Part shown: piece by piece, positions 1 through 64,000 of the stretch | How positions within the stretch are numbered: position 1 is the stretch's first letter | Layout: each line of letters begins with the position of its first letter | From: Methanobacteriota archaeon | GTDB taxonomy: Archaea; Thermoplasmatota; Poseidoniia; Poseidoniales; Poseidoniaceae | Assembly (NCBI GenBank): GCA_004195635.1 | Contig: PSPT01000002.1 | Coordinates: 26,200-90,199 of the forward strand | DNA length: 64,000 bases | Direction of reading: 5' to 3' | The notes under the pieces: model-generated | Database searches by the model: none | Seen by the model: only the letters and a program-made list of their open reading frames with translations | What the model was told of the DNA's origin: nothing | Translations under genes and position numbers: made by a program

Positions 1-469
1 CATTCTCATAAATTATTTTTCCGGCTTCAGGATAAGTCAAAGCCCAATTGCGAAGTCGCATTGGCATCCAACTGCCCAGTGGATTCAAAACAGAATTCAT
101 TACAAGACCGGGCCACTCCCCGCTAAATTGTGAAATAAAATCATCTGAAACTGCAGAATCAATGGGATGATCCCAACGGTGCATATGGGCAAAGTGCTGG
201 CCAGTTTTTGTTATGAGAAGAGCACTTTGAATATGGCTGGTGATACCAACTTTGGCTATTTTTTTTCTATTTGGTAACGCTTCAATCAACCACTCTCTAA
301 TTCCCTTCCAAATAGAGTCGAGATAATCGCGTGAGTCAATAATCCCACCGGAGTCGTCCCCTGAAGGAAATGGAGTGTGAAAGGCGTGAAGTTTTTCGAA
401 GTTTTTTTCGTCAGTCAAGAGAAGTTTGACGGAACTTGTGCCGACGTCAATGGCCAATACGAGGCTCAA
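1..469 (-). CDS. FGGY-family carbohydrate kinase (gluconokinase/glycerol-kinase-like), partial; the gene runs off the window start
   Basis: The reverse-strand translation from TTG at 467-469 reads LAIDVGTSSVKLLLTD...FHTPFPSGDD...GITSHIQSAL..., the typical FGGY N-terminal actin-fold motif. No stop codon occurs before position 1. Confidence 0.55.
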   Translation of the reverse strand, partial: MSLVLAIDVGTSSVKLLLTDEKNFEKLHAFHTPFPSGDDSGGIIDSRDYLDSIWKGIREWLIEALPNRKKIAKVGITSHIQSALLITKTGQHFAHMHRWDHPIDSAVSDDFISQFSGEWPGLVMNSVLNPLGSWMPMRLRNWALTYPEAGKIIYEN

Positions 470-538
470 TTACAAGCCCCCAAAGAAGATATTTTCCGTC
501 GCTGAATTCCGAGTACATGCATAAGAATACAAAAGTAT

Positions 539-1339
539 TCACCCCTCATAAATGCTTAACCATTCTTGCCAATCAAGAGGCAACCACCCAAGTGAGGACA
601 ATCCTGGCTCTAAATCTACGAATCGAGTCGGAGAGTCAGACTGGGCCGCGGTGAGGAGGAAGTATTGATTTGCTGGAAGTTCATTTTGGCTTGCCGCAAT
701 AAAGAAATTTTTCACATCCTGTTGCAAAAATGCCGTTGCCATAAGTCGGCCACCGCGGCGAACATGTTCAGAATCATCAGGGATGACTGTGCCTATTCTA
801 ACTGAAATAACTTCCATGCTGGATGATGCAAATCCCCTGCCGAGTTCCTCTCCAATAATTTTACTCAAGCCATATGGTGAATCAATACCGACTCCATCCT
901 CGATCCCAATTAGTTTGCCATAAAGATTTCCTCCCTCAATTAATTGCCTCTCTAAGGTAACTTGGGAAAGGCCGGATGATGCAATAATAATTCGTTTAAT
1001 GCCTACTTGCTTTGCTGCTTTTAGGACGGTGTGGGTGCCTACGATATTTACTTCAAGCATTGAGCGCCCCCAATTAGAAGGGTCTGCATCTGCTGCTAAG
1101 TGTATTATTTGGTCATGGCCCTCGAATATTTTTGCTAAACTGTTGACGCTAATTGAGGAGATATCTAAGGACCGGTCAAGGCGATTTAACGCCCCTTTGT
1201 CTTCGACATTCCTACCACGAGAAATACGGTCAGAGTGAGGCCTGTCAATGCCAAAAACCTCGTGGCCCAATTCTTTCAACACATCAAATACCAAACCACC
1301 AATTAGGCCACAAGACCCAGTGATGATAATGCGAGGCAT
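539..1339 (-). CDS. NAD-dependent epimerase/dehydratase (SDR family)
   Basis: Internal start MPRIIITGSCGLIGGLV is a Rossmann GxxGxxG motif. An SDR-like YGLSK (YxxxK) catalytic motif follows. The longer upstream extension of the 314-aa ORF lacks homology-like features. Confidence 0.7.
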   Translation of the reverse strand: MPRIIITGSCGLIGGLVFDVLKELGHEVFGIDRPHSDRISRGRNVEDKGALNRLDRSLDISSISVNSLAKIFEGHDQIIHLAADADPSNWGRSMLEVNIVGTHTVLKAAKQVGIKRIIIASSGLSQVTLERQLIEGGNLYGKLIGIEDGVGIDSPYGLSKIIGEELGRGFASSSMEVISVRIGTVIPDDSEHVRRGGRLMATAFLQQDVKNFFIAASQNELPANQYFLLTAAQSDSPTRFVDLEPGLSSLGWLPLDWQEWLSIYEG

Positions 1340-1631
1340 AAAGGGGCGAGTCGTAAGTAGGGCATAGCCCCTCCGCCGGAAAATGTAATTATTAGCGGGT
1401 GAATTTTTCAATTGAAAAACGATTTTGAAAGGGCCTGAATAATTGCTCAATTGAGAGGCAAATCTGCTAGAGAAAATTGGCAAAAAAATCGCTATTATTC
1501 GGGTCCCTAAATATGCGCATTTGTGACTGCAATAATCCTCTAAATGCTGAAATTATTATCGCAATCAGGGCCGATATGAGTGAATAATCGGGTAAATATT
1601 TCAATTGAAAAAGGATTATTTTAATTGAAAA

Positions 1632-2816
1632 CTACCATTCTGCTCTTGCACCATCTTCTGTGTGCCAAAGAGTGGGAGGATGCGGATTCCATTGCTCAGC
1701 AAATTCACTGATTTTTTCCTCACAAATTTCAATTCCCAAACCGGCAAATTTCGCGCCACTTCTTACTGAAACATACCCTCCTTCAATTTCAAACGGCTTT
1801 TTGATTAAATCAAATGCCCATTCCCAGCCATCACCTGATCGCCCACCCGGCAATCCTGCCCCACCTAGGGACTGAACTTCTTGGGCTATATGTGGAGGAC
1901 AAGCAGCAGCGATTTGCAAACTTGCGGCAGTTTGGATTGGACCATATGGACAGTGTGGGGCGAGGTGAACTTGAGCAGCTTCAGCAGCAAGGCCAACTGC
2001 AAAAGTATCTCTCAAACCCATTAGGGAAATATCTGGTTGAATTATGTCAATTGCTGGAGTTGGGAATAGATGATCAAATGCTATTTGCCGGTTAAGGAAA
2101 CGCTCACCGGCGGCAATTGGAATTGGTTGAGAGCAACGTAGATTACGCAATTCAGACATTGCCTTAGCATCTCCCGGCAGCATTGGCTCCTCAACAAACC
2201 AGGGGTCAAAAGGTGCAACTAATGAAATCGCCCTTCTTCCTGCTGAAGGCGAACAGCGCCCATGCAAGTCAATTGCTAACTTAGCCTCTTTACCAATAGC
2301 ATTGCGGACTTCAGAAACAATTTCAACCATTCCCGAAAGGTCAGCATCACTCACAATACCTCGTAAAGGGCCAACAGGGCTCACTTTCATGGCGGTCATT
2401 CCTTCATTTAATGCTGCAACTGCGGATTTTGCAAATTCTTGGGCTCCCCCCCCCCATATGTTACGGTAAACTTGCACTTTTTCACGTACTTTCCCACCTA
2501 ATAACTCGTGAATAGGGGCGCCGGCTGCCTTTCCTTTGATATCCCACAAAGCCATTTCAATCGCTGCAGCAACCGTATTTAGTACAGGTCCATCTCGCCA
2601 AAAGCGACCATAAAGTAATTCTTGACGCAGGCGTTCAATCTCGGAAATATTACGCCCAATTATTTTCTTGCATGCCGATTGTAGGGCTGCCTCAACTTCT
2701 TCGTGTAAGTCGCCCAGCGCTTCCCCCCATCCGATTTCTCCTTCACTACTTTCAATTCTGACGAGCAACCATCTTGGAGGGCACCGCACCAATTCAGCAG
2801 TAGATATTGTCGGCAT
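1632..2816 (-). CDS. Enolase-superfamily sugar-acid dehydratase (mandelate racemase/muconate lactonizing family; gluconate/galactonate dehydratase-like)
   Basis: Motifs GEIGWGEA, AIEMALWDIKGK, KLAIDLHGR and IEEP-like metal-ligand spacing are typical of the MR/MLE family. The probable start is MPTISTAEL. Confidence 0.75.
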   Translation of the reverse strand: MPTISTAELVRCPPRWLLVRIESSEGEIGWGEALGDLHEEVEAALQSACKKIIGRNISEIERLRQELLYGRFWRDGPVLNTVAAAIEMALWDIKGKAAGAPIHELLGGKVREKVQVYRNIWGGGAQEFAKSAVAALNEGMTAMKVSPVGPLRGIVSDADLSGMVEIVSEVRNAIGKEAKLAIDLHGRCSPSAGRRAISLVAPFDPWFVEEPMLPGDAKAMSELRNLRCSQPIPIAAGERFLNRQIAFDHLFPTPAIDIIQPDISLMGLRDTFAVGLAAEAAQVHLAPHCPYGPIQTAASLQIAAACPPHIAQEVQSLGGAGLPGGRSGDGWEWAFDLIKKPFEIEGGYVSVRSGAKFAGLGIEICEEKISEFAEQWNPHPPTLWHTEDGARAEW

Positions 2817-2946
2817 GGCTTTCAAACTGCACAAAGGGTTCTATTTGATAAATAGACAGGCTCAATGGGATGTGGCTTTAGAATAATTTCGACTTTTTTC
2901 GCACCATATTGGCGCTGCTGAAAAAAGAGTGCTGAGTGGTTGTTGT

Positions 2947-3024
2947 TGGTACTCGATGCGGGATTCGAACCCGCGTTATCGGGATGAAAACCCGAGATGA
3001 TGGACCTGGCTACACTAATCGAGC
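2947..3024 (-). tRNA. tRNA-Glu (anticodon UUC), CCA encoded
   Basis: The reverse complement reads GCUCGAU...UCGGG-UUUUCAU-CCCGA...GCGGGUUCGAAUCCCGC-AUCGAGU-A-CCA. It has a 7-bp acceptor stem, a 5-bp anticodon stem with a 7-nt loop (U33, anticodon UUC, A37), a canonical T-arm GGUUCGAAUCC and a discriminator A. Confidence 0.8.
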
Positions 3025-3101
3025 AACAACCCTGCGCCGCGCTTTACATTGATGAAGGTTAGCCTCCTAGATTAGAGACAGGGGCCTCATTTTCTAAGCA
3101 A

Positions 3102-3707
3102 TTATTCAGCCTGAGGCATTGGTTCTGCAAGACTCTGCCACCAATACCACAACGGAATAAGAAGAATTACACTTACAAATGAAACAACGAAGAATCCCCA
3201 TCCTAATAAGAAATCAATTATTTCCTGCCCATATATTCCAATTAATATTGCTTCCAATCCAAAGCGCAATCCTCTGCCCCATAATCCGGAAACAATGAAT
3301 GAGGTGCGGTTCATTTCACCCATTCCCGCAACCCAACCAAATACCTTGTAGGGAATGGGTGAAAAAGCAGCAATAAAGACGCCAAGTGTCCCATATCGGC
3401 TGATTAAGTTCTCTAAACGAATTAAATGACTTTCCTTGGAATATTTATCTAGAAGAGTTCTGCCCCATTTCCTGCCAATCCACCAAGCAACAAGAGAACC
3501 CAACACACTGGAAAGCGTGCATGAAAGCCACAACCACACGATAGTGGGTATATTCCCTTCGGCATTGAGAAGTTGAGGGAGGAGGAGTACATCGGGAGGT
3601 ATGGGCTGGATAATTGCCTCGGTAAACGACAACCCAATAAGGGAAAGTGGGCCAAAATCGGCAAACCATTCAAGGATCACAGGTTGAAGACCCTCAAACA
3701 TCCCCAT
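3102..3707 (-). CDS. DedA/VTT-domain (SNARE-associated, TVP38/TMEM64-like) membrane protein
   Basis: A multi-TM protein with the DedA-type motif ...IQPIPPDVLLLP... and a G-rich re-entrant region. Confidence 0.6.
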   Translation of the reverse strand: MGMFEGLQPVILEWFADFGPLSLIGLSFTEAIIQPIPPDVLLLPQLLNAEGNIPTIVWLWLSCTLSSVLGSLVAWWIGRKWGRTLLDKYSKESHLIRLENLISRYGTLGVFIAAFSPIPYKVFGWVAGMGEMNRTSFIVSGLWGRGLRFGLEAILIGIYGQEIIDFLLGWGFFVVSFVSVILLIPLWYWWQSLAEPMPQAE

Positions 3708-3885
3708 GTGGGGCGGCTGAGCCTCCGTGCATTTGAGGCTTGACTACGAAAGTCTGTAAGGGAATTAGATTGTAGGGTAGCGGTAGAAAGGCAATATGGC
3801 TGCCAAAATCTAATTCATATTATCTACAATTACCAATTATCATCGCCGGTAGTGTGAATTGTGAGTATTCACTGCGAACGGTTGA

Positions 3886-4374
3886 ATGGAGATACCAGAC
3901 ATCTTGGACACTTCGGCTTTGCTCGCTTGGCCGCCACAAAAATGGTTAGGTTGTTTCTGTGTTTTTGGTCAGATTGTTGAGATGGAACGCCATTCTCCAG
4001 AACGAGCGATGTTATTAGAAAATCAGGGTCCAGATTTTATCATCCCAGATCCAGCCTCAGTCAGCAAAGTTGAAGAAAACGCAGCATTGACTGGTGATTT
4101 ACCAAGACTTTCTCCTGTTGATGTTGAATTATTGGCTCTTACACAACAACTCAACGGAACTCTCCATACAGATGATTACCGAATGCAAAATGTCGCACGA
4201 AAAATGCAACTAAGTTGGAAGGCGGTTAGTGTCAAAGCGAGTAAAGCAGCCTGGTCGTGGATTCTTCTTTGTAGCGGCTGCAGGGCTGTGTCAAAGGTAG
4301 AAAGCAGTGATTCGGATAATATTCCAGAATGTGGAATCTGCGGAAGCCCACAAAAACTTAAGCGAAGTAAATAA
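3886..4374 (+). CDS. nob1: Nob1-like PIN-domain endonuclease with C-terminal zinc ribbon
   Basis: The N-terminal ILDTSALL PIN motif carries the first conserved Asp. The C-terminal CSGC-x17-CGIC forms a 4-Cys zinc ribbon. The ~160-aa size matches archaeal Nob1. Confidence 0.55.
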   Translation: MEIPDILDTSALLAWPPQKWLGCFCVFGQIVEMERHSPERAMLLENQGPDFIIPDPASVSKVEENAALTGDLPRLSPVDVELLALTQQLNGTLHTDDYRMQNVARKMQLSWKAVSVKASKAAWSWILLCSGCRAVSKVESSDSDNIPECGICGSPQKLKRSK

Positions 4375-4385
4375 TAATTACATTA

Positions 4386-4685
4386 TTATTCTTTCTTGGC
4401 ATCAATATCTTCCTTGATTTCGTCAGTATCTCGGCCCTCGGTTTCAATCCCCAACTTCTTCGCCTCTTCTGCAAGTGCAGCCTCTGGAGTCCTTCCTCCT
4501 GATTCAAGGTCTGCTTCAGTATTGTCGCTGCGTGGCATAGAGGTTATTTCCTTCATGCCCTCGGCAAATTCACCTTTTGACTGCCCGAGTGCGCGAGCAA
4601 CCTTTGGTAATCTTTCAGCACCAAAAAGCAAAAAGAAAATGAATAGAATAATTATCAGTTCACCCGACCCAAGTCCGCCTATCAT
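4386..4685 (-). CDS. tatA: Sec-independent translocase subunit TatA/E
   Basis: MIGGLGSGELIIILFIFFLLFGAERLPKVARALGQSKGEFAEG is the TatA TM-hinge-amphipathic signature. The second ATG is preferred because GGAGAT sits 4 nt upstream of it. An acidic C-terminal tail follows. Confidence 0.75.
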   Translation of the reverse strand: MIGGLGSGELIIILFIFFLLFGAERLPKVARALGQSKGEFAEGMKEITSMPRSDNTEADLESGGRTPEAALAEEAKKLGIETEGRDTDEIKEDIDAKKE

Positions 4686-4803
4686 ATGTATCTCCAAAGT
4701 AGCCGGATAGGCTTCTAATGTTCAAGGCTTCGGAAAATAACTGGCAATAATATGCAATAACAAAGAAACTTGCAACGACGAAGAATGGTGAAAAGGTTCT
4801 TGA

Positions 4804-5040
4804 TTATCCTCCGCTCACCGGAGGTAAAAGTGCGAGTTCACATTTTTCGGGCAAAACCGAGTGAGCATCACACATTTCACCATCAACATAGTAGGTTAAT
4901 CCGCCATTTGCCCAATCTTCAATGCCCAAAAATTCAATCACCAAAAAAGGGGTAGTGGGCCCAGGGAGAGGGATAGTTTTTTCTTTCCATCCAAGTATTT
5001 CTGCAAGAGGTCCAAAAGCGACTATCTGCACAAGGGCCAT
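4804..5040 (-). CDS. SAMP/MoaD-type ubiquitin-like small modifier (beta-grasp, C-terminal GG)
   Basis: MALVQIVAFGPLAEILG...ELALLPPVSGG* has the ThiS/MoaD fold signature and a C-terminal diglycine. Confidence 0.75.
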   Translation of the reverse strand: MALVQIVAFGPLAEILGWKEKTIPLPGPTTPFLVIEFLGIEDWANGGLTYYVDGEMCDAHSVLPEKCELALLPPVSGG

Positions 5041-5383
5041 GTCTCCACCACATTCTTCCACGCGGGGGTGTTATGAGAAGGCTTCGCCGAATCATTTCTC
5101 AATATGATTTTCTATATTCTAATTTAGTGAGCATGTATGTATATCTACTTTGAATCAAACATATTGTTCATTTTATGCCAGCCGCAATAAAATATTGTGA
5201 CGCGATTGGAGGTCGCTAAGTGAAAAGTTGAAATATTTTGGAATTATTTTGGATTTTGGAAATATAATAATTAGCAGTCTAAACGCAAGGCGGCTTTTTT
5301 ATTATTCCTTTTGAGAAAAATAATTCAATAATAGGGTGGATTTATTGATATTTTCGCACCACAATTTCTTTGTGTTTTCGCCT

Positions 5384-5396
5384 ATACTATAAATAC
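5384..5396 (+). promoter_or_regulatory. Candidate archaeal TATA box (TATACTATAAATA) upstream of the surface-protein gene
   Basis: An AT-rich TATAAATA element lies about 50 nt upstream of ATG 5446. GGAGG sits 8 nt before the start codon. Confidence 0.3.
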
Positions 5397-5445
5397 GATA
5401 CATTGTCTCACAGGAGACACCGACCGTTAAAGGAGGACTGTGACA

Positions 5446-8400
5446 ATGCGAAAGACAGTGACAATAATGCTTACTTTGGTAATGCTAGCAAGTGTACTTG
5501 CGAACATTAGCCTAGTTGAGCTACAAAATGAAAAAATGAATGATGAAAGCAGTGCAAGATCTGGGCCTGAGGCCGCTTTGGTTGATGTTATCAACCCTCG
5601 CGAAACCTATGAAGATCCTATGAGTCCTGGGACATATACCCATGAGATTCTTGCTGGAGTGGATAGCAACTTTGTTGTTACCATTCAAAATACCGGAGAT
5701 GCAAATATCACTGAGATGAATATTGAAGTGACAGTATATCTTTCAGGTGGAAGCGGTAACATTGCCAAGGATGCACGACCTCGTAAGTTGTGGTGTCGAT
5801 AACCTACCTTATGGTGAATATATGAATGGAGGTTCTTATACAATTAAGGATAGTTCAGGTGCAGCAATTGTTTGGACACCACCAGTGGGTGCCTATGATG
5901 TTGTAGTTAAATTAGTTACTACACAAGATAGTATTCAATCAAATAATGCACTTTCAACATATGTAATGGTCGTTGACTGGTATGATATAGATATTGATAT
6001 GGTTTGGGATTCAAATCAGGATGACCACATTACAGGTGGAGGCACTCATGCCTTTACCATGTCAGTTTCTCTCAATGGTTCTACGAACTGGGATGCAAGA
6101 AATGTAAGTGTTTCATTGCTCTCCAGTGGCTCAGGATTAACAAGTGCTACCGGTAACAGTGGTGCAGACGACCTACTCGCAGGAGCATCAGTAATGGCAG
6201 GAGTTCTAAACGCTACAGCACTTGTATGGCAAAACATGTCAGAAAATGTTGATATTAATTCTTCAGCTTTCCAATTGAACTGGGGCGATACTTACACCTA
6301 TTCTGGTGCAGTTGAAACTGATAGTGGAGTAACAACTGGAGTTTACGATATAGTTGCAACTCTTAACTCTTACAAAATATTTTCACAGAAGCCAGATTGT
6401 GCGGCTGATGAAACAATCATTGTTGACAATGGTCCTGATGGCCAACCTGGCGGTGGGGATGACATCACAGAGATAGTAACAGTTTACCACATGTGTGATG
6501 ACGGAGAATCTGTCTCAGACGGTAATAATGCAAATAACGAAGCAGAACTATTTGGTTCACTTCAAAACTTCCATGATATTGCAGTTGTTGAAATGACTGT
6601 TCTTCAAGGATATGGAACTGGTGGCGTAGGAGCTCCTTCGGTACTAGCCCAAGACGGGGCATCTCTTGGTGTTGGATTCAGCCGCATTTTGGTTGAAGTA
6701 ACTCACAAGGGTAGCACACTTACCGAAACTTATGATTGGACAGTTAACATCGAAATCGTAGATACCTTTGGTGGCGGAGTAGTTGCTACATATGATGTTG
6801 ATGATTGTATTGACGGCCTACCAGCAGGTATGATGCCTTATAATCACAAGGACCTCGGAGACGATGGTGGCCAAGGTGGAGCCGAATTAATCGGCCATGC
6901 ATGTGCACAACATGACTTTGGTGCCGGAACAACCGGTGGCGGTCAATTTGATATCACCGCAACAGTTAGCATGGTAAACCCACCTGCTAGCGGAGACATG
7001 GTAAGCCGAAATGACGACACGACAGGTTCTTTCATGGTATTCAATAACCGACCTGTTGCATCAGCAGCAGTTGAATCCGATGGCGACATTATTGTAGGTG
7101 ACATAGTAACTCTTATGGCTAGTGGTTTTGATGCAGATGACCCTGATGGTCAATCTCTGTCATACAATTGGACTCGAACTACCTCAAATGGTTCAATGGA
7201 CGATATGGTCTTCTGTGACGATCAAGGAATGATGTGCGCAATTCCAGTTATGGATAACTGGGTTGGAACACTTCCAGTATCTGTGGTAGTTACCGACGGA
7301 TATGGTTTGGAAAGCGAACCAGCATCTGCAAACGTTCATGTGTACAACATGATTGAAGCTAATTCAATAAGTGCAAGTGGAGCAGAAATGAATTATTCAC
7401 TAACTTATGATTCCACTCAGTTGTTTGAAGTAACAATTACCGATGCAAGCCCAATTGTTGAGGAACTATTGCCTAACCAAGGAGATATTCCATACGATTC
7501 AGTAGTTTCATTGGACTACACCAATTCTCTTGGAACCCTTGGGGCAACAGCATCTGTTTTGACGCAATCCATGGACTTAACTTTTGAAGGCGCAAGTGAC
7601 GGAACCTATTCCATGTGGTATGGCGTAAGCAACCAATGGGAAATGATTGGAAATACGCTTTCAACAGTTGATAGCACTCACGTAATGCTTTCTGCAGATA
7701 TGTCAAGCCGAACAAACATCCTCGGCCCAGGTACAATTGCTGTATTCGAAGCAAGTGGCGACCAACCAACTGTTCCAGAAGCAGGTGTTGCAAGTATTTC
7801 CGCAGTATCGCAAGCAGGTGGTTCAATTGTAATTAGTTGGACTGCAGACGGCGTAATGGTTGAAGGCGACAGTTTTGAAGTTTGCATTGACTCATGCCCT
7901 AACCCAATAGTTCTCGACAGAACTATTTCGACCTACACAATGGCAGGCGCAATTCATGGACAATCATACAGTATTACTGTTAAGGTAATCAATTCCGCTG
8001 GTGCAAATGGAGTATTTGGTTCAGTAACTCATGTTGCTGACACACAAGTTGACCCAGCTGCTGCTGCTGATGCTTTAACCTTCACCGCATCTGGCGATGA
8101 CATTATTGTCGCTTGGACCGCTGGAGAAACAACTGATGTTGTGAAATGGAAGGTTTGCTGGGATACAAATACTTTTGTTGAAAATGACATGGCATTTTGG
8201 ACTGTAGACGACAAATGTGATTTCACAACAGATGCAACTGCTAGTCACACCATTCCAAAGTCTTCTGTCTCTGGTGACCACGTTATCCACGTGGCAGTCG
8301 GTGGAGTAGATTCAGTCGGAAATGAGGAGTCAAATGATGCTATGAACAGTTATTCATACACAATTGAAGGCTCAACCGGCAGTGGAACAGGAACAGTCGG

Positions 8401-8539
8401 AGATACTGTTGAAGATGGAGGCGTACCAGGCTGGGCTTGGGGAGCAATCATTGGAATAGTAGTTCTAGCATTTGTAGTCGGAGCATTCATCCTTTCACGA
8501 GGTAATGAAGGCGATGATAGCAAGGAATGGGACTACTGA
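5446..8539 (+). CDS. Large cell-surface protein (signal peptide, PKD/FN3-like beta-sandwich repeats, C-terminal TM anchor) interrupted by an apparent frameshift near 5732-5802
   Basis: The frame-1 ORF 5440-5802 encodes a signal peptide plus about 100 aa. The frame-2 ORF, open from 5732 to 8539, encodes about 930 aa and ends with a TM helix and an RGNEGDD tail. The two overlap by about 70 nt. The downstream ORF has no signal peptide of its own. Confidence 0.6.
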
Positions 8540-8597
8540 AGTTAATCTCTGATTAGCCAATCCCATACAATAACCCATCCAAGAGATGGCGATTTTG

Positions 8598-8634
8598 CCG
8601 GGGGCCTCGTGAGCGGGGTCCTCGGCCTTTTTTT
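8598..8634 (+). terminator. Intrinsic-terminator-like element: 9-bp GC-rich hairpin (with G-U pairs) plus a T7 tract
   Basis: ccgggggcc-N10-ggtcctcgg is followed by cc and TTTTTTT, immediately after the stop of the 5446-8539 gene. Confidence 0.45.
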
Positions 8635-9193
8635 ATTTTAAATTCTTATCCTTATTTCCTTAGAGGGCAAATGATTTCATTACATGAGTGTAGTTTAGTG
8701 GAGAATAATAGATCTGTGAATTGGATAAAGTTTCTTATTTTCCTTATCCGTTTTTAGTTATTCCACACGTGAGATATTATTTCCTCTGTTCTGGAATGAC
8801 ATCAAAATCGACTATTAGGAAACTTCCGATTTGGGTAAAAGGTGCAACGGCTATAATAGAAAATATGCGTGCCAGTTTGGAATTATTATAGGGTGATTAA
8901 ATAATATTATTGTGGCGTTGAAATAATATGGAAAAAATAACATTCTGTAATTTGCTAACTAGTTGAGGCCAATGTCATGCGGTATGCCGTTTTTCTGTGC
9001 GGTAGCAGCATTATATAAGCACATAATAATTTTCTTACAAACATGTTGTACCAGTGGGGGTGGGTATATTCTCATCAATAAACGCCATGCTGCGTAGCCA
9101 AAGTATATCTTAATTCAAACCGAATGCACCCCAACGCCTATAAGGGGTGCAGGGCCTCGGATGCTTTGCATACAGAGCGTATGAGGTGATGAC

Positions 9194-12100
9194 GTGAACC
9201 TAGAAAATAAAAAAATGAACAAAACTACTGTTTGGAGCGGAGTCGGTGCAGCACTTTTCTTAGTGCTGCTAATGACATTAATGCCGATGAGCGGATTAGT
9301 TGAAAATACAAAGAACGCAATTGACTTCTCTGAGGAGTCGAACCTGTCAGAAGCAAAAGAAGACCCCTTTGCTTTGCCGCAGGAGCAGAACGAAAAAGCT
9401 AGTGTCAATGAACTAGACCCTGCCAAGGAATTATTGGGAATGCGTTCCCTTAATCAAAAGGCATACATTGGCGAAGATGGCGATATCGAGGTATTAACTT
9501 ACAGCGATCCAGTCCACTTCATTTCCGATGAGGGCACTTGGGAAGAAATTGATACAAATCTCGTATCCACCCCTGGTGGCTGGGAAGTTACTGATAATAT
9601 CTTTAAGACATACTTCAGTAATGATGTTGGCAATGGTGTTGCTGTTCAAGCGCACCCAAATGCCGACCCCGTAATTGTGGGTATTCAGCCCCAGATTGTT
9701 ACTCTTGACATTACAGGAACTGCACCGATGCCATATCGTGTTGCACCTGCACTTGAAGAGATAACAACTGGTGCAAACACAATTCGGTACCCACTGGCTG
9801 AAGGTTTCGATCTCGACTACCAAGTTGAGGGAACTCAAGTCAAGCAAAATCTCATTATTCGAGAGCAGCCAATCCTAGATGCAAATGCAGAATGGCTTGG
9901 ACTTTCAGAATTTGTGCAATTGCCTGTGGATTACGCCTTGTACATGGGTGAAGTTATGATTACCAGTGAAATGGTAATGACTCAGGAACCTCTTCAGGTT
10001 CGCCACATTGAAACTGGTGATCTTCTGGTTGAATTCCCTGAACCTATTGTATTTGATGTAAATAATCATGAAATGCATGGTGCTACATACTTCGTCTCGG
10101 CAAATGGTCCAATGATCAGTTTGACCACCGCAGTAGATAGTGACTGGTTGATGGAAGAAAACCGTAGTTATCCAATTCAACTTGATCCATCTGTACAAGT
10201 AAAGCAATCAAACGGTGGATACTGTTACGTTTACTATGGATACTGCTATAACAACTCATACAGTTATTTGTACCGTTACTATGGTAGTTTGTACTACCTG
10301 CCTTGGCATAAGTATTCCTTTACTGCTCAAAACTTTGGCAGTACTGCATACGCAACTAAGGTTGAGTGGAAGATGTATCGTCAATACTACTACTCCTATT
10401 CATCTAACCAGGCTGATACAACGTTACTTCAGACCTGTGGTGTGGACCAAAGGTACAATTATGGAGTAACATCTTCATCCTGTTCAGGAACAATCGCTTC
10501 TTCATTATTATCGGGATCAAATTCCAATTATAATGAACGTAAGTTAATTTCCTCAATTTGGAATAGTGCAACTACTGGAGGGACAATGCCTAGCGGAACT
10601 GGTTGGAAGACTGCAACTATTTGTAACTCTCAATCTACATGTTCAACTGGTGCAGGTTCAACAATTTTTAATGCAGCAAATAATGGTGGAACATTAGGTA
10701 TGGGTATGAAATACACAACCTCAACTTACTACTACACATATACCTACAACGCAGGTTCTTCAGCATCTTACTTCAAGGTGACTTACGGCGGAGCCTCTGA
10801 CACAACACCTCCTGCAGCGCTAGATTATGCAGCTTACACTGGCCTCACGTCATACAAAGAAGGCGCACGCACATTCTTCATCACCTTGAAGGACAACTCA
10901 GGAATTGACTCCACTTCTACCAACGGTCCAAAGTTGATGTACAGCATCAACAATGGAACCTACTCTAGTGCTAGTGCATCTTCAATCGGCACCTGCTCAA
11001 CATCAGTTTCAACCTGTAAATTCAAGGCTACAACTGCAGCACTAAGTGAAGACGACTATGTAAATTATTACTGGTCTTATCAGGATCTTAACGCAGGTGC
11101 AAATGGAGCAAACGCAGGAACTACCCCAAGTGGCGGAAGCACGTCTCCACACTGGTTCTATATTGGCAAGGTTGCCGATGCAGGTAATGCAAAGAAATTC
11201 CAAGTCTCGGTCACAGACCGCAGTGCTTACTCTTCATATCAGCCACAAAAGTACTTTGACCAACTAATGACCTATTATGACAGCAGTGACGAATTCGTGT
11301 TTGAATTTGACACTTCTGGATGCGGATCTGGTGCTCAAAGTTGTTTCTACACCACCAGTTATTACTTTTACCAAATGTGGACAATGCGCTGGACAACCAG
11401 CCCATCCAGCGGATACAATGGATTAGGCGGAACACTGTCCGGTAGTATGGATATGATGCAGGCCGATGGAGGTTATTTGTCAATATCTGCAGCCAATGGA
11501 CCCGGAATGAATCTCATATATTTCTATGATTCCTCCGCAAATAAGTGGGCAATGGTTGGACTAGATACTTCAACAGGAATTGATGAACCAATGTCTGGCG
11601 GAGACACACATTCTCCAAGATCAACTTACGGTTACACCAAAGCCTTCAACATTAAACTAGACAATATCTATGGTACAGTAGGTAAGTTTGACTTTAACGG
11701 TTCATACAGTTCAAGTCGCGCTAACTGGCTATGTCAAGGAACAAACGGATTCGTTTACTTCTTCCGCAGTACTTCTTCTAACCCAATTTGTACAAGTGGA
11801 TACTACTATGCATATTCAACATCATACAGGTGGACTGGATTTGCAATAGGTACTGGGTACTACGGTAGCCAAGCAACTACTGGTGCAACCTCATCTAAGG
11901 TGAGTAAAGTCGCACCAGAGCCAGATCGAAGCGGACCAAAGATGGACTTTACATCACTATTAGATAGCCACGCGCTTGAGCGAACAATATCTGTTGTTAT
12001 TGGCGACCAAGGTGAGCCACCAACTGGACTAAATATTTCTTCAACAAGTGAAATCGGGCCAACACTATACTATCGTTTATCGGGTGCCTCTTCATGGGAT

Positions 12101-15100
12101 TCAAAGAATTTGAATCCAGTTGGTGGAAATCGCAATGCATGTATTTTGAGTGCTTGTGAATGGACTGCTAAACTAGGCGGGACAGGAGCTGCTGCATTAA
12201 CACGTGGAGATACAATGGAATACAAAATATTCTCAAAAGACGTCAATTCAGACAGTGCTGGAGCTAACTCCAACACAAGTTCAGTCGTTTCTTTCGAAGT
12301 GGGCGATCCAAACAAGATGTTTGTAGTTGAATGGCACGATGTTGGATATCGTAATGATATCTATGAATGCACATATCAAGCAGTATTCTATGATGTTACT
12401 AACGAAATTGAATTCAAATATGATTCAAATTGTGAAGTATATTACGACTATGCTACAGTAGGTTATCAAGACCAAACTCGTACTAAGGGTGCTACATTAC
12501 GTGAACCTCTCGACTACATGGCAGGCGCCAACCCGCACAAGGTAAATTACCGAATTGGAACAGACGGTAGCAGCCACGGATCGGAAACATTTGACCTCGG
12601 TGCAATTGAAATCGTTAACTATCAAACAGCAATTACCGGTTCATCCAATGGATATCCATATGCATACTACTGCACTTCTTCCTATTACTACCAAACTTGG
12701 AAGGCAGGTTGTGACGCAAATATTGACATGCCTGATGGCTTCAACTTCGATTACTTTGGCACAACATACAATGGAAGCCAATCAAATAGTCGTGTGATGA
12801 TTAGCAGATTCGGTGGAATGTACTTCAAGAGTACTACCTCAACTGCTCCTGAAAGGGCAATGACTACATGGTATTCAAATATGCCAGACTTACCATACGC
12901 TTCGAGTACATTTTCAAGACCTGGACTAATTGCTCCATGGTGGGGATATTACAGTGCATACTATTGCTATGATTCCTCTAGCACAGATTGTAGTGTACGA
13001 TACCGAGTAATGCCGTTTGAAGGCAAGGGTACGGATATTACCTCTGATCTTCCGAACGGTGCTAATTGGGACTTAATTGACAGTCCAATTCGGATTAACC
13101 CAAGTAATGATTATCTTTCAATAGGTGGAGATGTAAATATTGAGCCTGGTGTAGTTATTCAAGTCGGAGCTGGCAAGGGAATTTCCTTTGATGGCAGTTG
13201 TGACAAATTTATAGCATCGGGTAATTCAACAGACCACATCCTCTTTGAGGGACAGAGTGGCGGAACATGGAAGGGACTTGCTTTCACAGCAGGTTGTACT
13301 ACCGGTACTGATGACCGACATTCCTTGGAATATGTTGACTTTGCAAACACAACTGATGCAGCAATTGCAGCAGGCAGTCGTCACGGAAGTTCACCAAGCA
13401 CAAACTCTAATGTTGGAAACTTCACAATGAACGAAGTAACATTCACCAATGTGGGTAGTGCAATAATGCATGGAAGTGGAGACGGTTCAGCCTTTGATAT
13501 CAGCAACTTTGCTGTTGATACCGCAAGCGGAAGTTGTTTCAATTTCCCAACTGACTCAGTAGTTTCTCTATACGAAGGTACTATGACTAACTGTAATACT
13601 GCAGGTGGAGCAAATGACGGTGCGGTAACAAGCGAAACTGGAACAGCAGGTTCATATTCAATTGAAAATGTATCTGTATCTGGTTCCCCAGTGAACCTCT
13701 TCGTGCTCAATGCACCAACAGTAATGTTGTCAAATGTTTCTGCTGGATCTTCATCAGCACAGAGTGGAATTGGAATTGCCCAGAGCAGAGCAACTGCAAC
13801 TGGAACAGAAACGTTCTATGCTTACAATGTTGATGCAAGTGGCTACAGTACTTCATATGTTTATGCAGATGATAGTTATTATCTTGAAGATGTGGATTTG
13901 GGCGATGGTGCATTAACTTTGCAACATTCCTCTTACACAATGCTTGGTCCAAGCGGAAGTGATGCAACTCTTGACAATGTTCAAGCAGGTGCCATCAATA
14001 TGTACAGGACTGCGCCAATGATGGATGATATTACTGCTACTGGAATGGTGATTAGTGGAGGAAGCCCAACAACCGATGGAATGTTGGGAGCTAATATTGA
14101 TTTGACCACTGGTGGATTTTTCGCATATGGGTGTGGATACTCATACACATTTACTGGTCTTGATGCTTTGAATATCAAGAGTTCTTGTTCAAGCAGCAAT
14201 GCGCCAAATACATTCGTAATTGATGGTGGTGCTTTGACGGGCAATAGTGGAGGCGATGCATTATATGCTCGTAACTCGAAGGTAACTGTCGGAGATGTCG
14301 CAATTACCGGTAGCCCAACAAATGTGGCTACTTCAAGTACGAATGGACAAGTCACTCTTGTTGAAGTCACTAACGGCGGAAACAGTTGCGCTGACTCAAG
14401 CGGATGGATTTCAACAAACTGTGCCCTCGACATTACTTCTTCAACTGGTAATATTTACCTTGGAGGACTAGCAGAAGTTGGAGTATTCAAGATGGTAAAT
14501 GTGAGTGGAACTTTAACAAAGATCTACAAACCAAACCACGTTGTAACTGCAGAACTTGTTGATGGTTCTGGCTCAACTATAACAACTGTCGGAAGACATG
14601 TTACTGATTCCACAGGATTTGTTGACGCATGGGTTCTAAACAACCAACTTTCTGGACTCAGTTTAACCTCAACATCCTATACCAATCACAATGTGTTTGC
14701 TTGGGGTGCCGCAGGAATGAATGAATCTTACGACATTACCTTTGGAATTGGCGACGCGATTGAATTGCGGCTTGAACCAGCACCAATTGACTTTGACCAA
14801 CCTAACATGGATTGTAACTGGCTAAAAAATAATGCAACAACTTCAGCATTTGACCCAGAAGGCGACGATACATATCTCTTTGATGAAACTCCAATGACTT
14901 TGTCAGCGGACCTAAACATTGATGGTTGTACCATTACTTTGATGGGTGCTTCATTGAAGATAAAGTCTGATGCTACAAACAGTCCTTCCCTAATTATCAG
15001 TAGTGGTGGAGTAGTGCAACTAAACATATCTTCAACAAATACAGTTGGTATGATAAAGGCCGTTTCTAGTTCTTACCCCATGCACATTGATATCCAAGAC

Positions 15101-18100
15101 GGTACTCTTTGGCTTGATGGTGGAGTCGTGCGAGATCACGCTCAATCAGCAACAACAGGTGCAGGATTGTATGTCGGAGAGGGTGCAACGCTCAAGATGA
15201 CAAACGCTGGTTCAGTTTACGGATTAGCAGCGACTTCCGATGCAATGGCAACTGTCAAGATTAATGGTGGAACACTTGAAGGTAATAGTGGAAACATCTT
15301 TAATACACAGCAAACTGGAACTGGTATTTGGTTCGAAGATGCTCAAACCGGAATGTCTAATCTTGGAGTTAGTGGTGCAGCAGTAGGTATTCAATCCTAT
15401 AATGCGGCCCCTCAACTCAATGGCTTTACTGTTACAAGCAGTACTGTAGGAGTGGATGTATACGGAGGAATGAGTTTACCAATGCTATATCGTTCAACTT
15501 CATTATCAGGCGAATCATCTGGTTGGAAGACATACTCACTGGATTTGGGTGCTTTCCTTTCAGAGGACTACGTACAAGTTGGATACAATAGCGTATTTGA
15601 AGGTGGAAATGCTCACCCATTGTACAATTATGCAACCTCAAAGTATTACATGATGACCGACAGAATGTGGGTTGAATTTGATCTTGATACTACCGGTGAC
15701 GGAGTTGCAGATTCTTCCTACAATCAATCTACACGAACTTCTGCAATGAGGAGTTCTGCAGGTTATTACGATGGAGCTAATGCAGGTTCAAGTGGTAGCG
15801 ATGATTATGCAGGATACAATTACTATGACTGCAATTTGTATGGCTACACTCAAAACCCAGCATACCGAGACTACGGATACTATTGGTATATGGCAAATCA
15901 AGGCTATAACGGTGGTAAGTACACAAGCAATGGTAATTACGACTATCCTGGATACTTCGGATATAGAATGGAAGCAAATGCTGACAGTTCAAGCAATTCT
16001 CTATACTATCCATATCACTACTGGGCATACTATTACACCTCCTATCATGGCGGCTGGGGCAAGAACATGCCTCCAGAGGGTTACAATGGAATGTGGAATA
16101 ATTACAACATCTGTATGGATTATGCATATACCTATTACTCAAGCCCAGGTGACGGTTTCAGAATAGCCATGCCAATTATTGACATGACAAACACTGGAGA
16201 TAGCGGTGTAAGTGGAGCAGTAACCGGCGCTATCGTCGGTGCAAGTCTAAACATAGACTTCTTCCACAACCGTGCTGACAATTACCAAGACCGTATTGAA
16301 ATTGTTGCTCGCTCAAGTAGCGATGTTACAAACATGGGTGACTGGATGCGTGAAGCAGGAACTCCTCTTCTCACCAATGGAAACATTACTGGTGCAGATG
16401 TAGGTGTCAGTATTGGCGGCAATTTCGCAGCAGCAAACTTTGAAAACCTTCTGATAACAGCACCAACATCAACAGGATTCGAGATGGATGGTTCAGCCTT
16501 TACAAATGTAGATGGCTTAACTGTCACCGGTGGAAATTACGGCGTACTTGTCGGATTAACATCTGGTGGAAGATTGGATGTCACTAATTCTGCATTGAGC
16601 AGTCAAGCGATTGCGGGAGTATCCTACCTCAAGGATATATCTGGATCCTTTGAAGGAACCATTACTGGAAGTGCTGGAGCAGCGATTGAATATGGTACTG
16701 CTACGTCGGAGACCCATGCTTATGACTCGTTGAGTCTCTCTGCGAATACAGTAGGTATGAGTCTCAACGGAAAAGGAACATTTGATTTCACCGATAGTAA
16801 CTTTGCTAATACAGAGGACTTCAATATTGGTGGTTCATCAATTGTGACTTTCGTAGATGGAACTGTAGATGAAACGACTGTAGCAGTTACTGGAACCGGA
16901 TTGTTCAAGAGAGCACGTTCGCTCGAAATAACATTGACTGCGGATGGCTCTAATATTGCAGGAACTAAAATAATGCTAATGGATTCAGAAGGTGCAGTAA
17001 CTGGCACAGCAACAACCGACTCAAGTGGAGTTGCAAGTGGAATCTTGTATAATACTGCATTAGTTGATTCGTCTGGAGCAACATGGCCTGTATTATCTGG
17101 CTATTCCGCCTCAGCCGCAGCAAAGGTAGAACATACTTCCACAGTTATGGATTACCGTTACAAGTCGCAAGCAGTTGCTCTAAGCAACACTACATCAAGT
17201 ACTGATATTATGGCTATGACAAGTTCTGATATGGTACTTCATCGTGTATGTTATGGCTATACTTCAACCTCGTACCAAATGCTTGGCAGTTGTAGCTCAG
17301 GTCTCGGAACTGGAAGTACCAAGACCTACTCCAACGGAGCAAAGGAGTATGGATACTATGGCGCTACGCCGAAGGACATGTCTGGAAAGACCATTATGGT
17401 TGACGTACCATTCATGTATATTGGTTCAGATTCAAGTGGTTCCACAAAGAATACTTGGAATGATTCCACAATTATTGTAACCGGTTCTTACACCTATTAT
17501 AATAATCAACGCTGGACATCTACCTCTCCATACAACTCGCATCTTTACATGAACAATACTACTGTTATCTCTTTGTCTGAATATGATGGCACACAAACTG
17601 GAATCCACCTCGGATATTATGCTTGGTCGGATATCAATCCATGGGTAACAAACAGTACTATCGTCGGATTAAGCAGTATTGCTGCCGGTCGAGAAAATTC
17701 GAACTGGGATCCAGATCACTTCGTGGTTGAGGATAACATACTAATTCGTGGAATGGGTGGGCCTGGAGCGGCGAAGACTTCCTTCTTCTATGAAGAAATG
17801 TGTATCGTAAACAGTGGTATTCATGAAGCTTCTATCAAGGGCAACACAATTTCTGGATGCCCTGTGGGAATCATGATGAGAAATATTGTTTACTCATATG
17901 GGTTCTCTTCAAGTGTATGGGGACCAGATGACTCTGTAATCTCCGGCAACGACTTCGAAGACACAGGTAGCCTTTCGATATGGTTCTACTTCTCCTACGG
18001 AGACGATGTAGAAGTATCAGGAAATACCTTTAGCGGTAGCACTGTACCTCATTACCATGTATATGGTCAGAGTACATCTACAACTGGTCTAATAGTTGAT

Positions 18101-21100
18101 GGTAATACATTCACATCAGGAGCCAATCCAATTTATCTACGAGGAACTCAAAATTTCGATGTTAAGAATAATATTATTGCTGGTGACAAAAACGACGCTC
18201 ACCCAGGTATTTACACATTGAATGGATATGGTTCAATTACCGACAACACTCTCGTTGACTCTGACGGCGGTATCATGATTGATGGTATCCGTTCAGGACA
18301 ATCATTGAGCGTAACTGGTAACTCAATATCCACAAGTAGTGGACGAACTGCACCAAGTGCAATTGGAATTTGGGCTGAAGACTGTGGCGCATCAACTCTA
18401 ACGACTGGAAACAACGACATTTCAACTGTAATGAATGCAATGGTCGTTGACGGATGTGACGTTGATGATACAGGTTCAGATCTACGTGGTACCGGAGGAG
18501 CAGGTAGCAACTCATGGTCTGTTGATGTCATGGCCTCCTACTACGACCCACAGAATCTAACGATTAGCGAAGGCGACACAGTTCGATGGAGAGCCAAAGA
18601 GTATTACAACGGTGCTACACATACTGTAACAAGTAACGATACTTCATCTGGTTCACCTCTGTTTGAGACTTCCGGTACTGGTATGAATTTGGGAAGTACA
18701 TTCTCATACACTTTCACTACTGCTGGAACATATGAGTATCATTGTGCTAATCACCAATTCATGTATGGTAAAATCATAGTAACTTCGGGTAGTAGCTCAA
18801 GCTTTACCTCTGTTGGACTAAATGTAGTAGGCAATAACGATGATATTTCACTTGATGGAACAAGTGTTAGTGGATTCACAGTTGCTCACAGCCAAAGTGG
18901 TGGTAGTCTAGACTTAACCGGAGATGCTTCTCTAATAGGAGACACTTATGCGGTTGAACTCAGCAATGTTGATGTGACCTCTGACGGAGCATTCGTCAAG
19001 GCTAACGAAACAGTAGGTGTAGGATTATACCTCGCAAATGGTGGAAGTATTGACTTAACCAACCTCAGCACAAAGGCAGGATACGGTGTTTACACCGATG
19101 GAACTGACTTCCGCTGGAATGGTGGAAATGCAGAAGGTGGAACTGCACTATATGTAATCGGTGGCGCAGAGGGTAGTGTTGAAAATCTTACCTTCGTAGC
19201 ATCCTCACGCAATGGTGGAGCAGTAACAACTCAAATCAATGCAGGACCATATTCAGTAATTACCTCTGTTGGTAACACTCTTGACCCAGGATCATTGATT
19301 TTGGATATAACTGCTGTTATCCATGAGGCTAACTTACTAACATTTGACTCGGACAGAAATGAAGACTACGACCCAAGCACTGCTGCAACACCCGCAGCTG
19401 ACCTTGGAATGATGATTAAGTCAACCGATGGTGCAAAGGCAGCATATGTCAGCCCATCCTTCCGTACTAACTTCATAACACCTAACGGCGACATGAGTGA
19501 TTGGTTAGGTAACCCACTCAATCCATCTGATGATGCTATGCCTGGTGTAATGTCTGGCGATGGTACAAATGATATGCTAGTAACATGGGATTCTCAGAAT
19601 CTCTATGTGGCTGTAACCGGCGAAGACATGGCATCTGGTGACCTGTTCATCTATATTGACAGCACAAATGGCGGTTCAACGACCACCGCAGATTGGTATG
19701 GTGTACACAACCTACCATTCGGTGCCGACCACGTCCTATGGGCTGAAGATGGTTCAGATGCACCAAATGACGGTGACTCAACAAACACATGGGGTCTAAA
19801 GTCCTACAACATCGCAACTTCAACATTCAATGAGAATTCTGCAAGTTGTACTGCAATGAGCGCAACAATTGGTGACAGCACAGATTCAGACACCGAGTTT
19901 AAGATACCATGGTCCTGTATTGGCTCACCTGCTGATACTGTCCGATTAATGGGAATTGTTCAAGATGAAACTTCTGTTGACATCCAAACAATCCACCCAT
20001 CTCAGACAATCACCGGTAGTGGAACTGAAACATTGGTAACACCAATTGAGGTTACATTAAACCAAGGTGACCTTGGAGACGGTTCTCTAACAGATTATCA
20101 GTTGATTTACCGCAGTTTCGTTGGAAGCAGCACACCAACAGATCCTAAGGAATACGATGTAATGGTCCTTGCTGACGCACCATGTGCTGAAGATTGGGGA
20201 ACAATTTCTGATATCAACATGAGCACCAATGTTGCAGAATCTCTAACCATTGAGCGAGCATGTCCATTCATTGCTTCGCCAAGTTTCGTTACCGTCACAA
20301 CAACCGGCAACAATCTAACAGGAACTGGCTACATGGTAGGATTCGAAGACATGCCAATGCAAATAATTCCATTGACTGGATATGGTATAGACATGCAAAC
20401 CACCGCTGTTAACATGGGCTGGCAAATTACAGACCATCCAAGCACAGCAATGGCTCCAACTACATTGTTGAGTTACAACCAATGGGGTGTAACGGGAATG
20501 ACTATTCCTGTAGACCTTGATGGTGATGGAGTTACTGACTGGGATATGCCAATTGGAGATGACCACCTCGTAAATCTATCTGTTAATGCAAATCAATTCG
20601 GATACTACACAGTATTCCTAACATTGACTGATGAACATGGATTAACTGATGTCGGTATTCTAACCGTTATCATTCTACCAATCAACGACGCACCAATTAT
20701 TTGGAACACTGGTCGTACAGATGGACTCCCTGTATTCGTATCTGATGCTGCAGGTAATGCAAACGTAGCTGATGAAGGATTCGGTTCTCTGACCATCCCA
20801 CTCGGCAGTGCTGCAAACACACCTGGTAGTTTCGTAATGGATCAAGCAAATGAGCAGCCTCAAGTTTATACATGGGGCGCAAGCGTACCTGCTTCCTGTT
20901 CTGCAATCTCAGTAGATGTAACCAACAATGTACTGGTTATTACTGAGAATCAAGCAAATGAACTTGGAGGAGAGTGTGCAATTACCATGACTCTAAGCGA
21001 TGACGGAACTGATGCATTCCCAATTAGTTATATCCACCCACTACTCGGTGTGGACATCTATGGTTGGACCTTCAACGATGCGTACCCAGTACCGGTTACC

Positions 21101-22834
21101 TTCCGCGTTAACCCAGTCAACGATGCTCCTGAAGTATTAGACTATGACCACCAAAGTGGACAGGTAATTACTGCAGGTAATGGAACAAGTGTGGCTCTAC
21201 CATGGCGTCTAATCGTCATGGAAGACGATATGTCTACAGACAACCTAACCTTTGACCTTTCAGCAATGAAGGACGATAACGACCACTTGGATAGCGAACT
21301 AACTTGGGAATTCGTGAGTACCAGCAATTGTGTTTGGCAGAACTACTTCTCTGACATCAGCATTACAGGTGATGACATTGCGTTCACACTAATACCTGAC
21401 GCAACAACAACTGCACCTCCTGAAGAAATCGATTATCTTGATGACGGTGGAATACACCAAACTCGCCCAACAGGTGGAGATTACTGTGTAATCCGTATGT
21501 ATCTAAACGATACTGCAATCGCACCTGCTCACACACCTAACTACGGTTATGATACTGCAACATACACACAACAAGGCGATGAAGTACTCTTGTACATTCA
21601 GGTAAAGAATATTCCTGAGCCAGTACCTGATTACTACTTTGATGTAATTTCTGGATTTGACTTCCACGGCGTACAAAATATCATGCCTGGTTCTGAAATT
21701 CCGGTCTCAGTTGATCTTGTGCACGAAGGAGATGTCCCACCATACAAGTACGACCACCTACTCAAGGTTGAATTCTGGTCCAACGGCCACACCACTGGTG
21801 ATGAAGTTCAAGACATTCAGTTCATTGAACCACCAGCAATGGGAGAAACTATTGAAGTATTCAGCGACGATGTAATGATCGAATCTGGAACAACAGCAGT
21901 TTATGTCCGTGTTGACGTAATGACCTGTGTAAACAGTGTCTGTCCAGCACCAGCAGATGTAACTCCATCTGACTTCATTGCTGACTCACCACCGGCACAC
22001 CGCTGTGACAATCAACTAACAGTCGCTTGGTCATGTCCTGGTAAGCACGCAGGAACATCCCTACGTCGTCCATTCTTGGAAGACAGCAACTTCAGCAACA
22101 ATATCATGTATACAAGTAATGCCCAAGCCGGTACTCTTGATGCAAATGATGACTTGCCAAAGCGTGTAAGCCTAATCGGCGCATCTGCTGTACCTTCCTT
22201 TGCTCCAAGCATTGTAATGGTCAGTATTGTTGGAATGTTCGTCGGTGCTCTTGCAGCATCCGGACGCCGTGATGAAGAGGAAGATGTTGAGGAAATTGAA
22301 GATGATGAATCTGCAGTCAGCCCAGTTATTGCTACTATCTTGATGGTTGCTATTACAGTTGTATTGTCTGGTGTCATTTATGTGTGGGCTAGTGATTTAG
22401 CTAACACTGATGCCAAGACTGTACCTCGTATTGGTATGAAGGTCGTTGAACACGAACCCGATGTAAGTACTGGATACTGGACTCTTGAAGTCACCTCAGC
22501 AAAGACCGAGTTGGCTACACAAGCGGTAATCATCCAAGTTACTTGGGATGGCGGTTTCTATGAAACCAGCCTAGCAAACCAGACAACCTACGGATTCGTA
22601 ATATCTAACGTACCAGGCGATGTCGCAGCACCAATTACTGTGACCTTTGCTGACAACGTAGACTGTGATGACCTAGGTGAAAACTGTAAATCAACCTTCG
22701 GTGTTGGAGACTTTATCGTCATCGGATCTCACGATTCAAATGGCGACAAAATCCTAAATGTTGACGTAACCGTTCGCTACTCACCTGGAATAGGCAGTGC
22801 ATCTGTCCTCCAAGAGTTCCGTGGACTTGTCTGA
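9194..22834 (+). CDS. Giant (4546 aa) multi-domain cell-surface adhesin-like protein
   Basis: A single uninterrupted ORF starts at GTG, with GAGGTGA 5 nt upstream and an alternative ATG at 9215. Features in order: N-terminal signal/TM; Tyr-rich low-complexity segments; parallel beta-helix (PbH1/NosD-like) repeats; a type-1 copper cupredoxin motif (H...[11 protein letters not shown]); a CBM9-like segment; cadherin-like INDAPI/VNDAPEV repeats; a C-terminal TM ([19 protein letters not shown]) with acidic tail; and a pilin-like module. Confidence 0.85.
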   Translation: [4546 protein letters not shown]

Positions 22835-22883
22835 TTATTGTTAAGGTAATCACTGGTTAATACCGGCTGCAAAGTCGGGCAAA

Positions 22884-22943
22884 GGAGGCGTGGGCCTCCG
22901 AGACCTGCGGGTCTCGGGGGCCTACTTCCCCCTTCTTTTTTTT
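22884..22943 (+). terminator. Three tandem GC hairpins followed by a T8 tract (intrinsic-terminator-like)
   Basis: The hairpins are ggaggc-gtgg-gcctcc, gagacc-tgcg-ggtctc and ggggg-N7-ccccc, followed by ttcTTTTTTTT. The region lies 50 nt downstream of the giant ORF stop. Confidence 0.5.
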
Positions 22944-23075
22944 ATTTTAAATACTCTACTTAGTTTGACTAATGCTTCCCATAGCATTGAATAGGGAATT
23001 GCCTTTCGGAACAAATAGCACTTACTGCTCAGGTTGTGATCTTTTGCGAATCGCACATTATTTCCCAATTGTCAA

Positions 23076-23771
23076 TTGGAGGGAATTATTCTGAATATTC
23101 GTTTAGTTGCATTTGATTGTGATGGAGTATTGGTTGATTCAGTTTCCTCATGGCGGTCCTTGCACGATCATTTTGGCACCGATAATCAAGTGAATTATTT
23201 GGCATACTTGAATGGAGAAATTACTGACCAGCAATTTATGCAAAGCGATATTGAACTATGGAAATCAGTGCAAGCCGAAATACATCGGGATGATATTTTC
23301 CGCGCATATCAAGGAATAAAGTTGATGAAAGGAGCAAGAGAATTAATCTCAACTCTAAAGGCACAAGGAATATTCATTGCAATTGTTTCAGCAGGAGTCG
23401 ATGTATTTGTTGGAGCCATTGCTACTATGCTGAAGGCTGATGATTGGATAGCAAATGGTTTGAGTTTTTCAGATGAAGGCTGGCTTCTTGATGATGGAAT
23501 TGTTAGGGTAGTTGGCTCCAAGAAAGGAGGAGTAATTACTCGACTGATGGCCATGCATGAAATAGAAGGTTGTGATGTAATTTCAGTTGGCAATAGCCTT
23601 CCCGACCTTAGTATGAAAGTTGAGGGTTCTCAATTTATTGCTTTCAACCCAAATCAAGACCGTTGCATTGAAGGTTTTTCATCTGCTGGCGTGCCAATTA
23701 TCTACGATAAGGATTTGCGCTTGCTTTGGCCTCACATTTTCAAAGGCGAAACATTCCCTACAAGCGAATAA
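23076..23771 (+). CDS. HAD-superfamily hydrolase (phosphatase, SerB/PSP-like)
   Basis: The N-terminal VAFDCDGVLVDS is HAD motif I (DxDGx). Later S/T and K, D motifs follow. The start is TTG or an internal codon and is uncertain. Confidence 0.65.
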   Translation: MEGIILNIRLVAFDCDGVLVDSVSSWRSLHDHFGTDNQVNYLAYLNGEITDQQFMQSDIELWKSVQAEIHRDDIFRAYQGIKLMKGARELISTLKAQGIFIAIVSAGVDVFVGAIATMLKADDWIANGLSFSDEGWLLDDGIVRVVGSKKGGVITRLMAMHEIEGCDVISVGNSLPDLSMKVEGSQFIAFNPNQDRCIEGFSSAGVPIIYDKDLRLLWPHIFKGETFPTSE

Positions 23772-23881
23772 TGATTGTCACTGGACTTTCCTCCGCTTGG
23801 CCCTTTTGCTTCCTCGTTTCGTAACATCCCTCTTGGCATCCCCATCTTCCTCCATGCGTCGATTACGGCAATCTCTTCACA

Positions 23882-25630
23882 TCAAGCGAATGGAATATTT
23901 GCAGTCATATGAGTTCCGAGGTTCACCACCGTTAAAATGCAAGGCTTTGGTTGGAAACCAAGCATTCGTTGGTATGAGGTCTGATCCTGCCATGTAGATG
24001 AACAAACCAAAGTAGTTCCCTTATAATCAACACAAGCATGGCCATGCACGTGTCCGGTAACGAAAATATCTGGAACCGTATTGATTACCAAATTGTCCTC
24101 TGGTTCGGGGGAAAGTGGAGTCTTTCCACCCCATTGTGGTGCTAAATGTCGTCTTTGCATCATTTCTCGCATCGCTTGGACTGGGTTAGAATAGGTTACA
24201 TTTCGCATTCCCGAAACATAATCGTCTATGCTTTTTCCATGATAAGAGAGAATTCTAACACCATGTAGTGAGAAATCGCAAGGGTTGCCTACGAAATGTG
24301 TAGCATTGAATGATTGTTGAATATCTGGTTCAAGCGCAGGTTGTGGTTCTGCAGGTCTTACCGCGTCATGGTTTCCAGGTAGCATGATGCATTCAACCCA
24401 ATCGGGCAGTTGATGCAATAATCCTGCAAATTCATCATATTGGTTAAACAAATCTGGAATTGATAATTCCTTATCTTGCCCAGGATATATGCCGACTCCA
24501 TCCACACAATCTCCACTTAGGACAAAATATTTTATCGTTTTTGCAAGTGGGTCGGTGTGGAACCATTGTACCATCTTTTGCCATTGTGCTTCGAGGAAGG
24601 TTTTGCTGCCCACATGTATGTCTGAGAGGAAGGCTACGCTCACCTGTGCATCGGGTGAATTCTTTCTCTTTCTTCTCTTGAGAGGGGGGAAAAATAGGTC
24701 ATTAACATAAAAGAGGTCACCAGTATTGCTGAAAGTTCCTGCTACGCCAATTACATCGTCAGGCATAAGTCCGTGAGAAATTATCGGGTTGGGGTCATCA
24801 TCGTCCTTACGCAATAAGCAGGTGGTTGCTCCCGTGTTGTCCTCCAATTCAAAAATCAAATGGCCTTTTTTAGTATTTCTTGGTTCATTGACAAGTCCGA
24901 TTGCGCAAGCAATATTTTCTCGTCCAGTGAATGCGTGCCGATCGGCTAAAAGTTGATTGATATTTGTTACCCTTGATGGCATTTCACCGCCTGCTACAAT
25001 CATTTTTCTTATCTTATCCAGTCGGCTTGAGAAGCAAGAATTAATGTCATTCATTTTCCCTTCGGTTACACTATTTCCCGTTATGTCAAAATGAATTTCC
25101 AAATCAATATCAACATCTGATGCAATCATCGGGAAATCACCAATGTCATAATTCTGCAACCCCTTCAAGATATGAGGTGCAAGTGGTTCTGGCTTGACCA
25201 TTGGTGCAATAGTCCGCGCCCTAATTTCCTTTCTTGCAGGGTTAGGCTCAACATTCAGCGATGCGTTTATTTTGACAGGGGAGTGATTAATCTCAACCTC
25301 TTGAGCATTTAGAGTCGGTTGTGAGAAAGTGACTTTTTCAGTAATATCGGGCATTTGAAGTTCAGCCTTGGAAACTATTGTTGCGGGTGCAATTTCAGTC
25401 GGTTCAATGGTAGCATTTACTGCAGTGAGAGAGTTGTTATTTGGAACCAACTTGGCCAATAATTGTAAGTGGTTTTGGTCAAGGACTCCGCTTATGTTGA
25501 ATTCCTGAGCGCCTCGCAAAATCGCCATCGGGTCTTCAAATCCAGCCAAATTGTCAAAGAAAGAACGAGTGATTAGAATACCCTGTTTACGGCACTGGCG
25601 GAGGATCTCAGCGCGATTAGCCCCTACCAT
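23882..25630 (-). CDS. DNA polymerase II (PolD) small subunit DP1 (calcineurin-like phosphoesterase plus OB fold)
   Basis: The C-terminal half has the PolD-DP1 metallophosphatase motifs GDCVDGVGIYPGQ, GNHD and GHVHGH. The central OB-fold region is linked by a basic linker. Confidence 0.85.
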   Translation of the reverse strand: MVGANRAEILRQCRKQGILITRSFFDNLAGFEDPMAILRGAQEFNISGVLDQNHLQLLAKLVPNNNSLTAVNATIEPTEIAPATIVSKAELQMPDITEKVTFSQPTLNAQEVEINHSPVKINASLNVEPNPARKEIRARTIAPMVKPEPLAPHILKGLQNYDIGDFPMIASDVDIDLEIHFDITGNSVTEGKMNDINSCFSSRLDKIRKMIVAGGEMPSRVTNINQLLADRHAFTGRENIACAIGLVNEPRNTKKGHLIFELEDNTGATTCLLRKDDDDPNPIISHGLMPDDVIGVAGTFSNTGDLFYVNDLFFPPLKRRKRKNSPDAQVSVAFLSDIHVGSKTFLEAQWQKMVQWFHTDPLAKTIKYFVLSGDCVDGVGIYPGQDKELSIPDLFNQYDEFAGLLHQLPDWVECIMLPGNHDAVRPAEPQPALEPDIQQSFNATHFVGNPCDFSLHGVRILSYHGKSIDDYVSGMRNVTYSNPVQAMREMMQRRHLAPQWGGKTPLSPEPEDNLVINTVPDIFVTGHVHGHACVDYKGTTLVCSSTWQDQTSYQRMLGFQPKPCILTVVNLGTHMTANIPFA

Positions 25631-25696
25631 GTATCACGGTTCTGTGCGACCGTCCTTAAAGTGCTGGGTGAGATTGAAATATTTTTTATTGCCAAA

Positions 25697-26398
25697 TCAA
25701 TCTTTCTGTGAGTTATCCCAATCAACTTCTTCTCCCACAGAATTATCGCCATTTTGCTTATCATTTTCTAGCCATACTTCGTTCTGCCAAGGTGCCAAGG
25801 TTGTTGCTTTTGCTTCTTCAAGTACTTTCTTTACCTCGGCCAAGCGCATTTCATCCTGCTCATTTTTCCTATCTTGTTGCTCCTTTTCTTCTATTTTTGT
25901 ATCTCGGTCTCGAAGTTTATCCCATTGCTCAATTGCAGTATATAGGGCGAAGGTAACGAAAGCATCTTTATTTTCGGCTCTATTTCCACCGAAAACTGCT
26001 TGCTTCACTCTTTTGCCATCAGCGGTAGAGATTCCGACGTGTACAAGCCCGACTTCCTTATTGCTATCATCGGCTCTTGGACCGGCGATTCCCGTGACCG
26101 AAATCACAAGGTCTGCTGAAGATTTCAAGCGTCCTCCTTCAGCCATTGCTGAGGCAACTTGGGTGCTGACTGCTCCATGCTTTTCGATATAATTTATATC
26201 AATTCCAAGTTGGTCGGATTTTGCTTTATTTGAGTAAGTGACCCAGCCAAGTGTGAACCATTTACTTGCCCCACTGATATCGGTTAATGTACTTGCTAGA
26301 AGCCCGCCGGTGCATGATTCCACAACTGCTATGGTGGCTTTTCTTCTAAGCAAGCGCCTTGAAAGACGTGCTGCTAATACTGCCGCAGACTCATCCAT
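25697..26398 (-). CDS. cinA: CinA C-terminal-domain protein (PncC-like nicotinamide-nucleotide amidohydrolase family) with a KE-rich C-terminal extension
   Basis: AVVESCTGGLLASTLTDISGAS...GIAGP is the CinA-C signature. The start is taken at the internal MDESAA. Confidence 0.65.
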   Translation of the reverse strand: MDESAAVLAARLSRRLLRRKATIAVVESCTGGLLASTLTDISGASKWFTLGWVTYSNKAKSDQLGIDINYIEKHGAVSTQVASAMAEGGRLKSSADLVISVTGIAGPRADDSNKEVGLVHVGISTADGKRVKQAVFGGNRAENKDAFVTFALYTAIEQWDKLRDRDTKIEEKEQQDRKNEQDEMRLAEVKKVLEEAKATTLAPWQNEVWLENDKQNGDNSVGEEVDWDNSQKD

Positions 26399-26479
26399 TG
26401 GTTGATGGAGTAGGTGATTGTTCTTGAGGTTAGTGCCTTGCTTGAGAATCGTCAAAACTTACGCTAAGAATAAAAAGAG

Positions 26480-26552
26480 TGGGCCTGACCAGATTTGAAC
26501 TGGTGATATTCGCCTTGTAAAGGCGACGTAATAACCCCTATACCACAAGCCC
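26480..26552 (-). tRNA. tRNA-Val (anticodon UAC)
   Basis: The reverse complement reads GGGCUUG...UCGCC-UUUACAA-GGCGA...ACCAG-UUCAAAU-CUGGU-CAGGCCC-A. The acceptor and T stems pair fully, the loop has U33 and A37, and the anticodon is UAC. CCA is not encoded. Confidence 0.75.
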
Positions 26553-26661
26553 GCTGAAACAGGCGTGGGGCACTTTGCTTTTGACTCCACCGCTTGATTT
26601 TTCAATGAAAGGATTTCACCAAAGGTTGTGAAATATTCACAATAATTCAATCACAAATAAT

Positions 26662-28254
26662 TCATTCGCCAATATTCAATTGGCTTCCAATGCCCATTGT
26701 AGCATGCCCCTCGGAGTGAAGGCTACCAATTTCAGTCATGAGTATTCCTCCAACTGGGATAAATAATACCTCTGAGTATTGATGCTTCAAATCCTCAATT
26801 TCAGTTTGCTTGGTTGCCCAATCCTTTTTCCAGTGAAATAGTTTGACTGCTTTTGCTCCTTGATTTATTGCTTGTTCAGTTTGAGAAATATTTGCAACTC
26901 CTGGTATTGCTAACATGTTGTGTTGCTTGGCGATATTTACCATGTCTTTGGGGTTATTGGGGGCAAGGGCAAATGTAGCACCGCATTTTTGAGCCATAGG
27001 GATTTGAGTTTCGGGTTGTGAAATAGTGCCGACTCCAATAAGTATCCTTGGGGGAAGAGTGGACCGAATAGCAGCAATGGTCTCGAAGGGCTTGTCCGAA
27101 TCAAGGGTCACTTCAATTGCTTTGCAGCCTTCAGCGACTAGTTGAATTGCTAATTCCACCGCTTTGACTGGTTCATGTTTGCGAAGTATTGCAATCACCC
27201 CTGAGAGTGGATTTAGCGGTTTGTGGATGGTATTAGAGGATGAGCGGTTTAGCGAGGTGTGGCTTTGGCCCATAATTGTGAGAGTGCGCAAAGTAGCCTC
27301 TGCAACTCCTTCTTCAAGTGCGATGTCGGTAATGGTAGAGAAGTCTCCAATTCCCGCCTGAACCATAGCAGCATACTTGTCAGCCCTTCTAAGAATCTGC
27401 TCCTCATCAAATCCTTGGAGCATCCCGTCCAACCATGCGCCTACCCACGCATCACCTCCACCGAGAGGGTCAATCAAAGGTGAGGAACTCGGATTTTTAA
27501 TAGTTGAAACTGATTTATATTGCTGAAAAACAGAGGACATGGTTGACCACCTACTGCGAATGCCATTTTCGTCCGTTTTGTGACTGCAGGTTACCCATGT
27601 GAGCCCAAATTTCCTTCGAACTTCAGAAACTGCGTTTTCAATTTGGTCTGCTGGAGTTTCAATCAAATCGTTTTCATACATTTTTTCTAAGTCCGTTGTC
27701 GAAAGGTGAAGGGCGTGAATTTGGCGAAGTTTTGGCTCAATAATTGCCCACAGTTCCTCCCATTCACCTAGGGCTGGACGGTGGTTAATGTCAAGGCTGA
27801 TTAGAAAACCATCTAATTCAGCCCAACCCATCGCAGTAGCCCATAATGACTTGGGTTTTTCTCCAAGCAAAGGGGTGATGCCACTGAGGTGCAACCATCT
27901 AACTCCGTCAAATATTGGACGCAATAATTCGGGAAAATGTTGTGGAGTGAGGTGGGCAAAGGCTGAGTTCTTCCTTTGGTAAATTGGAGATTTACTATCC
28001 TCGGTTATTCGATATTTACCTGTTGGGTAGGGGAGGGTTTTGACATGACTTAGATCAACTCCCGCCGAGAGAGCATCCCGGCGGATACGCTTTGCAGCGG
28101 GGTCATCGCCAAGTGCCGAAATCCAACTGACTTTTCGCCCAAGCATTGCTAAACTTACCGCGGTGTTCAGTTCTGAACCTCCGGGTGTCGTAATGCTTCC
28201 AAGTCCACCCGATGCCTGTCTAAGCATCGCTTCCCCGAGGCAGATTACTTCCAC
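26662..28254 (-). CDS. Bifunctional 2-keto-3-deoxygluconate kinase (PfkB family) / KDPG aldolase (Eda) fusion
   Basis: The N-terminal half has PfkB motifs (VICLGEAM, GGSELNTAVSLAMLG, DPLGGGDAWVGAW). The C-terminal ~200 aa match Eda along their length (IEVTL, IGVGTI, GATFALAP, IPGV, AVKLFH with the Schiff-base Lys context). Confidence 0.7.
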   Translation of the reverse strand: MEVICLGEAMLRQASGGLGSITTPGGSELNTAVSLAMLGRKVSWISALGDDPAAKRIRRDALSAGVDLSHVKTLPYPTGKYRITEDSKSPIYQRKNSAFAHLTPQHFPELLRPIFDGVRWLHLSGITPLLGEKPKSLWATAMGWAELDGFLISLDINHRPALGEWEELWAIIEPKLRQIHALHLSTTDLEKMYENDLIETPADQIENAVSEVRRKFGLTWVTCSHKTDENGIRSRWSTMSSVFQQYKSVSTIKNPSSSPLIDPLGGGDAWVGAWLDGMLQGFDEEQILRRADKYAAMVQAGIGDFSTITDIALEEGVAEATLRTLTIMGQSHTSLNRSSSNTIHKPLNPLSGVIAILRKHEPVKAVELAIQLVAEGCKAIEVTLDSDKPFETIAAIRSTLPPRILIGVGTISQPETQIPMAQKCGATFALAPNNPKDMVNIAKQHNMLAIPGVANISQTEQAINQGAKAVKLFHWKKDWATKQTEIEDLKHQYSEVLFIPVGGILMTEIGSLHSEGHATMGIGSQLNIGE

Positions 28255-28393
28255 TTATTCTCCCTCACAAAATAGTCGGGTGGGTACCTCCTCATGACAA
28301 TTACCTGTGCACACTGATTCAAAAATACCAATCGCTTCCAATGTGTAGCCCTTTACGTGAGGCGATTTTTTCCAAGATGGAATGAATTACTAT

Positions 28394-29461
28394 TCAATCA
28401 TCAAGTTTGAATCTCAATAATGCAACTGCGCTGCCAAATGCTTCGAGTTGGGCTCCGGCATCATGCTCAGTTGAACATTGTATCCAATTTGCTCGGATTG
28501 CATCCAACTGGTCAAGGTAAGATTGCCAAGGCTTTCCGGCAATTCTTGCATCTTCATCTCGCAACAGGTCAGCGGTAATGAGAAGAGTCTCAATGGCACC
28601 CATCTCAAGAGCAGTAACGAGTTCTGCATCACCATAGGCAACTGCTCCGTCTGTTGCAATTCGCCGCCATGCATCTTCCAATAATTTCACTTCTTTGACA
28701 AGGGCATAATCACATAATATATTGTCTGCCAATCCTTCCCTTAGCACCTCATTTGCCGAAGAGCGCCCGCCAATTGAGGTGGCGACAGAAGCAATCTGCC
28801 GAGTCGCACCTTCATCCCTCATCATTTGCATTAACTGGTCTCGCGCCATTCCAGGCCCAGATAGAATCAATGGAGTTTCTTCGGACAATTGCATTTCCAT
28901 ATCTTTACCAATGTTTCGCAAAAAAGTAGTTCTAACATCGGTATTTGCCGAGCCAGTGTATTTACCACCTCCGCGCATAGTCCATGCCGCTACATCTCGC
29001 ATTCCGTGTTGTGATAATTCATAGAGTGCAACTTCATCATTTTCCACAGCCGCAATTGCAACTCGTGGTTTGCCCCCAGACTTTACCGCCTCTTTGAGTA
29101 ATTTCACATCTGGGCTTGGGAAACCAGCGGGACAAGAGATTTCTACCTCATCTCCAAAGTTGACAAGATGAGTGTGATGACTTCCTTTGTCTATCTTCGC
29201 TTCGGTAATGACGCCATGGACCCGCAAAATATCGGAAAAAGTTTGGTATTCAGTAGATTCAACATGAAGTTGAATCCACATTTTCTTTCTTTCAGCGGCC
29301 TTGGCTCTACCTCCCTCAACGCCCCCGGTAGTTTGGTCACGACGCTCACCGAGCATTGCGAATAGCCGACCCTTTCCAACCAGACGCGATAGCGTCCAAA
29401 GATCATCGGAACTGCGAATACGCAAGCGCCATAAATCGTGTTCGCGCTTGACAATCTGCAT
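28394..29461 (-). CDS. pelA: Pelota/Dom34 (eRF1-like mRNA surveillance factor)
   Basis: The N-terminus is MQIVKREHD...WRLRI..DDLW.L. eRF1-like central and C-terminal domains follow. The ~355-aa size matches archaeal Pelota. Confidence 0.8.
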   Translation of the reverse strand: MQIVKREHDLWRLRIRSSDDLWTLSRLVGKGRLFAMLGERRDQTTGGVEGGRAKAAERKKMWIQLHVESTEYQTFSDILRVHGVITEAKIDKGSHHTHLVNFGDEVEISCPAGFPSPDVKLLKEAVKSGGKPRVAIAAVENDEVALYELSQHGMRDVAAWTMRGGGKYTGSANTDVRTTFLRNIGKDMEMQLSEETPLILSGPGMARDQLMQMMRDEGATRQIASVATSIGGRSSANEVLREGLADNILCDYALVKEVKLLEDAWRRIATDGAVAYGDAELVTALEMGAIETLLITADLLRDEDARIAGKPWQSYLDQLDAIRANWIQCSTEHDAGAQLEAFGSAVALLRFKLDD

Positions 29462-29488
29462 TTTTTCACCGTAAGAGAGGGCTGGCTC

Positions 29489-31204
29489 TTAACCGAACAT
29501 GCCGACGAATTTTCCGCTATCATCCATATCCATGTCGGCAGCAGCTGGTCGCTTTGGAAGTCCAGGCATGGTCATCATATTGCCGAGAACTGCTACAATA
29601 AATCCGGCACCTGCATTGAGGCGGAACTCACGCACAGGCAAGTCAAATCCAGATGGTGCACCAAGCATATTCGGGTCATGCGAGAAAGAATATTGGGTTT
29701 TTGCCATACAAACGGGGAGTTTTCCATATCCCCATTCAATGAATTTTTGCATTTGTCGGTGTGCCTTTGTCTCAATGTTTAGGCCAGCAGCGGAGTAAAG
29801 AGAAGTGGCGATTTTTAGGGCCTTTGAAGTAGTATCCATTTCGGTTGGGAATAGCGGAGTAAATGGCCGACCATCAGCGAGATGAGACTCACAAGCAACA
29901 ACAACTGCCTTTGCAAGGTCTAGTCCCCCTTCGCCTCCATTTGCGTGAACGGTTGAGCGAACAACAGAGGTTGCGCCTGAGCGCCTAGCAGCTTCTTCAA
30001 GTGCAACTAATTCTGCTTCTGAATCGCTGGAAAATACATTGATACTGACAACCACTGGTACACTAAATTTACTCATGTTGGTGATGTGACGGTCAAGGTT
30101 TGATTCTGCACCCTTCACCAAATCCTCAATATTTTCTTTGGCTAAATCCTCGGCAGTAGGGCGATACCCACCCCTTCCTCCAAATGCTCCGCCATTCATT
30201 TGCATTGAACGTACTGTGACATTCAACACCACGCAATCAGGGCCGCGGCCAAGGGCCGGGGCTTTGATGTGCATGAATTTCTCTGCACCCATGTCTGAGC
30301 CAAATCCGGCTTCGGTGACTACGAATTCGCTACTTGCGAGAGCCATTCGATCGGAAATGATACTTGAATTACCATGGGCAATATTAGCGAAGGGCCCACC
30401 GTGTATGAAGGCAGGGTTGCCTTCAAGAGTTTGCACTAAATTTGGCAGGAACGCAGTTCTAAGGAGTAGGGACATTGCTCCAGCAGCATCTATTTGCTCG
30501 GCTTTTACCGGCTGGCCGCTTGTGTTTTCAGCAACAACAATTTGACCTAAGCGCTGGCGAAGGTCAGCATAATCCTTGGCTAAAGTAAGGATTGCCATGA
30601 CTTCGGAAGCAGCAGTGATATCAGTTCTATCTTCGCGAGTAACTCCATTTGCGATTCCACCGAGCCCAACAACGGTATTGCGCAGGCTTCGGTCATTCAT
30701 ATCCATGACTCGAGGCCAACTAATTCGGTTTGAATCAATTTGCAATTCATTTCCGTGCTTTAGATGATTATCTATCATTGCAGAAAGAAGGTTGTGGGCA
30801 CAGGTTATTGCGTGCAGATCTCCGGTGAAGTGGAGGTTGATTTCTTCCATAGGTATTACTTGTGAGTGTCCGCCACCGGCTGCTCCGCCTTTGATTCCAA
30901 AGACTGGCCCCATGGATGGTTCCCGCAAGGTACACACGGCTTCCCTGCCAAATTTGTTTAATGCTTGAGTAAGACCAATTGTGGTGACGGTTTTTCCTTC
31001 TCCAAAAGGAGTTGGGTTCACCGAGGTTACTAGAACCAAGAATCCGTTTGGTTCATCAAAGCGTTTTTTGAGAGCCGGCCACCGAATTTTTGCAATACCA
31101 TCGCCCATTGGAATTAGTTCTTCTACCCCAATTCCTAACTTCCAGGCGATTTCCTCAATCGGCGCCATTTGCGCCTCTCTTGCTATCTCCACATCGGTTG
31201 GCAT
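29489..31204 (-). CDS. fhs: Formate--tetrahydrofolate ligase (FTHFS)
   Basis: It carries the PTPFGEGKTVTTIGL signature and a GGGHSQVIPMEEINLHFTGD motif. Confidence 0.9.
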   Translation of the reverse strand: MPTDVEIAREAQMAPIEEIAWKLGIGVEELIPMGDGIAKIRWPALKKRFDEPNGFLVLVTSVNPTPFGEGKTVTTIGLTQALNKFGREAVCTLREPSMGPVFGIKGGAAGGGHSQVIPMEEINLHFTGDLHAITCAHNLLSAMIDNHLKHGNELQIDSNRISWPRVMDMNDRSLRNTVVGLGGIANGVTREDRTDITAASEVMAILTLAKDYADLRQRLGQIVVAENTSGQPVKAEQIDAAGAMSLLLRTAFLPNLVQTLEGNPAFIHGGPFANIAHGNSSIISDRMALASSEFVVTEAGFGSDMGAEKFMHIKAPALGRGPDCVVLNVTVRSMQMNGGAFGGRGGYRPTAEDLAKENIEDLVKGAESNLDRHITNMSKFSVPVVVSINVFSSDSEAELVALEEAARRSGATSVVRSTVHANGGEGGLDLAKAVVVACESHLADGRPFTPLFPTEMDTTSKALKIATSLYSAAGLNIETKAHRQMQKFIEWGYGKLPVCMAKTQYSFSHDPNMLGAPSGFDLPVREFRLNAGAGFIVAVLGNMMTMPGLPKRPAAADMDMDDSGKFVGMFG

Positions 31205-31300
31205 GGTATTAGCCCGAGGACAGGTTCTTTTCAACCCAGCGCTAGAAAAATGAAGAAACTTCTTTTCATGCTAGAGTCGTCAATAAATGGGGGACCCTAA

Positions 31301-32710
31301 TTATTGACTCTCTTCGGTAACTTTGCCAAGATAATCAGGGAGTTCAACACCTGCCATCTTTGCAACTTCGTGCACCGGAGGTAAACTATGGATTAGGCTT
31401 GAAACGAAGTTTGCAGTACTGCCTCCTTCTCCATTGCCTGATCCAGAATCCCAAACAGTAATCTTATCAATTTGAAGATTGGAGATTGCTTCTACTTGCT
31501 TAGCGACAATCGCCTCAAGTTGTTCAACCATGAGGAGGGTTGCAGCATCCTTTGGATTTCCACCCGCTGCTTTGACAAGGGCATCATAACCTGCTGCTTT
31601 GGCAGAAAGAACTTCATTGATACCAGCGGCTTCAGCCGTCTTGATTGCAAGAATTGCGTCTGCTTCACCATGAGCAATACGACGTAGGCGTTCTGCTTCT
31701 GCTTCGGCGGCGATTTCTATTTGCTGCTTAGCAATTTCTTCAGTAACGATTTCTTCAGCACGTAGACGTTCCTGCTCAAGAGCATATTGAGCGATTTGGA
31801 TTTTAGTTTCTGCTTCACGTTTTGCAACTTCTGCTTTCCTCATTGCTTCAGCCTGCTTTTCTTGGAGCATTGCATTGGTATCGGCGATTTGCACCTTGGC
31901 CATGTTTTCTCCCTCAATGGCAATTGCTTCTTGTTCTTGAACATACACACGTCTATCTCTTTCAGCGGATTTTTGTCCTTTCGCTGATTCAGCAACATTT
32001 TCTGCAACTTGAATTTCACGTGTTCGGTCTGCTTCTGCCTTTCCAATTGCACCATCTCTTTCAGCATCAGCAACATCAACAAGTGCGCGGTTTACTGCAA
32101 CAGATGCAGCCTTTTTCCCGATGCTCTTGATATAGTCAGAATCATCGGTGATGTCAGTAATGTTCACATTTATCAAGTATAGTCCGAGTTTGTTTAGTTC
32201 TGCACCCACGTTAATGCGAATTAGGTCCAAGAAATTGTCACGGTCTTGATTGATTTGCTCAATTGTTAGGGTTGCAACTGTTAAACGCAACTGACCAAAA
32301 ATAATCTCTTGTGCCATCTCCTCAATTTGTTCTTCTTTGAGATGAAGCAGACGTTCTGCTGCATTTTGCATAATCTCTGGGCTTGTACTTACACCGACGG
32401 TGAAAGTAGAAGGTACGTCAATACGGATGTTTTGCAAAGAAAGTGCATTTGTAAGTGGAATACGGATTGTCATTGGAATTAAACTAATTTTCTTGAAATC
32501 TTGAAAAAGAGGCCAGATCATTCTAGCGCCACCATGCATACACACAGAAGCCTTATTTTTCCCTACTCTACCATATACTACGAGGATTTCATCAGAAGCA
32601 CATCTCTTATATCTCGTAATTAATAACCCAAAACCAAATGTTACTAGTATTAGTACACCAAATCCAATCATTGTTAGCCAAAAAGTTGCTTCGCCTGCCA
32701 TATTATTCAC
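31301..32710 (-). CDS. Flotillin / SPFH (band-7) domain protein
   Basis: An N-terminal TM is followed by an SPFH domain and a long EA-rich coiled-coil (flotillin repeats). Confidence 0.8.
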   Translation of the reverse strand: MNNMAGEATFWLTMIGFGVLILVTFGFGLLITRYKRCASDEILVVYGRVGKNKASVCMHGGARMIWPLFQDFKKISLIPMTIRIPLTNALSLQNIRIDVPSTFTVGVSTSPEIMQNAAERLLHLKEEQIEEMAQEIIFGQLRLTVATLTIEQINQDRDNFLDLIRINVGAELNKLGLYLINVNITDITDDSDYIKSIGKKAASVAVNRALVDVADAERDGAIGKAEADRTREIQVAENVAESAKGQKSAERDRRVYVQEQEAIAIEGENMAKVQIADTNAMLQEKQAEAMRKAEVAKREAETKIQIAQYALEQERLRAEEIVTEEIAKQQIEIAAEAEAERLRRIAHGEADAILAIKTAEAAGINEVLSAKAAGYDALVKAAGGNPKDAATLLMVEQLEAIVAKQVEAISNLQIDKITVWDSGSGNGEGGSTANFVSSLIHSLPPVHEVAKMAGVELPDYLGKVTEESQ

Positions 32711-32711
32711 C

Positions 32712-33305
32712 TCATTCTTCCTCTTGTAATTCCTCTATTATTAGTATTGAATTGATTACATCTACCACTCTGATAAAAGTGCCAGTTGGGATGAGTGCGC
32801 TCTTGTCCTTTCCTCTTGCCTGAAGTGTTTTCATGCCACCAGATACAGTAACTTGTACTTCTCCAGTTTCTCCTGGCTTTACACGCGAATACACTTGACC
32901 TCTTTCGCCAATTGCCTCAGTGATTTGCATTGTGCCATCGGTCTGTAAATCGTAAATACTTTGCATCATTACTTTCATCGCATACATTGATGCAACTGCA
33001 GCGATGCCGCCGGCAAATACCGCCAGTACATCGGGCTGGTTTGATTTAATTGTGTACATGCCGACAAGGCCGAACATCATTATTGCCGCAGAAATTCCTT
33101 GAAGGCTAAACATCTCAAAAGAGAGGTCGGTGTCAAGACTTAAATCTGCATCAAATGCAGTATCAATGGCGCCGCCAACAAGGCCGCCAACTAGCATTAA
33201 GACCAACATTAGAAGGAAAAAGGCTGCGCCGAAAACTGCGCAAGAAATGAAAATGAGTTCAAGTGAACTTGGGGCGCTGATGCCGATAATCTCCATTATA
33301 CCCAT
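32712..33305 (-). CDS. NfeD-like (YqiJ-type) membrane protein with C-terminal OB-fold, partner of flotillin
   Basis: Multi-TM N-terminus is followed by GETGEVQVTVSGGMKTLQARG, an OB beta-barrel. The gene overlaps the flotillin start, indicating an operon. Confidence 0.6.
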   Translation of the reverse strand: MGIMEIIGISAPSSLELIFISCAVFGAAFFLLMLVLMLVGGLVGGAIDTAFDADLSLDTDLSFEMFSLQGISAAIMMFGLVGMYTIKSNQPDVLAVFAGGIAAVASMYAMKVMMQSIYDLQTDGTMQITEAIGERGQVYSRVKPGETGEVQVTVSGGMKTLQARGKDKSALIPTGTFIRVVDVINSILIIEELQEEE

Positions 33306-33358
33306 CTTATCCCCAACCTACGCATCACACATGTCCTATATTGTTATTTACCTGAAAT

Positions 33359-33586
33359 TCATTTTTCGTCCTGATGCTCTTTTAATTTTAAATTTTCATA
33401 AATCGCAATCGGAGCAACTGATACTCCGGCGAGAATTGCTGCTACAATTATTGGCGCCCCTGCACTCCACGCAAGAAGGTAAACCCAAAATGGGACGAGA
33501 ATAATAAGGATGCGTTTGAGAAAAATCCACATTCCATCCATCAGTTCATCAGATGGGTCTTCAATCATTTTTTTCGCCTCATGCAA
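33359..33586 (-). CDS. Small (75 aa) two-TM membrane protein, hypothetical
   Basis: A hydrophobic ORF lies in an operonic position upstream of nfeD/flotillin on the same strand. Confidence 0.35.
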   Translation of the reverse strand: MHEAKKMIEDPSDELMDGMWIFLKRILIILVPFWVYLLAWSAGAPIIVAAILAGVSVAPIAIYENLKLKEHQDEK

Positions 33587-33639
33587 TTAACTGATTTGGT
33601 AATAATCTTGAGCCGGTGCAAATGGGATTGAGGTTGAGG

Positions 33640-34017
33640 TTAATGATTGAACATGAAATAACCAATTACCATTACTGTCATCCACATGTTTAGAATTAGT
33701 TTAAACTTAGATTTCTGCCCTTTGATTTGGTCTTCATGTACTTCTTTTTGTGGCTTAATTGGATTGAGGAGAAGTTCCCTTTGTTCCTTTCTAAAGGCCA
33801 CTAATCCAATGAGGAATAGGGCAGCTGCACTTGCACCAAAAAGAGTTTCAATAGCAGTAGTCATTTGGTCAGCAAGAATAAAAGAGAGCCCCAATTGAGT
33901 TCCTGAAAACATAAACCAATAGATGGACCCACGTTCGTCAAAATTCATTCCAGCAACTCTCTCGTCTACCATCATTCTCAAGTAGGCCAAGTAATACTTG
34001 CTATTTGAGGTTTGCAT
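33640..34017 (-). CDS. Hypothetical membrane protein (125 aa)
   Basis: A three-TM-like hydropathy pattern sits on the same strand as the flotillin operon. Confidence 0.4.
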   Translation of the reverse strand: MQTSNSKYYLAYLRMMVDERVAGMNFDERGSIYWFMFSGTQLGLSFILADQMTTAIETLFGASAAALFLIGLVAFRKEQRELLLNPIKPQKEVHEDQIKGQKSKFKLILNMWMTVMVIGYFMFNH

Positions 34018-34073
34018 TTTTCAAGGGATATAATAAATGGTGAGTTATCTAGGGGTAAGTAGGAGGGAGAAGT

Positions 34074-35255
34074 TTGCCGAGAGTGAGATACGCTATTGCT
34101 GGCACCCCTGTCGGGCACTCATTGTCACCCCTATTGATGGGATTAGTGAGTGAACATTTGCGCGTTTGTTCTGAATTACTTCCCACGCAAAGGAAAAAAG
34201 GAGTAAAAACACTTCCGCGGACATCTGTTGTGAAAATTGATCGATTAGATCTAGTGCCGGTGGAAAAAGTTGAGGATGCACTTGCATGGGGTTATGTGGG
34301 AATGTTCCCTGGCGATTTGCCAAATTGGGAATTAGTTGGCTCGCCACTTCCAGCATTCCGCGGAAAAACATTGCTTGAACGAGCATGTGTTGCAGCAAAT
34401 GAGGCAGTCTCGGAGTCGCTAACTACTCCGAATTCTTCTATTTCTTTGGATTCTAATGAAAAATCCGAAATAGAAATGACGTTAGATGGAGGCGGTCCTT
34501 TACCTCCGCCTCCGCACAGAAAAATCCCAGGTAATCATTTGGAAAATTGGCTCTCTCTTACCTCACCTCTTAAGCATCAATTAAGTTCAGCAGCAATACA
34601 TTATGCTGATGATTCTAAGGGAATAGATAGCGTGAACTCTTTGCTCTGGAATAAGCGCGAATGGTGGGCTGCTTCTACCGATGGAGCCGGATTAGTTATG
34701 GTAGCCGAACATTTTGGGATTTCTATTGCTGATGGTAAGGGGGCAATTCTTGAGTTACATGGTGGAGGAGGGGCTGCTCGTTCATGTGCCGCCGCGTGGG
34801 TCGCTGCTGGTGGTCGAATCCGCTGGTCTGGTGGTCGTAGGGAGTTAGCCGAGGATGGGCCATGGGCCCGTGGAATGGTCATGGAAAACACATTCGGCGA
34901 GTTAGGTGTTGCCGCTATATGCATTGATTTTGATGTCAAAGCAGGGGTTGCAGCAGAGGAAAAATATTCTAACGAAGAAGCACTTCATGAAGGCCTCATC
35001 ATTAATTCCGCTTATACAGAAATGGAAGGTGATGTTGAAAGCCGCCTTTCTCAATTATCAGAGATTAAGGGTGATTCTGCCATTTCAAATGGCACCGCCG
35101 GCGTTCTTCATTTGGATGGCCGCTGGTTGCTTTGCGGTCAGCATTTAGCCGCTTGGTCTATGCTATGGGCTCCAAAGTTGCGCCCCTATTTACCAAGCCT
35201 TGGTTTGCTAATTTCTCGCTTAGTTCATGCAGAACAATACCTCGAGAAATACTGA
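34074..35255 (+). CDS. Shikimate/quinate dehydrogenase (AroE)-family protein with a ~120-aa insertion
   Basis: YAIAGTPVGHSLSPLLM matches the AroE GxPxxHSxSP motif. TSPLKHQ matches the VTxPxK motif. NSLLWNKREWWAASTDGAG matches AVNT...G.NTDG.G. ILELHGGGGAARS is the GAGGAAR NADP site. Confidence 0.5.
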   Translation: MPRVRYAIAGTPVGHSLSPLLMGLVSEHLRVCSELLPTQRKKGVKTLPRTSVVKIDRLDLVPVEKVEDALAWGYVGMFPGDLPNWELVGSPLPAFRGKTLLERACVAANEAVSESLTTPNSSISLDSNEKSEIEMTLDGGGPLPPPPHRKIPGNHLENWLSLTSPLKHQLSSAAIHYADDSKGIDSVNSLLWNKREWWAASTDGAGLVMVAEHFGISIADGKGAILELHGGGGAARSCAAAWVAAGGRIRWSGGRRELAEDGPWARGMVMENTFGELGVAAICIDFDVKAGVAAEEKYSNEEALHEGLIINSAYTEMEGDVESRLSQLSEIKGDSAISNGTAGVLHLDGRWLLCGQHLAAWSMLWAPKLRPYLPSLGLLISRLVHAEQYLEKY

Positions 35256-35300
35256 TTGATATGTCGCAACCGATACTCAATAGCGCGAGGGGTTGAATAG

Positions 35301-38153
35301 GTGGGAATACTTGCGGTTATTGTGGAGAGGGGAGTTAATAATTCAGTGCCTCACCGGCACTTTATCATACAAGCAATAGTGATTTGCAGTATCTTACTGG
35401 CTGTAGTCTCGCCACTTGTGGCTACAGCAGAAGAAGCCGAGTCGCCAATCTTTTCGCAAGTGAGTGAATCTGAAAATCATACGGTTGGCTGGATAAAAGA
35501 TGGACAGGGTTACTCGTCAGGTGATTTATTTTACCCCTCGGCCAATGGCTCTGGTGATTGGTCCGATATGGCCGCAAATGGCTCACCCTTCCCTGTTCTA
35601 TTTTTCTTCGTTGATGATGAAGAAACGCTGGATAATTATGATTGGATTTCACAAACTATTGCCTCTGCAGGATATATTGTATGCGTCTTGAAAGATGATT
35701 GGGATCCTTCTGATTATCCACAAATAATGTTTGATATGAATGAGACTTTGAATATTTTTTCTGAGCGATATAATAATTATTCAGAATCCGAGGGCTTGCC
35801 TACAGGTTTTAAAGATGGTTTTGATTTAGATCATTGGGGCGTTTCTGGGCATGGAAAGGGGGCTGCAAATGCCTTAGTTGTAAACGGAAATTGGAATAAC
35901 GATTGGCAAGGCTCAAACGAGACTCTCACTCATGCCCCACCTCGAGCATTATTCGGGCTTGGTTTGGACAAGAGTGATTTAGAGACCTTCATGTATCAAT
36001 TTGCATCTCCACCAAATCCCCAATTCGCTATGTTTTTCACTGGAACTGTTGATGAAATAGCACCGCCAAATCAACACATTATACCGGTGCTTGAGGATTG
36101 GCCGGGCGCTTGGCATTTGCAAGAAGTTCTAGGTGCAAATCACTTGCAATACCAAGATGAAAACTCGTGGTTGGCAGGTTTTTCTGATGGCACTCCGGCG
36201 ATTTCTCGTTCAGAGCAACAAGGTGAAGCACTTGCGCATATTATTCCATATTTGGATTTGATACTCAAGGGAGATCATGACTCATGGATTGAGGCAACGA
36301 GTCGCGAGACAGATTTCGACATGCCTTCAGACAATGAAGCCTATATTTCTGAAATTTTGGATTCGGCCCATCTTCTATTCACAACTAGCCTTTCTCCGGC
36401 AAATCAAGTTCTTGAATTAGGTCAAACTGGATTACTCTACATGGATGTCATGCATCGTAATGGCGAATTACTTTTGCCGGATGACTCCGGTTTAGCAATT
36501 ACTTGTTTTATTATTGGAAGCGAATTGGAATTTAGTGGAAGTCTTGATTGGGCAAATGCAAATGCTAGTTGTACAATGAATTTGGATGAGTTGCCACCAG
36601 GGTATTATCAAGTTGGAATGAAGATCACACATAACGGAATGCCTGCTACACAATATGCAAATATTGTACGGAATAATACTCCCTTAGTTGCGGTAAATCC
36701 CACCCCTTACATTTCTCTTGACCAACATTCTTCTGTGGTGGTAAACTCCTCTGCCTTTGCCTATGATCCAGATGGACAGGATGTATATTTCAGTAATGCT
36801 TCATGGGTAGGTAACCTTGGAGATGAAATGTCAATTATCTTGAATGGACAAAATATGACTATTTTACATACTGGTGAGCCGGAGTTTTCGGGAACTATTC
36901 TCATTTCATTGACTTTCGTAGAAACCGGCACCGTTGACCCAGCCTACCTAAACATTACAACACATGTCAGCATATTACCTGTAGACGATCAAGTTCAAGT
37001 TTTAGATCAAATACCTCGGCAAGAATTTGACGAGGATAGCACAGGCTTGACTCTCAATTTAGGCCAATGGTTTGCCGACCCAGAGGGAGGTCCCATCATG
37101 GGAAGTGTGATTAGTAGCGATGAGGGTTTGAGCGCAATTGTTGTGGGTGATGAACTTCGCATGACATCAAGTGCAGACTGGAATGGTGCTGCTATTATTA
37201 GCCTCTCTATTTCTGACGGAAGTACAAATCCGGTTTTCCAAGAGGTGCCAATTGTGGTCAATCCTGTTGATGATGAGCCACGTTACAATGCATCCGCATG
37301 GAACATTTCTGTTGATGAAGACTCAACAGTTGAAGTAGACCTACGCACCCTTGCCTTTGACCCCGATGGCAATGATTTGAATTATTCTTGGTTAGGTGAA
37401 GTTGCAGGGTGGTCAGTAATAATTGATGGTCTAGAAATGACAATAATTCCTCCCCCGCAAATCAATGGTGATTTCAATATTGGCTTGCTCAATGCTTCCG
37501 ACGGGGTCTTTGCAATTGCTGCAAACCTTACAATTATCGTGAATCCTATTGCCGACCAACCTCAAGTTAGTTGGCAGGGGAATGAGGTATTGAGTGAAAT
37601 GTTAATCGTTCATTATTCCTTCTTTGATGAAGATTTTCCCGAAACACACCAAGTTCAAGCAAGCCTTGATTCGGGAGCATGGACTCAATTAGAGCCACTT
37701 TGTACGGGAGAGCCGTTTGGAGTTTTGCAATGTCAAGTAGTTTGGAATACTTCGGCTTTGATGGATGGCAGCCATAGTATTTCATTGGTTGTAAAGGACG
37801 GATCCTTTACCACAGACTCGCAGCAATTTGTATTCATTACGGGGGTTGAAGAAGTAAGTGAAGATGAGAATGAAGCCCTTGCCGCAATAATTTCCAACCC
37901 TATAGTTTGGGGCAGTTTTGTTGCACTGTTTTTCGTTGCAATTATTTTGCGCGGAGGAAATCCATTCGGTGGAGGTGCTGATTTGGCTCAGGCAGAACAA
38001 ACTCCACTAGCAGCATCCCCGAGACAAGCAGAAGATGTGTTGAAGGAAGTCGAGGTCGCCAATACCGGTTCAGAGAGTTCTGAAAATGCTCGCTCGAATA
38101 CCGCAAAGGGCACAGGTGGCTTACTCGATAAGGCTAATAGATTAAACAAGTGA
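35301..38153 (+). CDS. Secreted/surface protein (950 aa): signal peptide, N-terminal globular domain, cadherin-like repeats, C-terminal TM anchor
   Basis: GTG start. The signal h-region is IVICSILLAVVSPLVATA. VNPVDDEPRY and IVNPIADQPQV are cadherin-like repeat ends. The C-terminal TM is PIVWGSFVALFFVAIIL, followed by a tail. Confidence 0.7.
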   Translation: MGILAVIVERGVNNSVPHRHFIIQAIVICSILLAVVSPLVATAEEAESPIFSQVSESENHTVGWIKDGQGYSSGDLFYPSANGSGDWSDMAANGSPFPVLFFFVDDEETLDNYDWISQTIASAGYIVCVLKDDWDPSDYPQIMFDMNETLNIFSERYNNYSESEGLPTGFKDGFDLDHWGVSGHGKGAANALVVNGNWNNDWQGSNETLTHAPPRALFGLGLDKSDLETFMYQFASPPNPQFAMFFTGTVDEIAPPNQHIIPVLEDWPGAWHLQEVLGANHLQYQDENSWLAGFSDGTPAISRSEQQGEALAHIIPYLDLILKGDHDSWIEATSRETDFDMPSDNEAYISEILDSAHLLFTTSLSPANQVLELGQTGLLYMDVMHRNGELLLPDDSGLAITCFIIGSELEFSGSLDWANANASCTMNLDELPPGYYQVGMKITHNGMPATQYANIVRNNTPLVAVNPTPYISLDQHSSVVVNSSAFAYDPDGQDVYFSNASWVGNLGDEMSIILNGQNMTILHTGEPEFSGTILISLTFVETGTVDPAYLNITTHVSILPVDDQVQVLDQIPRQEFDEDSTGLTLNLGQWFADPEGGPIMGSVISSDEGLSAIVVGDELRMTSSADWNGAAIISLSISDGSTNPVFQEVPIVVNPVDDEPRYNASAWNISVDEDSTVEVDLRTLAFDPDGNDLNYSWLGEVAGWSVIIDGLEMTIIPPPQINGDFNIGLLNASDGVFAIAANLTIIVNPIADQPQVSWQGNEVLSEMLIVHYSFFDEDFPETHQVQASLDSGAWTQLEPLCTGEPFGVLQCQVVWNTSALMDGSHSISLVVKDGSFTTDSQQFVFITGVEEVSEDENEALAAIISNPIVWGSFVALFFVAIILRGGNPFGGGADLAQAEQTPLAASPRQAEDVLKEVEVANTGSESSENARSNTAKGTGGLLDKANRLNK

Positions 38154-38204
38154 AGAGAACAAGCCCCTCGTATTATTACAAATAATTTCATTTGGTAATG
38201 TTTT

Positions 38205-39881
38205 CTAAAGGGGAATATTACCGTGTTTTTTACTTGGAGTCCATTCTTTTTTATTGCGAAGGAGACGCAAGGCTCGGCATAAGCGCAGACGAGTTTCCGC
38301 AGGTTCAATTACGTCATCCAGCCAACCGTTACGAGCAGCAACATAGGGGTCGCCAAACTTTTTCTTGTAGTCGCTGACTAAATTTTGTCGAACATTTTCT
38401 CGTTCCGCTTCTTCAACTGCATTGATTTCACGGCGGTGGATTACATTCACCGCACCCTCTGCCCCCATAACTGCTAATTCAGCAGTAGGCCAAGCAATAT
38501 TGTAATCAGAACCCAGGTGCTTACAGGACATAGCAAGGTAAGCGCCACCATATGCTTTGCGCGTAATTAAGGTTAATTTAGGGACAGTGGCCTCAGCATA
38601 TGCATAGAGTAATTTTGCACCATGGCGGATAATTCCACCCCATTCTTGGATGACACCGGGGAGGAATCCTGGGACATCTTCAATAGTGACTAGAGGGAGA
38701 TTGAAAGCATCGCAAGTTCTAATGAAACGAGAGGCTTTTATTGAAGCATCTATGTCGAGACAACCGGCCAATACCTTTGGCTGATTTGCGATTATTCCAA
38801 CGGGCATGCCGTCCATTCGGGCTAAACCTATGACAATGTTTTCTGCATATGCCTCAAATAGTTCAAGGAAGGCACCATCATCCACTACTTCTTCGATGAC
38901 TTTCGTCATATCGTAGGGCCGGTTGGGATTATCTGGGACGAAAGTTTCAAGGATTTCATTCGCTCTTTCAATTGGGTCGCCACTTGGCATGTGTGGAGGC
39001 ATTGCATCAAAGTGATCTGGGAAGTGGGCGAGAATTTCAGCGGCCAAAGCCATCGCTTCTTCCTCATCTTCAGCTATCAAACAGGCAATACCAGAACGGC
39101 TTGCATGCATGTTTGCCCCTCCAATTTCATCTGCAATCAATTCGCCTGAGGCGAATTCTGGCGTTTCAAGTGGAGAGGAAAGGAATAGTTGGCCGTGTTC
39201 GCGTCCAAGAATTGTAAAATCAGCAAGTCCTGCTGCGAGTGCAGAAACTCCAACGACAGGGCCCAAAACTATACTGATTATTGGAATGCGTCCGCTGCAT
39301 GAAACAATGTGGTCGAGAAGTTCGCCGGTTCCACCAAGTGCAGGGATTCCGTCGTGGGCTCGTTGCCCACCGCCATCCCAAATACACAATAGGGGCACTT
39401 TACTGCGTTCAGCCATTTCAACTACCTTGGTGATTTTCTTGGCGTGCATTTCACCCATACTACCGCCGTGTACGCTGAAATCTTGAGCGAAACAATATAC
39501 GCGTCGCCCATCAATTGTGCCATGTCCAGCCACTACTCCATCACCGAGATGCTTGAGCATGTGTAAGTTATGTTCACTTGCACGATGGGTAATGAATGTG
39601 TCAATTTCGATGAAAGACTCTTGATCCAATAGCCAGCGGATTCGGTCGCGAGCAGTTCCCCGACCACTAACGCGAATTGCCTCAAGCCGCTTTAGCCCGC
39701 CGCCCAATTCGGCTTGGGACTTTGCATAGGCAAGGTCCTCCAAGCGCTCAGCAGTTGGTCCGCTTGTGGAACTAGAAACTGCGCCGGAGGCGTCACTTGA
39801 ATCAGCGCCCATATAATGCTGGGTGAGGTGGAGGCTTTTGACTAAAGCGGTATATTTCGAAAAAACTCTCCCTACAATCAT
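38205..39881 (-). CDS. Acyl-CoA carboxylase carboxyltransferase subunit (propionyl-CoA carboxylase beta / methylmalonyl-CoA carboxyltransferase family)
   Basis: It has the carboxyl-transferase duplicated crotonase fold, including GHGTIDGRRVYCFAQDFSVHGGSMGEMHAKKI and GGAYLAMSCKHLGSD motifs. Confidence 0.8.
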   Translation of the reverse strand: MIVGRVFSKYTALVKSLHLTQHYMGADSSDASGAVSSSTSGPTAERLEDLAYAKSQAELGGGLKRLEAIRVSGRGTARDRIRWLLDQESFIEIDTFITHRASEHNLHMLKHLGDGVVAGHGTIDGRRVYCFAQDFSVHGGSMGEMHAKKITKVVEMAERSKVPLLCIWDGGGQRAHDGIPALGGTGELLDHIVSCSGRIPIISIVLGPVVGVSALAAGLADFTILGREHGQLFLSSPLETPEFASGELIADEIGGANMHASRSGIACLIAEDEEEAMALAAEILAHFPDHFDAMPPHMPSGDPIERANEILETFVPDNPNRPYDMTKVIEEVVDDGAFLELFEAYAENIVIGLARMDGMPVGIIANQPKVLAGCLDIDASIKASRFIRTCDAFNLPLVTIEDVPGFLPGVIQEWGGIIRHGAKLLYAYAEATVPKLTLITRKAYGGAYLAMSCKHLGSDYNIAWPTAELAVMGAEGAVNVIHRREINAVEEAERENVRQNLVSDYKKKFGDPYVAARNGWLDDVIEPAETRLRLCRALRLLRNKKEWTPSKKHGNIPL

Positions 39882-39915
39882 TTTTCATGGGGTAGTAATT
39901 TTGGATATTGTTTGA

Positions 39916-41280
39916 TTACGATCTAATTTGAGTTGGATTTTCTCCAAGTAAATTGGATTGTAAATCCTCAGCAAGGTTTCGGCCCTGAGATAAACTCCAG
40001 TGAGTTTTCACGACAATCGTATCGGGGGATGAGTTACTCCCTTGGCCAAGAATACCCATGTTTTGCTGATTCCTTCCTTTAGAATATACGTTCATATTTA
40101 CCGGTCCATTAATGCATAGATTTGCCATGATAACATGGAGGCCATCTGCAATGACTTGTGAGATTGTCTCGGCAAGTTTGTCATTCTCGGGAGCATCACC
40201 GTTTGGATTTTCAATTGGCAGGTGTCCGAGCCCAGTGCCATGAAAAACGAGTGCTGAATAGCCGTTATTTGCAACTGCAGAAACTATGTCGGGAAGGAGG
40301 TGTGGCCCGCCATTGAGTTGGGCGATTTTGATTTTGCAATCATACATGGTAGGGGTGGTGCTTTGTCGTGGGGCAGTACTGGCCAATGCACTCTCATATG
40401 AAGGTGAGAGGGTGTGAGAAGGCTTGCCGCGGTTGATATGAACGATTGCTAGAGGCTCTGCATTTATTGGCTTGAAAGCATCTCTTCGTGTTGAGTGAAG
40501 TTTTCTTGAGGAGCAACCGGGAAGTATTGCTATTTCTCCATCACTGGAATTTGCGTGCATTACTACTACAGTACTGTCACCTAAGCCGCCGTTGATGGCT
40601 GGGCCGTTTGCGGCCCAGTGTACTGCTGCGATGAGATTTTCTCCGGCATCGGATGAACCTCGGTCAGAAGAGCGTTGTGAACCGGTCACCGCTATCCTTC
40701 CTGAAGGCGAACCACCTTCTCCAGCCCATCCGAATGCAAGGGCGGCGGCAGTGATTGCGAGAGTATCGGTGCCGCTGGTAACAACGACGCCAACAGCGCC
40801 CTCAGCAAATGCTTGTGCCGAAGCAGAAAGGAGTGAATTCCAATGTTGAGGGCGCATGTCATCAGACCACATATTGCCAAGTTTTATCGCTTCAATACGA
40901 GCAATTTCAGCCAGTTCGGGTACTGCTGAAATTAACTCTTCAGGTTCAAAACTTGCAACAACTGCGCCGGTCGCATAGTCGACTTTGGAAGCGATTGTTC
41001 CGCCGGTATGAAGAATACGAACAAGGGGTAAATTATTTTGCTCAGCATTCAATATTCCCTCAGAGTCGGTGTTTTCAGAAGGCGAGGAATTCGTAGGTTG
41101 GAGGGTGGTGAGGGAAAGTATGGCATTCACTGGATGGCTTACATTATATCCATTTACTAATTTCAGTGACAAATACCCGGGTGATGCAGGGGGAATGATG
41201 ACACCAATGTGTTCTACTTCACCAGACCATGTGCGCAAGTTAACCTGCACTCGAGTCCCCACTTCCGGAATCGCTGCCAT
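39916..41280 (-). CDS. gatD: Glutamyl-tRNA(Gln) amidotransferase subunit D (GatD)
   Basis: RILHTGGTIASKVDY is the L-asparaginase-type signature. It follows the archaeal GatD N-terminal domain. Size is ~450 aa. Confidence 0.75.
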   Translation of the reverse strand: MAAIPEVGTRVQVNLRTWSGEVEHIGVIIPPASPGYLSLKLVNGYNVSHPVNAILSLTTLQPTNSSPSENTDSEGILNAEQNNLPLVRILHTGGTIASKVDYATGAVVASFEPEELISAVPELAEIARIEAIKLGNMWSDDMRPQHWNSLLSASAQAFAEGAVGVVVTSGTDTLAITAAALAFGWAGEGGSPSGRIAVTGSQRSSDRGSSDAGENLIAAVHWAANGPAINGGLGDSTVVVMHANSSDGEIAILPGCSSRKLHSTRRDAFKPINAEPLAIVHINRGKPSHTLSPSYESALASTAPRQSTTPTMYDCKIKIAQLNGGPHLLPDIVSAVANNGYSALVFHGTGLGHLPIENPNGDAPENDKLAETISQVIADGLHVIMANLCINGPVNMNVYSKGRNQQNMGILGQGSNSSPDTIVVKTHWSLSQGRNLAEDLQSNLLGENPTQIRS

Positions 41281-41411
41281 GTCACCTGCTCATGTGTAAG
41301 GCACTTGAAACTCTCCCCAAAACAATGCTAAGTTCAATTACTTATATTGGAAAAAGTTCTCGCCAATTAGAATAACTTTTTTAAAAAGCCCGCGTAGTTT
41401 GAAGCATAAAG

Positions 41412-41540
41412 TGCCGGGAGCGGGGCTTGAACCCGCGACCTTCGGATGTCTCAGACATCATCTTGGCTGACTTTTCAGCGCGACTCGTGCAAAATTGCTG
41501 CCCTATGAGTCCGACGCGCCACCAACTACGCCACCCCGGC
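41412..41540 (-). tRNA. tRNA with anticodon CAU (elongator Met or Ile2) containing a 56-nt intron at 37/38
   Basis: The exons are GCCGGGG-UG-GCGU-AGUUGGUG-GCGC-G-UCGGA-CUCAUA and A-UCCGA-AGGUC-GCGGG-UUCAAGC-CCCGC-UCCCGGC-A. All four stems pair. G1-C72 excludes an initiator tRNA. CCA is not encoded. Confidence 0.7.
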
Positions 41541-41617
41541 TTTAGATGCGGCGACCAACCACCCCCCCTTGAAAGATGCGGATGATAAATCACTGAATTA
41601 TTTGGTTATTTAGAAAT

Positions 41618-42589
41618 ATGGTGAGGGGCAGAATACATGAGGTAAGTCGTTGTCGGCGATACATGGTTGACCTCTCAACTGCCATGGCTGCAGCCGGAGC
41701 CGAACGCGGTAAGCGCCAAAAAGGAGATAAAGAAAAGAGAGGTAAATCTGGGCGGAAACATGGCCTTGAGCCCTTTGACCCACAAAAGTATGTGGCCAAG
41801 GAAAAAGCCGACACTGCGTCCATGTGGCTTGTACTCTTTTTCGCCCTTCTTATTGGTTCAATCACAAGATATATCTTCATGCCCACTCTCGATGGAAGTG
41901 GTGGAAATGACCTTCTTTGGGTTGGCCCATTGGCAATGATTATCCTCATTCCTGCTATTCATCGTCACTTAATGCCGCAGAGTTTTGTTGAGCATTATAC
42001 TTCGCAAACTTGGATCAAAGCCGGCTTTCTTTATACCTTCACTTGGTTAGCAGTATCATTCCTATTAACCAATCCCCCCTTTGGAGATATTGGTTCTCCT
42101 GAACCTTCTGCAGGCTGGACAATAATTCTTGAAGATGGTAGTGATTGGTATATGCCACAGGATAACTTAACCTCTAAGAATACAATTTTTTGGGAAGCAA
42201 CCGATGGTAGTGATGACCCATTCCTTGCAGGTGAGGCTTGGTTGTTATTTGCAATTGCAGATAATGCTGACCCAAATGATGCAAATTTCAAGGTTTCAAT
42301 AAGCAAAGATGGCGAAAATTCTACTGAACTGAATATTTCTGAATCAGAATGGGACCGGATGATGGCTGGACGGATTTCGGCAACAGAAGCATCTGTAAAT
42401 TCCTCAATTGAATCTCACGATGTAGTGTTAGTTGATAATGATGCAGACCGGCCTATTGCGATAAACCTCGGTGAAGATCTTGCAGTCGGAATTTATAGTA
42501 TTAGTTTTGAAGTGACTGAGCAGGGCGAGCCATGGGTTAATACAAATTCATGGACTTGGAAGTTGATAATTACTGAACAAGAAGCCTAA
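41618..42589 (+). CDS. Hypothetical membrane protein with acidic extracellular C-terminal domain
   Basis: A basic N-terminus and 3-4 TM helices are followed by a D/E-rich ~170-aa domain. The start codon is uncertain; internal ATGs at MVDLS and MAAAG are possible. Confidence 0.45.
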   Translation: MVRGRIHEVSRCRRYMVDLSTAMAAAGAERGKRQKGDKEKRGKSGRKHGLEPFDPQKYVAKEKADTASMWLVLFFALLIGSITRYIFMPTLDGSGGNDLLWVGPLAMIILIPAIHRHLMPQSFVEHYTSQTWIKAGFLYTFTWLAVSFLLTNPPFGDIGSPEPSAGWTIILEDGSDWYMPQDNLTSKNTIFWEATDGSDDPFLAGEAWLLFAIADNADPNDANFKVSISKDGENSTELNISESEWDRMMAGRISATEASVNSSIESHDVVLVDNDADRPIAINLGEDLAVGIYSISFEVTEQGEPWVNTNSWTWKLIITEQEA

Positions 42590-42983
42590 ATCCAAGCAGG
42601 TTGCTGAAGTTCATTGTATTCACGGGCTAATTTTTTGCAGAGGTGAGCAACTTTTCTTTGTACTCGGGCAATTTCCCGCTCTTCATTCATTTTTCTTCGT
42701 CGGTTTATTCTAATAATCCCTGCAAGAGGTGTCCAGCAGGCTAAATCAGTTAATTGCGTCGCATTCATGTGCATCCCAATTGCCCCAATGGGTTCTGAAC
42801 TACCTCATTGTTGTAGGGGGGTGGAGGGAAAACTGAAAGTGAATAATGCGACTTAGCATCCTCTTTCCTTGGTTCTTTACTGAAAGTGAAACTATTCCCT
42901 TTTCATGTTGAGATGCAAAATAAAGTTCTTCGGTAAAGCCAATTTATGGTATTATGGAAGAGGCAAAGGTAAGGAGAAATACA

Positions 42984-43940
42984 TTATTGAGTCAGTGCCT
43001 GACAAATTCTTGCAGTCATCGCATCCAATTGTAGTTGTTCGCCGCCGCCTTCAACCAATCGAAAATCAATTTCAGCCATTAATTCGGTGAGGTCAAGTTT
43101 TGCTAATTCGCTTAAGAAATCCGTATTGTAAAGTTCACGGTGTAATTGGTTTACAAAATCGGTCCCTGCTAGGCCAAATTTGTCCAACAATTCCCTTAAT
43201 CTTCGGCGTGCTGCATGAAATCCATCTTCTCTACAGGCTAGTAAATATTGTTGCAATGCTTCAGGGGGCGCAGTTGCAGTAGTTTCATAAATCATATTCC
43301 TTGTGACATGCCCATCAATTGCAGCAGCAACTTGGAGTGCAGTCAATGCTTTTCTCATATCACCAAGGCTAATCGCAACAACTGCGTTAGCAGCATCATC
43401 ATCAATTACTATTTTTTCCGAGGCAGAAACTTCTTGCACCTGTTCAAGAACATCTTTGTCCGCAAGAGGTCTAAATCGGAAAATTGCACAACGAGATTGA
43501 ATAGGCTCAATAATTTTTGAGGAATAATTGCACGACATAATAAATCGGCAAGTTTCAGCATATTGTTCCATTATTCGCCGCAGAGCACCTTGTGCATCAT
43601 TTGTCAAGGCATCTGCTTCATCGAGAAAAATAATCTTAAATTTTGCTCCGCCAAAAGGACTTGTTCGGGCAAATTGCTTGACTTTATTACGGATATCTTC
43701 CAATTTCCGTTCATCACTGGCATTCATTTCAAGCAGATTTTGCTTGAACTCCTTGCCGAAGACATCTCGAGTAAGTGCCATCGCCGCAGTTGTTTTTCCA
43801 GTCCCCGGTGGCCCGGCAAATAGGAGATGCGGGAATGATTTTTTTTGTGCATAAGCCAATAATCGTTCAACCACTGCTGGTTGTCCTTTTATCTCACTTA
43901 CCGACCTCGGCCGATGTTTTTCAACCCACAGTTCATTCAT
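42984..43940 (-). CDS. rfcS: Replication factor C small subunit
   Basis: MNELWVEKHRP, the Walker A motif FAGPPGTGKTT, the DEAD box FLDEAD and the SRC motif are all present. There is no intein. Confidence 0.85.
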   Translation of the reverse strand: MNELWVEKHRPRSVSEIKGQPAVVERLLAYAQKKSFPHLLFAGPPGTGKTTAAMALTRDVFGKEFKQNLLEMNASDERKLEDIRNKVKQFARTSPFGGAKFKIIFLDEADALTNDAQGALRRIMEQYAETCRFIMSCNYSSKIIEPIQSRCAIFRFRPLADKDVLEQVQEVSASEKIVIDDDAANAVVAISLGDMRKALTALQVAAAIDGHVTRNMIYETTATAPPEALQQYLLACREDGFHAARRRLRELLDKFGLAGTDFVNQLHRELYNTDFLSELAKLDLTELMAEIDFRLVEGGGEQLQLDAMTARICQALTQ

Positions 43941-44068
43941 CTGATTCGTAGTGCGGTTGCGGCAATGCTCAATGAACATTCCCATTGTAAAATCACCTTC
44001 AAATATGTACAGTACAGAAGTCCGTTAAGGAACGCACTTATGACCCATAACTGCCTCGCCATAGGCGA

Positions 44069-47000
44069 GTGCTTATGTCAGCCGCGCCAATTACCTTAGA
44101 TTCTCGCTTCAAAACTCTATTATTTATAGCCATGTTTTTGTTTGCCGACATTGCTATTCCTGCTTTTTTTCCGGCTGAAGAATTGGAAGAAATAAATGAA
44201 AGATCATTCGCCGTTTACAATTACGGTGCGAGTAAAGATGCAATGATTGATAGTTCTGCTGCCAATAATAACTTTGGCACCTCAACGACAGCATCTATTG
44301 GCCCTAATGCAATTATAGGCGAATCAAGAATGCTCATAGATTTTAACATTAATTTATCCTCAAGTGCAAATATTTCAAGTGCAGTATTAGATTTGACTTG
44401 CAGTACAAATGCTACTGTAACTGGCACAACATTTTTTGTCGCAACTTTAAGCCAAGCATTTCAAGAAAATTCTACAAACTGGTTGAATGCAGATAATACA
44501 ACGGGATGGGATATGCCCGGTGCTGATGGAGATGCAGATAGAGGTGCGTGGGAACCACCTCATGAGGAAAATGCAAATGGCACTTTTTCACTCAATGTTA
44601 CGACCTTCGTTCAAAGCGCAGCAGCTGCCAACTCAACGACTCTTGGTTTCGTGATTTCGGCAATTGGGGCACAGTATTCATGCAGCACCAAAGAAACACT
44701 AAATCCTTCTGCAAGCCCAACGTTATTGGTCACTTGGGGTGCAGGTACGCCTTCTGCAAAGGGTCAATTAACTTCTAATTTTGTGACTGATGGAAATGCA
44801 CTAATGTCCTCTGATTTCATGTTAAATGCAGAATTAGACCCTACCTTTAGTTGGATGAATATGCAAGGCAGTCAAGTTGAATTCCAATTGTCTTATGAAC
44901 CTTCATTTAAATCTGATATTGATAGTTATTGGTATTTAAATTCCAATCTTAATAGCACTTTTCAAATGTCTTCAAGCAGCGGCTCTGTTAATATCCCTAG
45001 CGAAAATGCCTTCATTAATGGTTCGTCCTATTTCTATCGTCTACGTGCTGTAAACGGTGATCAAGTTGGCGATTGGGAAACCGGATATTTCCATTCACCT
45101 GACCTTTCTGTAAGCGATAATGGCGATGGAACTGCAACAATATTGTTCAACTCAAATAGTATGGGATTAATTACCGATGCAATTGAGGACACAAGTTTGG
45201 ATGAAAGTAATAATGGAGGTAATACCGCACTGGGGAGCCAAACTGCAATTGTTACAGGGATGTCTTTGCCAACTACCGACCAATATGGGTTGTTGCGATT
45301 TAATGCCAATACTTTTGGAATGCATCAAAATGCAACCATTGAAATGGCAGAGTTAGTCATGACTCGCTCTTCATACAATAGTGCGGCAATAGTTTCTCTT
45401 CATCAGATGGATGAAAATGCAAATTGGACCGAGGAAAGTGCAACATTCAATACTCCTAATGGAGTTGGGACTTGGAATGATGGTGGTCGAGATTTGACCT
45501 CATCAGCAATAGACTCTCTTTGGCTAAATCAAACAAGTAGTGAATTCCGCTTTGACATTACTTCATCTTACCAACATTGGTTGGATGATGGAGTCAATGG
45601 TGATTTATCATATTGGACAACTGTGCGTGGAATAGATGAATCACATTCTGCAAATACCAATATTCAATGGCATTCAACTGACTATACTACCTCTAGTGAT
45701 CAACCTTTATTGGAGATAACATACTCTTGGGGTAGTGGGGCTTCACCTTACCCAGTAAACCAACTCACCCCTATTGATGGAAGTGGGGCTTGGACAATGA
45801 CTGGTTTTAACCTAAGTGGAAATACGACACCTTCTCTAACTTGGGACGGAACAAATTCTTCAACAAATTCCTATGACATTATTTTCCAACTTTCAAGTGA
45901 CCGTGATTTCCGCAATATCATTGCTGAGGTCGACACCTCATCTAATAACGACTTCGCAGCGAGTGATGGAATCTTCAATTTGTCTGCTCCCCATGGTCTT
46001 GTGACTGGTGGCATTTACGGCTGGAGGATGGCTCACATGGGTTCAGATGGGCATGCCTCCGAGTGGACAGAATCAAACTTCTTTGTCCCAGGGATTAATT
46101 CAACATATCTTGGAAATGACCTTTATGAATTGCGTTTCAAACAAGGCAACTCGTCTTCATTCCTTAATCAACCTGCTTGCCGCGACTCCTATATTGATAG
46201 CGGTAGCCCAACAGATAATTATGGGGGGGAAATGGAAATTCAGACTTCCTACAATTCTTTCTCACAGGCCAATATTCTTTGGGGTTGTGATCTTTCAGGG
46301 CATATGTTGCCAAATGGTATAGCAGTTACTGATGCTTCACTTTCAATGGCATTATCATATGCTGGGTCTTCTCCGAGTGTTGGCGCTTGGGAAAACTTGC
46401 AACATAATTGGACTGAAAATGAAGTTACTTGGAACACCTATGATGGAACAAATAATTGGGGTGTTGGAGGTGCATCAGGTTGGGAGCGAGGTAGTTTATT
46501 GGATTCTACAACTATTCCTACAAGTTCTTCCACAGGTACAACATTTGAATGGAATATCACCCAAGGTGTTCAAAGTTCAATGCGAGGGAATGGGCAAGTG
46601 GATGTGATTCTAACTGTTCTAAATACTGGCAGTAATCCCGATGCTCTTCTATACTCAAATGAAGCCAGTGGTGCATACCTTCCAGAATTGGTTATAATTT
46701 TCACCCCAGGTTCTAATTCAATACCAGCTAATCCTGTTTTGGTTTCACCTGCTAATGCGTCGTGGGCGGTCGAAAGTGGCATTGAACCTGCTCCCATATT
46801 GCGACCCGAATTGTCTTGGTCAATGACCAGTAACGTCTCAATTACCGGCTGGGTTGTTGAATTAGATACTCTTTCTTCTTTCAATGGCCCTAATTTGCAA
46901 ACCTTTGCATCTTGGAATTCACTTGGGTTTGACATGCAAAATCAAACTTTCACGACAAATCAAGATTTGGCTAATGGTAAAGTGTGGAATTGGCGAGTAA

Positions 47001-50000
47001 GGGGAGTTTCTTCAACAAATCAATTAGGTGGATGGTCTCCAACTAATAATTTCCTTCTTCCCGATCTCACAACTTGGAGGCTTGATAGCAATACTTCTGC
47101 AATTGAATTACACCACGAAGAAGCAATCCCTCAATTGAACCTTCCAAGTTTCACAGATACTTGGGTTGTAGATAGTGGTTCATACTTTAACGCCGCTCAA
47201 AATTCTAGTGACGTCCTCAAGGTTGGAACACTAACATCGGGTGCAAGGGTAACTTCGTTACTTCACATCCCAATAAATGAATTACCTTCTCCTTCAAATG
47301 CTCATGTGGCCGCGGCTACAATAAATCTTTATGCAAACTGGGGGGCATCTACTTCCCAGCATATTTCGATTCACCCTTCTGCCGTAGCATGGACTTCTTC
47401 AGCGAATGGTTTGACTTATGATGGCGTTAATAATTGGAGCGCAAATGGCTCTCTGGGTATGAATGATGTAGGGGGCATGGTTGATGTTCATCCAGTGACC
47501 CATGCTTCGTGGAACCAATTTGATATAACCGAGATTATGCAAGAGGCAACCTTGGCTGGACAGACATATATTGCCTTGACAATAATGGGTGATATTGGAA
47601 ATGGATTGGTCGAATTCGCCTCAACTGATGCTTCAAGCAACACTCCTTGGCTGAATGTTACTTGGACAACTGGCAATGCTTCTTCCGTAGCACAGACAGG
47701 TTCACCTTCTTCGCCAAGTGATGGTACAATTTTGTGGGGCAATGGTTCACATGCAATGCTTCCTGCAGAAACACCAACGCTTACTTGGACTCACCAAAAC
47801 CCTTCTTCTGTTGATGACTGGCGGCTCTTTCTTTGGACAAATGGAAGTAATGAAAGAGAAGGTTGGCTTGTACATGATACTCGTGATTCTCTTTCCGGCT
47901 TTGATATCGCAAATCTTTCTTGGACACCTGCAATATCACAAACTAGTGGTAAGACTCAAAGATGGTTTGTGCAACCAATTATCAATGACATTCTCGGTCC
48001 ACGAAGTAGTAATTATCATTATTATTTACCGACTCAAATGAGTGATGAAATTAATTCAACTGACGCTTGGCTTAGTGTTGTAGAGGGCGCTTTAGTACCA
48101 GACATTTCTTATGCTCATGTAATTGAGGATACTTGGATTTACAGTGCAGCCCAATCCACAAACTACGGTAATGCTACGAATATTAATATTGGACAAAGTA
48201 GTAGTGGATATCGCTCACATGGATTGCTTGAAATTGACGTTTCAGTCTTGCCTGTACCTGCTCCATACGAAGTAGTAAGTGCAACTGTGAAAATGTACCG
48301 ATTGTCGGGAGTTAATTCGGATGTTGAAATATCGGTGTCAGACTTATATCGTGATTTCAGTGAAGTAAATGCAACTTGGAATGAATACGAAACTAATCAA
48401 AGTTGGTCTCAATCAGGAGCAATAGGAACAACTGATTCAGCACTCAGCACTTCCGTTAGTACTGTTTCCTCAACAGGATGGATCACATGGGATGTAACAC
48501 AACTCGCACAAGCAGCAGTAGCTCGTGGGGACGAAACATTACGCCTATTATTCCAGCCTGTGAATGGCACAGGAACCCACCTTTTCTCCTCCTCAAATAA
48601 TATTCTCTCTCTACGTCCACAACTAAACATGACAATTAGAACTGGAAGCCAATGGCTACCAAGCGAATCAACATCCTTGTTGCCGGTAAGTGGTTCTACA
48701 ATGTGGAATCTGTCTGCATCCCTTCCATCTGGTATGGATAATATCGACTTGAGTTGGTCCTCTAGCCTCTCCAATGTATCCTATCACTTGCAAAGAGGTA
48801 CTGATTCATCATTCATAAATGTAGATGATATTTATTCAAATGATACAGGGACATGGGGAAATGGTGATTTTGATGTAACAAACCAGACATATTCTCTCTT
48901 AGCAGCAGATGCTGGGATTGATGAGTGGAATTACTGGCGTGTTCGCTCAATACAAGGGCACATTATTGGAAATTGGTCACAAGTCAATCTCTTTAGAGTG
49001 CCCGGGGATCATGGTTCTGACGATGGAACTGGAAATCTAACTTTGAATTTACAACGAGGTACGGTCTTTGTTAATACGAGTGTCGTGCCTTTGGTTCCTG
49101 ATGTTACTATTGATTCCTCCTTTGCCTCAACCAACACCGGTTCTTCTTCAGCACTCTACCTTGGAGTCAGTAATTCCGGCACTGGGGAATCAAGGATTCT
49201 TATGGAATTTGACCTAAACGAGTTGCCTTTCCCTGCAAATATGACTCCAACTAGTACGGTATTGTCATTGTATAGAACTGGAATATCAGGTGGGCAAGGA
49301 TTGACAGTTGCAGTATATCCATGTTCGTCATATTCTGAATCTGGAGCGACATGGAATAATGCTCCAACTTGCAGTACAACAGAAATCACTCGTAGTACTA
49401 TTGGTGTTGTTCCACCTACTGGATGGTTGCAGTGGGATATTACTTCACTTGCACAATCAAATGTCGCAAATGGTAATTATACCTTGACGGTGATGTTAGC
49501 AGTCGTCGGTACGCCAGGTGCAAGTCATTCATTCTACAGTAGCGATTCCTCTTCAACGACATATCGTCCTCAGTTATCCTTTGAATATGTAGATAATTCA
49601 AATGGCACTCAACCACCTGCACAACCTACTTTGGTATATCCTACTGATGGCGATGTACTGTACGATAATTCTAACTGGACTCTAGCGCCAATCCAGAGGC
49701 CGGTTTTGCAATGGAATCCTGTGGCAAATGCTACTGCTTATGTGTTGACAATTTCTAATAACTCGGGGCAGACAAAATTCCGTTCTTGGACGAACAGTGG
49801 TTTCTCGGGAGCAAATTATACATTCCAGTCTGATCTCAGTTCCGGTGAATCATATCAATGGTGGGTTCAAGCGATAAATGGTTCAATCCCAGGTCCAGCG
49901 AGTAGTAGATGGTCTTTTGCAATTGGCAACCCAATTAATAATACAGATAATTCAGATAATACCTATACATATTGGTTAAGGCATGGCGCTGAAGTTGCAG

Positions 50001-53000
50001 ACTTCGGCCATGTATCTATTCTCGATTCAACCATAAAATCAGCAAATGCAGATACTGCCTTTGAGGATTCAGATTTACAAATCGGGTCAACTTCATCAGG
50101 TGATGAAATGCGAGCATTTGTTGTCCTAGATACAAGTTCATTACCCCTAAACCCCAATGCTAGAGTTCACTCAGCAAGTGTTGGGTTATATGTCGAATCT
50201 GTAAGTTTATTCGCTGGTGTTCCTATGACTACCTTTACCATTTCTGCTCACCCACTTTTGGGTAGCGGATATACACCTCTTGGCACTACATGGAATGATG
50301 TTACTGCAAATGCGCCTTGGGGTGCACCCGGGCTGCAATCTGGAGTAGATTACGGGCTTGCAAGTGGAACTGTGACATTTAATGTCGCCAATGGATTTAC
50401 CGGTTGGGTTTGGCTCGATCTCTCACAATCAGGGCTAGATTTAACATCAAGTCATCCATATGTGTTAATTGGTTCTGGACAAGCATACTTGAATATCGCA
50501 CATTCTCAAGATACAAATGAAGATCATCGACCAGTGATGTTGATGAATTATACTACTGTTGATAGTATTGCTATTAGCCCAGGGCTTGGTACAACTACTG
50601 ATGCCGATACGGCTGTGCAATTTAGTTTCAGTATGTATGATGCAAATAGCCAAGCAATTGCAGGTAATGTAGAATGGGATGCTGAAAATGGTAGTATCTC
50701 AAGTGCGGGAATGTATATTCCACACACTGTCGGCATTTGGGACGTTTCCGCTTGTTTCGGACTACGGTGTGAGATAATACAAATCCAAGTCACACCTGGT
50801 GTAGCAGTATCTCATGTTGTCACTCCGCTTTCGGGTACAATTACTGCCGATGAAAGTTTTGATATTCAAGTAAAGGTACTTGACCAATATTCAAATCAAG
50901 TTATTGGAGAAATAATAAATTGGCAAGCTACCAACGGCTCCTTTGTAACCATCAGCCCTCCATCGGGATGGAATGAAGCAGCCACTTTCATGCCATGGGC
51001 AAAAGGTCCACAGATAGTATCGGTTGAATGGAATGGAGTATCTATCAATGTCAACATTCAAGTTCATCCAGGAATTGCAGATTATTTTGAGATTGGCGCA
51101 TGTGCCGATGGTGACTTGATTGTACCTGCTGGAACAACCTGTCAGTTAGCATGGCAACTTTATGATGCCAATGACAACATGCTACCTGATAGTGCAGCAG
51201 GAAATGTTTCTTGGACAGTTCAAGCTGCTGGTGGAAATATTAGCAATGGCGCGTTTGAAGCAGACCACATTGGTGAGTGGATAATAAATCTAACAAGTGC
51301 AAGCGGGGTAAATGCCACTACAAATATCACCGTCGTTTACGGAGTTATTGAATCACTTGAACTTTCGGCGAGCGATTTATACATTACTGCAGACGAAGTA
51401 ATTTATCTAAACACAACTAGAATTGATATCAAAGGCAATAGATTACAAATCGACTTGCCTGCAGAAAATTGGACTATTGCTAGCGGATGGATCACTCCAG
51501 GTACGGGAGGTGCCCCTGCTGTTTGGGAACCAGAGGATGTTGGAAGCAAAGTGATTACTGCGTCTTATGATGGTTTACAATCTTCAGTAAATATTGGTAT
51601 TTCACATGGAATTCTTATTGATTTAGAAGTAGATATTACAACTTTGAATAACATCACTGCTGATGAATCTTCAGTTTTGAAAGCATTTGGAGTTGACTCC
51701 AAGGCAAACCGCTGGCCGGTAACCGTGCTATGGCGAGTTATCCAAGATCCACAAAACAACCAAGGTTGGTTATCTGATACAAACTGGTCTCAAACTACCT
51801 TTGACCCGACTTCGGTAGGGTCCTTTGATGTTAGTGCAGTCTATACAGATGATGCATCAAACTTTTACAATGTTGATACAAATTATGTCATCACTCATGG
51901 AATCCTTGCGGGTGTTTCCTTTGATTCCCCTGCAACTAATGACCCTCATTGGTCAGATGATATGTTTGAAATAACTGCAGACGAGGATGTTCAAATCGCA
52001 GTTTCTCTTGCTGATTCTAATGGTAATCAAATTGATAATGATATTCTCAATTGGACTGTCAATGGTGTTGAAGTGACTTCTGAAATGGTTCTCTCAAATT
52101 TCCTTTGGGATGGAGAGCAGACGATAGGTGAATATGTGATAAAGGCTACAAATGGCTCATTCTACGACATTATTACTGTTAATGTAAGTCACGGAAGGGC
52201 ACTTGTAGTAACTCATGCACAGAGTGCAAATTCTGTTGAGGCAGGTAACTCCCTTACCGTACAAATGACCGGGACAGATGCTGCGGGTAACCAATTTGCT
52301 CAAGATGTATCTTGGGCTGGTGGCGATTTGTCAAAGACCGCTGATGGTGCCTACCAATATGATGCGACAACTGCAGGCTCATACACCTTGACATTCTCAT
52401 TACCTGGTGCCCAAGGCGGAGACTGGAATTTGGAAGTATCCCCAACCTATCTTGATCATTTCGATGTTGTAATTGATAAATCAACAGTAGAACAATTAGA
52501 GAAAATCACAATGTCCATTGAAGCATATGACCGCTTTAATAATCCGTTACAGGTGCCAAGTGGTACGCAATTATCGGTACAAGCAAGTGGAAGAGGCGAA
52601 ATATCGGGCAGTGGGAATTCTTACTCTGTAACTACTTTAGAAGAAGGTGTACATAGCATGACAGTTTCAAGTAATGTAAATGGCAATGTTGTTAGTGCAA
52701 GTGCATCATACAATGTAACCGGTAATATGGCTGGGTTCTTTGCAGCAGGTGGCACCCTGTACTATGTTGGTGCAGGTTTAATTGGCTTAGTTTCACTAAT
52801 TCTATTTGTGCTTGTTATTGTTCTATTCCGAGGAAGTACTGATGACTATGATGATGAAGATTGGGAGGATGAAGAAGATGATGATGAAGTCAAAGACCAA
52901 CGTCCAATCCTTGAGCGAATTCAAAGTGTACCAAGTGAGCCAGAACCCGAACCAGAAGATAATTCTGCGGAAGAAACTGATGATGGAGTCACTGTAGATG

Positions 53001-53089
53001 AACACGGTGTTGAATGGTATGAGGACGAAACCGGTGTTTGGTGGAGCCGTGGACCTAATGATGAGGATTGGGAAGAGTTTGTTGAGTGA
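44069..53089 (+). CDS. Giant (3006 aa) surface protein: ~7 DNRLRE-like/FN3-like module pairs, then ~6 Ig-like (Big_2) domains, TM anchor and acidic cytoplasmic tail
   Basis: The N-terminus is a signal anchor. A repeated pattern D[ST]x[IL]...N.G...L[LM].FD...LP...A.[IV]..A.L.LY...W.E..[AV]TWN recurs at least 7 times. Each copy is followed by a W-containing FN3-like unit (e.g. WNWRVRG, WNYWRVRS). The C-terminal third contains VTPG...Ig-like repeats. The TM is LIGLVSLILFVLVIVLF. The protein is very rich in N-x-S/T sequons. Confidence 0.85.
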   Translation: MLMSAAPITLDSRFKTLLFIAMFLFADIAIPAFFPAEELEEINERSFAVYNYGASKDAMIDSSAANNNFGTSTTASIGPNAIIGESRMLIDFNINLSSSANISSAVLDLTCSTNATVTGTTFFVATLSQAFQENSTNWLNADNTTGWDMPGADGDADRGAWEPPHEENANGTFSLNVTTFVQSAAAANSTTLGFVISAIGAQYSCSTKETLNPSASPTLLVTWGAGTPSAKGQLTSNFVTDGNALMSSDFMLNAELDPTFSWMNMQGSQVEFQLSYEPSFKSDIDSYWYLNSNLNSTFQMSSSSGSVNIPSENAFINGSSYFYRLRAVNGDQVGDWETGYFHSPDLSVSDNGDGTATILFNSNSMGLITDAIEDTSLDESNNGGNTALGSQTAIVTGMSLPTTDQYGLLRFNANTFGMHQNATIEMAELVMTRSSYNSAAIVSLHQMDENANWTEESATFNTPNGVGTWNDGGRDLTSSAIDSLWLNQTSSEFRFDITSSYQHWLDDGVNGDLSYWTTVRGIDESHSANTNIQWHSTDYTTSSDQPLLEITYSWGSGASPYPVNQLTPIDGSGAWTMTGFNLSGNTTPSLTWDGTNSSTNSYDIIFQLSSDRDFRNIIAEVDTSSNNDFAASDGIFNLSAPHGLVTGGIYGWRMAHMGSDGHASEWTESNFFVPGINSTYLGNDLYELRFKQGNSSSFLNQPACRDSYIDSGSPTDNYGGEMEIQTSYNSFSQANILWGCDLSGHMLPNGIAVTDASLSMALSYAGSSPSVGAWENLQHNWTENEVTWNTYDGTNNWGVGGASGWERGSLLDSTTIPTSSSTGTTFEWNITQGVQSSMRGNGQVDVILTVLNTGSNPDALLYSNEASGAYLPELVIIFTPGSNSIPANPVLVSPANASWAVESGIEPAPILRPELSWSMTSNVSITGWVVELDTLSSFNGPNLQTFASWNSLGFDMQNQTFTTNQDLANGKVWNWRVRGVSSTNQLGGWSPTNNFLLPDLTTWRLDSNTSAIELHHEEAIPQLNLPSFTDTWVVDSGSYFNAAQNSSDVLKVGTLTSGARVTSLLHIPINELPSPSNAHVAAATINLYANWGASTSQHISIHPSAVAWTSSANGLTYDGVNNWSANGSLGMNDVGGMVDVHPVTHASWNQFDITEIMQEATLAGQTYIALTIMGDIGNGLVEFASTDASSNTPWLNVTWTTGNASSVAQTGSPSSPSDGTILWGNGSHAMLPAETPTLTWTHQNPSSVDDWRLFLWTNGSNEREGWLVHDTRDSLSGFDIANLSWTPAISQTSGKTQRWFVQPIINDILGPRSSNYHYYLPTQMSDEINSTDAWLSVVEGALVPDISYAHVIEDTWIYSAAQSTNYGNATNINIGQSSSGYRSHGLLEIDVSVLPVPAPYEVVSATVKMYRLSGVNSDVEISVSDLYRDFSEVNATWNEYETNQSWSQSGAIGTTDSALSTSVSTVSSTGWITWDVTQLAQAAVARGDETLRLLFQPVNGTGTHLFSSSNNILSLRPQLNMTIRTGSQWLPSESTSLLPVSGSTMWNLSASLPSGMDNIDLSWSSSLSNVSYHLQRGTDSSFINVDDIYSNDTGTWGNGDFDVTNQTYSLLAADAGIDEWNYWRVRSIQGHIIGNWSQVNLFRVPGDHGSDDGTGNLTLNLQRGTVFVNTSVVPLVPDVTIDSSFASTNTGSSSALYLGVSNSGTGESRILMEFDLNELPFPANMTPTSTVLSLYRTGISGGQGLTVAVYPCSSYSESGATWNNAPTCSTTEITRSTIGVVPPTGWLQWDITSLAQSNVANGNYTLTVMLAVVGTPGASHSFYSSDSSSTTYRPQLSFEYVDNSNGTQPPAQPTLVYPTDGDVLYDNSNWTLAPIQRPVLQWNPVANATAYVLTISNNSGQTKFRSWTNSGFSGANYTFQSDLSSGESYQWWVQAINGSIPGPASSRWSFAIGNPINNTDNSDNTYTYWLRHGAEVADFGHVSILDSTIKSANADTAFEDSDLQIGSTSSGDEMRAFVVLDTSSLPLNPNARVHSASVGLYVESVSLFAGVPMTTFTISAHPLLGSGYTPLGTTWNDVTANAPWGAPGLQSGVDYGLASGTVTFNVANGFTGWVWLDLSQSGLDLTSSHPYVLIGSGQAYLNIAHSQDTNEDHRPVMLMNYTTVDSIAISPGLGTTTDADTAVQFSFSMYDANSQAIAGNVEWDAENGSISSAGMYIPHTVGIWDVSACFGLRCEIIQIQVTPGVAVSHVVTPLSGTITADESFDIQVKVLDQYSNQVIGEIINWQATNGSFVTISPPSGWNEAATFMPWAKGPQIVSVEWNGVSINVNIQVHPGIADYFEIGACADGDLIVPAGTTCQLAWQLYDANDNMLPDSAAGNVSWTVQAAGGNISNGAFEADHIGEWIINLTSASGVNATTNITVVYGVIESLELSASDLYITADEVIYLNTTRIDIKGNRLQIDLPAENWTIASGWITPGTGGAPAVWEPEDVGSKVITASYDGLQSSVNIGISHGILIDLEVDITTLNNITADESSVLKAFGVDSKANRWPVTVLWRVIQDPQNNQGWLSDTNWSQTTFDPTSVGSFDVSAVYTDDASNFYNVDTNYVITHGILAGVSFDSPATNDPHWSDDMFEITADEDVQIAVSLADSNGNQIDNDILNWTVNGVEVTSEMVLSNFLWDGEQTIGEYVIKATNGSFYDIITVNVSHGRALVVTHAQSANSVEAGNSLTVQMTGTDAAGNQFAQDVSWAGGDLSKTADGAYQYDATTAGSYTLTFSLPGAQGGDWNLEVSPTYLDHFDVVIDKSTVEQLEKITMSIEAYDRFNNPLQVPSGTQLSVQASGRGEISGSGNSYSVTTLEEGVHSMTVSSNVNGNVVSASASYNVTGNMAGFFAAGGTLYYVGAGLIGLVSLILFVLVIVLFRGSTDDYDDEDWEDEEDDDEVKDQRPILERIQSVPSEPEPEPEDNSAEETDDGVTVDEHGVEWYEDETGVWWSRGPNDEDWEEFVE

Positions 53090-53175
53090 GAAAGGAAAAT
53101 TTCTTCAAATGATATAATTTCCATATTAAATTGTTGGCGTTGGTTTCTTGAGGGCCACCCTTCCTGCCTTGTCCG

Positions 53176-55914
53176 GTGTACACCTTGCAAACCCACTCAC
53201 ACCCCACTCGCAGATGCCTCTCAATGCTTTTCTGTATGCTTTTCATGCTCAGTTTTCTAACCCCTCTTGTGAGTGCAGGGCCGGTAGTTAGAGTTGAAAT
53301 TGATCAACAACCTCCGATAAGCATTGATGCTGATAGCCAGTATCAATTTTCAGCCTCATTATTTGATTCATCTAATACTTCAGTTTCAGACACAATCACT
53401 TGGATGGCTAGTAATGGCAGTATTGATTCTGCAGGATTATTCACTGCCCATTCCACAGGTAATGTGACAATTCAAGCTTTTTCTAATGGCTATAATGATT
53501 CTGTGATAGTAAATGTTACAGCGGGTTGGCCTTCTCACCTTTCGCTTTCTGCTAATTTAACTGAAGTTCAACTCGGACATGGAATACAATTATTGCCTTC
53601 ATTAACCGATGCCCATGGAAATAGTGCATATGGGCATCAATTATCTTGGACAATTTCGCAAGGAATCGTGAATTCCTCAAATGTGTGGTTTCCAGACCAA
53701 GTTGGTAATGGAAGCATTGAAGTGCATTGGGGGGAACTCAGTAGTTCAGTGAATCTTTCAGCGACAACTGGGCCTGCTTTTTCAATGTCACTTCCAACTG
53801 GCCTCAGTGTGAGTTCAGGCAGTAGTATTGAAATTATTCCAATCGTCACTGATACTTGGGGCAATGTTCTTTCAAACCAAAGCATAGGTTCTCTTCAATG
53901 GACCTCGGAAAGTGGGAGTATCAACAATGGTGTATTCACTGCTAGTTCAACTGGCTATTGGCTCATTACCTGTGCGACAAGCAATGGGATAAGTGCTAAG
54001 GCGAACATCACCGTCACCTCTGCAACAATTGATAATGTTGAATTGGTTGTTGAAAACCGGACCTTTAGAGCAGACGAAGCGGTGGAATTGGTTGTAAAAA
54101 CTACAGATGTATATGGTAATGTTGAATATTCCACGCCTCTTCTTTCATCTTGGTCATTTGCTTCAGGTTCTCTTCGTTTTGGTCAAAACACAACTGAATG
54201 GTTACCCGGAAAAGTCGGAAATTGGACACTTTCACTGAACTATGCAGGATTCAATGTTAGTATTGTTATTGATGTAGTTCATGGCCATGCCGAGGAGATC
54301 TTATTGGTCACAGAAGGCAATAGAGTTAGTGCAGATGATGAAATAACCTTGTATATGCAAGCGAGTGATATTCGAAATAATCGCTGGGTAATAGTTGGGA
54401 CTTGGGAAATGAGTGATTCAAGTCAAGATGAAAACTTAGAATCATTTGGAACTTGGGCAAAATATGATGCCAATCTTGCTGGTGATTGGCAAATTGAGGG
54501 CGATTGGTTTGATGAGGCACAACAACAATTCTTCAGCGCCGAAATTACACTTTCGGTAATCCCTGGACGCCTAGCAAATATTATTCTTCAAGGAGGGGGT
54601 ACGACAATTTCAACGGATGAAATACTCGAACTCAACCCCATTTCAACTGATGAAGATGGAAATGTGATTGGCAATATTCTAATGAATTGGACGGTAGATG
54701 ATGTCGATGAAACAACATCCTTCCGCCTACATCGCGGAATATATTATCCTGAAGGTACCGGGTTGCATGAAATTAGGGCATTTGCTGATGGAGCCTTTAC
54801 TAGCATCATGGTCGAAGTAATTCCTGGGCGTGCAAGAAATATATTACTCGACATACCAGCAAATGTTCTTATTTCCTCGGGAAGTAATGGAGCGATTGCT
54901 TTTACAGCGACAGGTTTGGACCTTTCAAATAATTCATTTTTGATAAATGAAATGTCGTGGGTTATTCCTGAAGGTGCGGCAGAAATTTCTGCTGGTGCTT
55001 CTAATGGGGAATGGATATTGGAAGGTAAAAAATCAGGTGTTTGGGATATAGAATTAGTTTCTGAAGATGCTTCTCATTTCTTTGAATTAACCATACGTGC
55101 AGGCGATGCTGCCGTTATTGAATTAGTTATGTCTTCCGAGAATTTAAAGCAGGGAGATGAGTTATTGATTGATGTGCGAATATATGATTCGCATGGGAAT
55201 GATGTTGAAGTTTCTCCGGCAGATTTAGTTGTGAGCAGCACTGCTGGGAAAATCACTCATGTAAGAGATGGTAGTTGGTTAATCTCTCTAGATGAAGGAG
55301 GTACTGACCATGCAGTCACTATTCGCTTAGGCAATCTCACAGAGCAGCGTTTCTTTGATGTTCAAGAGGCATTACTTAGCGGCGTATTTGGTTCCTCAAA
55401 TGCGACAGTATTAGCGGGAATATCAGTACTCTCTGTGATTCTTGTAATGCTAATATTCCTGATGCGAAGGTCGAAAGGAGATAGCGGGGAATGGGTTAGT
55501 GAAAAAGTGGAACCACATATACCGCCAATAACGTCGCCCACCCCCGAGTACGAAGCGGAATCTACGGCCCCCACCTCCTCACCCGAGACTCCAACTATCA
55601 TCCTGACTCCTCCTGACACTGCAGAAGCCACACCATATGTTAATGCTGAAAGCGTCCCTGCTTACCCTCTCACTCAAGTCAACTCTGACCCATACACTGA
55701 GGCAGCAAATACCGGTGCGACTGAACAAATTTATTCAGAACCTGAAATAATGTCTGCCATCGCAATTGCTGCTGCTGAACAAGCCAAAGCAACAGGTGTA
55801 ATGGTTGCTGCTGAAGGTACAGTGCAAGGTGAATCGGGTTGGTATTATGATTCAAGTGGTGAATTAACAAATTGGCGCGTTGAAACAAATGGGGCATGGA
55901 CAAGGATACAATAG
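53176..55914 (+). CDS. Surface protein with ~9 Ig-like (Big_2-type) repeats, C-terminal TM and Tyr/Pro-containing cytoplasmic tail
   Basis: The signal peptide is MLFCMLFMLSFLTPLVSAG; the real start is probably at 53224/53236. Repeated ...VTAG / VIPG / VVHG-initiated ~90-aa units follow. The TM is AGISVLSVILVMLIFLM, and about 140 aa of tail follow. Confidence 0.8.
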   Translation: MYTLQTHSHPTRRCLSMLFCMLFMLSFLTPLVSAGPVVRVEIDQQPPISIDADSQYQFSASLFDSSNTSVSDTITWMASNGSIDSAGLFTAHSTGNVTIQAFSNGYNDSVIVNVTAGWPSHLSLSANLTEVQLGHGIQLLPSLTDAHGNSAYGHQLSWTISQGIVNSSNVWFPDQVGNGSIEVHWGELSSSVNLSATTGPAFSMSLPTGLSVSSGSSIEIIPIVTDTWGNVLSNQSIGSLQWTSESGSINNGVFTASSTGYWLITCATSNGISAKANITVTSATIDNVELVVENRTFRADEAVELVVKTTDVYGNVEYSTPLLSSWSFASGSLRFGQNTTEWLPGKVGNWTLSLNYAGFNVSIVIDVVHGHAEEILLVTEGNRVSADDEITLYMQASDIRNNRWVIVGTWEMSDSSQDENLESFGTWAKYDANLAGDWQIEGDWFDEAQQQFFSAEITLSVIPGRLANIILQGGGTTISTDEILELNPISTDEDGNVIGNILMNWTVDDVDETTSFRLHRGIYYPEGTGLHEIRAFADGAFTSIMVEVIPGRARNILLDIPANVLISSGSNGAIAFTATGLDLSNNSFLINEMSWVIPEGAAEISAGASNGEWILEGKKSGVWDIELVSEDASHFFELTIRAGDAAVIELVMSSENLKQGDELLIDVRIYDSHGNDVEVSPADLVVSSTAGKITHVRDGSWLISLDEGGTDHAVTIRLGNLTEQRFFDVQEALLSGVFGSSNATVLAGISVLSVILVMLIFLMRRSKGDSGEWVSEKVEPHIPPITSPTPEYEAESTAPTSSPETPTIILTPPDTAEATPYVNAESVPAYPLTQVNSDPYTEAANTGATEQIYSEPEIMSAIAIAAAEQAKATGVMVAAEGTVQGESGWYYDSSGELTNWRVETNGAWTRIQ

Positions 55915-55922
55915 GTGATTGA

Positions 55923-58433
55923 ATGAGAAAATTTGTGGCATTGATATTGATTGCTGTCTTGTTTAGCAGTGGTCTCGTCAATTCACTTCCTTTGTCGCAA
56001 GAGATGAATAAACAATTCACAATCCCAGGTTGTACAAATAATCCAAGTGTAGATTCAATTGAAATTAATTACCCCGGTTCAGGAAGCATTCCGGCTGACC
56101 AAGTTTTACAATTCAACGCTACAGTTCGTGATAATCTTTCTCAAGTATTGTCAACTTATCCTACTTGGGGAGCAAATAATGGCAGTATTGACCAAAATGG
56201 GCGTTTTGTTCCTTGGGCTACGGGTCCTGTTGAAATTTGGGCTTGTGCGGGCGATATCAATGAATCTGTGACAATCAATGTCCTTCAAGGAACAACAGTA
56301 GGCGCTGAACTATTGCTTCATTCCGAAAATGTGACTGCAGATGATTTAGTTGAATTGATGCCAATGCGAAAGGATGATCGGGGTAATTTGGCTCCCGTCC
56401 TCGTACCAACTGATAATTGGACTATCCCTGTTGGAAGCAGTTTGTCCGGGGCTTCTCCATTATTCTGGGTGCCTGGGGAAAAAGGTGAACAGGATATTTC
56501 TGTAAATATTATGGGATACGATGTTAGTCGAACTTTGAATGTGAGTATTGGGGTTGCACATCATTTACAAATTCAAACATCTTCAACCTCATATAATGCC
56601 GATCAAGAAATAGTGGTGCTACTTTCTTTGGTTGATCAAAAGGGCAATTATTGGGGAGTCTCTGGGCAATGGAATAGCGATTCTGAATTGCCACTGTCTA
56701 ATGATACTGGAGTTGAAGTATTTGCTTATCCTAGTGAAGTCGGTATTTGGCAAGTGGCTGCTACATATTCAGGGAATGAAACTGGCGGTGAGACTTGGTT
56801 TACATCAGTGAATCTTAGTATCAGTGCTGGAAGTCTTACTGCGACTGAAATCTCGGGTTTTTTAGTCGATCGAAGTGGAGTAGGCGTAGAGATAGGTTTC
56901 TTGGAAGGGATTGTGCAGATGACAACTGATGATCGATTTGTAATGTCTCCAGTATTACTTGATGCAGATGGCAACCCAATCGCAGTCTCTTCAGTGTTGT
57001 GGAGTTTGAGCGCTGATTACATAGAAGGAACTGAATTGTCAACTAACTTAGAATATTCCTTCGCTCCTGAATTAGTTGGAAACCACATTCTAACACTTAC
57101 TCCAGAAAGTGGAATCCCCGCTAGAATCACATTGGAAGTTCTTCATGGTGCTGCGGTTGAAGTTATTGTAAGTAATCGAGGCAATCCCGATTTGGTTGTG
57201 CCAATTGGAAGAAATTTGAGTATTGATGTAAAAGGAATTGATGGAAAAAACAATCACTTTCCAATGGATGTTGGTTGGATAATTCCTGCCCACGCAGGTA
57301 ATATCTCAAATGGCTCATTAGGAGTCGGAAATTATGAATATCAACCCGGCAATCAAACACCCTTGAAAGTACATACCTTTGTTGTACGAACTGCTCTTGG
57401 GCCACATGATGTTCCGGTAAGAGTAATCTTGGGGCAGCTCGATCATTTGACTTTACACATTGATTCAAATTTGCAACAAGGAGAGAAGGTACTTATTGGC
57501 ATCATTGGCCATGATGAGAATGGCAATCCTGTACCAATAGCAAATGGTGATGTTATTCTTTCAAGTTCAGCGGGAACAACAACTTATCGTAATGGTGAGC
57601 ATTATTTAAAATTAGAAAAGCAAGGGATTCAACATCAAGTGACTGCTGAATATGCAGGAATTGCTCCCTCTGTTGAGTTTATTGATATTGAAGCAACTTT
57701 ACTTGCTGGTGCATTTGGTTCTTCTGAAGTAGTCATTATGGGGGCGATTGTGATTGCCTCAATCATTTTGCTTTTGGTAGCAACCTTGACCTACAAAAAG
57801 TCTGGTGAGAGGGTCAAATATGATGATGAAATTATAGCTGAAAGAGAGGCTAAAAAAGAGGAATTGCGAAATTCATTGACACGTTCGGGAAGCGAAATAA
57901 ATGCATCTAATGAAGAAATGGCTGACAATTCAGCCCCTGGAAATGACAAGGAATACAATTCACTGCCGCCCGTTACTTCACCTCCCCTCGTAGCACAAGG
58001 ATTGGCAGTTCAACCAGCATCAATGCCTCCACCTTTGCCGCCGTTCGCACCTATGCCTTTCGCAGCACCACCTCTGCCCGTCTCCACCACTCTTACCCCT
58101 CCGCTCAATGAATTTTCTACACTCTCACAGCCAAATGCCTTCGCCGCTCCTCCCCCTATTCTGCCAGTTGCGCCTTTGCTTCTAGCACCAGTCATTGACA
58201 ACTCAGTTCAACAGGCAGCCTCATCTCCTTACATTCAGACAAGCATTAATGCCCAAGATGCTCTTGCTCTGTTGGGCTCAAGTAGCGATGAGGAGGTTCA
58301 AATCGAAGCAGAAACTTCGACCTTTATTGCTCTTTTATCCGATCCACCTTTACCGGCAGAAGGACTACCTCAAGGTTGGACAATGGCTCAATGGTCTCAT
58401 TATGGTGAAGAATGGTTGAAAAACCAATCTTAG
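55923..58433 (+). CDS. Surface protein paralog with Ig-like (Big_2-type) repeats, C-terminal TM and proline-rich cytoplasmic tail
   Basis: It lies 9 nt after the previous gene. The signal peptide is ILIAVLFSSGLVNS. The Ig-like repeats are paralogous to the upstream gene. The TM is IMGAIVIASIILLLVATL. The tail contains PPPLPPFAPMPFAAPPLP. Confidence 0.8.
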   Translation: MRKFVALILIAVLFSSGLVNSLPLSQEMNKQFTIPGCTNNPSVDSIEINYPGSGSIPADQVLQFNATVRDNLSQVLSTYPTWGANNGSIDQNGRFVPWATGPVEIWACAGDINESVTINVLQGTTVGAELLLHSENVTADDLVELMPMRKDDRGNLAPVLVPTDNWTIPVGSSLSGASPLFWVPGEKGEQDISVNIMGYDVSRTLNVSIGVAHHLQIQTSSTSYNADQEIVVLLSLVDQKGNYWGVSGQWNSDSELPLSNDTGVEVFAYPSEVGIWQVAATYSGNETGGETWFTSVNLSISAGSLTATEISGFLVDRSGVGVEIGFLEGIVQMTTDDRFVMSPVLLDADGNPIAVSSVLWSLSADYIEGTELSTNLEYSFAPELVGNHILTLTPESGIPARITLEVLHGAAVEVIVSNRGNPDLVVPIGRNLSIDVKGIDGKNNHFPMDVGWIIPAHAGNISNGSLGVGNYEYQPGNQTPLKVHTFVVRTALGPHDVPVRVILGQLDHLTLHIDSNLQQGEKVLIGIIGHDENGNPVPIANGDVILSSSAGTTTYRNGEHYLKLEKQGIQHQVTAEYAGIAPSVEFIDIEATLLAGAFGSSEVVIMGAIVIASIILLLVATLTYKKSGERVKYDDEIIAEREAKKEELRNSLTRSGSEINASNEEMADNSAPGNDKEYNSLPPVTSPPLVAQGLAVQPASMPPPLPPFAPMPFAAPPLPVSTTLTPPLNEFSTLSQPNAFAAPPPILPVAPLLLAPVIDNSVQQAASSPYIQTSINAQDALALLGSSSDEEVQIEAETSTFIALLSDPPLPAEGLPQGWTMAQWSHYGEEWLKNQS

Positions 58434-58483
58434 TAAAAAAATATTGTTGCTATTACAATAATTCAAGTGCGATTATTTTCATC

Positions 58484-58515
58484 AAAAAACTGAGTTATGC
58501 TTGAATTGACTCAGT
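58484..58515 (-). terminator. Hairpin plus T6 intrinsic-terminator-like element for panB; the hairpin begins at the stop codon
   Basis: The minus-strand reading is ACUGAGU-N13-ACUCAGU-UUUUUU. The 7-bp perfect stem includes the panB TGA stop. Confidence 0.4.
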
Positions 58516-59326
58516 ATGATTCTTCTTCCTTTGGGAAATCCTTGCTTCTGACATCCTCGCAGTACTGCGTAACTGCCTGACTTATTTGATCTTCAAGAGA
58601 AAGGTAACGTCGTAAGAAACGAGGGCTAAAATCAGTAGTTATTCCAAGCATGTCGTGTAATACCAATACTTGTCCGTCACAATCTGGTCCAGCGCCAATT
58701 CCAATTGTTGGAATGGAAATAGATTCACTTACTCTCTTTGCAAGAGGTGCGGGTATTTTTTCCAAAACAATAGCGAAACATCCGGCTTCTTCCAAGATCT
58801 TTGCATCACTAATCAATTTTTCAGCCTCCTCATCCTCCTTTGCCCTTACAGAATAAGTGCCAAATTTATAGATCGACTGAGGAGTTAAACCGAGGTGGCC
58901 CATTACGGGAATTCCTGCAGTAAGGATTCGCTTTATTGAATCCACAATTTCCACTCCTCCTTCCAATTTTACTGAATGTCCAGCAGCCTCTTTCATTATT
59001 CGTATTGCCGAATCAAGGGCGATTTTTGAATTGCCTTGGTATGTTCCAAATGGCATATCTACAACAATTAGCGCTCTCTCAACTGCTCTTTGAACGCATT
59101 GTGCATGGTAAATCATTTGGTCAAGAGTTATTGGAACTGTTGTGTCGTGTCCAGCCATAACGTTTGCTGCTGAATCACCAACGAGAATTACGTCAACACC
59201 ACCCCTGTCAACTAGTTTGGCTAATGAATAATCATATGCAGTAAGCATTGTGATTTTTTCGCCAGCCTCTTTCATTTCAAGAAGGGTATTAGTAGTGATT
59301 TTTCGGGCCTTTCCGTGAACTGACAC
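58511..59326 (-). CDS. panB: 3-methyl-2-oxobutanoate hydroxymethyltransferase (ketopantoate hydroxymethyltransferase)
   Basis: [36 protein letters not shown]...VVDMPFGTY...VKLEGG are PanB signatures. Confidence 0.85.
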
Positions 59327-59420
59327 ACTCTTCCCTCATGTAAGGGGTGGAGTGCATAAGGTTTCAAACTCTCGCATATGGAAAATACTGCTGGAAAGTA
59401 AAGAAAGGAGGAAATCAGTT

Positions 59421-61112
59421 TTAAGTTTCCGAATGATGTTCTACTGACTTGGTAAATTCATCAATATCCACTACTCCATCACCATTTTCGTCGGCAGCAT
59501 GGAAATATTCTCTAAGTGCATCATGACCTTCTGTGCAACATCTCAAGGCCTCCATTGCAGCAATAAATTCATGCAAATTAAGGTGATTATTGCCTTCCCT
59601 ATCTGCTGCGTGGAATGCGGTTATTCTACGGCGGCGTTCTGCTTCATCAGCGTTAATAAACATCAGTTTGAATGTTTTCCATGGTGTGATTTTTGGTTGA
59701 TAGTGCTTTTTTCCATAGCCAAAGAAAATAACTCCTCCAATCATTATTGCTGTTCCTCCACCAATAACTGCCTCCTTGCCCATGATAAAGAGCAAACACA
59801 GTCCTGCAAGAACGCCAAATAATTGAGTTGCTGGTCTAAATGGTGCATCATATTCAGGTACATACCAAGCATGAGAGGGAGTTGCTTTTCTAAGTATCAA
59901 TACACATAAGCACATTAATACATAAACCATTATTTGGAAGCCAGATGCGTATTCTGCAACAGCATGAACATCAATGGTGACTAGGGCAATAGCCATCGCT
60001 CCCGCAGTTACAATAATCGCCCAATGTGGCGTTTCAAATTTCCCATGTACATCTTCTAGGAATTCTGGTAACAAGTTATCTCGTGACATTGCGTAAAGAT
60101 ATCTTGAGGCAGCAAGGATTCCAGCAAGTGCCATTGAGGTCATTGTGAGAACTGCAATTGCTGCTGCAATAAGTCCAATTGTTGAACCACCAATTATCTC
60201 TGCAAAAACTCGAACAGGATCCTCAATTGCATGACCTGAAGAATCGAAGAAAGATTCATGCGGAATAACAGCAACCATTGTGGCCACCATTATCGCATAT
60301 AATATGGCGCCAATTGCCAAAGAAGTCATTATACCTCCGGGGAGATTACGACCTGGATTTTTCACTTCTTCACCAATTGCTGCTACTTTAGCAACACCTG
60401 CATATGAGACTAGAACAAATGCCGCAGCCTCACCCATTAGCATCCAATCATCTGGCCCATGCAAATCAACTGAGGCGCGTGAATAATCAGCATCTCCGTT
60501 AATAATTGCCCAGAATGTAAGCACAATGAGCATAAGGATTGATAATGTAACTATTGGTGTTTGAACAACCTTTATTTTTTTCATACCCAAAATATTTACT
60601 AGTGCGATTAATATTAACATGCTGAGAGCGCTAGCCAAAGCAGAAAAGTCACTACCCCACCATTCTTGTAATATCATCAAATATGCCGAAAAACCAATCA
60701 ATGCAAATGCAGCCTTCAGCAAAAATGAAGCCCAAAGACCCAAACCGGTCATTGTCCCAAACAATGGTCCAAAAGTGCGTTCTACGAAAACATATGACCC
60801 TCCCGAAGTTGGCATTGCAGAGGCAAGCTCACTTTGAGATAATGCTCCCGGAATAACTACCATTGCAGCCAAAATATATGCTAGCCAAACTCCTCCTCCT
60901 ACCATAGCATAGGCAAGGGAAGGTAATACGAATAATCCACTTCCAATCATTGCAGATAATGAAATAATAATGACTGAAAACAAACCTAATTTCCTTTCAA
61001 GTGTATCAGAAACCATCTCAAGCGGCTGGAGTACGATGCCCACAAGGTCCTTGGGATTGGTGGGCGTCATATCTGTTCCAAGCAAAACGGATAGTTGAAC
61101 ATTGCTTCTCAA
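59421..61112 (-). CDS. APC-family amino-acid permease with C-terminal cytoplasmic EF-hand pair
   Basis: It has 12 TM helices with the APC N-terminal GSGLFVLP motif. The C-terminal 80 aa contain DENGDGVVDIDE, a canonical 12-residue EF-hand loop, preceded by a degenerate loop DREGNNHLNLHE. Confidence 0.75.
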   Translation of the reverse strand: MRSNVQLSVLLGTDMTPTNPKDLVGIVLQPLEMVSDTLERKLGLFSVIIISLSAMIGSGLFVLPSLAYAMVGGGVWLAYILAAMVVIPGALSQSELASAMPTSGGSYVFVERTFGPLFGTMTGLGLWASFLLKAAFALIGFSAYLMILQEWWGSDFSALASALSMLILIALVNILGMKKIKVVQTPIVTLSILMLIVLTFWAIINGDADYSRASVDLHGPDDWMLMGEAAAFVLVSYAGVAKVAAIGEEVKNPGRNLPGGIMTSLAIGAILYAIMVATMVAVIPHESFFDSSGHAIEDPVRVFAEIIGGSTIGLIAAAIAVLTMTSMALAGILAASRYLYAMSRDNLLPEFLEDVHGKFETPHWAIIVTAGAMAIALVTIDVHAVAEYASGFQIMVYVLMCLCVLILRKATPSHAWYVPEYDAPFRPATQLFGVLAGLCLLFIMGKEAVIGGGTAIMIGGVIFFGYGKKHYQPKITPWKTFKLMFINADEAERRRRITAFHAADREGNNHLNLHEFIAAMEALRCCTEGHDALREYFHAADENGDGVVDIDEFTKSVEHHSET

Positions 61113-61151
61113 ATTAATTCATTAGCCGTGTTAGGGAGTGAACATTAGATG

Positions 61152-62537
61152 TCAAAAAGATGCGATGACTTTCAATTCTACTGCAATAGGAGTAGGGAGG
61201 GCATTAATTGCAAGAGTGGTTCTTGTAGGTTTAATATCTACAAAGTATTCTGAATACACTTGATTAAAAGTCGCAAAGTCGCGGTCCATGTCAATTAGGA
61301 ATACCGTGATGTCTTGGACTTTCTCAAGTGAAGAACCCGCACTTTCAAGAACTCGCTTGACATTTTCTATACACATATGAGTTTGTGCGGCAATATCATA
61401 ATCAAGTGATATTCCGTTTTCATCACGGCAAGGCCCACCTGGAATTTCGTCTGTATCTGGGGTGCGTGAACCTACACCAGAGAGGTATAGGAGATCTCCC
61501 ACTTTTCGTGCATGAGGATATGCGCCAACAGGTTTAGGTGCGCTTTGAGAATTAATAGCAGCAGTATCTTTGTTTGAATCATCTTCATTGGAGGTAGCAG
61601 TGGTTGTAGTAACCCCTCTATCCTCAATTCCTTCAAGCACACTTCGGTCACCAGAAAACACCTCTGCATCGTCCTCATCGTATTCTTTATCTCCTGCACT
61701 ATTTTCTGTTGGAGTAAGTAGTACAACTGCGCCGCCGGCTCCATGTAGAGCCTCATAAGCGAGAACTTCTCCTTTGAGATTGTTGGTTTGTCCATTGACT
61801 CCTGAGAGAAACCACATCGGTTTGAAAGAAACTACTTTTTGCACTCTTATTTGCGAGTGAATCTGTCGTGATAATTGGGCAATATCTTCCAATCTTCCCT
61901 TTTCCAGCAATTCCAATATTTTTCGATTCCATTCGTCGTCTTTAAGCGAATGAATCCGATCTTCGTTTGGTTCAATAAATTCTGTAAACATACGATTGGA
62001 AAGGCTCATCGCACAAATGACTGCTACTTTTTTTCCACTCTCTTTAACTGCATCAAGGCAGGCTTTAGAAAGCACGAGTGTTTCAGAGCGGTTTGCATAA
62101 ATGTTACTTGAAACTATGGCTACTTTGAAGCGGTTATCAGGGTTGAGCAATGAAACGGAAACCACTGAACCTACATCAACTGGAAATCCATGGTAATTTA
62201 CAGTTCTACTTGAGAGTCCACGGCGTTCATTTGCATTATGCCACGCATGGGTAAGATTTGTATCGACCTGAAAATCATAGGGCAACGAACCGAGGTCATG
62301 GAAATCTGCATCAACAAAAGTCCACTTTGGGTTAGGATCTGCAAGAAGTTGGTGTCCAATTATATTGGGCCAAGTAGTTGAATAAATGATAATAGTTTCA
62401 GCGCCACTATCAATAATGCGCTGCCTCAAAGTGGTAAATGCTTGACGAAGGAGCCCCCAGCCTTCATTTTTTTCTGGAACAAGAAGTGGATGTGGGTGAA
62501 CGGGGACAATTGCAGAGAGTACGATTTCGCCAGTCAT
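61152..62537 (-). CDS. LigB-type (class III) extradiol dioxygenase subunit fused via an acidic linker to a RidA/YjgF-family domain
   Basis: The N-terminal ~300 aa read MTGEIVLSAIVPVHPHPLL...MSLSNRMF, with LigB-family His ligand positions. The C-terminal ~125 aa read PKPVGAYPHARKVGDLLYLSGVG...TTLAINALP.PIAVELKVIA, a RidA fold. The start ATG at 62535-62537 is 1 nt after the upstream gene's stop. Confidence 0.65.
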   Translation of the reverse strand: MTGEIVLSAIVPVHPHPLLVPEKNEGWGLLRQAFTTLRQRIIDSGAETIIIYSTTWPNIIGHQLLADPNPKWTFVDADFHDLGSLPYDFQVDTNLTHAWHNANERRGLSSRTVNYHGFPVDVGSVVSVSLLNPDNRFKVAIVSSNIYANRSETLVLSKACLDAVKESGKKVAVICAMSLSNRMFTEFIEPNEDRIHSLKDDEWNRKILELLEKGRLEDIAQLSRQIHSQIRVQKVVSFKPMWFLSGVNGQTNNLKGEVLAYEALHGAGGAVVLLTPTENSAGDKEYDEDDAEVFSGDRSVLEGIEDRGVTTTTATSNEDDSNKDTAAINSQSAPKPVGAYPHARKVGDLLYLSGVGSRTPDTDEIPGGPCRDENGISLDYDIAAQTHMCIENVKRVLESAGSSLEKVQDITVFLIDMDRDFATFNQVYSEYFVDIKPTRTTLAINALPTPIAVELKVIASF

Positions 62538-62538
62538 T

Positions 62539-63426
62539 TTAGTCACCTCGGAGTGCAACTTCAGCGTTTGCAGCAGCCTCTGCTGGCCATTCAACAACAG
62601 CATTACCTGTGCCAATAATGGTTCCATAGCCATGCACTATTGCCGGATAGGTCGGGAAATCAAGGGCAGATAATATCCAAGAAAATCCCCCGCCGTCCGA
62701 TTCAGAAACCGCTTGTTCAGTGAATTCTGGCATAATGTCAAAAATCTCTTTTGTCTTACCTTGCTTCATCATTTCAATCAACTTCATATCCCAAAGGTAA
62801 AGGTGATGTGAGGTGATATGCTCGGCACTCATATCTTCTGGAATTTCAGGTTCAGTAATGAAATGGCGATGGGAAAGAGAATTTGAAGCGAGCAATAGTG
62901 CACGTTTTCCTGATTTTTCAATTGCTCTAGAAGTTGCTCGCCCAAGTTGAGCGGCCATTTCTTGCATTACTTCAACCGAATAGTATGCATTTGCACGATT
63001 ACTACTGATACAAACAACAGGTTTGTCCCACTGTGGGCGTGTAAGGTGACATGAAACGATTGTACCATAATCAACTCTAAAATCTGGATTTTCCATCATC
63101 TTCACTACCATTCCATCGGCCTGAGCTTCATCATGAATCATCCGTGATAATTCTACATCAATATCAATATCATAGTCGAAACGGAAGAGGTTAGGGAATA
63201 TTGGGTCAACTGATTTTGACTTGAAATTTGGTAGCCCGAGGAAGTGTGTACCAACATAGGTTTGCCAATGCGGCGATAAAATCACAATAACATCATAATC
63301 GGCTTCATCCAAGTTTGCTCGCATTCTTTCATAAGCCCAGCGAAGTGATTCCCAACCACACTCGGACTTTGGCTCATTTTGAACCGGATTGTCTGCATAT
63401 ACCAAATGTGGGGGGTGGGGTGCCAA
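62539..63426 (-). CDS. LigB-type (class III) extradiol dioxygenase subunit
   Basis: VIVILSPHW...SNSLSHRHF are paralogous to the downstream gene's motifs. The two form a tandem pair like alpha/beta subunits. Confidence 0.6.
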   Translation of the reverse strand: MAPHPPHLVYADNPVQNEPKSECGWESLRWAYERMRANLDEADYDVIVILSPHWQTYVGTHFLGLPNFKSKSVDPIFPNLFRFDYDIDIDVELSRMIHDEAQADGMVVKMMENPDFRVDYGTIVSCHLTRPQWDKPVVCISSNRANAYYSVEVMQEMAAQLGRATSRAIEKSGKRALLLASNSLSHRHFITEPEIPEDMSAEHITSHHLYLWDMKLIEMMKQGKTKEIFDIMPEFTEQAVSESDGGGFSWILSALDFPTYPAIVHGYGTIIGTGNAVVEWPAEAAANAEVALRGD

Positions 63427-63566
63427 TGCTCCTGCGACTATTTTCCCCTTGCTAATACTAACTCCCCCGATTAATGCACAGGGGGTTTAGTCTTTAGTTT
63501 GACTATTGGAGAATAATTGTCAAATTGGTGGATAGAATAAACTAATTGAGCCAATGAGGGGGGCCC

Positions 63567-64000
63567 ATGGGCATTGAAGATGGGGCGAGCAAGGCCGAAA
63601 AGCCAATTGTTAATCCATCTGTTTCTGACAATAATAGTTTGAATATTCCAGTAGTGTCTGCGGAAGCAACTGAAGTTTCAAACAATCAATTCATGCATGT
63701 TTTTTTCCCCGCAGTTCTTGGGGCCTCTTTTGGCGCATTAGGGCAGCATTTGCTAAGCAAGGGAATAATAGATGTCAGCAATTCGTTTTCACCATTTTTG
63801 CAAACCGTCAGTGAATTATTAGTTATTGTAGCAATGGCTTTGCCTGCAATATTATTAATCGGTTTATTTCATTGTAGAAAGGGCGATAGTTATTTGGATT
63901 TTAGCGGCGGAGGGATAATAATATTCCTTCCTGTCATCATTTTTTGTGTGATGTTTCCCGCTTGTTTATTGCCAATTGTGATAGTGGTCTGGTTTTACAT
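63567..64000 (+). CDS. Hypothetical membrane protein, partial; the gene runs off the window end
   Basis: The ATG is preceded by GAGGGGGG. The ORF is open to the window end. Hydrophobic segments FPAVLGASFGALG and LLVIVAMALPAILLIGLF are present. Confidence 0.35.
   Translation, partial: MGIEDGASKAEKPIVNPSVSDNNSLNIPVVSAEATEVSNNQFMHVFFPAVLGASFGALGQHLLSKGIIDVSNSFSPFLQTVSELLVIVAMALPAILLIGLFHCRKGDSYLDFSGGGIIIFLPVIIFCVMFPACLLPIVIVVWFY

What the first reader, a model, noticed from the sequence alone, without database searches (positions are those of the whole stretch)
9194..22834. 4546-aa single-ORF multi-domain surface protein (13.6 kb) combining beta-helix, cupredoxin, CBM-like and cadherin-like modules
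One uninterrupted reading frame occupies 21% of the window. The order, read from the translation, is: signal peptide; about 300 aa of unknown sequence; a Tyr/Cys-rich segment; a VEWHDVGY...FYDVTNEIEFKYD beta-sandwich; long right-handed parallel beta-helix repeat arrays (NTxxGN / I.G.. patterns); a type-1 copper site; a CBM9-like unit (LVTWDSQNLYVAVTGEDMASGDLFIYIDS); cadherin-like repeats; and a TM anchor. Giant multi-domain surface proteins are known from host-dependent nanohaloarchaea (the SPEARE proteins). This one has a different domain inventory, with no protease or nuclease motifs seen. It is a candidate attachment or host-interaction factor.
Basis: partly seen in the sequence, partly recalled or inferred. 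Interest (0 to 1): 0.8.

Follow-up and report, generated by a model that had tools for sequence, protein, structure and literature searches.

The report
Giant archaeal surface protein ending in pilin
The 13.6-kb gene is real and is conserved across the abundant marine archaea Poseidoniales; its "membrane anchor" is actually a transmembrane helix followed by a complete type IV pilin precursor, an arrangement I found described in none of the papers I searched, and one that ties a 4,300-residue surface protein to the pilus system.

Summary
The ORF at 9194-22834 (+) is real: 4,546 codons without a stop (chance about 1e-117). Collinear orthologues at 39-57% identity, in the same gene neighbourhood, occur throughout Poseidoniales (Marine Group II), including on long-read contigs.

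Domain claims:
- Confirmed: a cupredoxin with all four type-1 copper ligands, although it is absent from many orthologues.
- Supported through orthologues: one NosD-type beta-helix and cadherin/Big_9-like Ig domains.
- Revised: the "VEWHDVGY" region is NIDO-like, on weak evidence.
- Weak hint only: the CBM9-like unit.
- No recognisable domain: the N-terminal 1,000 aa.

It runs: TM helix, a 17-aa RR-plus-acidic loop, then a full archaeal prepilin. The prepilin has the family's leader/mature junction (DDESA|VSPVIATIL), a helix that is almost invariant in 52 orthologues, and an Ig-like head whose best structural matches are archaeal pilins and archaellins. In every locus where the sequence allowed a check but one, this module sits at the end of a giant ORF. 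Free-standing Poseidoniales pilins share the helix.

Best reading: a giant surface adhesin made as one polypeptide with a pilin, and probably split from it by the class III signal peptidase. Cleavage and filament assembly are inferred, not shown. New variant of known kinds.

The parts
9183..9189 (+). Shine-Dalgarno-like GAGGTGA, 4 nt upstream of the GTG start
   Evidence: Read directly from the sequence. Orthologue P0135 begins at the equivalent residue.
9194..22834 (+). Giant ORF, 4,546 aa plus stop codon
   Evidence: Collinear orthologues.
9224..9304 (+). N-terminal hydrophobic segment (aa 11-37) after a Lys-rich n-region: a Sec-type signal peptide or N-terminal anchor
   Evidence: One of only three hydrophobic 19-mers in the protein. 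The same layout is seen in full-length orthologues.
9305..12220 (+). N-terminal third (aa 38-1009), specific to this family, including a Tyr-rich block at about aa 341-480. No recognisable domain.
   Evidence: Conserved at 42-56% identity in Poseidoniales fragments and in L085. No homologue carries a Pfam domain.
12221..13093 (+). NIDO-like region (aa 1010-1300), containing FVVEWHDVGY...FYDVTNEIEFKYD. Part of the best-conserved stretch of the ectodomain.
   Evidence: PF06119 NIDO in 18 of 44 orthologues, best E 0.0011, below the curated threshold. 58-66% identity over aa 1008-1407. No PDB sequence hit.
13094..15493 (+). Putative right-handed beta-helix arrays (aa about 1301-2100)
Evidence: No tool result supports or refutes it.
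15764..16156 (+). Conserved Tyr-rich low-complexity block (aa 2191-2321)
   Evidence: 32 Tyr in aa 2201-2400. The block is conserved in the orthologue consensus.
17918..18283 (+). NosD-type right-handed parallel beta-helix (aa 2909-3030)
   Evidence: NosD PF05048 in 4 of 13 orthologues and in P0134 (1.4e-9) and P0131. These segments map to aa 2909-3030 at 33-43% identity. The orthologue profile hits PL6 alginate lyase 7o79, E 3.9e-4. The window sequence itself gives no Pfam hit.
18509..18781 (+). Cupredoxin domain (aa 3106-3196) with a complete type-1 copper ligand set: H3143, C3184, H3187, M3190 (C-x2-H-x2-M, amicyanin type)
   Evidence: PF00127 8e-8. Amicyanin 2gb2 at 3.5e-11, with the ligands aligned. 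The segment is missing from about two-thirds of the 12 aligned orthologues, but is present in the divergent P0140 and P0146.
19391..20113 (+). Candidate CBM9-like beta-sandwich (aa 3400-3640; motif LVTWDSQNLYVAVTGEDMASGDLFIYIDS at aa 3462-3490)
   Evidence: CBM9_1 is the top Pfam family, but in only 2 of 44 orthologues, best E 0.011. No PDB profile hit. AF2 pLDDT is 60-79 here, and no CBM9 structure is among the top 50 fold matches. Inconclusive.
20345..21136 (+). Cadherin/Big_9-like Ig domains (aa 3718-3981, each ending in an ..NDAP.. motif)
   Evidence: Big_9 in 6 of 13 orthologues and Cadherin_5 in 4 of 13. P0123 and P0125 hits map to aa 3718-3827. Foldseek on the low-confidence model gives protocadherin/cadherin arrays and SraP.
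22196..22264 (+). TM1 (aa 4335-4357, SFAPSIVMVSIVGMFVGALAASG): stop-transfer helix at the end of the ectodomain
   Evidence: Hydrophobicity. Helix 138-162 in the AF2 model. Conserved SFAPS...G.FV.AL motif.
22265..22315 (+). Cytoplasmic loop RRDEEEDVEEIEDDESA (aa 4358-4374), ending in the prepilin leader/mature junction. Predicted class III signal peptidase site between A4374 and V4375.
   Evidence: Junction logo: the fused modules (n=52) have D/E at -5, D at -4, D/E at -3 and A at -1 (52 of 52). Free-standing pilins (n=105) have N/D/E at -4, E/D at -3 and A/G/S at -1. Leaders of free pilins are listed. Cleavage itself is inferred.
22316..22402 (+). Type IV pilin N-terminal hydrophobic helix VSPVIATILMVAITVVLSGVIYVWASDLA (aa 4375-4403)
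   Evidence: PF07790 at 30.7 bits (cutoff 25.2) and TIGR02537 at 41.1 bits (cutoff 20). Invariant or nearly invariant at almost every position in 52 orthologues. PDB pilins 8fj5, 8gi2 and 9myg.
22403..22831 (+). Pilin head: Ig-like beta-sandwich (aa 4404-4546)

Best explanation
The gene encodes a giant cell-surface protein that is conserved across Poseidoniales (Marine Group II archaea) and is translated as one polypeptide with a type IV pilin precursor.

Proposed sequence of events:
1. The N-terminal signal drives Sec-dependent export of an acidic ectodomain of about 4,300 residues. Its parts, in order, are an N-terminal third with no recognisable domain, a NIDO-like domain, beta-helix arrays, a type-1 copper cupredoxin (not present in all lineages), a possible CBM9-like unit, and cadherin/Big_9-like Ig domains.
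2. TM1 (aa 4335-4357) stops transfer across the membrane.
3. A 17-residue loop (RR followed by acidic residues) stays in the cytoplasm.
4. The pilin helix (aa 4375-4403) re-inserts into the membrane and places the Ig-like pilin head outside.
5. The loop ends in the leader/mature junction of this pilin family (DDESA|VSPVIATIL). I therefore propose that the class III signal peptidase (a PibD/FlaK homologue) cuts between A4374 and V4375. This would leave a giant adhesin anchored by TM1 and a mature pilin.
6. The pilin would enter the type IV filament assembly pathway together with the free-standing Poseidoniales pilins that share its helix. The adhesin would thus be made in 1:1 ratio with a pilus subunit, and at the same place.

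Shown here: the reading frame, its conservation, the domain content, the three-segment topology, the pilin fold, and the retained junction motif.

Inferred: cleavage, incorporation into a filament, and the adhesive role of the ectodomain.
For: Real, conserved gene. Collinear single HSPs of 3,500-3,700 aa at 39-57% identity to 43 orthologues. Full-length collinearity on a long-read contig. Intact orthologues of 4,372-5,559 aa. The same synteny (HAD hydrolase, PolD small subunit, CinA, pelota, FTHFS, Band_7).

Topology: there are exactly three hydrophobic segments.

Pilin module:
- Pilin_N and TIGR02537 score above their curated cutoffs.
- Pilin_N is found in 13 of 13 orthologues.
- The AF2 head domain has pLDDT about 90.
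- The module aligns end to end with a normal 174-aa pilin, including the end of its leader.

Always fused: 531 loci in the species-representative genome collection encode the module. In 78 of the 80 fetched loci the frame upstream stays open to the edge of the available sequence; in 51 of them that is at least 3,359 codons. Every short database hit is a fragment that starts inside TM1 or the loop.

Processing site retained: A at -1 in 52 of 52 fused modules, and acidic residues at -3 and -4 as in 105 free-standing pilins. P0192's leader ends ...RKDESA|VSPV, against the window's ...EDDESA|VSPV.

Link to the pilus system: the helix is nearly invariant while the rest of the protein averages 41-45% column identity. 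Free-standing 'type IV pilin [Ca. Poseidoniaceae/Poseidoniales]' proteins carry an almost identical helix, AVSPVIATILMVAITVVLAGVLYVWAS.LA.
Against: - No experiment or proteomic datum shows cleavage or assembly.
- The fused junction lacks the K/R that free pilins have at -5/-6; it has D/E there. Its -2 position is variable. Recognition by the peptidase is therefore not guaranteed.
- A prepilin site preceded by a TM helix and 4,370 residues has no precedent that I could find.
- There are no pilus assembly genes in the window. A T2SSF platform gene lies about 10 kb upstream in only one related genome, with unrelated genes in between.
- If the two products simply separate, it is not obvious why the fusion is kept. 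Its conservation would equally fit a covalent, uncleaved role.
- Adhesion is inferred from domain types alone, and about 1,000 N-terminal residues have no assignable fold.
Confidence: 0.45

Rival explanations
1. Uncleaved hairpin anchor. The pilin-like module is never processed. TM1 and the pilin helix form a permanent two-helix membrane anchor. The Ig-like head acts as a membrane-proximal stalk or docking domain, as in the archaellum stator proteins FlaF/FlaG. It might contact the pilus or archaellum platform, or other copies of the protein.
For: FlaF and FlaG structures are among the structural matches. The junction lacks the K/R seen at -5/-6 in free pilins, and -2 is variable. The fusion is never found split, which is what a need for covalent linkage would predict. 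One database annotation of a fragment reads 'FlaG/FlaF family flagellin'.
Confidence: 0.3
2. Envelope protein. The giant protein is the main structural cell-envelope (S-layer-like) component of Poseidoniales rather than an adhesin, and the pilin-type module is its membrane attachment.
For: It is present across the order in fixed synteny next to housekeeping genes, collinear and of stable length. It is strongly acidic (496 D+E against 187 K+R) and rich in Ser/Thr/Gly, with 38 N-glycosylation sequons. The SbsB S-layer protein appears among the weak fold matches.
Against: At 4,546 aa it is several times larger than the known S-layer proteins I am aware of (own knowledge, not tested). No S-layer family was detected. 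The domain types found (NIDO-like, cadherin-like, beta-helix) are typical of adhesins. Some genomes carry two or three copies. Nothing here bears on abundance or lattice formation.
Confidence: 0.15
3. Extracellular enzyme. The beta-helix regions are polysaccharide lyases or hydrolases and the cupredoxin is redox-active, so the protein is a cell-bound degradative or redox mega-enzyme for high-molecular-weight organic matter.
For: The orthologue profile hits PL6 alginate/poly-mannuronate lyases (E 3.9e-4 to 0.58). NosD-type helix. Complete type-1 copper site. Invariant charged/His motifs (DDRH, SRHG, HGSG) lie in the best-conserved stretch, aa 1360-1425. A neighbouring 3,006-aa protein carries 5 CBM96 modules.
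Against: The lyase matches are short (about 105 residues) and typical of generic beta-helix repeat similarity. No glycoside hydrolase or lyase Pfam family was detected in 13 orthologues. The cupredoxin is missing from most Poseidoniaceae orthologues. No catalytic residues could be assigned.
Confidence: 0.1
4. Artefact. The long frame or the pilin fusion results from misassembly, a lost stop codon or a chimeric contig.
For: Giant genes often break or mis-join in short-read assemblies. One related contig (L086) shows a duplicated block of about 21 kb with a truncated 1,416-aa copy.
Against: The same architecture appears in 78 of 80 independent genome loci, in intact 4,372-5,559-aa proteins from several sources, and collinearly on long-read contigs. 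There are no repeats that could mislead an assembler.
Confidence: 0.01

Closest known systems
Archaeal type IV pilins of the Pilin_N (PF07790, formerly DUF1628) family, e.g. Haloferax volcanii PilA (PDB 8fj5) and Natrinema PilA2 (8gi2), and the free-standing Poseidoniales and Thermoplasmata pilins P0157, P0160 and P0168
   Same: The same leader/mature junction (acidic residues, then A|VSPVIATIL), the same hydrophobic helix, the same Ig-like head fold, and a similar module length of 173-194 aa.
   Different: In known pilins the class III signal is at the N-terminus of a small precursor with a leader of 8-37 residues. Here it follows 4,334 residues of secreted protein and a TM helix, and the K/R at -5/-6 is replaced by D/E.
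Modular pilins and class III signal-peptide surface proteins: the Sulfolobales sugar-binding proteins of the bindosome, Streptococcus sanguinis PilB/PilC (own knowledge), and P0254 found here (1,164 aa)
   Same: A pilin N-terminal helix is combined covalently with large functional extracellular modules. P0254 even combines it with Ig repeats and a cupredoxin. The 2026 archaeal TFF survey describes class III signal proteins with beta-helical C-terminal domains.
   Different: In all of those, the pilin helix comes first and the cargo follows it. Here the order is reversed, so cleavage at the pilin site would separate the cargo from the pilin instead of leaving them joined.
[quoted passage not shown] 2016, PMC4858521)
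   Same: A large secreted adhesin-type protein functionally tied to a type IV filament system.
   Different: Those are separate genes inside pilus loci, without a pilin domain of their own. No PilY1 or DUF2341 domain was detected here, and the gene is not in a pilus locus.
   Same: Very large, secreted, multi-domain archaeal surface proteins.
   Different: No protease or nuclease domain was detected. The organism is a free-living planktonic Poseidoniales, not a DPANN symbiont. The protein is a conserved collinear orthologue with a pilin terminus. The features of SPEARE proteins are recalled from memory and were not checked in a paper here.
Archaellum stator proteins FlaF/FlaG (ArlF/ArlG)
   Same: An N-terminal membrane helix followed by an archaellin-like beta-sandwich that stays at the membrane. 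They appear among the structural matches.
   Different: They rank lower than true pilins. FlaF/FlaG are small stand-alone proteins of archaellum operons. The helix here matches pilins at the sequence level.

Membership tests
Archaeal type IV pilin / class III signal-peptide protein (Pilin_N PF07790, TIGR02537) | Conserved hydrophobic N-terminal alpha-helix that matches the family models above their curated thresholds | tested here: met
   PF07790 at 30.7 bits (cutoff 25.2) and TIGR02537 at 41.1 bits (cutoff 20). Found in 13 of 13 orthologues.
Archaeal type IV pilin / class III signal-peptide protein (Pilin_N PF07790, TIGR02537) | Globular Ig-like beta-sandwich head with the archaeal pilin/archaellin fold | tested here: met
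Archaeal type IV pilin / class III signal-peptide protein (Pilin_N PF07790, TIGR02537) | The signal sits at the N-terminus of the precursor, after a short charged leader | tested here: not met
   The helix starts at residue 4375 of 4546, after an ectodomain and a TM helix. Free pilins have leaders of 8-37 aa.
Archaeal type IV pilin / class III signal-peptide protein (Pilin_N PF07790, TIGR02537) | Leader/mature junction recognised by the class III signal peptidase (small residue at -1, charged residues upstream) | tested here: inconclusive
   A at -1 in 52 of 52 and acidic -3/-4, as in 105 free pilins. But D/E replaces K/R at -5, and -2 is variable.
Archaeal type IV pilin / class III signal-peptide protein (Pilin_N PF07790, TIGR02537) | Cleavage by PibD/FlaK and polymerisation into a filament | not testable with these tools
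   Needs biochemistry, proteomics or cryo-EM.
Cupredoxin / type-1 (blue) copper protein | Cupredoxin fold match plus the His, Cys, His, Met ligand set | tested here: met
   PF00127 at 33.1 bits (cutoff 21.2). Alignment to amicyanin with H, C-x2-H-x2-M conserved.
Right-handed parallel beta-helix (NosD / PbH1 / PL6-like) | Match to beta-helix repeat models | tested here: inconclusive
   The window sequence gives no hit. 4 of 13 orthologues hit NosD, with P0134 at 1.4e-9, mapping to aa 2909-3030. The profile hits PL6 lyase at 3.9e-4. The other proposed arrays were not tested.
CBM9 carbohydrate-binding module | Match to CBM9 sequence models or the CBM9 fold | tested here: inconclusive
   CBM9_1 in 2 of 44 orthologues, best E 0.011, below threshold. 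No PDB profile hit. No CBM9 structure among the top 50 fold matches of a low-confidence model.
Cadherin-like / Big_9 bacterial Ig domains | Match to cadherin-like Ig domain models or fold | tested here: inconclusive
   The window sequence gives no Pfam hit. Big_9 in 6 of 13 orthologues and Cadherin_5 in 4 of 13, mapping to aa 3718-3827 at 23-24% identity. Foldseek shows cadherin arrays, but the model's pLDDT is 55.
NIDO (nidogen-like) domain PF06119 | Match to the NIDO model | tested here: inconclusive
   18 of 44 orthologues at E<=1, best 0.0011. The window sequence itself gives no hit.
SPEARE-type giant proteins of nanohaloarchaea | Serine protease and restriction-endonuclease-type domains together with adhesion domains, in a host-dependent DPANN archaeon (definition recalled from memory) | tested here: not met
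   No protease or nuclease family in the window protein or in 12 orthologues. All relatives are Poseidoniales or Thermoplasmatota.
PilY1 / DUF2341 pilus-associated adhesins | PilY1 or DUF2341 domain, with the gene inside a type IV pilus locus | tested here: not met
   No such Pfam hit. No pilus genes in the 64-kb window.

The most novel reading that the evidence does not exclude
A class III (prepilin) signal peptidase site is used as an internal processing site of a polyprotein. A single 4,546-aa precursor would be cut on the cytoplasmic face of the membrane into a TM-anchored giant adhesin and a type IV pilin. The pilin would seed or join a filament while still associated with the adhesin's membrane-proximal domain, so that Poseidoniales load or position a megadalton-scale adhesin through the pilus machinery. 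This would be a new way of building an archaeal surface organelle. It would also be the first prepilin with a 'leader' of about 4,370 residues.
Probability: 0.3. Interest if true: 0.85.

Novelty: new variant of a known kind. Interest (0 to 1): 0.65.

Why it matters
Poseidoniales are among the most abundant archaea in the surface ocean. They have not been cultured, and how they attach to particles and algae is debated. The studies I read attribute adhesion to archaella, thrombospondin-like proteins and flotillin.

This work identifies a large protein of 2,785-5,559 aa (most full-length copies 4,372-4,640 aa) that is widespread in the order and is hard-wired to a type IV pilin. It is a concrete candidate for the attachment apparatus or for a major envelope component.

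For pilus biology, a prepilin module placed after a transmembrane helix at the C-terminus of another protein tests what class III signal peptidases and assembly platforms can accept. Fragments of the gene are currently annotated only as 'type IV pilin' or 'flagellin-like protein', which hides the real architecture.

Tried and rejected
- A homologue search with the whole 4,539-aa protein timed out. I used tiles instead.
- The afdb50 fold library was not available.
- Profile searches of the CBM9-like and NIDO-like regions (44 orthologues each) against PDB sequences found nothing meaningful.
- The AF2 model of aa 3341-4200 had only 14 sequences in its alignment and reached pLDDT 55. Its cadherin matches are supporting evidence only. 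It cannot decide the CBM9 question.
- I considered that the many 200-580-aa 'pilin' hits were free-standing genes. Rejected: they all start inside TM1, the loop or the preceding domain, and they come from short or frameshifted contigs.
- I considered P0122 (1,416 aa, L086) as a genuine short form. Rejected: it has no signal peptide, it starts mid-domain, and it sits in a duplicated block of about 21 kb on a nanopore contig.
- I considered an internal translation start that would yield a separate pilin. Rejected: Met positions in TM1 and the loop are not conserved.
- I looked for pilus assembly genes in the window and found none.
- I looked for internal repeats and found none.
- Literature searches found no description of this protein or of a C-terminal or internal prepilin module. 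The library is incomplete, so prior description cannot be excluded.
Full report
**1. The observation**

The window holds one open frame at 9194..22834 (+) of 4,546 codons. Given the window's base composition, a stop codon is expected every 17 codons or so. The probability of 4,546 open codons is 10^-117.5, and the longest open frame in 100 shuffles of the window was 250 aa.

The GTG at 9194 is preceded by GAGGTGA, 4 nt upstream. Orthologue P0135 begins at the equivalent residue (MNLENRK...). The gene has no tandem repeats and no internal protein repeats.

**2. Organism and conservation**

The neighbouring genes are archaeal housekeeping genes: PolD small subunit, pelota, RFC and FTHFS. All homologues come from Poseidoniales (Marine Group II) or from unclassified Thermoplasmatota / 'Methanobacteriota' MAGs. 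L005, a MAG from the species-representative collection, is 98% identical to the window's C-terminal region.

- BLASTP against 43 orthologues gave single collinear alignments of 3,500-3,700 residues at 39-57% identity for many of them, and shorter or split alignments for the rest. Each orthologue was limited to about 3,700 residues by the 10-kb flank that could be fetched.
- A 901-kb long-read contig (L085) carries a copy collinear with residues 3-4545, broken only by frameshifts. The N-terminal 1,286 residues are 49-56% identical.
- Intact full-length proteins of 4,372-5,559 aa exist on independent contigs of up to 3.0 Mb.
- The downstream synteny recurs: HAD hydrolase, PolD small subunit, CinA, pelota, FTHFS, Band_7.

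The ORF is not an assembly chimera.

**3. Domain inventory of the ectodomain**

- Composition. The protein is strongly acidic (496 D+E against 187 K+R) and rich in Ser, Gly and Thr. It has conserved Tyr-rich blocks. Cys is only 1.2%.
- Direct Pfam/NCBIfam hits. On the window protein itself, only two regions match a family: the cupredoxin (aa 3106-3196) and a pilin N-terminal domain near the C-terminus.
- Cupredoxin. It aligns to amicyanin (E 3.5e-11) with the four copper ligands in place: H3143, C3184, H3187, M3190. In the alignment the segment is missing from about two-thirds of the 12 orthologues, and only 5 of the 13 aligned proteins hit the Copper-bind family. It is present at the same position in the divergent full-length members P0140 and P0146. 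It is therefore probably ancestral and was later lost or replaced.
- Beta-helix. Scanning orthologues individually found NosD in 4 of 13. These hits map to aa 2909-3030. A profile of the orthologues also hits PL6 alginate lyases, which are beta-helix proteins (E 3.9e-4).
- Cadherin-like domains. Big_9 was found in 6 of 13 orthologues and Cadherin_5 in 4 of 13, mapping to aa 3718-3827. An AF2 model of aa 3341-4200 was poor (pLDDT 55). Its best fold matches were tandem cadherin and protocadherin ectodomains and the SraP adhesin.
- 'VEWHDVGY...FKYD' region. It is NIDO-like. PF06119 hits 18 of 44 orthologues, best E 1e-3. It lies in the best-conserved stretch of the ectodomain, at 58-66% identity.
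- CBM9-like unit. It gets only a weak hint. CBM9_1 is the top family but in 2 of 44 orthologues, best E 0.011. There is no PDB hit.
- N-terminal 1,000 residues. They are conserved, but no homologue carries a recognisable domain.

**4. The C-terminus**

The protein has exactly three hydrophobic segments: aa 11-37, aa 4332-4358 and aa 4372-4403. After TM1 (SFAPSIVMVSIVGMFVGALAASG) comes RRDEEEDVEEIEDDESA, then VSPVIATILMVAITVVLSGVIYVWASDLA, then 143 further residues.

- The helix matches Pilin_N and TIGR02537 above their curated cutoffs. It also matches the solved archaeal pilins 8fj5, 8gi2 and 9myg.
- An AF2 model built from 117 sequences gives two helices joined by a disordered loop, followed by a confident beta-sandwich of pLDDT about 90.
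- Foldseek's 15 best PDB matches are archaellins and archaeal type IV pilins.
- The last 185 residues align end to end with a normal 174-aa Thermoplasmata pilin, including the end of its leader: IRKDSEAVSPV against IEDDESAVSPV (33% identity, E 6e-16).

The 'anchor' is therefore a TM helix plus a complete prepilin.

**5. The fusion is the rule**

- A scan of the species-representative genome collection found 531 loci that encode the module.
- In 78 of the 80 loci fetched, the frame upstream of AVSPVIATI stays open to the edge of the available sequence. In 51 of them that is at least 3,359 codons. Of the two exceptions, L061 is interrupted by masked N bases, so only L014 (a stop 2,303 codons upstream) is a real exception.
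- In a library of 1.84 billion representative proteins, all strong hits are giant proteins with the match at the extreme C-terminus, or fragments of such proteins. Conventional 150-200-aa pilins appear only from E about 1e-9.
- All the short 'pilin' database entries begin inside TM1 or the loop.
- A divergent member of 2,785 aa (P0145) has the same layout.

**6. Evidence bearing on mechanism**

I compared the junction in 52 fused modules with that in 105 free-standing pilins. Both sets have Ala (or a small residue) at -1 and acidic residues at -3 and -4, followed by VSPVIATIL. The fused set differs in having D/E instead of K/R at -5, and a variable residue at -2.

The helix is invariant or nearly invariant at almost every position in the fused set, whereas the protein as a whole averages 41-45% column identity. 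TM1 is much less constrained.

Poseidoniales also encode free-standing pilins, annotated 'type IV pilin [Ca. Poseidoniaceae/Poseidoniales]'; one cluster has 224 members. Their helix is almost identical (AVSPVIATILMVAITVVLAGVLYVWAS.LA). Those genes sit in a conserved context of Sua5, M24 peptidase, the pilin and glycosyltransferases.

From general knowledge of type IV filaments, a shared N-terminal helix is what allows different pilins to use one peptidase and one assembly platform and to pack into one filament core.

**7. Interpretation**

Best reading (confidence about 0.45):
1. The ectodomain is exported by the Sec pathway.
2. TM1 stops transfer.
3. The acidic loop stays in the cytoplasm.
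4. The pilin helix re-inserts, with the head outside.
5. The class III signal peptidase cuts at A4374|V4375, giving a TM-anchored giant adhesin and a mature pilin made at the same place and in equal numbers.

A likely evolutionary origin is loss of the stop codon between a giant-protein gene ending in 'TM + acidic tail' and a downstream pilin gene. The other large surface proteins in this window have exactly that kind of terminus.

Main rival (about 0.3): the module is not cleaved and acts as a hairpin anchor with a FlaF/FlaG-like stalk domain.

The remaining possibilities are less supported:
- An S-layer-like structural role (0.15).
- An enzymatic role for the beta-helix and copper modules (0.1).
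- An assembly artefact, which is excluded for practical purposes.

The S-layer-like and enzymatic roles concern the ectodomain, so they are not exclusive of either reading of the C-terminus.

**8. Comparison with what is known**

The C-terminal module meets the sequence and fold criteria of an archaeal Pilin_N-family pilin. It fails the positional criterion, since it is not at the N-terminus.

Known 'modular pilins' and class III signal-peptide binding proteins place the pilin helix first and the cargo after it (P0254). Known pilus-associated adhesins are separate genes. Here the order is reversed.

SPEARE-type membership is not supported.

None of the Poseidoniales genomics papers or archaeal type IV filament surveys I could read mention this protein or an internal prepilin site. 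The library is incomplete, so this is absence of evidence only.

**9. Verdict**

- Its functional guess (a surface attachment factor) is reasonable, but the analogy to host-dependent archaea is not.
- I rate it a new variant of known kinds, interest 0.65.

Noticed in passing
window 44069-53089 (+): A second giant ORF of 3,006 aa with five CBM96 carbohydrate-binding modules (PF24517, E 3.5e-61). It ends in a TM helix plus an acidic, Trp-rich cytoplasmic tail.
   Followed up: partly
window 5747-8539, 44069-53089, 53176-55914, 55923-58433 (all +): Four large surface proteins all end in a single TM helix followed by an acidic tail with Trp-containing motifs...KEWDY...GVEWYEDETGVWWSRGPNDEDWEEFVE...GWYYDSSGELTNWRVETNGAWTRIQ...GWTMAQWSHYGEEWLKNQS. 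This may be a shared cytoplasmic sorting or anchoring signal.
   Followed up: no
window 59421-61112 (-): An amino-acid permease with a C-terminal EF-hand pair, suggesting a calcium-regulated transporter.
   Followed up: no
window 26662-28254 (-): A single ORF that fuses a PfkB-family sugar kinase to a KDPG/KHG aldolase.
   Followed up: no
window 61152-62633 (-): A LigB-type extradiol dioxygenase domain fused to an L-PSP (RidA) endoribonuclease-like domain. A second LigB ORF overlaps it at 62539-63426.
   Followed up: no
window 41412-41540 (-): A tRNA match spanning 129 nt, which implies an intron-containing tRNA gene. Two ordinary tRNAs lie at 2950-3024 and 26480-26552.
   Followed up: no
window 10214-10600 and 15764-16156 (+), inside the giant ORF: Tyr-rich low-complexity blocks, up to 32 Tyr per 200 residues, that are conserved in orthologues. 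Their function is unknown.
   Followed up: partly
window 13270-13470 (+), aa about 1360-1425 of the giant ORF: Invariant charged/His motifs (DDRH, SRHG, HGSG.G) at the start of the first beta-helix-like region, in the best-conserved part of the ectodomain. They could mark a binding or catalytic site.
   Followed up: no
L093:1-1028: In a related 3.0-Mb contig, a T2SSF-type pilus platform gene and two small ORFs with pilin-like N-termini lie about 9.9 kb upstream of the intact 4,372-aa orthologue. Three near-identical giant proteins (4,371-4,377 aa) and a free-standing pilin are recorded with a contig of that length.
   Followed up: partly
L086:1-24251: A nanopore contig with a duplicated block of about 21 kb (FTHFS, Band_7 and following genes) and a truncated 1,416-aa copy of the giant gene without a signal peptide. 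Probably an assembly artefact.
   Followed up: partly
P0254 (not in the window): A 1,164-aa 'modular pilin' with a normal N-terminal class III signal, Ig-like repeats and a C-terminal cupredoxin. It has the same building blocks as the giant protein in the conventional order.
   Followed up: no
window 8596-8640 (+): A GC-rich hairpin followed by a T-run (gccgggggcctcgtgagcggggtcctcggccttttttt) after the upstream 930-aa gene. It is followed by an AT-rich intergenic region of about 550 nt before the giant gene.
   Followed up: no

Follow-up and report, generated by a model that had tools for sequence, protein, structure and literature searches.

Amicyanin of Paracoccus denitrificans and P. versutus (1aac, 1id2) is a free 106-aa periplasmic carrier for methylamine dehydrogenase, with a His/Cys/His/Met ligand set, a Y-x-Y-H-C sequence context and C-x2-H-x2-M, the shortest natural ligand loop. 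The domain that we describe here, from a marine archaeon of the Poseidoniaceae (Marine Group II), shares the ligand set, the sequence context and the loop, but it is internal to an archaeal protein of 4,546 aa. Halocyanin-type carriers are archaeal type-1 cupredoxins held outside the membrane, as is predicted for this domain; they are, however, small and tethered near the membrane, whereas here about 1,150 residues separate the domain from the nearest anchor. Transcripts of halocyanin genes are known from Marine Group II (PMC9723583). The Nitrosopumilus multicopper oxidase (9cck) and NirK (6hbe) rank high in both the fold and the sequence searches, and they show that a single type-1 domain can serve as the built-in electron relay of a larger protein. 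In both, a catalytic partner domain is evident; in the host protein described here, none was detected across its whole length by Pfam, NCBIfam or PDB profiles.

Type-1 cupredoxin domains also occur in plant cell-surface glycoproteins, the phytocyanins (uclacyanin, stellacyanin), whose partners have at best been proposed recently. Their early-nodulin-like relatives have lost the copper ligands and kept the fold. Phytocyanins are eukaryotic, small and GPI-anchored, and their likeness to the Poseidoniaceae domain is limited to the fold.

The initial annotation called a copper domain inside a giant extracellular protein unusual, which was an overstatement: in an exhaustive search, 9-12 cupredoxin domains were found in single secreted proteins of 2,500-3,700 aa. 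The proteins P0061, P0132, P0098, P0028 and P0029, which are secreted or anchored and reach 3,670 aa, are uncharacterized; P0061 and P0132 also carry PKD domains. In proteins of the P0061 type the cupredoxin domains keep the full ligand set and share 33-39% identity with the Poseidoniaceae domain, but each protein has 5-12 of them, with other units or spacers in between, whereas the family described here has exactly one, in a non-repetitive protein. Cupredoxins in giant secreted proteins are already known from public data, and the Poseidoniaceae setting is not unique.

The cupredoxin domain and its copper ligands

We analyzed a stretch of 64,000 nucleotides, the window, and all coordinates below refer to its + strand. 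Residues 3109-3197 (18518-18784) of the open reading frame at 9194-22834 form the type-1 cupredoxin domain. The peptide quoted initially is indeed present there, but the coordinates given for it, 18520-18785, were 1-2 nt off and out of frame, and translate into stop codons. PF00127 matches a 109-aa piece with 40.5 bits against a gathering cut-off of 21.2 (E 3.9e-10), the whole protein with 33.1 bits, and all eight sequences of alignment A1 above threshold. A phmmer search of the PDB ranked amicyanin first among solved structures (E 3.5e-11, ~33% identity), and a family profile of the domain reached E ~1e-11 against the same database. Even with a whole-protein profile, amicyanin and plastocyanin were the sole PDB families matched in this region. 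An AlphaFold2 model has eight strands (pLDDT ~80), and Foldseek paired it with plastocyanin, amicyanin and Nitrosopumilus cupredoxins at probability 1.00 and target-normalized TM-scores of 0.7-0.79; model and structural matches together describe an eight-stranded Greek-key beta-sandwich.

Profile and fold searches thus agree on a cupredoxin fold, in line with the original assignment and not with any other fold, and we regard it as confirmed that residues 3109-3197 are a genuine type-1 cupredoxin of the amicyanin/plastocyanin kind, predicted to bind copper. As a caveat to the more specific label, plastocyanin/halocyanin-like, the closest relatives are amicyanin-type and have the same C-x2-H-x2-M loop. 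The domain, internal as it is to a 4,546-aa protein, scored 34.4 bits against a cut-off of 93.8 for the halocyanin model TIGR03102, 43.2 against 110.2 for the amicyanin equivalog TIGR02657 and 37.2 against 87.85 for plastocyanin (TIGR02656). Because it falls below all three NCBIfam cut-offs, it is best treated as a generic PF00127 member and not as a halocyanin.

The first ligand, His3143 (18620-18622), corresponds to amicyanin His53 in the family-profile alignment; a pairwise phmmer alignment had set it opposite His56, an assignment that the profile replaced. The remaining three lie in the loop Cys3184-Ala-Asn-His3187-Gln-Phe-Met3190 (18743-18763), which has the same length as that of amicyanin and aligns to its Cys92, His95 and Met98; the codons were checked (Cys3184, 18743-45; His3187, 18752-54; Met3190, 18761-63). 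The ligand set is therefore complete, as had been claimed, although His and Cys are 41 residues apart and not ~45. C-x2-H-x2-M occurs once in the entire protein. Among 20,000 composition-preserving shuffles, the bare motif appeared in 2%, and the motif with an upstream His at 30-55 residues in 0.6%. On its own the motif is only modestly improbable; the profile and fold evidence is decisive.

Conservation of the ligands, on which the original proposal depended, was borne out in relatives. All four are retained in 58 of 61 distinct orthologous segments, in sequences that are only ~50-60% identical overall. His3143 is present in every segment, His3187 in 59, and Cys and Met in 58 each. The domain as a whole does not stand out in conservation (0.56; protein mean 0.50). 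The patch around the exposed His, at amicyanin-equivalent positions, consists mostly of Pro, Trp/Phe, Met and Val/Ile, and these docking-patch positions differ between lineages. The make-up of the patch counts in favor of a redox role, its variation against one.

The exceptions follow a pattern. Cys has been replaced at least three separate times, by Asp every time and with the fold retained, which implies that the copper site is dispensable in some lineages. The axial Met is absent only from segments that also lack Cys: the variant P0141 has Asp for Cys and keeps Met, L027 combines Cys-to-Asp with Met-to-Ile, and one pair of Cys-less segments also lacks the second His. A single shared origin of the Cys-to-Asp variants L027 and L091/L093 was rejected, as they formed no exclusive clade in 100 bootstraps. 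The same ligand changes have been engineered in azurin, as C112D (P0141) and C112D/M121I (L027). C112D azurins still bind copper and favor Cu(II) (PMC8915257), and azurin C112D/M121L/F/I is termed 'type zero' copper (Lancaster et al., 2009, as cited in PMC11966278). The azurin variants are laboratory mutants, whereas P0141 and L027 are natural.

The host protein and its neighborhood

The host gene (9194-22834, from the ORF list) encodes a predicted surface protein of 4,546 aa. It is single-copy and conserved in Poseidoniaceae, with orthologs of 4,600-4,740 aa in at least 22 species (GTDB species representatives, intact ORFs) and about 50% identity over the entire length of the protein; at least 13 orthologs are full-length and intact. 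These orthologs were retrieved by a word-indexed search with a 600-aa query; a query with the domain alone returned only small free cupredoxins and no orthologs. An identical copy of the protein is found in independent assemblies (NCBI GCA_015660415.1, Logan SRR3577362 and three JGI metagenomes). By sequence comparison, the gene is a conserved core gene of the family. Full-text literature on Poseidoniales/Marine Group II, cupredoxins and giant proteins yielded nothing on the protein, which also goes unmentioned in the main genome papers on Marine Group II.

Two hydrophobic segments bracket the domain. A Kyte-Doolittle scan finds one at aa 11-37 (9224-9304), a signal peptide or signal anchor that is conserved across orthologs, and a hydropathy scan predicts a transmembrane helix at aa 4332-4358 (22187-22267), followed by the acidic loop RDEEEDVEEIEDDES. 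With this arrangement, residues 38-4331 would lie outside the cell, and the cupredoxin with them. We therefore predict an extracellular domain; in an extended protein, the ~1,150 residues between it and the nearest anchor would probably put respiratory complexes out of reach for direct exchange. The term adhesin, used initially, is a putative label drawn from size, topology and composition.

When ten overlapping 520-aa pieces were searched against Pfam and NCBIfam, only the cupredoxin and the pilin N-terminus rose above threshold, the rest being sub-threshold noise. Similarly, a full-length profile built from 13 orthologs matched, among all PDB sequences, only cupredoxins, archaeal pilins and, weakly, a cadherin. 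The most conserved block (aa 1000-1460) gave no PDB match with its own profile, and NIDO appeared as a weak Pfam match in three of 13 orthologs scanned individually. The pilin module, AVSPVIATILMVAITVVLSGVIYVWA plus ~140 aa (22313-22831), is recognized by PF07790 (34.2 bits against a cut-off of 25.2) and TIGR02537 (43.2 against 20). The PDB pilins 8gi2, 9myg and 8fj5 align to it, pre-cleavage residues included, and positions A4374-A4399 make up 26 consecutive invariant positions among the orthologs. Instead of the short class III signal peptide that a pilin carries at its N-terminus, and that a prepilin peptidase removes, every complete ortholog has 4,373 residues of the same ORF ahead of the pilin helix. 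The blue-copper domain and the pilin are the sole recognizable globular modules of the giant protein.

The domain would sit as a self-contained module between two beta-solenoid-like extracellular stretches, joined to them by short Gly/Ser linkers: GTGGAGSNSW (aa 3099-3108, 18488-18517) on the N-terminal side and SGSSSS (aa 3198-3203, 18785-18802) on the C-terminal side, both of low pLDDT. Upstream, aa ~2872-3090 (17807-18463) contain eight PbH1-like x-[ILV]-x-G/D-N-x-[ILF] motifs at a spacing of 21-35 residues. Downstream, aa 3204-3400 (18803-19393) form a second beta-rich, repeat-like segment of loose periodicity, without a profile match. The domain had been described as lying between the beta-helix arrays and a CBM-like unit; the upstream repeats fit this description, but no beta-helix profile reaches threshold. 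TIGR03804 (para_beta_helix) scores 13.4 bits against 19.45 on them, and PF13229 matches neither the window protein nor orthologous fragments; JGI annotates one such fragment as a 'parallel beta-helix repeat protein'. The neighboring CBM-like unit (aa 3400-3720, 19391-20353), which lies ~220 residues downstream of the copper domain, fared similarly: CBM9_1 (PF06452) matches weakly in two of 13 orthologs (best E 0.018), but not in the window copy, and a profile of the unit itself has no PDB match. Its AlphaFold2 model has a pLDDT of 35, too low to be used. The unit contains invariant Met and His.

We also looked for a redox partner. A phmmer search found no second cupredoxin elsewhere in the window, and the protein itself has one PF00127 stretch. 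CxxCH heme motifs are absent from every ortholog. The conserved neighbors are housekeeping genes (HAD hydrolase, CinA, PolD small subunit), and the scanned neighbors in the window include no methylamine dehydrogenase (mau) genes and no copper transporter or chaperone. Because these searches returned neither a redox partner nor a heme motif, and no catalytic domain either, we can only infer what the domain does.

Possible roles of the copper site

An exposed one-electron copper center is the most likely explanation, with a structural metal site as its main rival. In full, the reading that we favor, with about even confidence, is that of a self-contained blue-copper module in an anchored surface protein, serving as a redox-active one-electron center outside the cell; the near-invariance of the ligands in relatives points to such a site. 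It would bind copper and cycle between Cu(II) and Cu(I) as a one-electron relay. Plastocyanin and amicyanin show the established cupredoxin topology, in which both termini sit at one pole and the copper at the other. On this basis, the end that bears the copper and the exposed His3187 should face away from the host rod and may be accessible to a partner. Candidate partners would be a small carrier of the halocyanin type, a redox substrate that is secreted or bound to particles, or a domain of the same protein that escaped recognition. The persistence of the fold in the few lineages that have replaced Cys suggests that it doubles as a spacer in the rod.

Clearly less probable, but still a serious contender, is a structural site, in which copper or another metal would rigidify a spacer within a long fiber, much like Ca2+ in RTX adhesins, with no electron transfer. 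Such a role fits well with a single copy in a protein that all searches describe as otherwise non-enzymatic, with the lack of a partner among window cupredoxins, heme motifs and conserved neighbors, with a fold that survives the loss of Cys, and with a domain conservation close to the protein average. It accounts less well for a complete type-1 set that includes the weakly bonding axial Met, or for a loop identical in kind to that of a dedicated electron carrier, amicyanin. Type-1 copper geometry is adapted to electron transfer. The axial ligand chiefly adjusts the potential, and neither copper binding nor folding depends on it. That Met is nevertheless kept in 58 of 61 segments argues, if indirectly, that the role is redox and not purely structural, because stability alone would not need it.

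Copper handling seems improbable to us. Here the site would capture, buffer or sense copper at the surface, to supply the copper oxidase and halocyanins or to protect against toxicity. The predicted extracellular location is compatible with this, Poseidoniales transcribe halocyanin and plastocyanin (PMC9723583), and the repeated change of Cys to Asp would shift metal preference without abolishing binding. But one site in 4,546 residues would make a poor buffer, inspection of the sequence found no His- or Met-rich motifs near the domain, and the gene neighborhood offers no copper transporter or chaperone. Furthermore, type-1 sites bind copper tightly, and none is known to act in copper transfer.

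We give still less credence to a metal-free cupredoxin-like spacer or binding domain whose ligand pattern is a functionless relic. The three or four lineages without Cys, and the pair that has also lost the second His, are what decay would look like, but a relic would not have kept four ligands in nearly all of such divergent sequences. Finally, a chance motif, or a chimera between a small cupredoxin gene and a large ORF, can for practical purposes be dismissed: although 0.6-2% of shuffles contain the bare motif, a profile E-value of ~1e-10 and the recurrence of the same in-frame arrangement in independent assemblies, at 22 genome loci and 46 metagenome loci, rule it out.

The favored reading, a redox-active center, could be carried further, into a joint proposal that we consider speculative and unlikely as a whole. 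In this proposal the copper center would point outward from a 4.5-kaa fiber that is in effect a giant 'leader' of a type IV pilin, and would partner the CBM9/DOMON-like unit; the two might then perform redox chemistry outside the cell, with particles, metals or reactive oxygen species as targets. Under the same proposal, the Cys-to-Asp variants would be nature's equivalents of the type-2 and 'type zero' sites that have been engineered.

Implications for Marine Group II

Marine Group II archaea have not been cultured. They are very abundant, and the Poseidoniaceae rank with the most abundant archaea in surface ocean waters; the cell surface of the group is all but uncharted. The host protein is a conserved and very large predicted component of that surface. 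If its copper site were only structural, this would be an ordinary domain in an unusual scaffold. The recurrent natural Cys-to-Asp variants provide a ready comparison with the engineered azurin sites of bioinorganic chemistry. Should the site prove redox-active, Marine Group II would have its first indication of electron chemistry outside the cell, and a domain of ~90 aa, easily expressed, would give a handle on such chemistry.

The cupredoxin domain and its gene

A very long ORF of the window (9194..22834, + strand) encodes a 4,546-aa protein, in which residues 3109-3197 (nt 18518-18784, + strand) form a cupredoxin domain. The initial annotation had recognized a type-1 copper ligand set in this peptide; the peptide is indeed present in the ORF, although the coordinates assigned to it were shifted by 1-2 nt and did not follow the reading frame. 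The candidate copper ligands are His3143, Cys3184, His3187, and Met3190. The motif C-x2-H-x2-M occurs once in the protein, but as a bare motif its appearance by chance is not very improbable: it was seen in 2% of shuffles (n=20,000), or 0.6% if the upstream His was also required. It is therefore the profiles and the fold that carry the case for the domain. It scores 40.5 bits against Pfam PF00127, the plastocyanin/azurin family (gathering score 21.2; E 3.9e-10), and a sequence search of the PDB identified amicyanins as its closest solved relatives (E 3.5e-11), followed by a Nitrosopumilus blue copper protein, a Nitrosopumilus multicopper oxidase with a C-terminal cupredoxin, and plastocyanins. 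AlphaFold2, run on the window sequence together with seven orthologous fragments, modeled eight strands (pLDDT about 80) with disordered flanks; Foldseek matched this model to plastocyanin, amicyanin, and related chains with probability 1.00 and target-normalized TM-scores of 0.7-0.79. Pairwise alignment had equated the first His with amicyanin His56. This was overturned by a profile from 36 orthologs, in which the invariant His corresponds to the ligand His53 and the loop to Cys92, His95, and Met98. The ligand loop has the same length as in amicyanin, and the preceding Y-x-Y-H-C is also common to both. Family score, amicyanin match, fold, and aligned ligands together bear out the type-1 ligand set.

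Membership of the amicyanin, plastocyanin, and halocyanin families was rejected with the NCBI models (43, 37, and 34 bits against cut-offs of 110, 88, and 94, respectively). The domain is a generic cupredoxin, nearest to amicyanin and outside all three families. Its predicted mode of working is like that of amicyanin and halocyanin, although it belongs to neither family.

The gene itself is widely shared. An identical protein is found in GCA_015660415.1 (contig DQKZ01000051.1) and in independent Logan and JGI assemblies, and a 600-aa query around the domain retrieved fragments from Poseidoniaceae and TARA samples at 49-64% identity. With each species represented by one genome, a scan turned up 22 orthologous loci, in MAGs of Poseidoniales or Poseidoniaceae. 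Wherever the contig permits, the ORF there is intact (4,600-4,740 aa) and shares about 50% identity with the window protein over its whole length; these loci repeatedly show the giant gene followed by HAD hydrolase, CinA, and PolD small subunit, in that order. On this evidence the giant gene belongs to the conserved chromosomal genes of Poseidoniaceae; it is neither an island gene nor an assembly chimera, and an artefact is excluded. A 409-aa fragment 60% identical to the host protein (P0021) carries the NCBI label "Pseudomonadales bacterium"; its contig is most likely mis-binned.

The surrounding window is archaeal in context, with a PolD small subunit, a pelota/aRF1-like protein, and a 129-nt tRNA (41412-41540, - strand; Rfam, 52 bits). 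ARAGORN overlooked this tRNA, presumably on account of an intron in it, which fits an archaeal genome. Large surface proteins are abundant: the stretch 44069-58433 holds a second giant ORF (3,006 aa, five CBM96 carbohydrate-binding modules), after which come ORFs of 912 aa (with Big_2) and 836 aa, and a 950-aa ORF at 35301-38153 has Big_9/cadherin-like domains. One 530-aa ORF (26662-28254, - strand) joins PfkB sugar kinase and KDPG/KHG aldolase domains, which would fuse two (semi-phosphorylative) Entner-Doudoroff steps.

Known relatives and ligand conservation

An exhaustive search yielded 11,549 representative proteins (E <= 1e-3), with proteins of 3-12 cupredoxin copies filling most of the top ranks. 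By Pfam, P0061 (3,670 aa) has 12 PF00127 domains and P0132 (2,938 aa) has 9, both with PKD domains; P0098 (2,532 aa) has 8 cupredoxin stretches by phmmer, and a 1,452-aa protein has nine copies. P0061, P0098, P0132, P0028, and P0029 are uncharacterized secreted proteins from public metagenomes (960-3,670 aa, 5-12 cupredoxin domains), all of whose domains have complete ligand sets; P0028 has nine halocyanin-like repeats after a twin-arginine lipoprotein-type N terminus. The setting, at first called unusual, is less so given these giants, but the distinctive point is that this archaeal protein of 4.5 kaa is non-repetitive and has the domain only once. Fusion of one cupredoxin to a copper enzyme, as in the Nitrosopumilus multicopper oxidase 9cck and the NirK 6hbe, is a precedent for a built-in relay; unlike these, the host protein has no visible enzyme domain. 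Public annotation already places PF00127 on the host protein and names its fragments "plastocyanin/azurin family copper-binding protein," and a full-text literature search found no publication discussing it. The domain belongs to a known kind, the architecture is undescribed, and the function is what we infer.

The initial annotation made its claim depend on ligand conservation in orthologs, and the ligands are indeed kept. Among 61 distinct orthologous segments, drawn from the genome loci and 46 metagenome loci, the first His is present in all 61, Cys in 58 (Asp in 3), the second His in 59 (Glu in 1, Ala in 1), and Met in 58 (Ile in 3). The Cys-to-Asp variants lie in the orthologous loci L027 (10001-10516), L091 (72-557), and L093 (601-1086), which read His-Asp-His-Ile, His-Asp-Glu-Ile, and His-Asp-Ala-Ile; the MAG that contains L027, ETNP1_MAG_24, derives from an oxygen-minimum zone. 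P0141, a partial ortholog from the exhaustive search and outside the 61, reads His-Asp-His-Met. The codon change, TGT to GAT, takes two substitutions. Because L027 and L091/L093 formed an exclusive clade in 0/100 neighbor-joining bootstraps (~570 aligned residues), and P0141 falls in another deep branch, the Cys was replaced at least three separate times, by Asp in each case. That the replacement is always the same suggests selection for a carboxylate ligand as opposed to random decay. Engineered azurins have the same ligand sets: "type zero" C112D/M121I that of L027, and C112D that of P0141.

Anatomy of the giant protein

Upstream of the domain (aa about 2872-3090), eight x-[ILV]-x-G/D-N-x-[ILF] motifs lie 21-35 residues apart, a pattern that would mark parallel beta-helix coils of the PbH1 type; no beta-helix profile scored above threshold on the host protein or orthologous fragments. 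The domain is bordered by GTGGAGSNSW and SGSSSS. Downstream come a looser repeat region and the proposed "CBM-like unit," for which CBM9_1 matches in 2/13 orthologs (E 0.018) are the sole support.

The most conserved block, aa 1000-1460 (window 12191-13573; 79% mean column identity), is plentiful in invariant Trp, Tyr, Cys, and His (e.g., H1376, H1397, H1426), matches Pfam NIDO (nidogen-like) weakly in 3/13 orthologs, and has no PDB match; the protein may have its functional core here. The hydrophobic segments found by hydropathy scan (11-37, 4332-4358, and 4372-4403) lead to the prediction that residues 38-4331, including the cupredoxin, lie outside the cell. The protein abounds in Ser, Gly, Thr, Asn, and Asp and has 37 N-x-S/T sequons, as fits an archaeal surface glycoprotein.

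At the C-terminal end (aa 4332-4546, window 22187-22831), a transmembrane helix and an acidic loop lead to a complete archaeal type IV pilin module. The pre-cleavage motif of this module, DDESA|VSPVIATILMVAITV, matches those of solved haloarchaeal pilins (DDSAVSPVIG in 8fj5), and the PDB pilins 8gi2 and 9myg likewise align. Whereas overall identity is about 50%, 13 orthologs show no variation at all over the 26 consecutive residues A4374-A4399. The module is in frame in 17/22 genome loci, that is, in every ortholog whose ORF reaches the 3' end, and none of the internal start codons is conserved. In the NCBI annotation of some MAGs, the final 199 aa stand as a protein of their own, called "type IV pilin" (P0182). 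A pilin with an extracellular "leader" of 4,373 residues in front of it seems not to have been described before.

Proposed role of the copper site

The search for a redox partner found no second cupredoxin in the window, no CxxCH motif in 13 full-length orthologs, no catalytic or cofactor-binding domain in the host protein by Pfam, NCBIfam, or PDB profiles, and no redox gene among the conserved neighbors. At the positions corresponding to amicyanin's hydrophobic docking patch, around its exposed His, the residues Pro, Trp/Phe, Met, and Val/Ile predominate, with variation between lineages.

Profile, fold, and ligand conservation support the original copper/redox interpretation insofar as the segment is a cupredoxin. 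Two indirect arguments speak for a functioning redox site rather than one that is only structural. The axial Met mainly sets the potential and is dispensable for copper binding, as seen in azurin and laccase variants; in the 61 segments it is nevertheless as conserved as Cys, and is absent solely where Cys is also gone. Moreover, both chain termini of a cupredoxin lie at the pole away from the copper, so the inserted domain would turn its copper end outward. Our best estimate, to which we give an even chance, is that the domain is an exposed one-electron copper centre. A respiratory role is argued against by the distance of about 1,150 residues to the membrane anchor, the presence of just one site in 4,546 residues, and domain conservation no higher than the protein's average. 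That the metal is structural is unlikely on the Met and topology arguments, but draws some weight from the Cys-to-Asp exceptions, which show that the fold can outlast loss of its type-1 site. Copper handling is improbable, and a metal-free relic highly improbable.

Beside this putative exposed copper centre, the pilin module may be the gene's more surprising feature; with the natural, recurrent Cys-to-Asp variants, it adds somewhat to the interest of the gene.

Follow-up and report, generated by a model that had tools for sequence, protein, structure and literature searches.

The window, the whole stretch of 64,000 nucleotides that we analysed, comes from a member of the Poseidoniaceae (Marine Group IIa, MGIIa; marine Group II archaea) and carries the gene of a giant protein that is real, conserved and assembled from known domain types. 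From N- to C-terminus, the protein comprises a predicted signal peptide, six pairs of a DNRLRE/CBM96 module (D) and an FN3-like module (F), a seventh DNRLRE module, eight Ig-like domains, one transmembrane (TM) helix and an acidic tail (Table 1). With about even confidence, we read it as a type-I membrane-anchored, probably N-glycosylated, extended multivalent binding fibre. The likely start is ATG 44075, preferred because the N-termini of orthologues read MS..., and all 3,004 residues of the resulting product were assigned to the signal peptide, 7 D, 6 F, 8 Ig, the TM helix or the tail.

Table 1. Features of the giant protein and of its two downstream paralogues. Coordinates are positions in the window; aa, residues of the giant protein.
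Feature	Position	Strand	Description
Giant-protein ORF	44069..53089	+	uninterrupted, 3,006 codons from GTG
Signal-peptide-like segment	44075..44179	+	aa 1-35; basic n-region then hydrophobic FKTLLFIAMFLFADIAIPAFFPA
D1, DNRLRE/CBM96	44216..44737	+	aa 48-221; invariant Cys pair C109/C203
F1, FN3-like	44738..45154	+	aa 222-360; phmmer and profile matches
D2, DNRLRE/CBM96	45155..45724	+	aa 361-550
F2, FN3-like	45725..46162	+	aa 551-696; phmmer and profile matches
D3, DNRLRE/CBM96	46163..46702	+	aa 697-876; invariant Cys pair C702/C738
F3, FN3-like	46703..47134	+	aa 877-1020; phmmer and Pfam
D4, DNRLRE/CBM96	47135..47665	+	aa 1021-1197
F4, FN3-like	47666..48106	+	aa 1198-1344; phmmer
D5, DNRLRE/CBM96	48107..48637	+	aa 1345-1521
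F5, FN3-like	48638..49078	+	aa 1522-1668; phmmer
D6, DNRLRE/CBM96	49079..49588	+	aa 1669-1838; invariant Cys pair C1750/C1766
F6, FN3-like	49589..50002	+	aa 1839-1976; AF2 model and Foldseek
D7, DNRLRE/CBM96	50003..50551	+	aa 1977-2159
Stalk	50552..52729	+	aa 2160-2885; eight Ig-like beta-sandwich domains
TM helix, single	52751..52828	+	~aa 2893-2918; GTLYYVGAGLIGLVSLILFVLVIVLF; hydropathy 3.1
Cytoplasmic tail (predicted)	52829..53086	+	86 aa after TM helix
Tail terminal motif	52991-53086	+	last ~32 aa; RVDEDGTEWxEDExGxWWYRxxGxxxWxEW
Downstream paralogue	53224..55914	+	896 aa from ATG 53224; signal peptide, Ig-like stalk, TM helix, tail ending GWYYDSSGELTNWRVETNGAWTRIQ
Second downstream paralogue	55923..58433	+	836 aa; signal peptide, shorter Ig-like stalk, TM helix

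Seven DNRLRE modules and six FN3-like spacers

The first-pass annotation of this DNA had described about seven pairs of DNRLRE-type and FN3-like modules, and searches for DNRLRE/CBM domains, FN3 domains and internal repeats were all positive. NCBIfam NF033679 (DNRLRE_dom) matched the giant protein in seven stretches (351 bits, E 8.5e-106) and Pfam CBM96 (PF24517) in six (206 bits), scores that far exceed the curated cut-offs, with D6 the top-scoring stretch for the Pfam and NCBIfam models. An HMM built from the protein's own copies, which set the module boundaries, placed D1-D7 and recovered the roughly seven-fold recurrence; the four peptides that had been quoted as examples are D2, D3, D5 and D7. 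The spacers number six, however, D7 being directly followed by the Ig array, and the true repeat period is 313-324 aa (a D module of ~170-190 aa plus an F module of ~140 aa) rather than the ~120 aa originally read from the translation. No repetition was found at the DNA level; the repeats are therefore ancient and visible at the protein level only.

A profile of the D domain matched both solved members of the family, 7VBO (E 4e-11) and 8WAB (E 2.4e-8). Foldseek likewise returned 8WAB (target TM-score 0.76; E 3e-10, 23% identity) and 7VBO (0.73) as the best structural matches of D6 in an AlphaFold2 model of D6-F6 (pLDDT 88, pTM 0.81). The F modules are mutually homologous by single-sequence phmmer, with cross-matches down to ~5e-8, and their profile matches titin FN3 and FN3con in the PDB and fn3 and Ig_Rha78A_N in Pfam; a sub-threshold Pfam match to Ig_Rha78A_N lies inside F3 (aa 910-993). 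F6 is modelled as an all-beta sandwich, matching the FN3 domains of titin Fn3-56, Ihog and sDscam in Foldseek.

Stalk, membrane anchor and predicted topology

Beyond D7, the Ig-like array that had been proposed is borne out by a self-repeat of ~90 aa with a recurring invariant D..D..GN pattern, by an AF2 model of the stalk (pLDDT 86.6, pTM 0.35) and by Foldseek matches to Ig arrays, namely NUP210, DSCAM, the GhpA neck and the S-layer proteins Sap, SbsB and SbsC. The approximate domain limits are 2160-2242, 2243-2333, 2334-2423 and 2424-2512 for Ig domains 1-4 and 2513-2609, 2610-2707, 2708-2791 and 2792-2884 for Ig domains 5-8. The TM helix is the best-conserved segment of the whole protein, with 58% identity to distant orthologues. 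The C-terminal 89 aa carry a net charge of -32, and the tail passes from an acidic run through a variable Pro/Gly/Ser linker to a conserved terminal Trp-rich motif; a search of the tail yielded no Pfam or WW-domain match.

At the other end, a hydropathy segment lies at aa 12-34, and orthologues have a K/R-rich start followed by the common motif MFLFADLxLPQ. The ten cysteines of the giant protein constitute five invariant pairs, two of which lie in the stalk (2227/2232 and 2343/2356). Since the N-terminus is signal-like, a single TM helix lies near the C-terminus, five Cys pairs are invariant and the all-beta model resembles beads on a string, the earlier description of the protein as a cell-surface fibre is well supported. 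N-glycosylation sequons, which had been called very dense, are enriched 1.5-fold and not extreme: there are 71 (2.4 per 100 aa) against 48 +/- 5.7 in shuffled sequence (z = 4.0). At about 38% identity, 28 of the 71 are kept in half of the orthologues or more, and heavy glycosylation is plausible.

An ancient, fixed array with shorter paralogues

We found approximately 40 orthologues of 2,997-3,090 aa with identical architecture and 36-41% identity. The gene adjoins RFC in conserved synteny, its neighbours being housekeeping genes (RFC small subunit, acyl-CoA carboxyltransferase and asparaginase-like). While the seven D modules are mutually diverged, between species they share 35-56% identity at the same position compared to 17-25% across positions (D1, 36% compared to 17-22%; D3, 52% at the same position). 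The D modules are thus orthologous by position, indicating that the array is ancient and fixed, and since conserved polar, aromatic or Cys residues also differ from one D module to the next, we argue that the seven are non-redundant.

Both downstream genes encode relatives of the stalk, whose sequence is 24-27% identical to their ectodomains. The 896-aa paralogue has a Big_2 match and a stalk homologous to aa 2174-2858 of the giant protein, and it adjoins the giant gene also in L002 and L003. The 836-aa paralogue, which has a Pro-rich tail ending GWTMAQWSHYGEEWLKNQS, is found in L001 and absent from L003. Two types of tail interchange between the giant protein and a paralogue.

These observations bear on the main rival to a binding fibre, a structural envelope glycoprotein forming an S-layer-like or glycocalyx "canopy", which we consider possible but somewhat unlikely. 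In that case the giant protein and the two shorter paralogues with the same stalk-TM-tail plan would be constitutive components of the cell surface, and the DNRLRE and FN3 modules would make contacts with protein or glycan within a lattice instead of binding an external ligand. The strictly fixed module order and length in all ~40 full-length relatives, the synteny with housekeeping genes, the 58% conservation of the TM helix and the common chassis of the adjacent paralogues fit such a role, as do the conserved sequons and an acidic, Lys-poor composition like that of other surface proteins in the window. The first descriptions of the DNRLRE domain, moreover, concerned S-layer and surface proteins of archaea (PMC2447325, PMC9971899). 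Matches of the stalk model to the bacterial S-layer proteins Sap, SbsB, SbsC and EA1 also point this way, although they are generic Ig-array matches, and the stalk pTM of 0.35 fits a flexible string over a compact lattice unit. A lattice, furthermore, needs no seven non-redundant modules of one fold. To our knowledge, a 3,000-aa monomer far exceeds known archaeal S-layer subunits. Haloarchaeal S-layer glycoproteins resemble the giant protein, itself probably N-glycosylated, in being acidic, N-glycosylated, all-beta and anchored in the membrane C-terminally; they are lattice-forming proteins of ~800-900 aa with processing at PGF-CTERM or at a lipid anchor, whereas the giant protein carries an 86-aa cytoplasmic tail after its TM helix and matched no PGF-CTERM model.

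A proposed multivalent binding fibre and its candidate ligands

In the binding fibre that we favour, a predicted Sec-type signal sequence is followed by the distal ~2,100 residues, with the seven D and six FN3-like modules, and by the proximal ~725 residues of the eight-Ig stalk, anchored by the single TM helix. Stalk and FN3 spacers would keep the seven binding modules clear of the membrane; 21 domains, if extended, would span roughly 80-90 nm. Each independently conserved module position could provide a separate binding surface, and the seven modules may jointly bind polymeric extracellular material, multivalently, for attachment or capture, with algal or particle-derived glycans or glycoconjugates as the most plausible ligand. 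Through its conserved TM helix and tail, the fibre may engage a partner in the cytoplasm or the membrane. Poseidoniaceae have been suggested to adhere to particles and cells (PMC6461757), and we count this host ecology in favour of a binding fibre, together with the family matches, the solved relatives, the predicted fold, the spacers and stalk, the topology and the positional orthology. We count against it the missing alginate-binding residues, the acidic modules and the lack of a catalytic domain, as well as the invariant length and architecture and the core synteny. Typical adhesins, unlike the giant protein, evolve fast and vary in repeat number.

The terms "glycan-binding" and "lectin-like" in the first-pass annotation derive solely from family membership, both characterised members of the CBM96 family being polysaccharide-binding modules (PMC9971899 for 7VBO). 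TM6-N4 of the alginate lyase Dp0100 from Defluviitalea phaphyphila (7VBO; PMC9971899) belongs to the same family (PF24517/NF033679), has the same beta-sandwich fold and shares with the D modules the framework residue W84 and the ..R.L..FD.. (DNRLRE) region, but it is a single module on a catalytic lyase, whereas the giant protein has seven modules and no enzyme. TM6-N4 binds alginate via a Lys/Arg-lined groove and Tyr159, and the alginate-binding residues of this founding member are K10, K22, K25, K27, K31, R36 and Y159 (PMC9971899). In D1-D7, by an alignment to TM6-N4 that is approximate at only 17-23% identity, these positions are almost all replaced, mostly by the small neutral residues G/S/A/T, and only a Lys at 25 in D4 and a Tyr at 159 in D7 match the set. 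In addition, each D module is acidic (net charge -7 to -20), with just 2-7 Lys+Arg. The Lys/Arg-lined anionic-polysaccharide groove of the alginate CBM96 is ruled out as the binding mode. 8WAB, the best structural match of D6, is the chondroitin-sulfate-binding CBM of a chondroitinase ("DNRLRE domain-containing protein"), a bacterial polysaccharide lyase appendage with an anionic glycosaminoglycan ligand, whereas the modules of the giant protein contain little Lys and are strongly acidic. Protein-binding TGF-beta/BMP prodomains have a fold similar to that of DNRLRE (PMC9971899 Table 3), and a DNRLRE domain attached to a PHB depolymerase presents a surface that is flat and neutral (PMC12278694), so that family membership leaves the ligand class unfixed.

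A role as an adhesin or receptor that recognises proteins or other cells (phytoplankton, conspecifics or viruses) appears rather improbable to us. The DNRLRE modules would then be protein-binding beta-sandwiches, like the TGF-beta/BMP prodomain arm, and the absence of canonical sugar-binding residues is consistent with this; the conserved tail might report ligand engagement to the cytoplasm, as could be suggested by the conservation of the TM helix and of the motif at the end of the tail and by tail types that are interchangeable with a paralogue. However, no known interaction domain matches that motif, and the neighbourhood examined is without signalling genes.

Comparison with enzymes and giant adhesins

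Faint precomputed matches to Pfam Disaggr_repeat (PF06848) in several orthologues could suggest a surface enzyme like Methanosarcina disaggregatase, which would depolymerise polysaccharide and carry DNRLRE repeats; DNRLRE domains are known in disaggregatase and polysaccharide lyases (PMC9971899). We regard such an enzyme as highly improbable and effectively refuted, since Pfam and NCBIfam revealed no catalytic carbohydrate-active domain in the giant protein, all of whose residues belong to non-catalytic parts, and the two regions that were modelled consist entirely of beta-sandwiches. The neighbours that were examined, all housekeeping genes, showed no catalytic CAZyme domain either. Methanosarcina disaggregatase and the DNRLRE surface proteins of that genus (Adindla et al. 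2004, PMC2447325) are likewise archaeal cell-surface proteins with at least one DNRLRE domain of ~200 aa, but they have other partner domains and, in disaggregatase, a catalytic region. The Poseidoniales family differs from them in features specific to it: strict FN3 alternation, an Ig stalk and a TM-plus-tail anchor.

Giant adhesins of bacteria such as Marinomonas MpIBP and Salmonella SiiE carry a ligand-binding region on an extender. They and the Aureispira grappling-hook protein GhpA, whose neck and base segments match the stalk model in Foldseek, follow the same logic as our proposed fibre, a long array of Ig-like beads projecting binding modules off the cell. These bacterial proteins use T1SS or other secretion, have an outer-membrane or cell-wall anchor and are usually variable in repeat number, whereas the giant protein is archaeal, ends in a C-terminal TM helix and cytoplasmic tail, and keeps the number of its modules fixed.

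A giant surface protein built from DNRLRE modules and an Ig-like stalk

The 3,004-aa membrane-anchored surface protein encoded within the window (hereafter the giant protein) is a real, conserved and previously uncharacterised protein built from known kinds of domain, and we found no paper describing it in the literature on CBM96, DNRLRE, adhesion in Marine Group II (MGII) archaea or giant proteins. Its open reading frame (ORF; 44069-53089, +) is uninterrupted and comprises 3,006 codons when counted from a GTG, while the N-termini of the orthologues (MS...) favour the ATG at 44075, which yields 3,004 aa. The GC content of the gene (0.41-0.43) is in line with that of the remainder of the window, and the small ORFs overlapping it on both strands are all short. 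Upstream of the gene, TATA-like AT-rich boxes are visible by eye, and a perfect 6-bp inverted repeat with a 3-nt loop (CTCGCC-ATA-GGCGAG; 44055-44069, +) ends 6 nt before the ATG. This repeat is retained with an altered loop (CTCGCC-GTA-GGCGAG) in L001, one of three related loci compared with the window for synteny, and is not evident in the other two, L002 and L003.

Profile searches of the giant protein identified seven stretches matching NF033679 (DNRLRE_dom, NCBIfam; 351 bits, E 8.5e-106, curated cut-off 34) and six matching PF24517 (CBM96, Pfam; 206 bits, E 3.5e-61, curated cut-off 26). Seven domains, D1-D7, were placed with a hidden Markov model (HMM) built from the copies themselves, and they alternate with six spacers of ~140 aa each, F1-F6, which single-sequence phmmer shows to be mutually homologous (lowest cross-hits ~5e-8). 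A scan of the full protein returned no fn3 match, but when 24 F sequences were searched individually, PF00041 was found in 4 (best E 4.7e-6) and Ig_Rha78A_N in 7, and a profile of all 24 matched a titin FN3 array (E 1.2e-7, summed) and FN3con (E 0.014) in the PDB. The array is followed by a stalk (aa 2160-2885) with a ~90-aa self-repeat carrying a recurring invariant D..D..GN signature; Big_1 and Big_3 (Pfam) are sub-threshold in the giant protein, whereas Big_2 is above threshold in a paralogue. A single transmembrane (TM) helix at ~aa 2893-2918 then leads into an acidic tail of 86 aa. The ectodomain has a net charge of -203, and Lys makes up 0.8% of the giant protein.

Positions of the D domains in the giant protein and of the Trp-rich end motifs in the window
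Feature	Position	Strand	Basis
D1	aa 48-221		HMM built from copies
D2	aa 361-550		HMM built from copies
D3	aa 697-876		HMM built from copies
D4	aa 1021-1197		HMM built from copies
D5	aa 1345-1521		HMM built from copies
D6	aa 1669-1838		HMM built from copies
D7	aa 1977-2159		HMM built from copies
Trp-rich end motif, giant protein	52991-53086	+	
Trp-rich end motif, first paralogue	55830-55911	+	
Trp-rich end motif, second paralogue	58370-58430	+	

Structure predictions agreed with these assignments. A model of D6-F6, built from aligned orthologues together with paralogous modules, reached a pLDDT of 88.1 and a pTM of 0.81, with a pLDDT of ~90 for the D6 part. In a Foldseek search of the PDB, D6, the one D domain modelled, matched first 8WAB (TM 0.76, rmsd 3.1 A), a chondroitin-sulfate-binding CBM, and then 7VBO (TM 0.73), an alginate-binding CBM96; the D-domain sequence profile likewise matched 7VBO (E 4e-11) and 8WAB (E 2.4e-8). 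F6 is all-beta in the model, where it is predicted to adopt the seven-strand beta-sandwich of a fibronectin type III domain, and Foldseek retrieved FN3 domains of titin (Fn3-56, TM 0.52), Ihog, sDscam and DCC. The stalk model (731 aa; pLDDT 86.6, pTM 0.35) is entirely beta and forms eight sandwiches, and Foldseek matched it, at E 1e-12 to 1e-24, to the Ig arrays of NUP210, DSCAM Ig1-8 and the neck and base of Aureispira GhpA, as well as to those of the S-layer proteins Sap, SbsB, SbsC and EA1. The stalk is a tandem array of ~90-aa Ig-like (Big) beta-sandwiches.

The placement of the D and F domains therefore gives a repeat period of ~320 aa, with six rather than seven FN3-like units. The first-pass annotation had described about seven tandem pairs of DNRLRE-type and FN3-like modules, recurring every ~120 aa and followed by an Ig-like array. 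Its observation of the repeats and all three domain calls were correct, but the short period and the seventh FN3-like unit were not borne out.

The module array is old and individually conserved

The neighbourhood of the giant gene is archaeal, with a small subunit of RFC, a tRNA detected by Rfam only and a further ORF that contains an archaeal pilin N-terminal domain. Scanning GTDB genomes, we found the giant gene in a MAG labelled 'Methanobacteriota archaeon' (94% identity) and, at 39%, in one assigned to Candidatus Poseidoniaceae. A word-indexed search returned 24 full-length relatives of 2,999-3,063 aa (36-41% identity) together with two close relatives, and an exhaustive HMM search of 1.84 billion representatives gave ~14 clusters at 50% identity, of 2,997-3,090 aa with seven D-F stretches each. 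Members, including partial copies, are named 'DNRLRE domain-containing protein [Candidatus Poseidoniaceae / Poseidoniales archaeon]' at NCBI. The order (D-F)x6-D is identical in all full-length homologues (~40 orthologues). The other proteins with alternating D and F modules that we checked in the search of 1.84 billion sequences were all colinear fragments or orthologues belonging to this family; unrelated proteins carry D domains in tandem arrays that lack the F spacer of the giant family.

Between species, identity is 35-56% for modules that share a position and 17-25% for modules that do not, the latter on par with comparisons inside one protein. The seven-fold array therefore arose before these lineages diverged and has stayed fixed since. 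A recent tandem duplication or an assembly artefact was ruled out, since a search within the giant gene revealed no repeats at the DNA level, its modules are only 12-34% identical to one another, and the same architecture recurs in the orthologues. Each D position is marked by a particular set of conserved polar, aromatic or Cys residues. All ten cysteines of the giant protein are invariant (22 of 22 distant orthologues) and fall into five nearby pairs, one each in D1, D3 and D6 and two in the stalk, which is the pattern expected of extracellular disulfides. In addition, sequons are enriched (71 observed against 48 +/- 5.7 in shuffles, z = 4.0); eight orthologues show a comparable enrichment, and each of 28 sites recurs in half or more of the distant orthologues.

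Marine Group II archaea, still uncultured, rank with the most abundant archaea of the surface ocean, and their attachment and feeding have been inferred from gene lists only. Conserved within this lineage, the giant protein provides seven distinct, individually conserved binding-type modules as concrete reagents.

Known CBM96 binding residues are not conserved

Alginate binding by the CBM96 member TM6-N4 (PDB 7VBO) depends on K10, K22, K25, K27, K31, R36 and Y159 (PMC9971899), and the characterised relatives of the D domains have anionic polysaccharides as ligands. In D1-D7 and their orthologues, these positions are mostly occupied by G, S, A or T in an alignment that is approximate because of low identity, with Lys at 25 only in D4 and Tyr at 159 only in D7 as exceptions. 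The net charge of each D module lies between -7 and -20. Alginate- or GAG-type binding via a basic groove was rejected as a mechanism, as the key residues are absent, although another glycan could be bound. Given the family and fold matches and the missing TM6-N4 residues, the D domains are therefore CBM96 members in which the known binding site is not conserved. Membership of CBM96/DNRLRE does not fix the ligand, and the proposal in the first-pass annotation that the protein is glycan-binding found no support in the binding residues themselves and stays an inference.

A catalytic domain was found neither across the 3,004 aa (Pfam, NCBIfam) nor among the neighbouring genes examined, and a role as a disaggregatase or other enzyme is essentially excluded by this absence. 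CAZy defines a CBM as a non-catalytic module belonging to a carbohydrate-active enzyme, a definition that the giant protein does not fit. With this protein, the CBM96/DNRLRE fold is seen in archaea in a non-enzyme setting where the known binding residues are missing, and annotation as 'carbohydrate-binding' should not rest on the family name alone. Resemblance of the fold extends to BMP and activin prodomains (PMC9971899), and for a DNRLRE domain attached to a PHB depolymerase a neutral, flat surface is predicted (PMC12278694). A role of the giant protein in binding protein ligands, or as a receptor, seems to us unlikely. The reading we favour, to which we give an even chance, is a long membrane-anchored fibre presenting seven non-redundant modules, which would attach multivalently to extracellular polymers or particles. 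Such multivalent attachment fits the adhesive ecology proposed for Poseidoniaceae (PMC6461757).

The membrane anchor and tail are shared with adjacent genes

Two genes directly downstream (53224-55914 and 55923-58433, +) each encode a signal peptide, an Ig stalk, a TM helix and a long tail, and the stalk of the giant protein is 24-27% identical to the ectodomains of both. No segment of the giant protein is better conserved than its TM helix (58%). In the tail, an acidic run is followed by a variable P/G/S linker and the conserved end motif RVDEDGTEWxEDExGxWWYRxxGxxxWxEW. A related motif, GWYYDSSGELTNWRVETNGAWTRIQ, ends the first paralogue, and the same variant replaces the usual motif in two of the giant protein's 3,000-aa orthologues. 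A short Trp-rich cytoplasmic end motif with a core of the D-x-x-G-x-x-W type is found in all three adjacent type-I membrane proteins. When the 912-aa paralogue was compared with its orthologue in L002, the last 39 aa were 64% identical and the ectodomain ~30%. Identity of the motif as a WW domain was rejected because a Pfam search with E values up to 10 gave no match and the tail profile matched only NHL/'Pizza' beta-hairpin repeats in the PDB, with no WW domain. Unlike archaeal S-layer glycoproteins of the haloarchaeal type, the giant protein has no PGF-CTERM/archaeosortase signal at its extreme C-terminus: an NCBIfam scan returned DNRLRE_dom only, and the acidic tail of 86 aa comes after the TM helix.

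The order of genes around the giant gene is also conserved (Big_9 membrane protein, carboxyltransferase, asparaginase-like protein, RFC, giant gene, stalk paralogue, amino-acid permease, LigB, panB) and is kept at 38-39% identity. This core-genome synteny, the fixed architecture and the conservation of TM helix and tail leave some room for a structural role in the cell envelope, which we consider rather unlikely. A quite improbable proposal is that the giant protein and its two paralogues form a transmembrane adhesion-receptor system with an integrin-like outside-in link, or else a so far unrecognised principal envelope scaffold of Marine Group II. As a receptor, the system would contact extracellular polymers or other cells through seven ligand-specific heads, and the contact would be coupled to an intracellular partner by the invariant TM helix and the conserved Trp-rich end motif.

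Other features of the window

Large surface proteins are unusually frequent in these 64 kb. A second giant ORF (9194-22834, +; 4,546 aa) has a cupredoxin/plastocyanin-like domain (aa 3116-3196), one N-terminal and two C-terminal hydrophobic segments, and an archaeal type IV pilin N-terminal domain near its C-terminus (aa 4373-4417), an unusual place for a pilin-type segment in a protein of 4,500 aa. Two further type-I surface proteins (35301-38153 and 5747-8539, both +), which are acidic and poor in Lys, measure ~930-950 aa and have a TM helix at the C-terminal end; they are Big_9/cadherin-like and PKD-like, and the former is syntenic in L001, L002 and L003.

An amino-acid permease (AA_permease_2; 59421-61112, -) carries a C-terminal EF-hand pair (aa 497-554), an unusual fusion whose EF-hand end also has a tblastn match in L002. 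Next to it, a LigB-type extradiol dioxygenase domain is fused to a RidA/L-PSP endoribonuclease-type domain (61152-62633, -), as it is in L003. A tRNA spanning 129 nt (41412-41540, -) scores 52 bits with Rfam, with no report from ARAGORN; an intron is probable, which would fit an archaeal host. Finally, an ORF of 323 aa that has a single TM segment and lacks a Pfam match (41618-42589, +) occupies the interval from the asparaginase-like gene to RFC. L002 conserves it at 41% identity, and in L003 an ABC transporter pair and small ORFs take its place.

Follow-up and report, generated by a model that had tools for sequence, protein, structure and literature searches.

Demonstrations of the 2-aminophenol meta-cleavage route had been confined to bacteria degrading nitrobenzene and chlorobenzene (PMC10470539). 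The closest described dioxygenases, AmnBA/CnbCaCb from Pseudomonas sp. AP-3 and Comamonas testosteroni CNB-1 (structures 8ihg and 3vsg-3vsj), are encoded by two paralogous genes of the LigB type. The active site of CtAPD contains His13, His62, and Glu251, with Tyr129 and His195 in the second sphere (PMC5291488). AmnE of Pseudomonas sp. AP-3 (6izh; AmnD/AMD) is a RidA-fold protein with an extended Lp2 loop (PMC6742747). Deaminases of the AMD type are specialized: the Aspergillus flavus enzyme is inactive on 2-iminopropanoate, and the decay of 2-aminomuconate is not accelerated by generic human RIDA (bioRxiv 10.64898/2026.06.05.730449). Work on the actinobacterial ARO microcompartment has documented that the semialdehyde is unstable and that the enzymes of this pathway must be co-localized (PMC10470539).

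We analyzed a 64-kb stretch of DNA from a Poseidoniales archaeon, the whole of which we call the window. An earlier note on this DNA had described two adjacent LigB paralogs 1 nt apart, had interpreted them as an alpha/beta dioxygenase pair, and had noticed that the second is fused through a D/E/T-rich linker to a RidA domain. Both open reading frames (ORFs) were found with this spacing (Table 1). ORF1, on the minus strand, runs from a TTG at 63426 to its TAA stop (62541 to 62539) and has 295 amino acids counted from that TTG. ORF2, on the same strand, was listed as 61152 to 62633, but its ATG at 62537, 1 nt past the ORF1 stop, gives a protein of 461 amino acids. ORF1 matched the Pfam LigB family (4e-23), and ORF2 contains a LigB domain at residues 21 to 268 (2e-13) and a Ribonuc_L-PSP/RidA domain at residues 331 to 459 (1.6e-23), separated by an acidic, D/E/T-rich segment of 51 residues, PTENSAGDKEYDEDDAEVFSGDRSVLEGIEDRGVTTTTATSNEDDSNKDTA. 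With PDB matches down to 1e-110 for ORF1 and 1e-41 for ORF2, chance can be excluded. The pair itself was confirmed by AmnB and AmnA matches, but its order had to be corrected to beta, then alpha.

Table 1. Features of the gene pair and its flanks (positions are those of the window)
Feature	Position	Strand	Basis
amnB-like gene, predicted to encode the catalytic (beta) subunit of an extradiol dioxygenase that cleaves o-aminophenol rings	62539..63456	-	PDB matches, ligand mapping
AmnA-like domain, predicted non-catalytic alpha subunit, fusion residues 1-275	61713..62537	-	PDB matches
Inter-domain segment, fusion residues 276-326	61560..61712	-	
RidA-family domain, predicted 2-aminomuconate deaminase (AmnD/AmnE, AMD) type, fusion residues 327-461 and the stop codon	61152..61559	-	PF01042
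APC-family amino-acid permease with C-terminal EF-hand pair	59421..61112	-	AA_permease_2, EF-hand_1/_7
Divergent small membrane protein, truncated by the end of the window	63567..64000	+	Translation

In a sequence search of the PDB, the AmnB-like protein encoded by ORF1 matched the solved 2-aminophenol dioxygenases over 291 residues (8ihg_A, 1.2e-110; 3vsg_B, 4.4e-107; 7txy_B, 8.3e-94), whereas the next-best LigB-type family was HpaD (8iq8_A, 6.4e-9). Its identity to proteobacterial AmnB was 52 to 56%. The score on the MEMO1 model NF001987 was 14.7 bits (E = 0.014), far below its cut-off of 295, and a MEMO-type reading of the LigB genes was rejected. In the numbering from TTG, the Fe ligands are H4 (63415-63417), H53 (63268-63270), and E242 (62701-62703), and the second-sphere residues are Y120 (63067-63069) and H186 (62869-62871); they align to CtAPD His13, His62, Glu251, Tyr129, and His195, respectively, and are invariant in 84/84 orthologs. 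We rejected a non-catalytic LigB pair, since AmnB keeps all five active-site residues. The AmnB-like gene is thus predicted to encode the catalytic subunit of an enzyme of the Fe(II) 2-aminophenol 1,6-dioxygenase type.

The relatives examined have their AmnB Met 10 codons upstream of the TTG at 63426. The codon at this conserved position in the window is ATT (63456 to 63454), and the same ATT occurs in two independent JGI contigs (three assemblies with the window), which makes the level of expression in this strain uncertain. That amnB has lost its ATG start and that the system is decaying in this particular strain is, however, barely credible: the amnB reading frame is unbroken with every catalytic residue kept, the downstream genes are intact, and the in-frame TTG, 10 codons after the ATT, still lies ahead of the first Fe ligand. 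Initiation at the ATT codon is also possible.

The AmnA-like domain of ORF2 matched 7txy_A (1.4e-41), 3vsg_A (6e-41), and 8ihg_B (3e-35); like ORF1, it fits the aminophenol dioxygenases far better than it does other LigB members. The five catalytic positions are occupied by V/T/V/N/Q in this domain and comparably by G/Q/T/G/D in CnbCa. Judged by these substitutions, the AmnA-like domain is a non-catalytic alpha subunit in which all five catalytic residues are lost. It is followed by a Marine Group II-specific linker motif, GDKEYDEDDAEVFSGDRSVL (61635 to 61694), and then by a variable acidic/Thr-rich spacer. Linkers measured 16 to 79 amino acids (median, 56) among 86 fusions. A relaxed form of the motif was present in 105/120 archaeal homologs versus 0/121 bacterial fusions, whose linkers either are short or contain a motif of the SEEGSQAELVEELTDFE type. 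The fusion was intact in all 120 among the homologs listed. An AlphaFold2 model (mean pLDDT, 69) was informative only in showing both domains as folded and the spacer as disordered, with pLDDT below 50 at residues 301 to 341 and intermediate values at residues 277 to 300, where a short helix was modeled at residues 287 to 290.

The top PDB match of the RidA domain was AmnE (6izh, 4e-24). Its conserved Arg439 (61221-61223) aligns with AmnE Arg117, the Arg that binds the substrate carboxylate, and is invariant in 86/86 and 122/122 fusions. The alignment to 6izh did not need the 12- to 13-residue gap that generic RidAs require, and the extended Lp2 loop is common to the archaeal domain and AmnE. 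In a simple neighbor-joining distance tree, the domain was sister to AmnE and the Burkholderia and Novosphingobium deaminases. Its identity to the deaminases of the Burkholderia and Novosphingobium amn clusters was 41 to 42%, versus 26% to AmnJ of pCNB1. Against a deaminase assignment, its identity was much the same to generic archaeal RidA (42 to 43%) and to the deaminases (40 to 42%). The domain scored 97.3 bits on the generic NCBIfam model TIGR00004 (cut-off, 106.25), NCBIfam being without a deaminase-specific model. We assign it to the deaminases because of the shared insertion and the distance tree, which place it with 2-aminomuconate deaminases and not with generic RidA or AmnJ, and a function of the 2-aminomuconate deaminase type is supported as a prediction.

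The gene pair belongs to a conserved archaeal module composed of a short-chain dehydrogenase (SDR), a luciferase-like protein, a PF06089 amidohydrolase, an AmnC-like dehydrogenase, AmnB, AmnA::RidA, and an EF-hand permease. No AmnC-like gene was present inside the 64-kb window. It was found past the end of the window, about 3.3 kb upstream of amnB, on contig L005, which is 99.94% identical to the window over their overlap. The best solved relatives of this Aldedh protein are 2-aminomuconate 6-semialdehyde dehydrogenases (4u3w, 1.4e-134; AmnC 7bzv, 1.3e-127); it is 44 to 46% identical to Burkholderia AmnC and falls under the equivalog cut-off of TIGR03216 (574 versus 693 bits). Synteny across 80 species-level Poseidoniales loci revealed AmnB in 79, an AmnC-like gene in 64, and the permease in 70. 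The permease (AA_permease_2, 1.6e-49; nearest NCBIfam subfamily, 2A0306) lies directly downstream of the fusion on the same strand, and in those 70 loci it is likewise 3' of the fusion. Its association with the locus makes it a candidate for importing the substrate or a precursor. The small membrane-protein gene, which has no recorded Pfam family, separates amnB from the upstream part of the module. In L001 to L005 and L007, the equivalent position holds a small gene that is unannotated and lies on the opposite strand; tblastn with the L007 protein detected it in 5/80 loci. The 409-residue luciferase-like protein had no match in the PDB sequence search.

In the window, neither tblastn with Burkholderia genes nor Pfam turned up a decarboxylase for 4-oxalocrotonate, a hydratase, an aldolase, or an acetaldehyde dehydrogenase, and a Pfam scan of 20 further ORFs of the window revealed no downstream pathway genes. 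In about 90 loci covered up to 10 kb from the fusion, homologs of lower meta-pathway genes, among them the hydratase that the earlier note had suggested looking for, were also absent (tblastn, Burkholderia genes). A panB gene considered as a possible pathway aldolase was rejected: with 343 bits, it exceeds the cut-off of the PanB equivalog model (207.55). The window otherwise contains mainly housekeeping genes and giant surface proteins. A scan of positions 58400 to 64000 for sigma-70 promoters and intrinsic terminators, a method unsuited to archaea, gave counts not above those of shuffled controls.

The aminophenol-pathway arrangement proposed in the earlier note is supported by the family assignments, the metal ligands, the RidA domain, and the dehydrogenase gene. 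We consider it probable that the pair encodes a two-subunit enzyme of the Fe(II) 2-aminophenol 1,6-dioxygenase type whose alpha subunit is tethered to the deaminase acting at the next-but-one step. From these assignments we infer the following order of reactions. The dioxygenase would open the ring of an o-aminophenol to give 2-aminomuconate 6-semialdehyde, an unstable compound that cyclizes spontaneously to picolinate; the AmnC-like NAD-dependent dehydrogenase would oxidize the semialdehyde to 2-aminomuconate; and the tethered RidA domain would hydrolyze this enamine to 2-oxohex-3-enedioate (4-oxalocrotonate) and ammonium. The fusion would hold the deaminase near the dioxygenase at a fixed stoichiometry, so that labile nitrogen-bearing intermediates would be processed and not lost.

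The last two steps might also be inverted, with the tethered domain deaminating 2-aminomuconate semialdehyde to 2-hydroxymuconate semialdehyde before cyclization and the Aldedh protein acting as a 2-hydroxymuconate semialdehyde dehydrogenase. Fusion to the dioxygenase and not to the dehydrogenase is what direct hand-over predicts, and the top NCBIfam model of the Aldedh protein, TIGR03216, is 2-hydroxymuconic semialdehyde dehydrogenase. By chemical reasoning, the semialdehyde and 2-aminomuconate share an alpha-enamine-carboxylate head group. The semialdehyde is the less stable intermediate (PMC10470539). However, the characterized members of the clade of this RidA domain act on 2-aminomuconate, no RidA is known to use the semialdehyde, and a fusion of Aldedh to three RidA domains (P0125) ties the deaminase to the dehydrogenase step. 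We therefore regard the inverted order as unlikely and retain deamination after oxidation.

A catechol or a non-aromatic diol-like metabolite as the substrate, with a general housekeeping imine deaminase fused to the dioxygenase by chance, appears very unlikely. Aminophenol dioxygenases do turn over catechol, but a catechol route would require a tautomerase and not a deaminase (PMC10470539). The closeness of the RidA domain to generic archaeal RidA fits a housekeeping role, whereas its deaminase-type insertion, the retention of the fusion in archaea and several bacterial lineages, and the presence of AmnB directly upstream in 79/80 archaeal loci and in the four bacterial neighborhoods inspected do not. 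The non-aromatic, catechol-like substrate that the earlier note had kept in reserve found no support.

The earlier note had thought such a module unexpected in a small archaeal genome. This has to be corrected in that the pathway is no peculiarity of a single genome and is conserved across Poseidoniales: relatives of the fusion were found in at least 562 stretches of species-representative genomes, and the best 80 of these all resemble Poseidoniales (Marine Group II). The fusion also occurs in bacteria, for example, as a "Rid family hydrolase" of Oligoflexus tunisiensis (P0301), with the same domain architecture and 40 to 57% identity to the archaeal proteins; the taxonomy of the bacterial-type loci was taken from source names. 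In bacteria, PF06089, AmnC, AmnB, and AmnA::RidA form a tight operon with overlapping genes (L088 and L094, the latter from Oligoflexus), and AmnB was directly upstream of the fusion in the four bacterial neighborhoods inspected. The bacterial operons share with the archaeal module the core of SDR, luciferase-like protein, PF06089, AmnC, AmnB, and fusion, but their last gene is an arylformamidase-like one of the PF04199 family, and they have no EF-hand permease, which is an archaeal feature. A tRNA scan of the bacterial-type loci found no tRNA. That Poseidoniales archaea have this module in common with Oligoflexia-type bacteria implies that it moved horizontally from one domain to the other, and the enzyme pair was apparently acquired by such a transfer between bacteria and archaea.

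The bacterial PF04199 cyclase bears on the natural substrate. Its coding sequence directly follows and abuts that of the fusion. On TIGR03035, the model for arylformamidase (kynurenine formamidase), it reached 205.6 bits against a cut-off of 223. It is possible, though on balance doubtful, that the substrate is not free 2-aminophenol but a natural substituted o-aminophenol (for example, 3-hydroxyanthranilate or 3-hydroxykynurenine) imported as an amino acid, in a non-canonical tryptophan/kynurenine branch where AmnBA replaces the cupin 3-hydroxyanthranilate dioxygenase; this would refine the preferred explanation and not oppose it. The conserved amino-acid permease 3' of the archaeal fusion and the service of AmnC-type and deaminase-type enzymes in the kynurenine pathway are consistent with such a branch, and by our own reasoning the 1,6 cleavage of an aminophenol is chemically the 3,4 cleavage of 3-hydroxyanthranilate. 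On the other hand, no locus contained a tryptophan dioxygenase, kynurenine monooxygenase, kynureninase, or ACMS decarboxylase, and the level of identity noted above relates AmnB to enzymes that use plain 2-aminophenol. Characterized AmnAB enzymes reportedly do not accept 3-hydroxyanthranilate. A BD-FAE alpha/beta hydrolase near the archaeal module was considered as an analog of kynurenine formamidase and rejected, the match to 4e11 being marginal (E = 0.005) and those to carboxylesterases far better.

Among the archaea of the surface ocean, those of Marine Group II rank with the most abundant. We know of no cultured member, and to our knowledge their diet has been inferred from genomes alone. 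The conservation of the upper half of the pathway in hundreds of Poseidoniales species, the intact catalytic residues, and the permease argue that a natural compound of the aminophenol type would be a regular source of nitrogen and carbon. The module may point to an unrecognized natural food source for these abundant uncultured plankton archaea, and it supplies a concrete set of proteins for expression and testing. The fusion of alpha subunit and deaminase would be a natural example of enzyme tethering to handle unstable enamine intermediates, and the sharing of the module with bacteria an apparent case of inter-domain transfer.

A wider reading, which we offer as speculative and rather improbable as a whole, is that the module (SDR, luciferase-like protein, PF06089, AmnC, AmnB, and AmnA::deaminase, with a transporter or an arylformamidase) constitutes an undescribed catabolic pathway for some naturally occurring amino acid or metabolite of the o-aminophenol kind, such as a kynurenine-derived compound released by plankton, and that the module passed between bacteria of the Oligoflexia type and the ancestor of the Marine Group II archaea. 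In the fusion, a conserved acidic docking motif would then connect one subunit of an alpha2beta2 enzyme with a RidA domain that forms trimers or hexamers. This could build a higher-order assembly that channels the unstable intermediates as a shell-free counterpart of the ARO microcompartment, and the SDR and luciferase-like proteins could stand in for the classical lower pathway.

We found no published account of the fusion or the module in the literature on aminophenol or kynurenine metabolism in Poseidoniales/Marine Group II, and the archaeal system is seemingly an undescribed variant of a known enzyme system. It shares with AmnBA/CnbCaCb the Fe ligands and second-sphere residues of a beta subunit at 52 to 56% identity, an alpha subunit whose metal site is likewise lost, and the beta-then-alpha gene order with near-zero spacing. 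The two differ in their hosts and clusters, the archaeal one being without the MarR regulator, the AmnJ gene, and the lower-pathway genes. They differ also in the alpha subunit, which is a stand-alone protein of ~270 residues in AmnA/CnbCa, whereas the archaeal protein of 461 residues carries an additional linker and a C-terminal deaminase domain. That domain has in common with AmnE the RidA fold, the conserved Arg, the extended Lp2 loop, and the PH..R.GD..F/Y.SG and TRTT motifs, but AmnE is a free, hexamer-forming protein of 142 residues and its archaeal counterpart, about 40% identical, is part of the AmnA protein. In the ARO microcompartment, too, the early enzymes, namely the dioxygenase, the aldehyde dehydrogenase, and the deaminase, are kept together against loss of the semialdehyde to picolinate, and lower-pathway genes are often missing from the main locus, as in the archaea (PMC10470539). 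The ARO solution is encapsulation in a protein shell (PMC10470539), whereas the archaeal module has no shell genes and its solution would be covalent fusion.

The two ORFs are laid out as the earlier note had described them: both lie on the minus strand, and a LigB-family gene is followed, after 1 nt, by a second LigB gene that continues through an acidic linker into a RidA domain. The ORF2 ATG at 62537, 1 nt past the ORF1 stop codon, is the start position in all ORF2 homologues and yields 461 residues, with LigB at 21-268, a 51-residue D/E/T-rich segment, and RidA/L-PSP at 331-459. ORF1 matched the solved beta subunits of 2-aminophenol 1,6-dioxygenase (8ihg_A, 1.2e-110; 3vsg_B, 4e-107; 7txy_B, 8e-94), and the next dioxygenase family, HpaD, scored only 6e-9. 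A MEMO-type reading of ORF1 was discarded (MEMO1 model, 14.7 bits versus a cut-off of 295). In the Comamonas enzyme, the Fe ligands are His13, His62, and Glu251, and the second sphere contains Tyr129 and His195 (PMC5291488). The alignment placed ORF1 H4, H53, E242, Y120, and H186 at these positions, so that the His/His/Glu triad is complete, and all five residues are invariant in 84/84 orthologues from related loci. The N-terminal domain of ORF2 matched alpha subunits (7txy_A, 1.4e-41; 3vsg_A, 6e-41; 8ihg_B, 3e-35) and carries V, T, V, N, and Q in place of the five active-site residues, which CnbCa has likewise lost. Since the active-site residues are kept in ORF1 and lost in ORF2, and since the two match beta and alpha subunits, respectively, the pair is, at the sequence level, a genuine beta/alpha aminophenol-type dioxygenase, in line with the alpha/beta pair proposed earlier. 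The gene order, beta then alpha, is that of amnBA and cnbCbCa.

AmnE, the Pseudomonas sp. AP-3 2-aminomuconate deaminase (6izh, 4e-24), was the best solved relative of the RidA domain. The two aligned nearly gap-free, whereas generic RidA proteins required a 12-13 residue gap; AmnE and the RidA domain thus have the extended Lp2 loop in common. The conserved Arg that binds the substrate carboxylate (Arg105 of the E. coli RidA paralogue TdcF, Arg117 of AmnE) is present as Arg439. Because in bacterial amn clusters the deaminase gene is often accompanied by a second RidA gene, amnJ (PMC3790839), reference sequences of each type were taken from pCNB1, Burkholderia cenocepacia, and Novosphingobium humi. 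Identity of the window domain was 41-42% with the deaminase type and 26% with AmnJ, but generic archaeal RidA gave a similar 42-43%, so the deaminase assignment rests on the shared insertion, shared motifs, and a neighbour-joining tree without support values, in which all fusion-borne RidA domains were sister to the deaminases. At the sequence level, ORF1 belongs with AmnB, the RidA domain with the 2-aminomuconate deaminases, and, except for the fusion, the ORF2 N-terminus with AmnA. Deaminases of the AmnE-type clade are specialised: the Aspergillus flavus member leaves 2-iminopropanoate unhydrolysed, and 2-aminomuconate decay is not sped up by generic human RIDA (bioRxiv 10.64898/2026.06.05.730449).

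Among 86 fusions, the inter-domain segment measured 16-79 residues (median, 56), E, D, and G being commonest. The archaeal linker begins with a conserved motif, GDKEYDEDDVEYYSGDRxVL, a relaxed form of which occurred in 105/120 homologues and in 0/121 bacterial fusions, whose linkers are short or carry another acidic motif. The same position in Oligoflexus-type fusions is occupied by a distinct acidic motif, SEEGSQAELVEELTDFE, which is also conserved. After the Marine Group II-specific motif, the linker is otherwise variable in the alignment of 120 homologues. An AlphaFold2 model of the fusion (mean pLDDT, 69) had the two expected domains, a disordered spacer at 301-341, and intermediate confidence for the motif, which, speculatively, may be a docking element.

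The conserved AmnB start Met is ATT in this strain in three independent assemblies (the window and JGI contigs L005 and L006), and ATG, 13 codons ahead of the first Fe ligand, in all related genomes examined. The next in-frame start is a TTG at 63426, 10 codons 3' of the ATT; AmnB may be translated from either, the TTG costing the first beta-strand and sparing the Fe ligand. The gene is otherwise intact. With the much later start chosen by one gene caller (261 aa), the first Fe ligand would be lost. ENA assemblies L001 and L002, otherwise identical to L003/L004, differ from them in the reading frame of the AmnB N-terminus, probably through an assembly error rather than biology.

No meta-cleavage aldehyde dehydrogenase, hydratase, decarboxylase, or aldolase was found within the 64-kb window. 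L005, which matches the window at 99.94% identity across an 8.8-kb overlap and extends past its end, has the order Aldedh (truncated at the contig end), PAP2, LON-substrate-binding protein, opposite-strand small membrane protein, AmnB, fusion, APC permease with EF-hands, PanB. Of the semialdehyde dehydrogenase and hydratase that the earlier note had in view, the former thus has a candidate beyond the window, and the window holds no hydratase. This AmnC-like Aldedh had 2-aminomuconate 6-semialdehyde dehydrogenases as best solved relatives (4u3w, 1.4e-134; AmnC 7bzv, 1.3e-127), compared with about 1e-110 for general betaine-aldehyde dehydrogenases, and was 44-46% identical to Burkholderia AmnC; its top NCBIfam model, 2-hydroxymuconic semialdehyde dehydrogenase, scored 574 bits, under the equivalog cut-off of 693. 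Within 10 kb of the fusion in 80 species-level loci, we counted AmnB in 79, PanB in 71, the APC permease in 70, the AmnC-like Aldedh in 64, and the PF06089 "asparaginase II" protein in 61, most absences coinciding with contig ends. An APC permease with an EF-hand pair is not known to have been described in archaea.

The Oligoflexus tunisiensis genes (L094) lie in one tight operon that runs from an SDR through a 405-residue luciferase-like protein, PF06089, Aldedh, AmnB, and AmnA::RidA to a PF04199 cyclase. In L088, a second lineage of bacterial type, the genes up to the fusion are the same, several starts and stops overlapping, and the cyclase lies directly 3' of the fusion in two further contigs (L090 and that of P0369). 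Against the arylformamidase (kynurenine formamidase) model, whose cut-off is 223, this cyclase scored 205.6 bits. The PF06089 gene is close-set to or overlaps the AmnC-like gene in archaeal and bacterial versions, and its product is distant from Rhizobium class-3 asparaginase (1e-17). The luciferase-like protein, always beside the PF06089/AmnC genes and 45-47% identical between Oligoflexus and Poseidoniales, had no solved relative by sequence. Because counterparts 45-48% identical to the Oligoflexus luciferase-like protein and SDR adjoin the archaeal genes (67 and 58 loci, respectively), the fusion pair forms the 3' portion of a module that comprises at least six genes and is common to bacteria and Poseidoniales, implying horizontal transfer of the module between them.

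Features of the window and of related contigs, with positions
Feature	Position	Strand	Remarks
ORF1	62539..63426	minus	LigB family (Pfam 4e-23)
ORF2	61152..62537	minus	LigB + RidA/L-PSP fusion; ATG start, longest version from 62633
ATT at AmnB start	63454..63456	minus	
Linker motif	61635..61694		
APC-family amino-acid permease	59421..61112	minus	C-terminal EF-hand pair; directly 3' of fusion in 70/80 Poseidoniales loci
Very large ORFs	9194..22834, 44069..53089, 53176..58433, 5747..8539, 35301..38153		4546, 3006, 912, 836, 930, 950 aa
PfkB/KDPG aldolase ORF	26662..28254	minus	
MR_MLE gene	1632..2834		enolase superfamily
tRNA	41412..41540	minus	129 nt
Luciferase-like protein	L094 5407..6624; L001 3819..5048		405-409 residues; 67 loci in all; faint Pfam match (9e-9 and 1e-3)
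PF06089 protein	L001 5045..6173; L007 750..1943; L088 6717..7628; L094 6621..7676		directly 5' of AmnC-like gene
AmnB frame break	L001 and L002, about 9077..10004		

Scanning one genome per species turned up at least 562 stretches that encode a relative, the best 80 of which were from Poseidoniales or unclassified euryarchaeal MAGs, including CM001443.1, the first chromosome from Marine Group II. This set does not include the genome of the window, whose best match there was 70-71%; the identical fusion protein occurs on two JGI contigs, L005 being one of them. The nearest homologues are assigned to organisms named, for example, Candidatus Poseidoniales or Poseidoniaceae archaeon, and all 120 listed have both domains. 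Three stretches filed as Rhodobiaceae, Verrucomicrobiales, and Yoonia MAGs (L025, L065, and L080; fusion proteins 61-65% identical) are probably mis-binned Poseidoniales DNA, since their gene order is archaeal. The LigB+RidA fusion is not confined to archaea. Further full-length clusters occurred among 50%-identity representatives, and among the 120 fusion proteins related to P0124 that a second search listed, the few with organism names are bacterial, including cultured Oligoflexus tunisiensis and Bdellovibrionales MAGs. The representative library also held other odd fusions of the same domains (P0125, P0189, P0208, and P0223): P0125 has Aldedh followed by three RidA domains, and some combine an ABC permease domain of the branched-chain type with an AmnA-like LigB domain, a Rhodospirillaceae version adding a BD-FAE alpha/beta hydrolase.

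Every domain of the fusion belongs to a known family, and automatic annotations call it "2-aminomuconate deaminase" or "Rid family hydrolase". The joining of alpha subunit and deaminase, its conservation throughout Poseidoniales, and the wider module appear undescribed: full-text searches found no literature linking Poseidoniales/Marine Group II to the aminophenol pathway, and the passages searched in a Rid-family survey mention tandem Rid fusions and no LigB+RidA fusion.

Elsewhere in the window, the very large ORFs occupy almost half of the sequence. Matches to Big_9 and Cadherin_4 in one of them, and what seems to be a signal peptide in at least one, suggest surface or adhesin proteins. A single ORF combining PfkB sugar-kinase and KDPG/KHG aldolase domains, together with the MR_MLE gene, suggests sugar-acid catabolism. 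The tRNA, called by Rfam and not by ARAGORN, is possibly an intron-containing archaeal tRNA.

We propose that AmnB and AmnA would cleave an o-aminophenol to a 2-aminomuconate semialdehyde, which by spontaneous cyclisation turns into picolinate unless quickly oxidised (PMC10470539; bioRxiv 10.64898/2026.06.05.730449). The AmnC-like enzyme would convert the semialdehyde to 2-aminomuconate, and the tethered deaminase would convert the latter to 2-oxohex-3-enedioate and ammonium. That the RidA domain instead works directly on the semialdehyde strikes us as improbable. The recurrence of arylformamidase-like genes in bacterial operons and of the amino-acid permease in archaea hints at a natural aminophenol, possibly tryptophan-derived, as substrate; no other kynurenine-pathway genes were seen in the loci examined. 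Lower-pathway homologues were found in none of the archaeal or bacterial fusion loci examined, and the PF06089 protein, luciferase-like protein, and SDR might replace them. In Actinobacteria, these early enzymes are housed in a microcompartment (PMC10470539); by analogy, covalent tethering of the deaminase may be another answer to the same instability.
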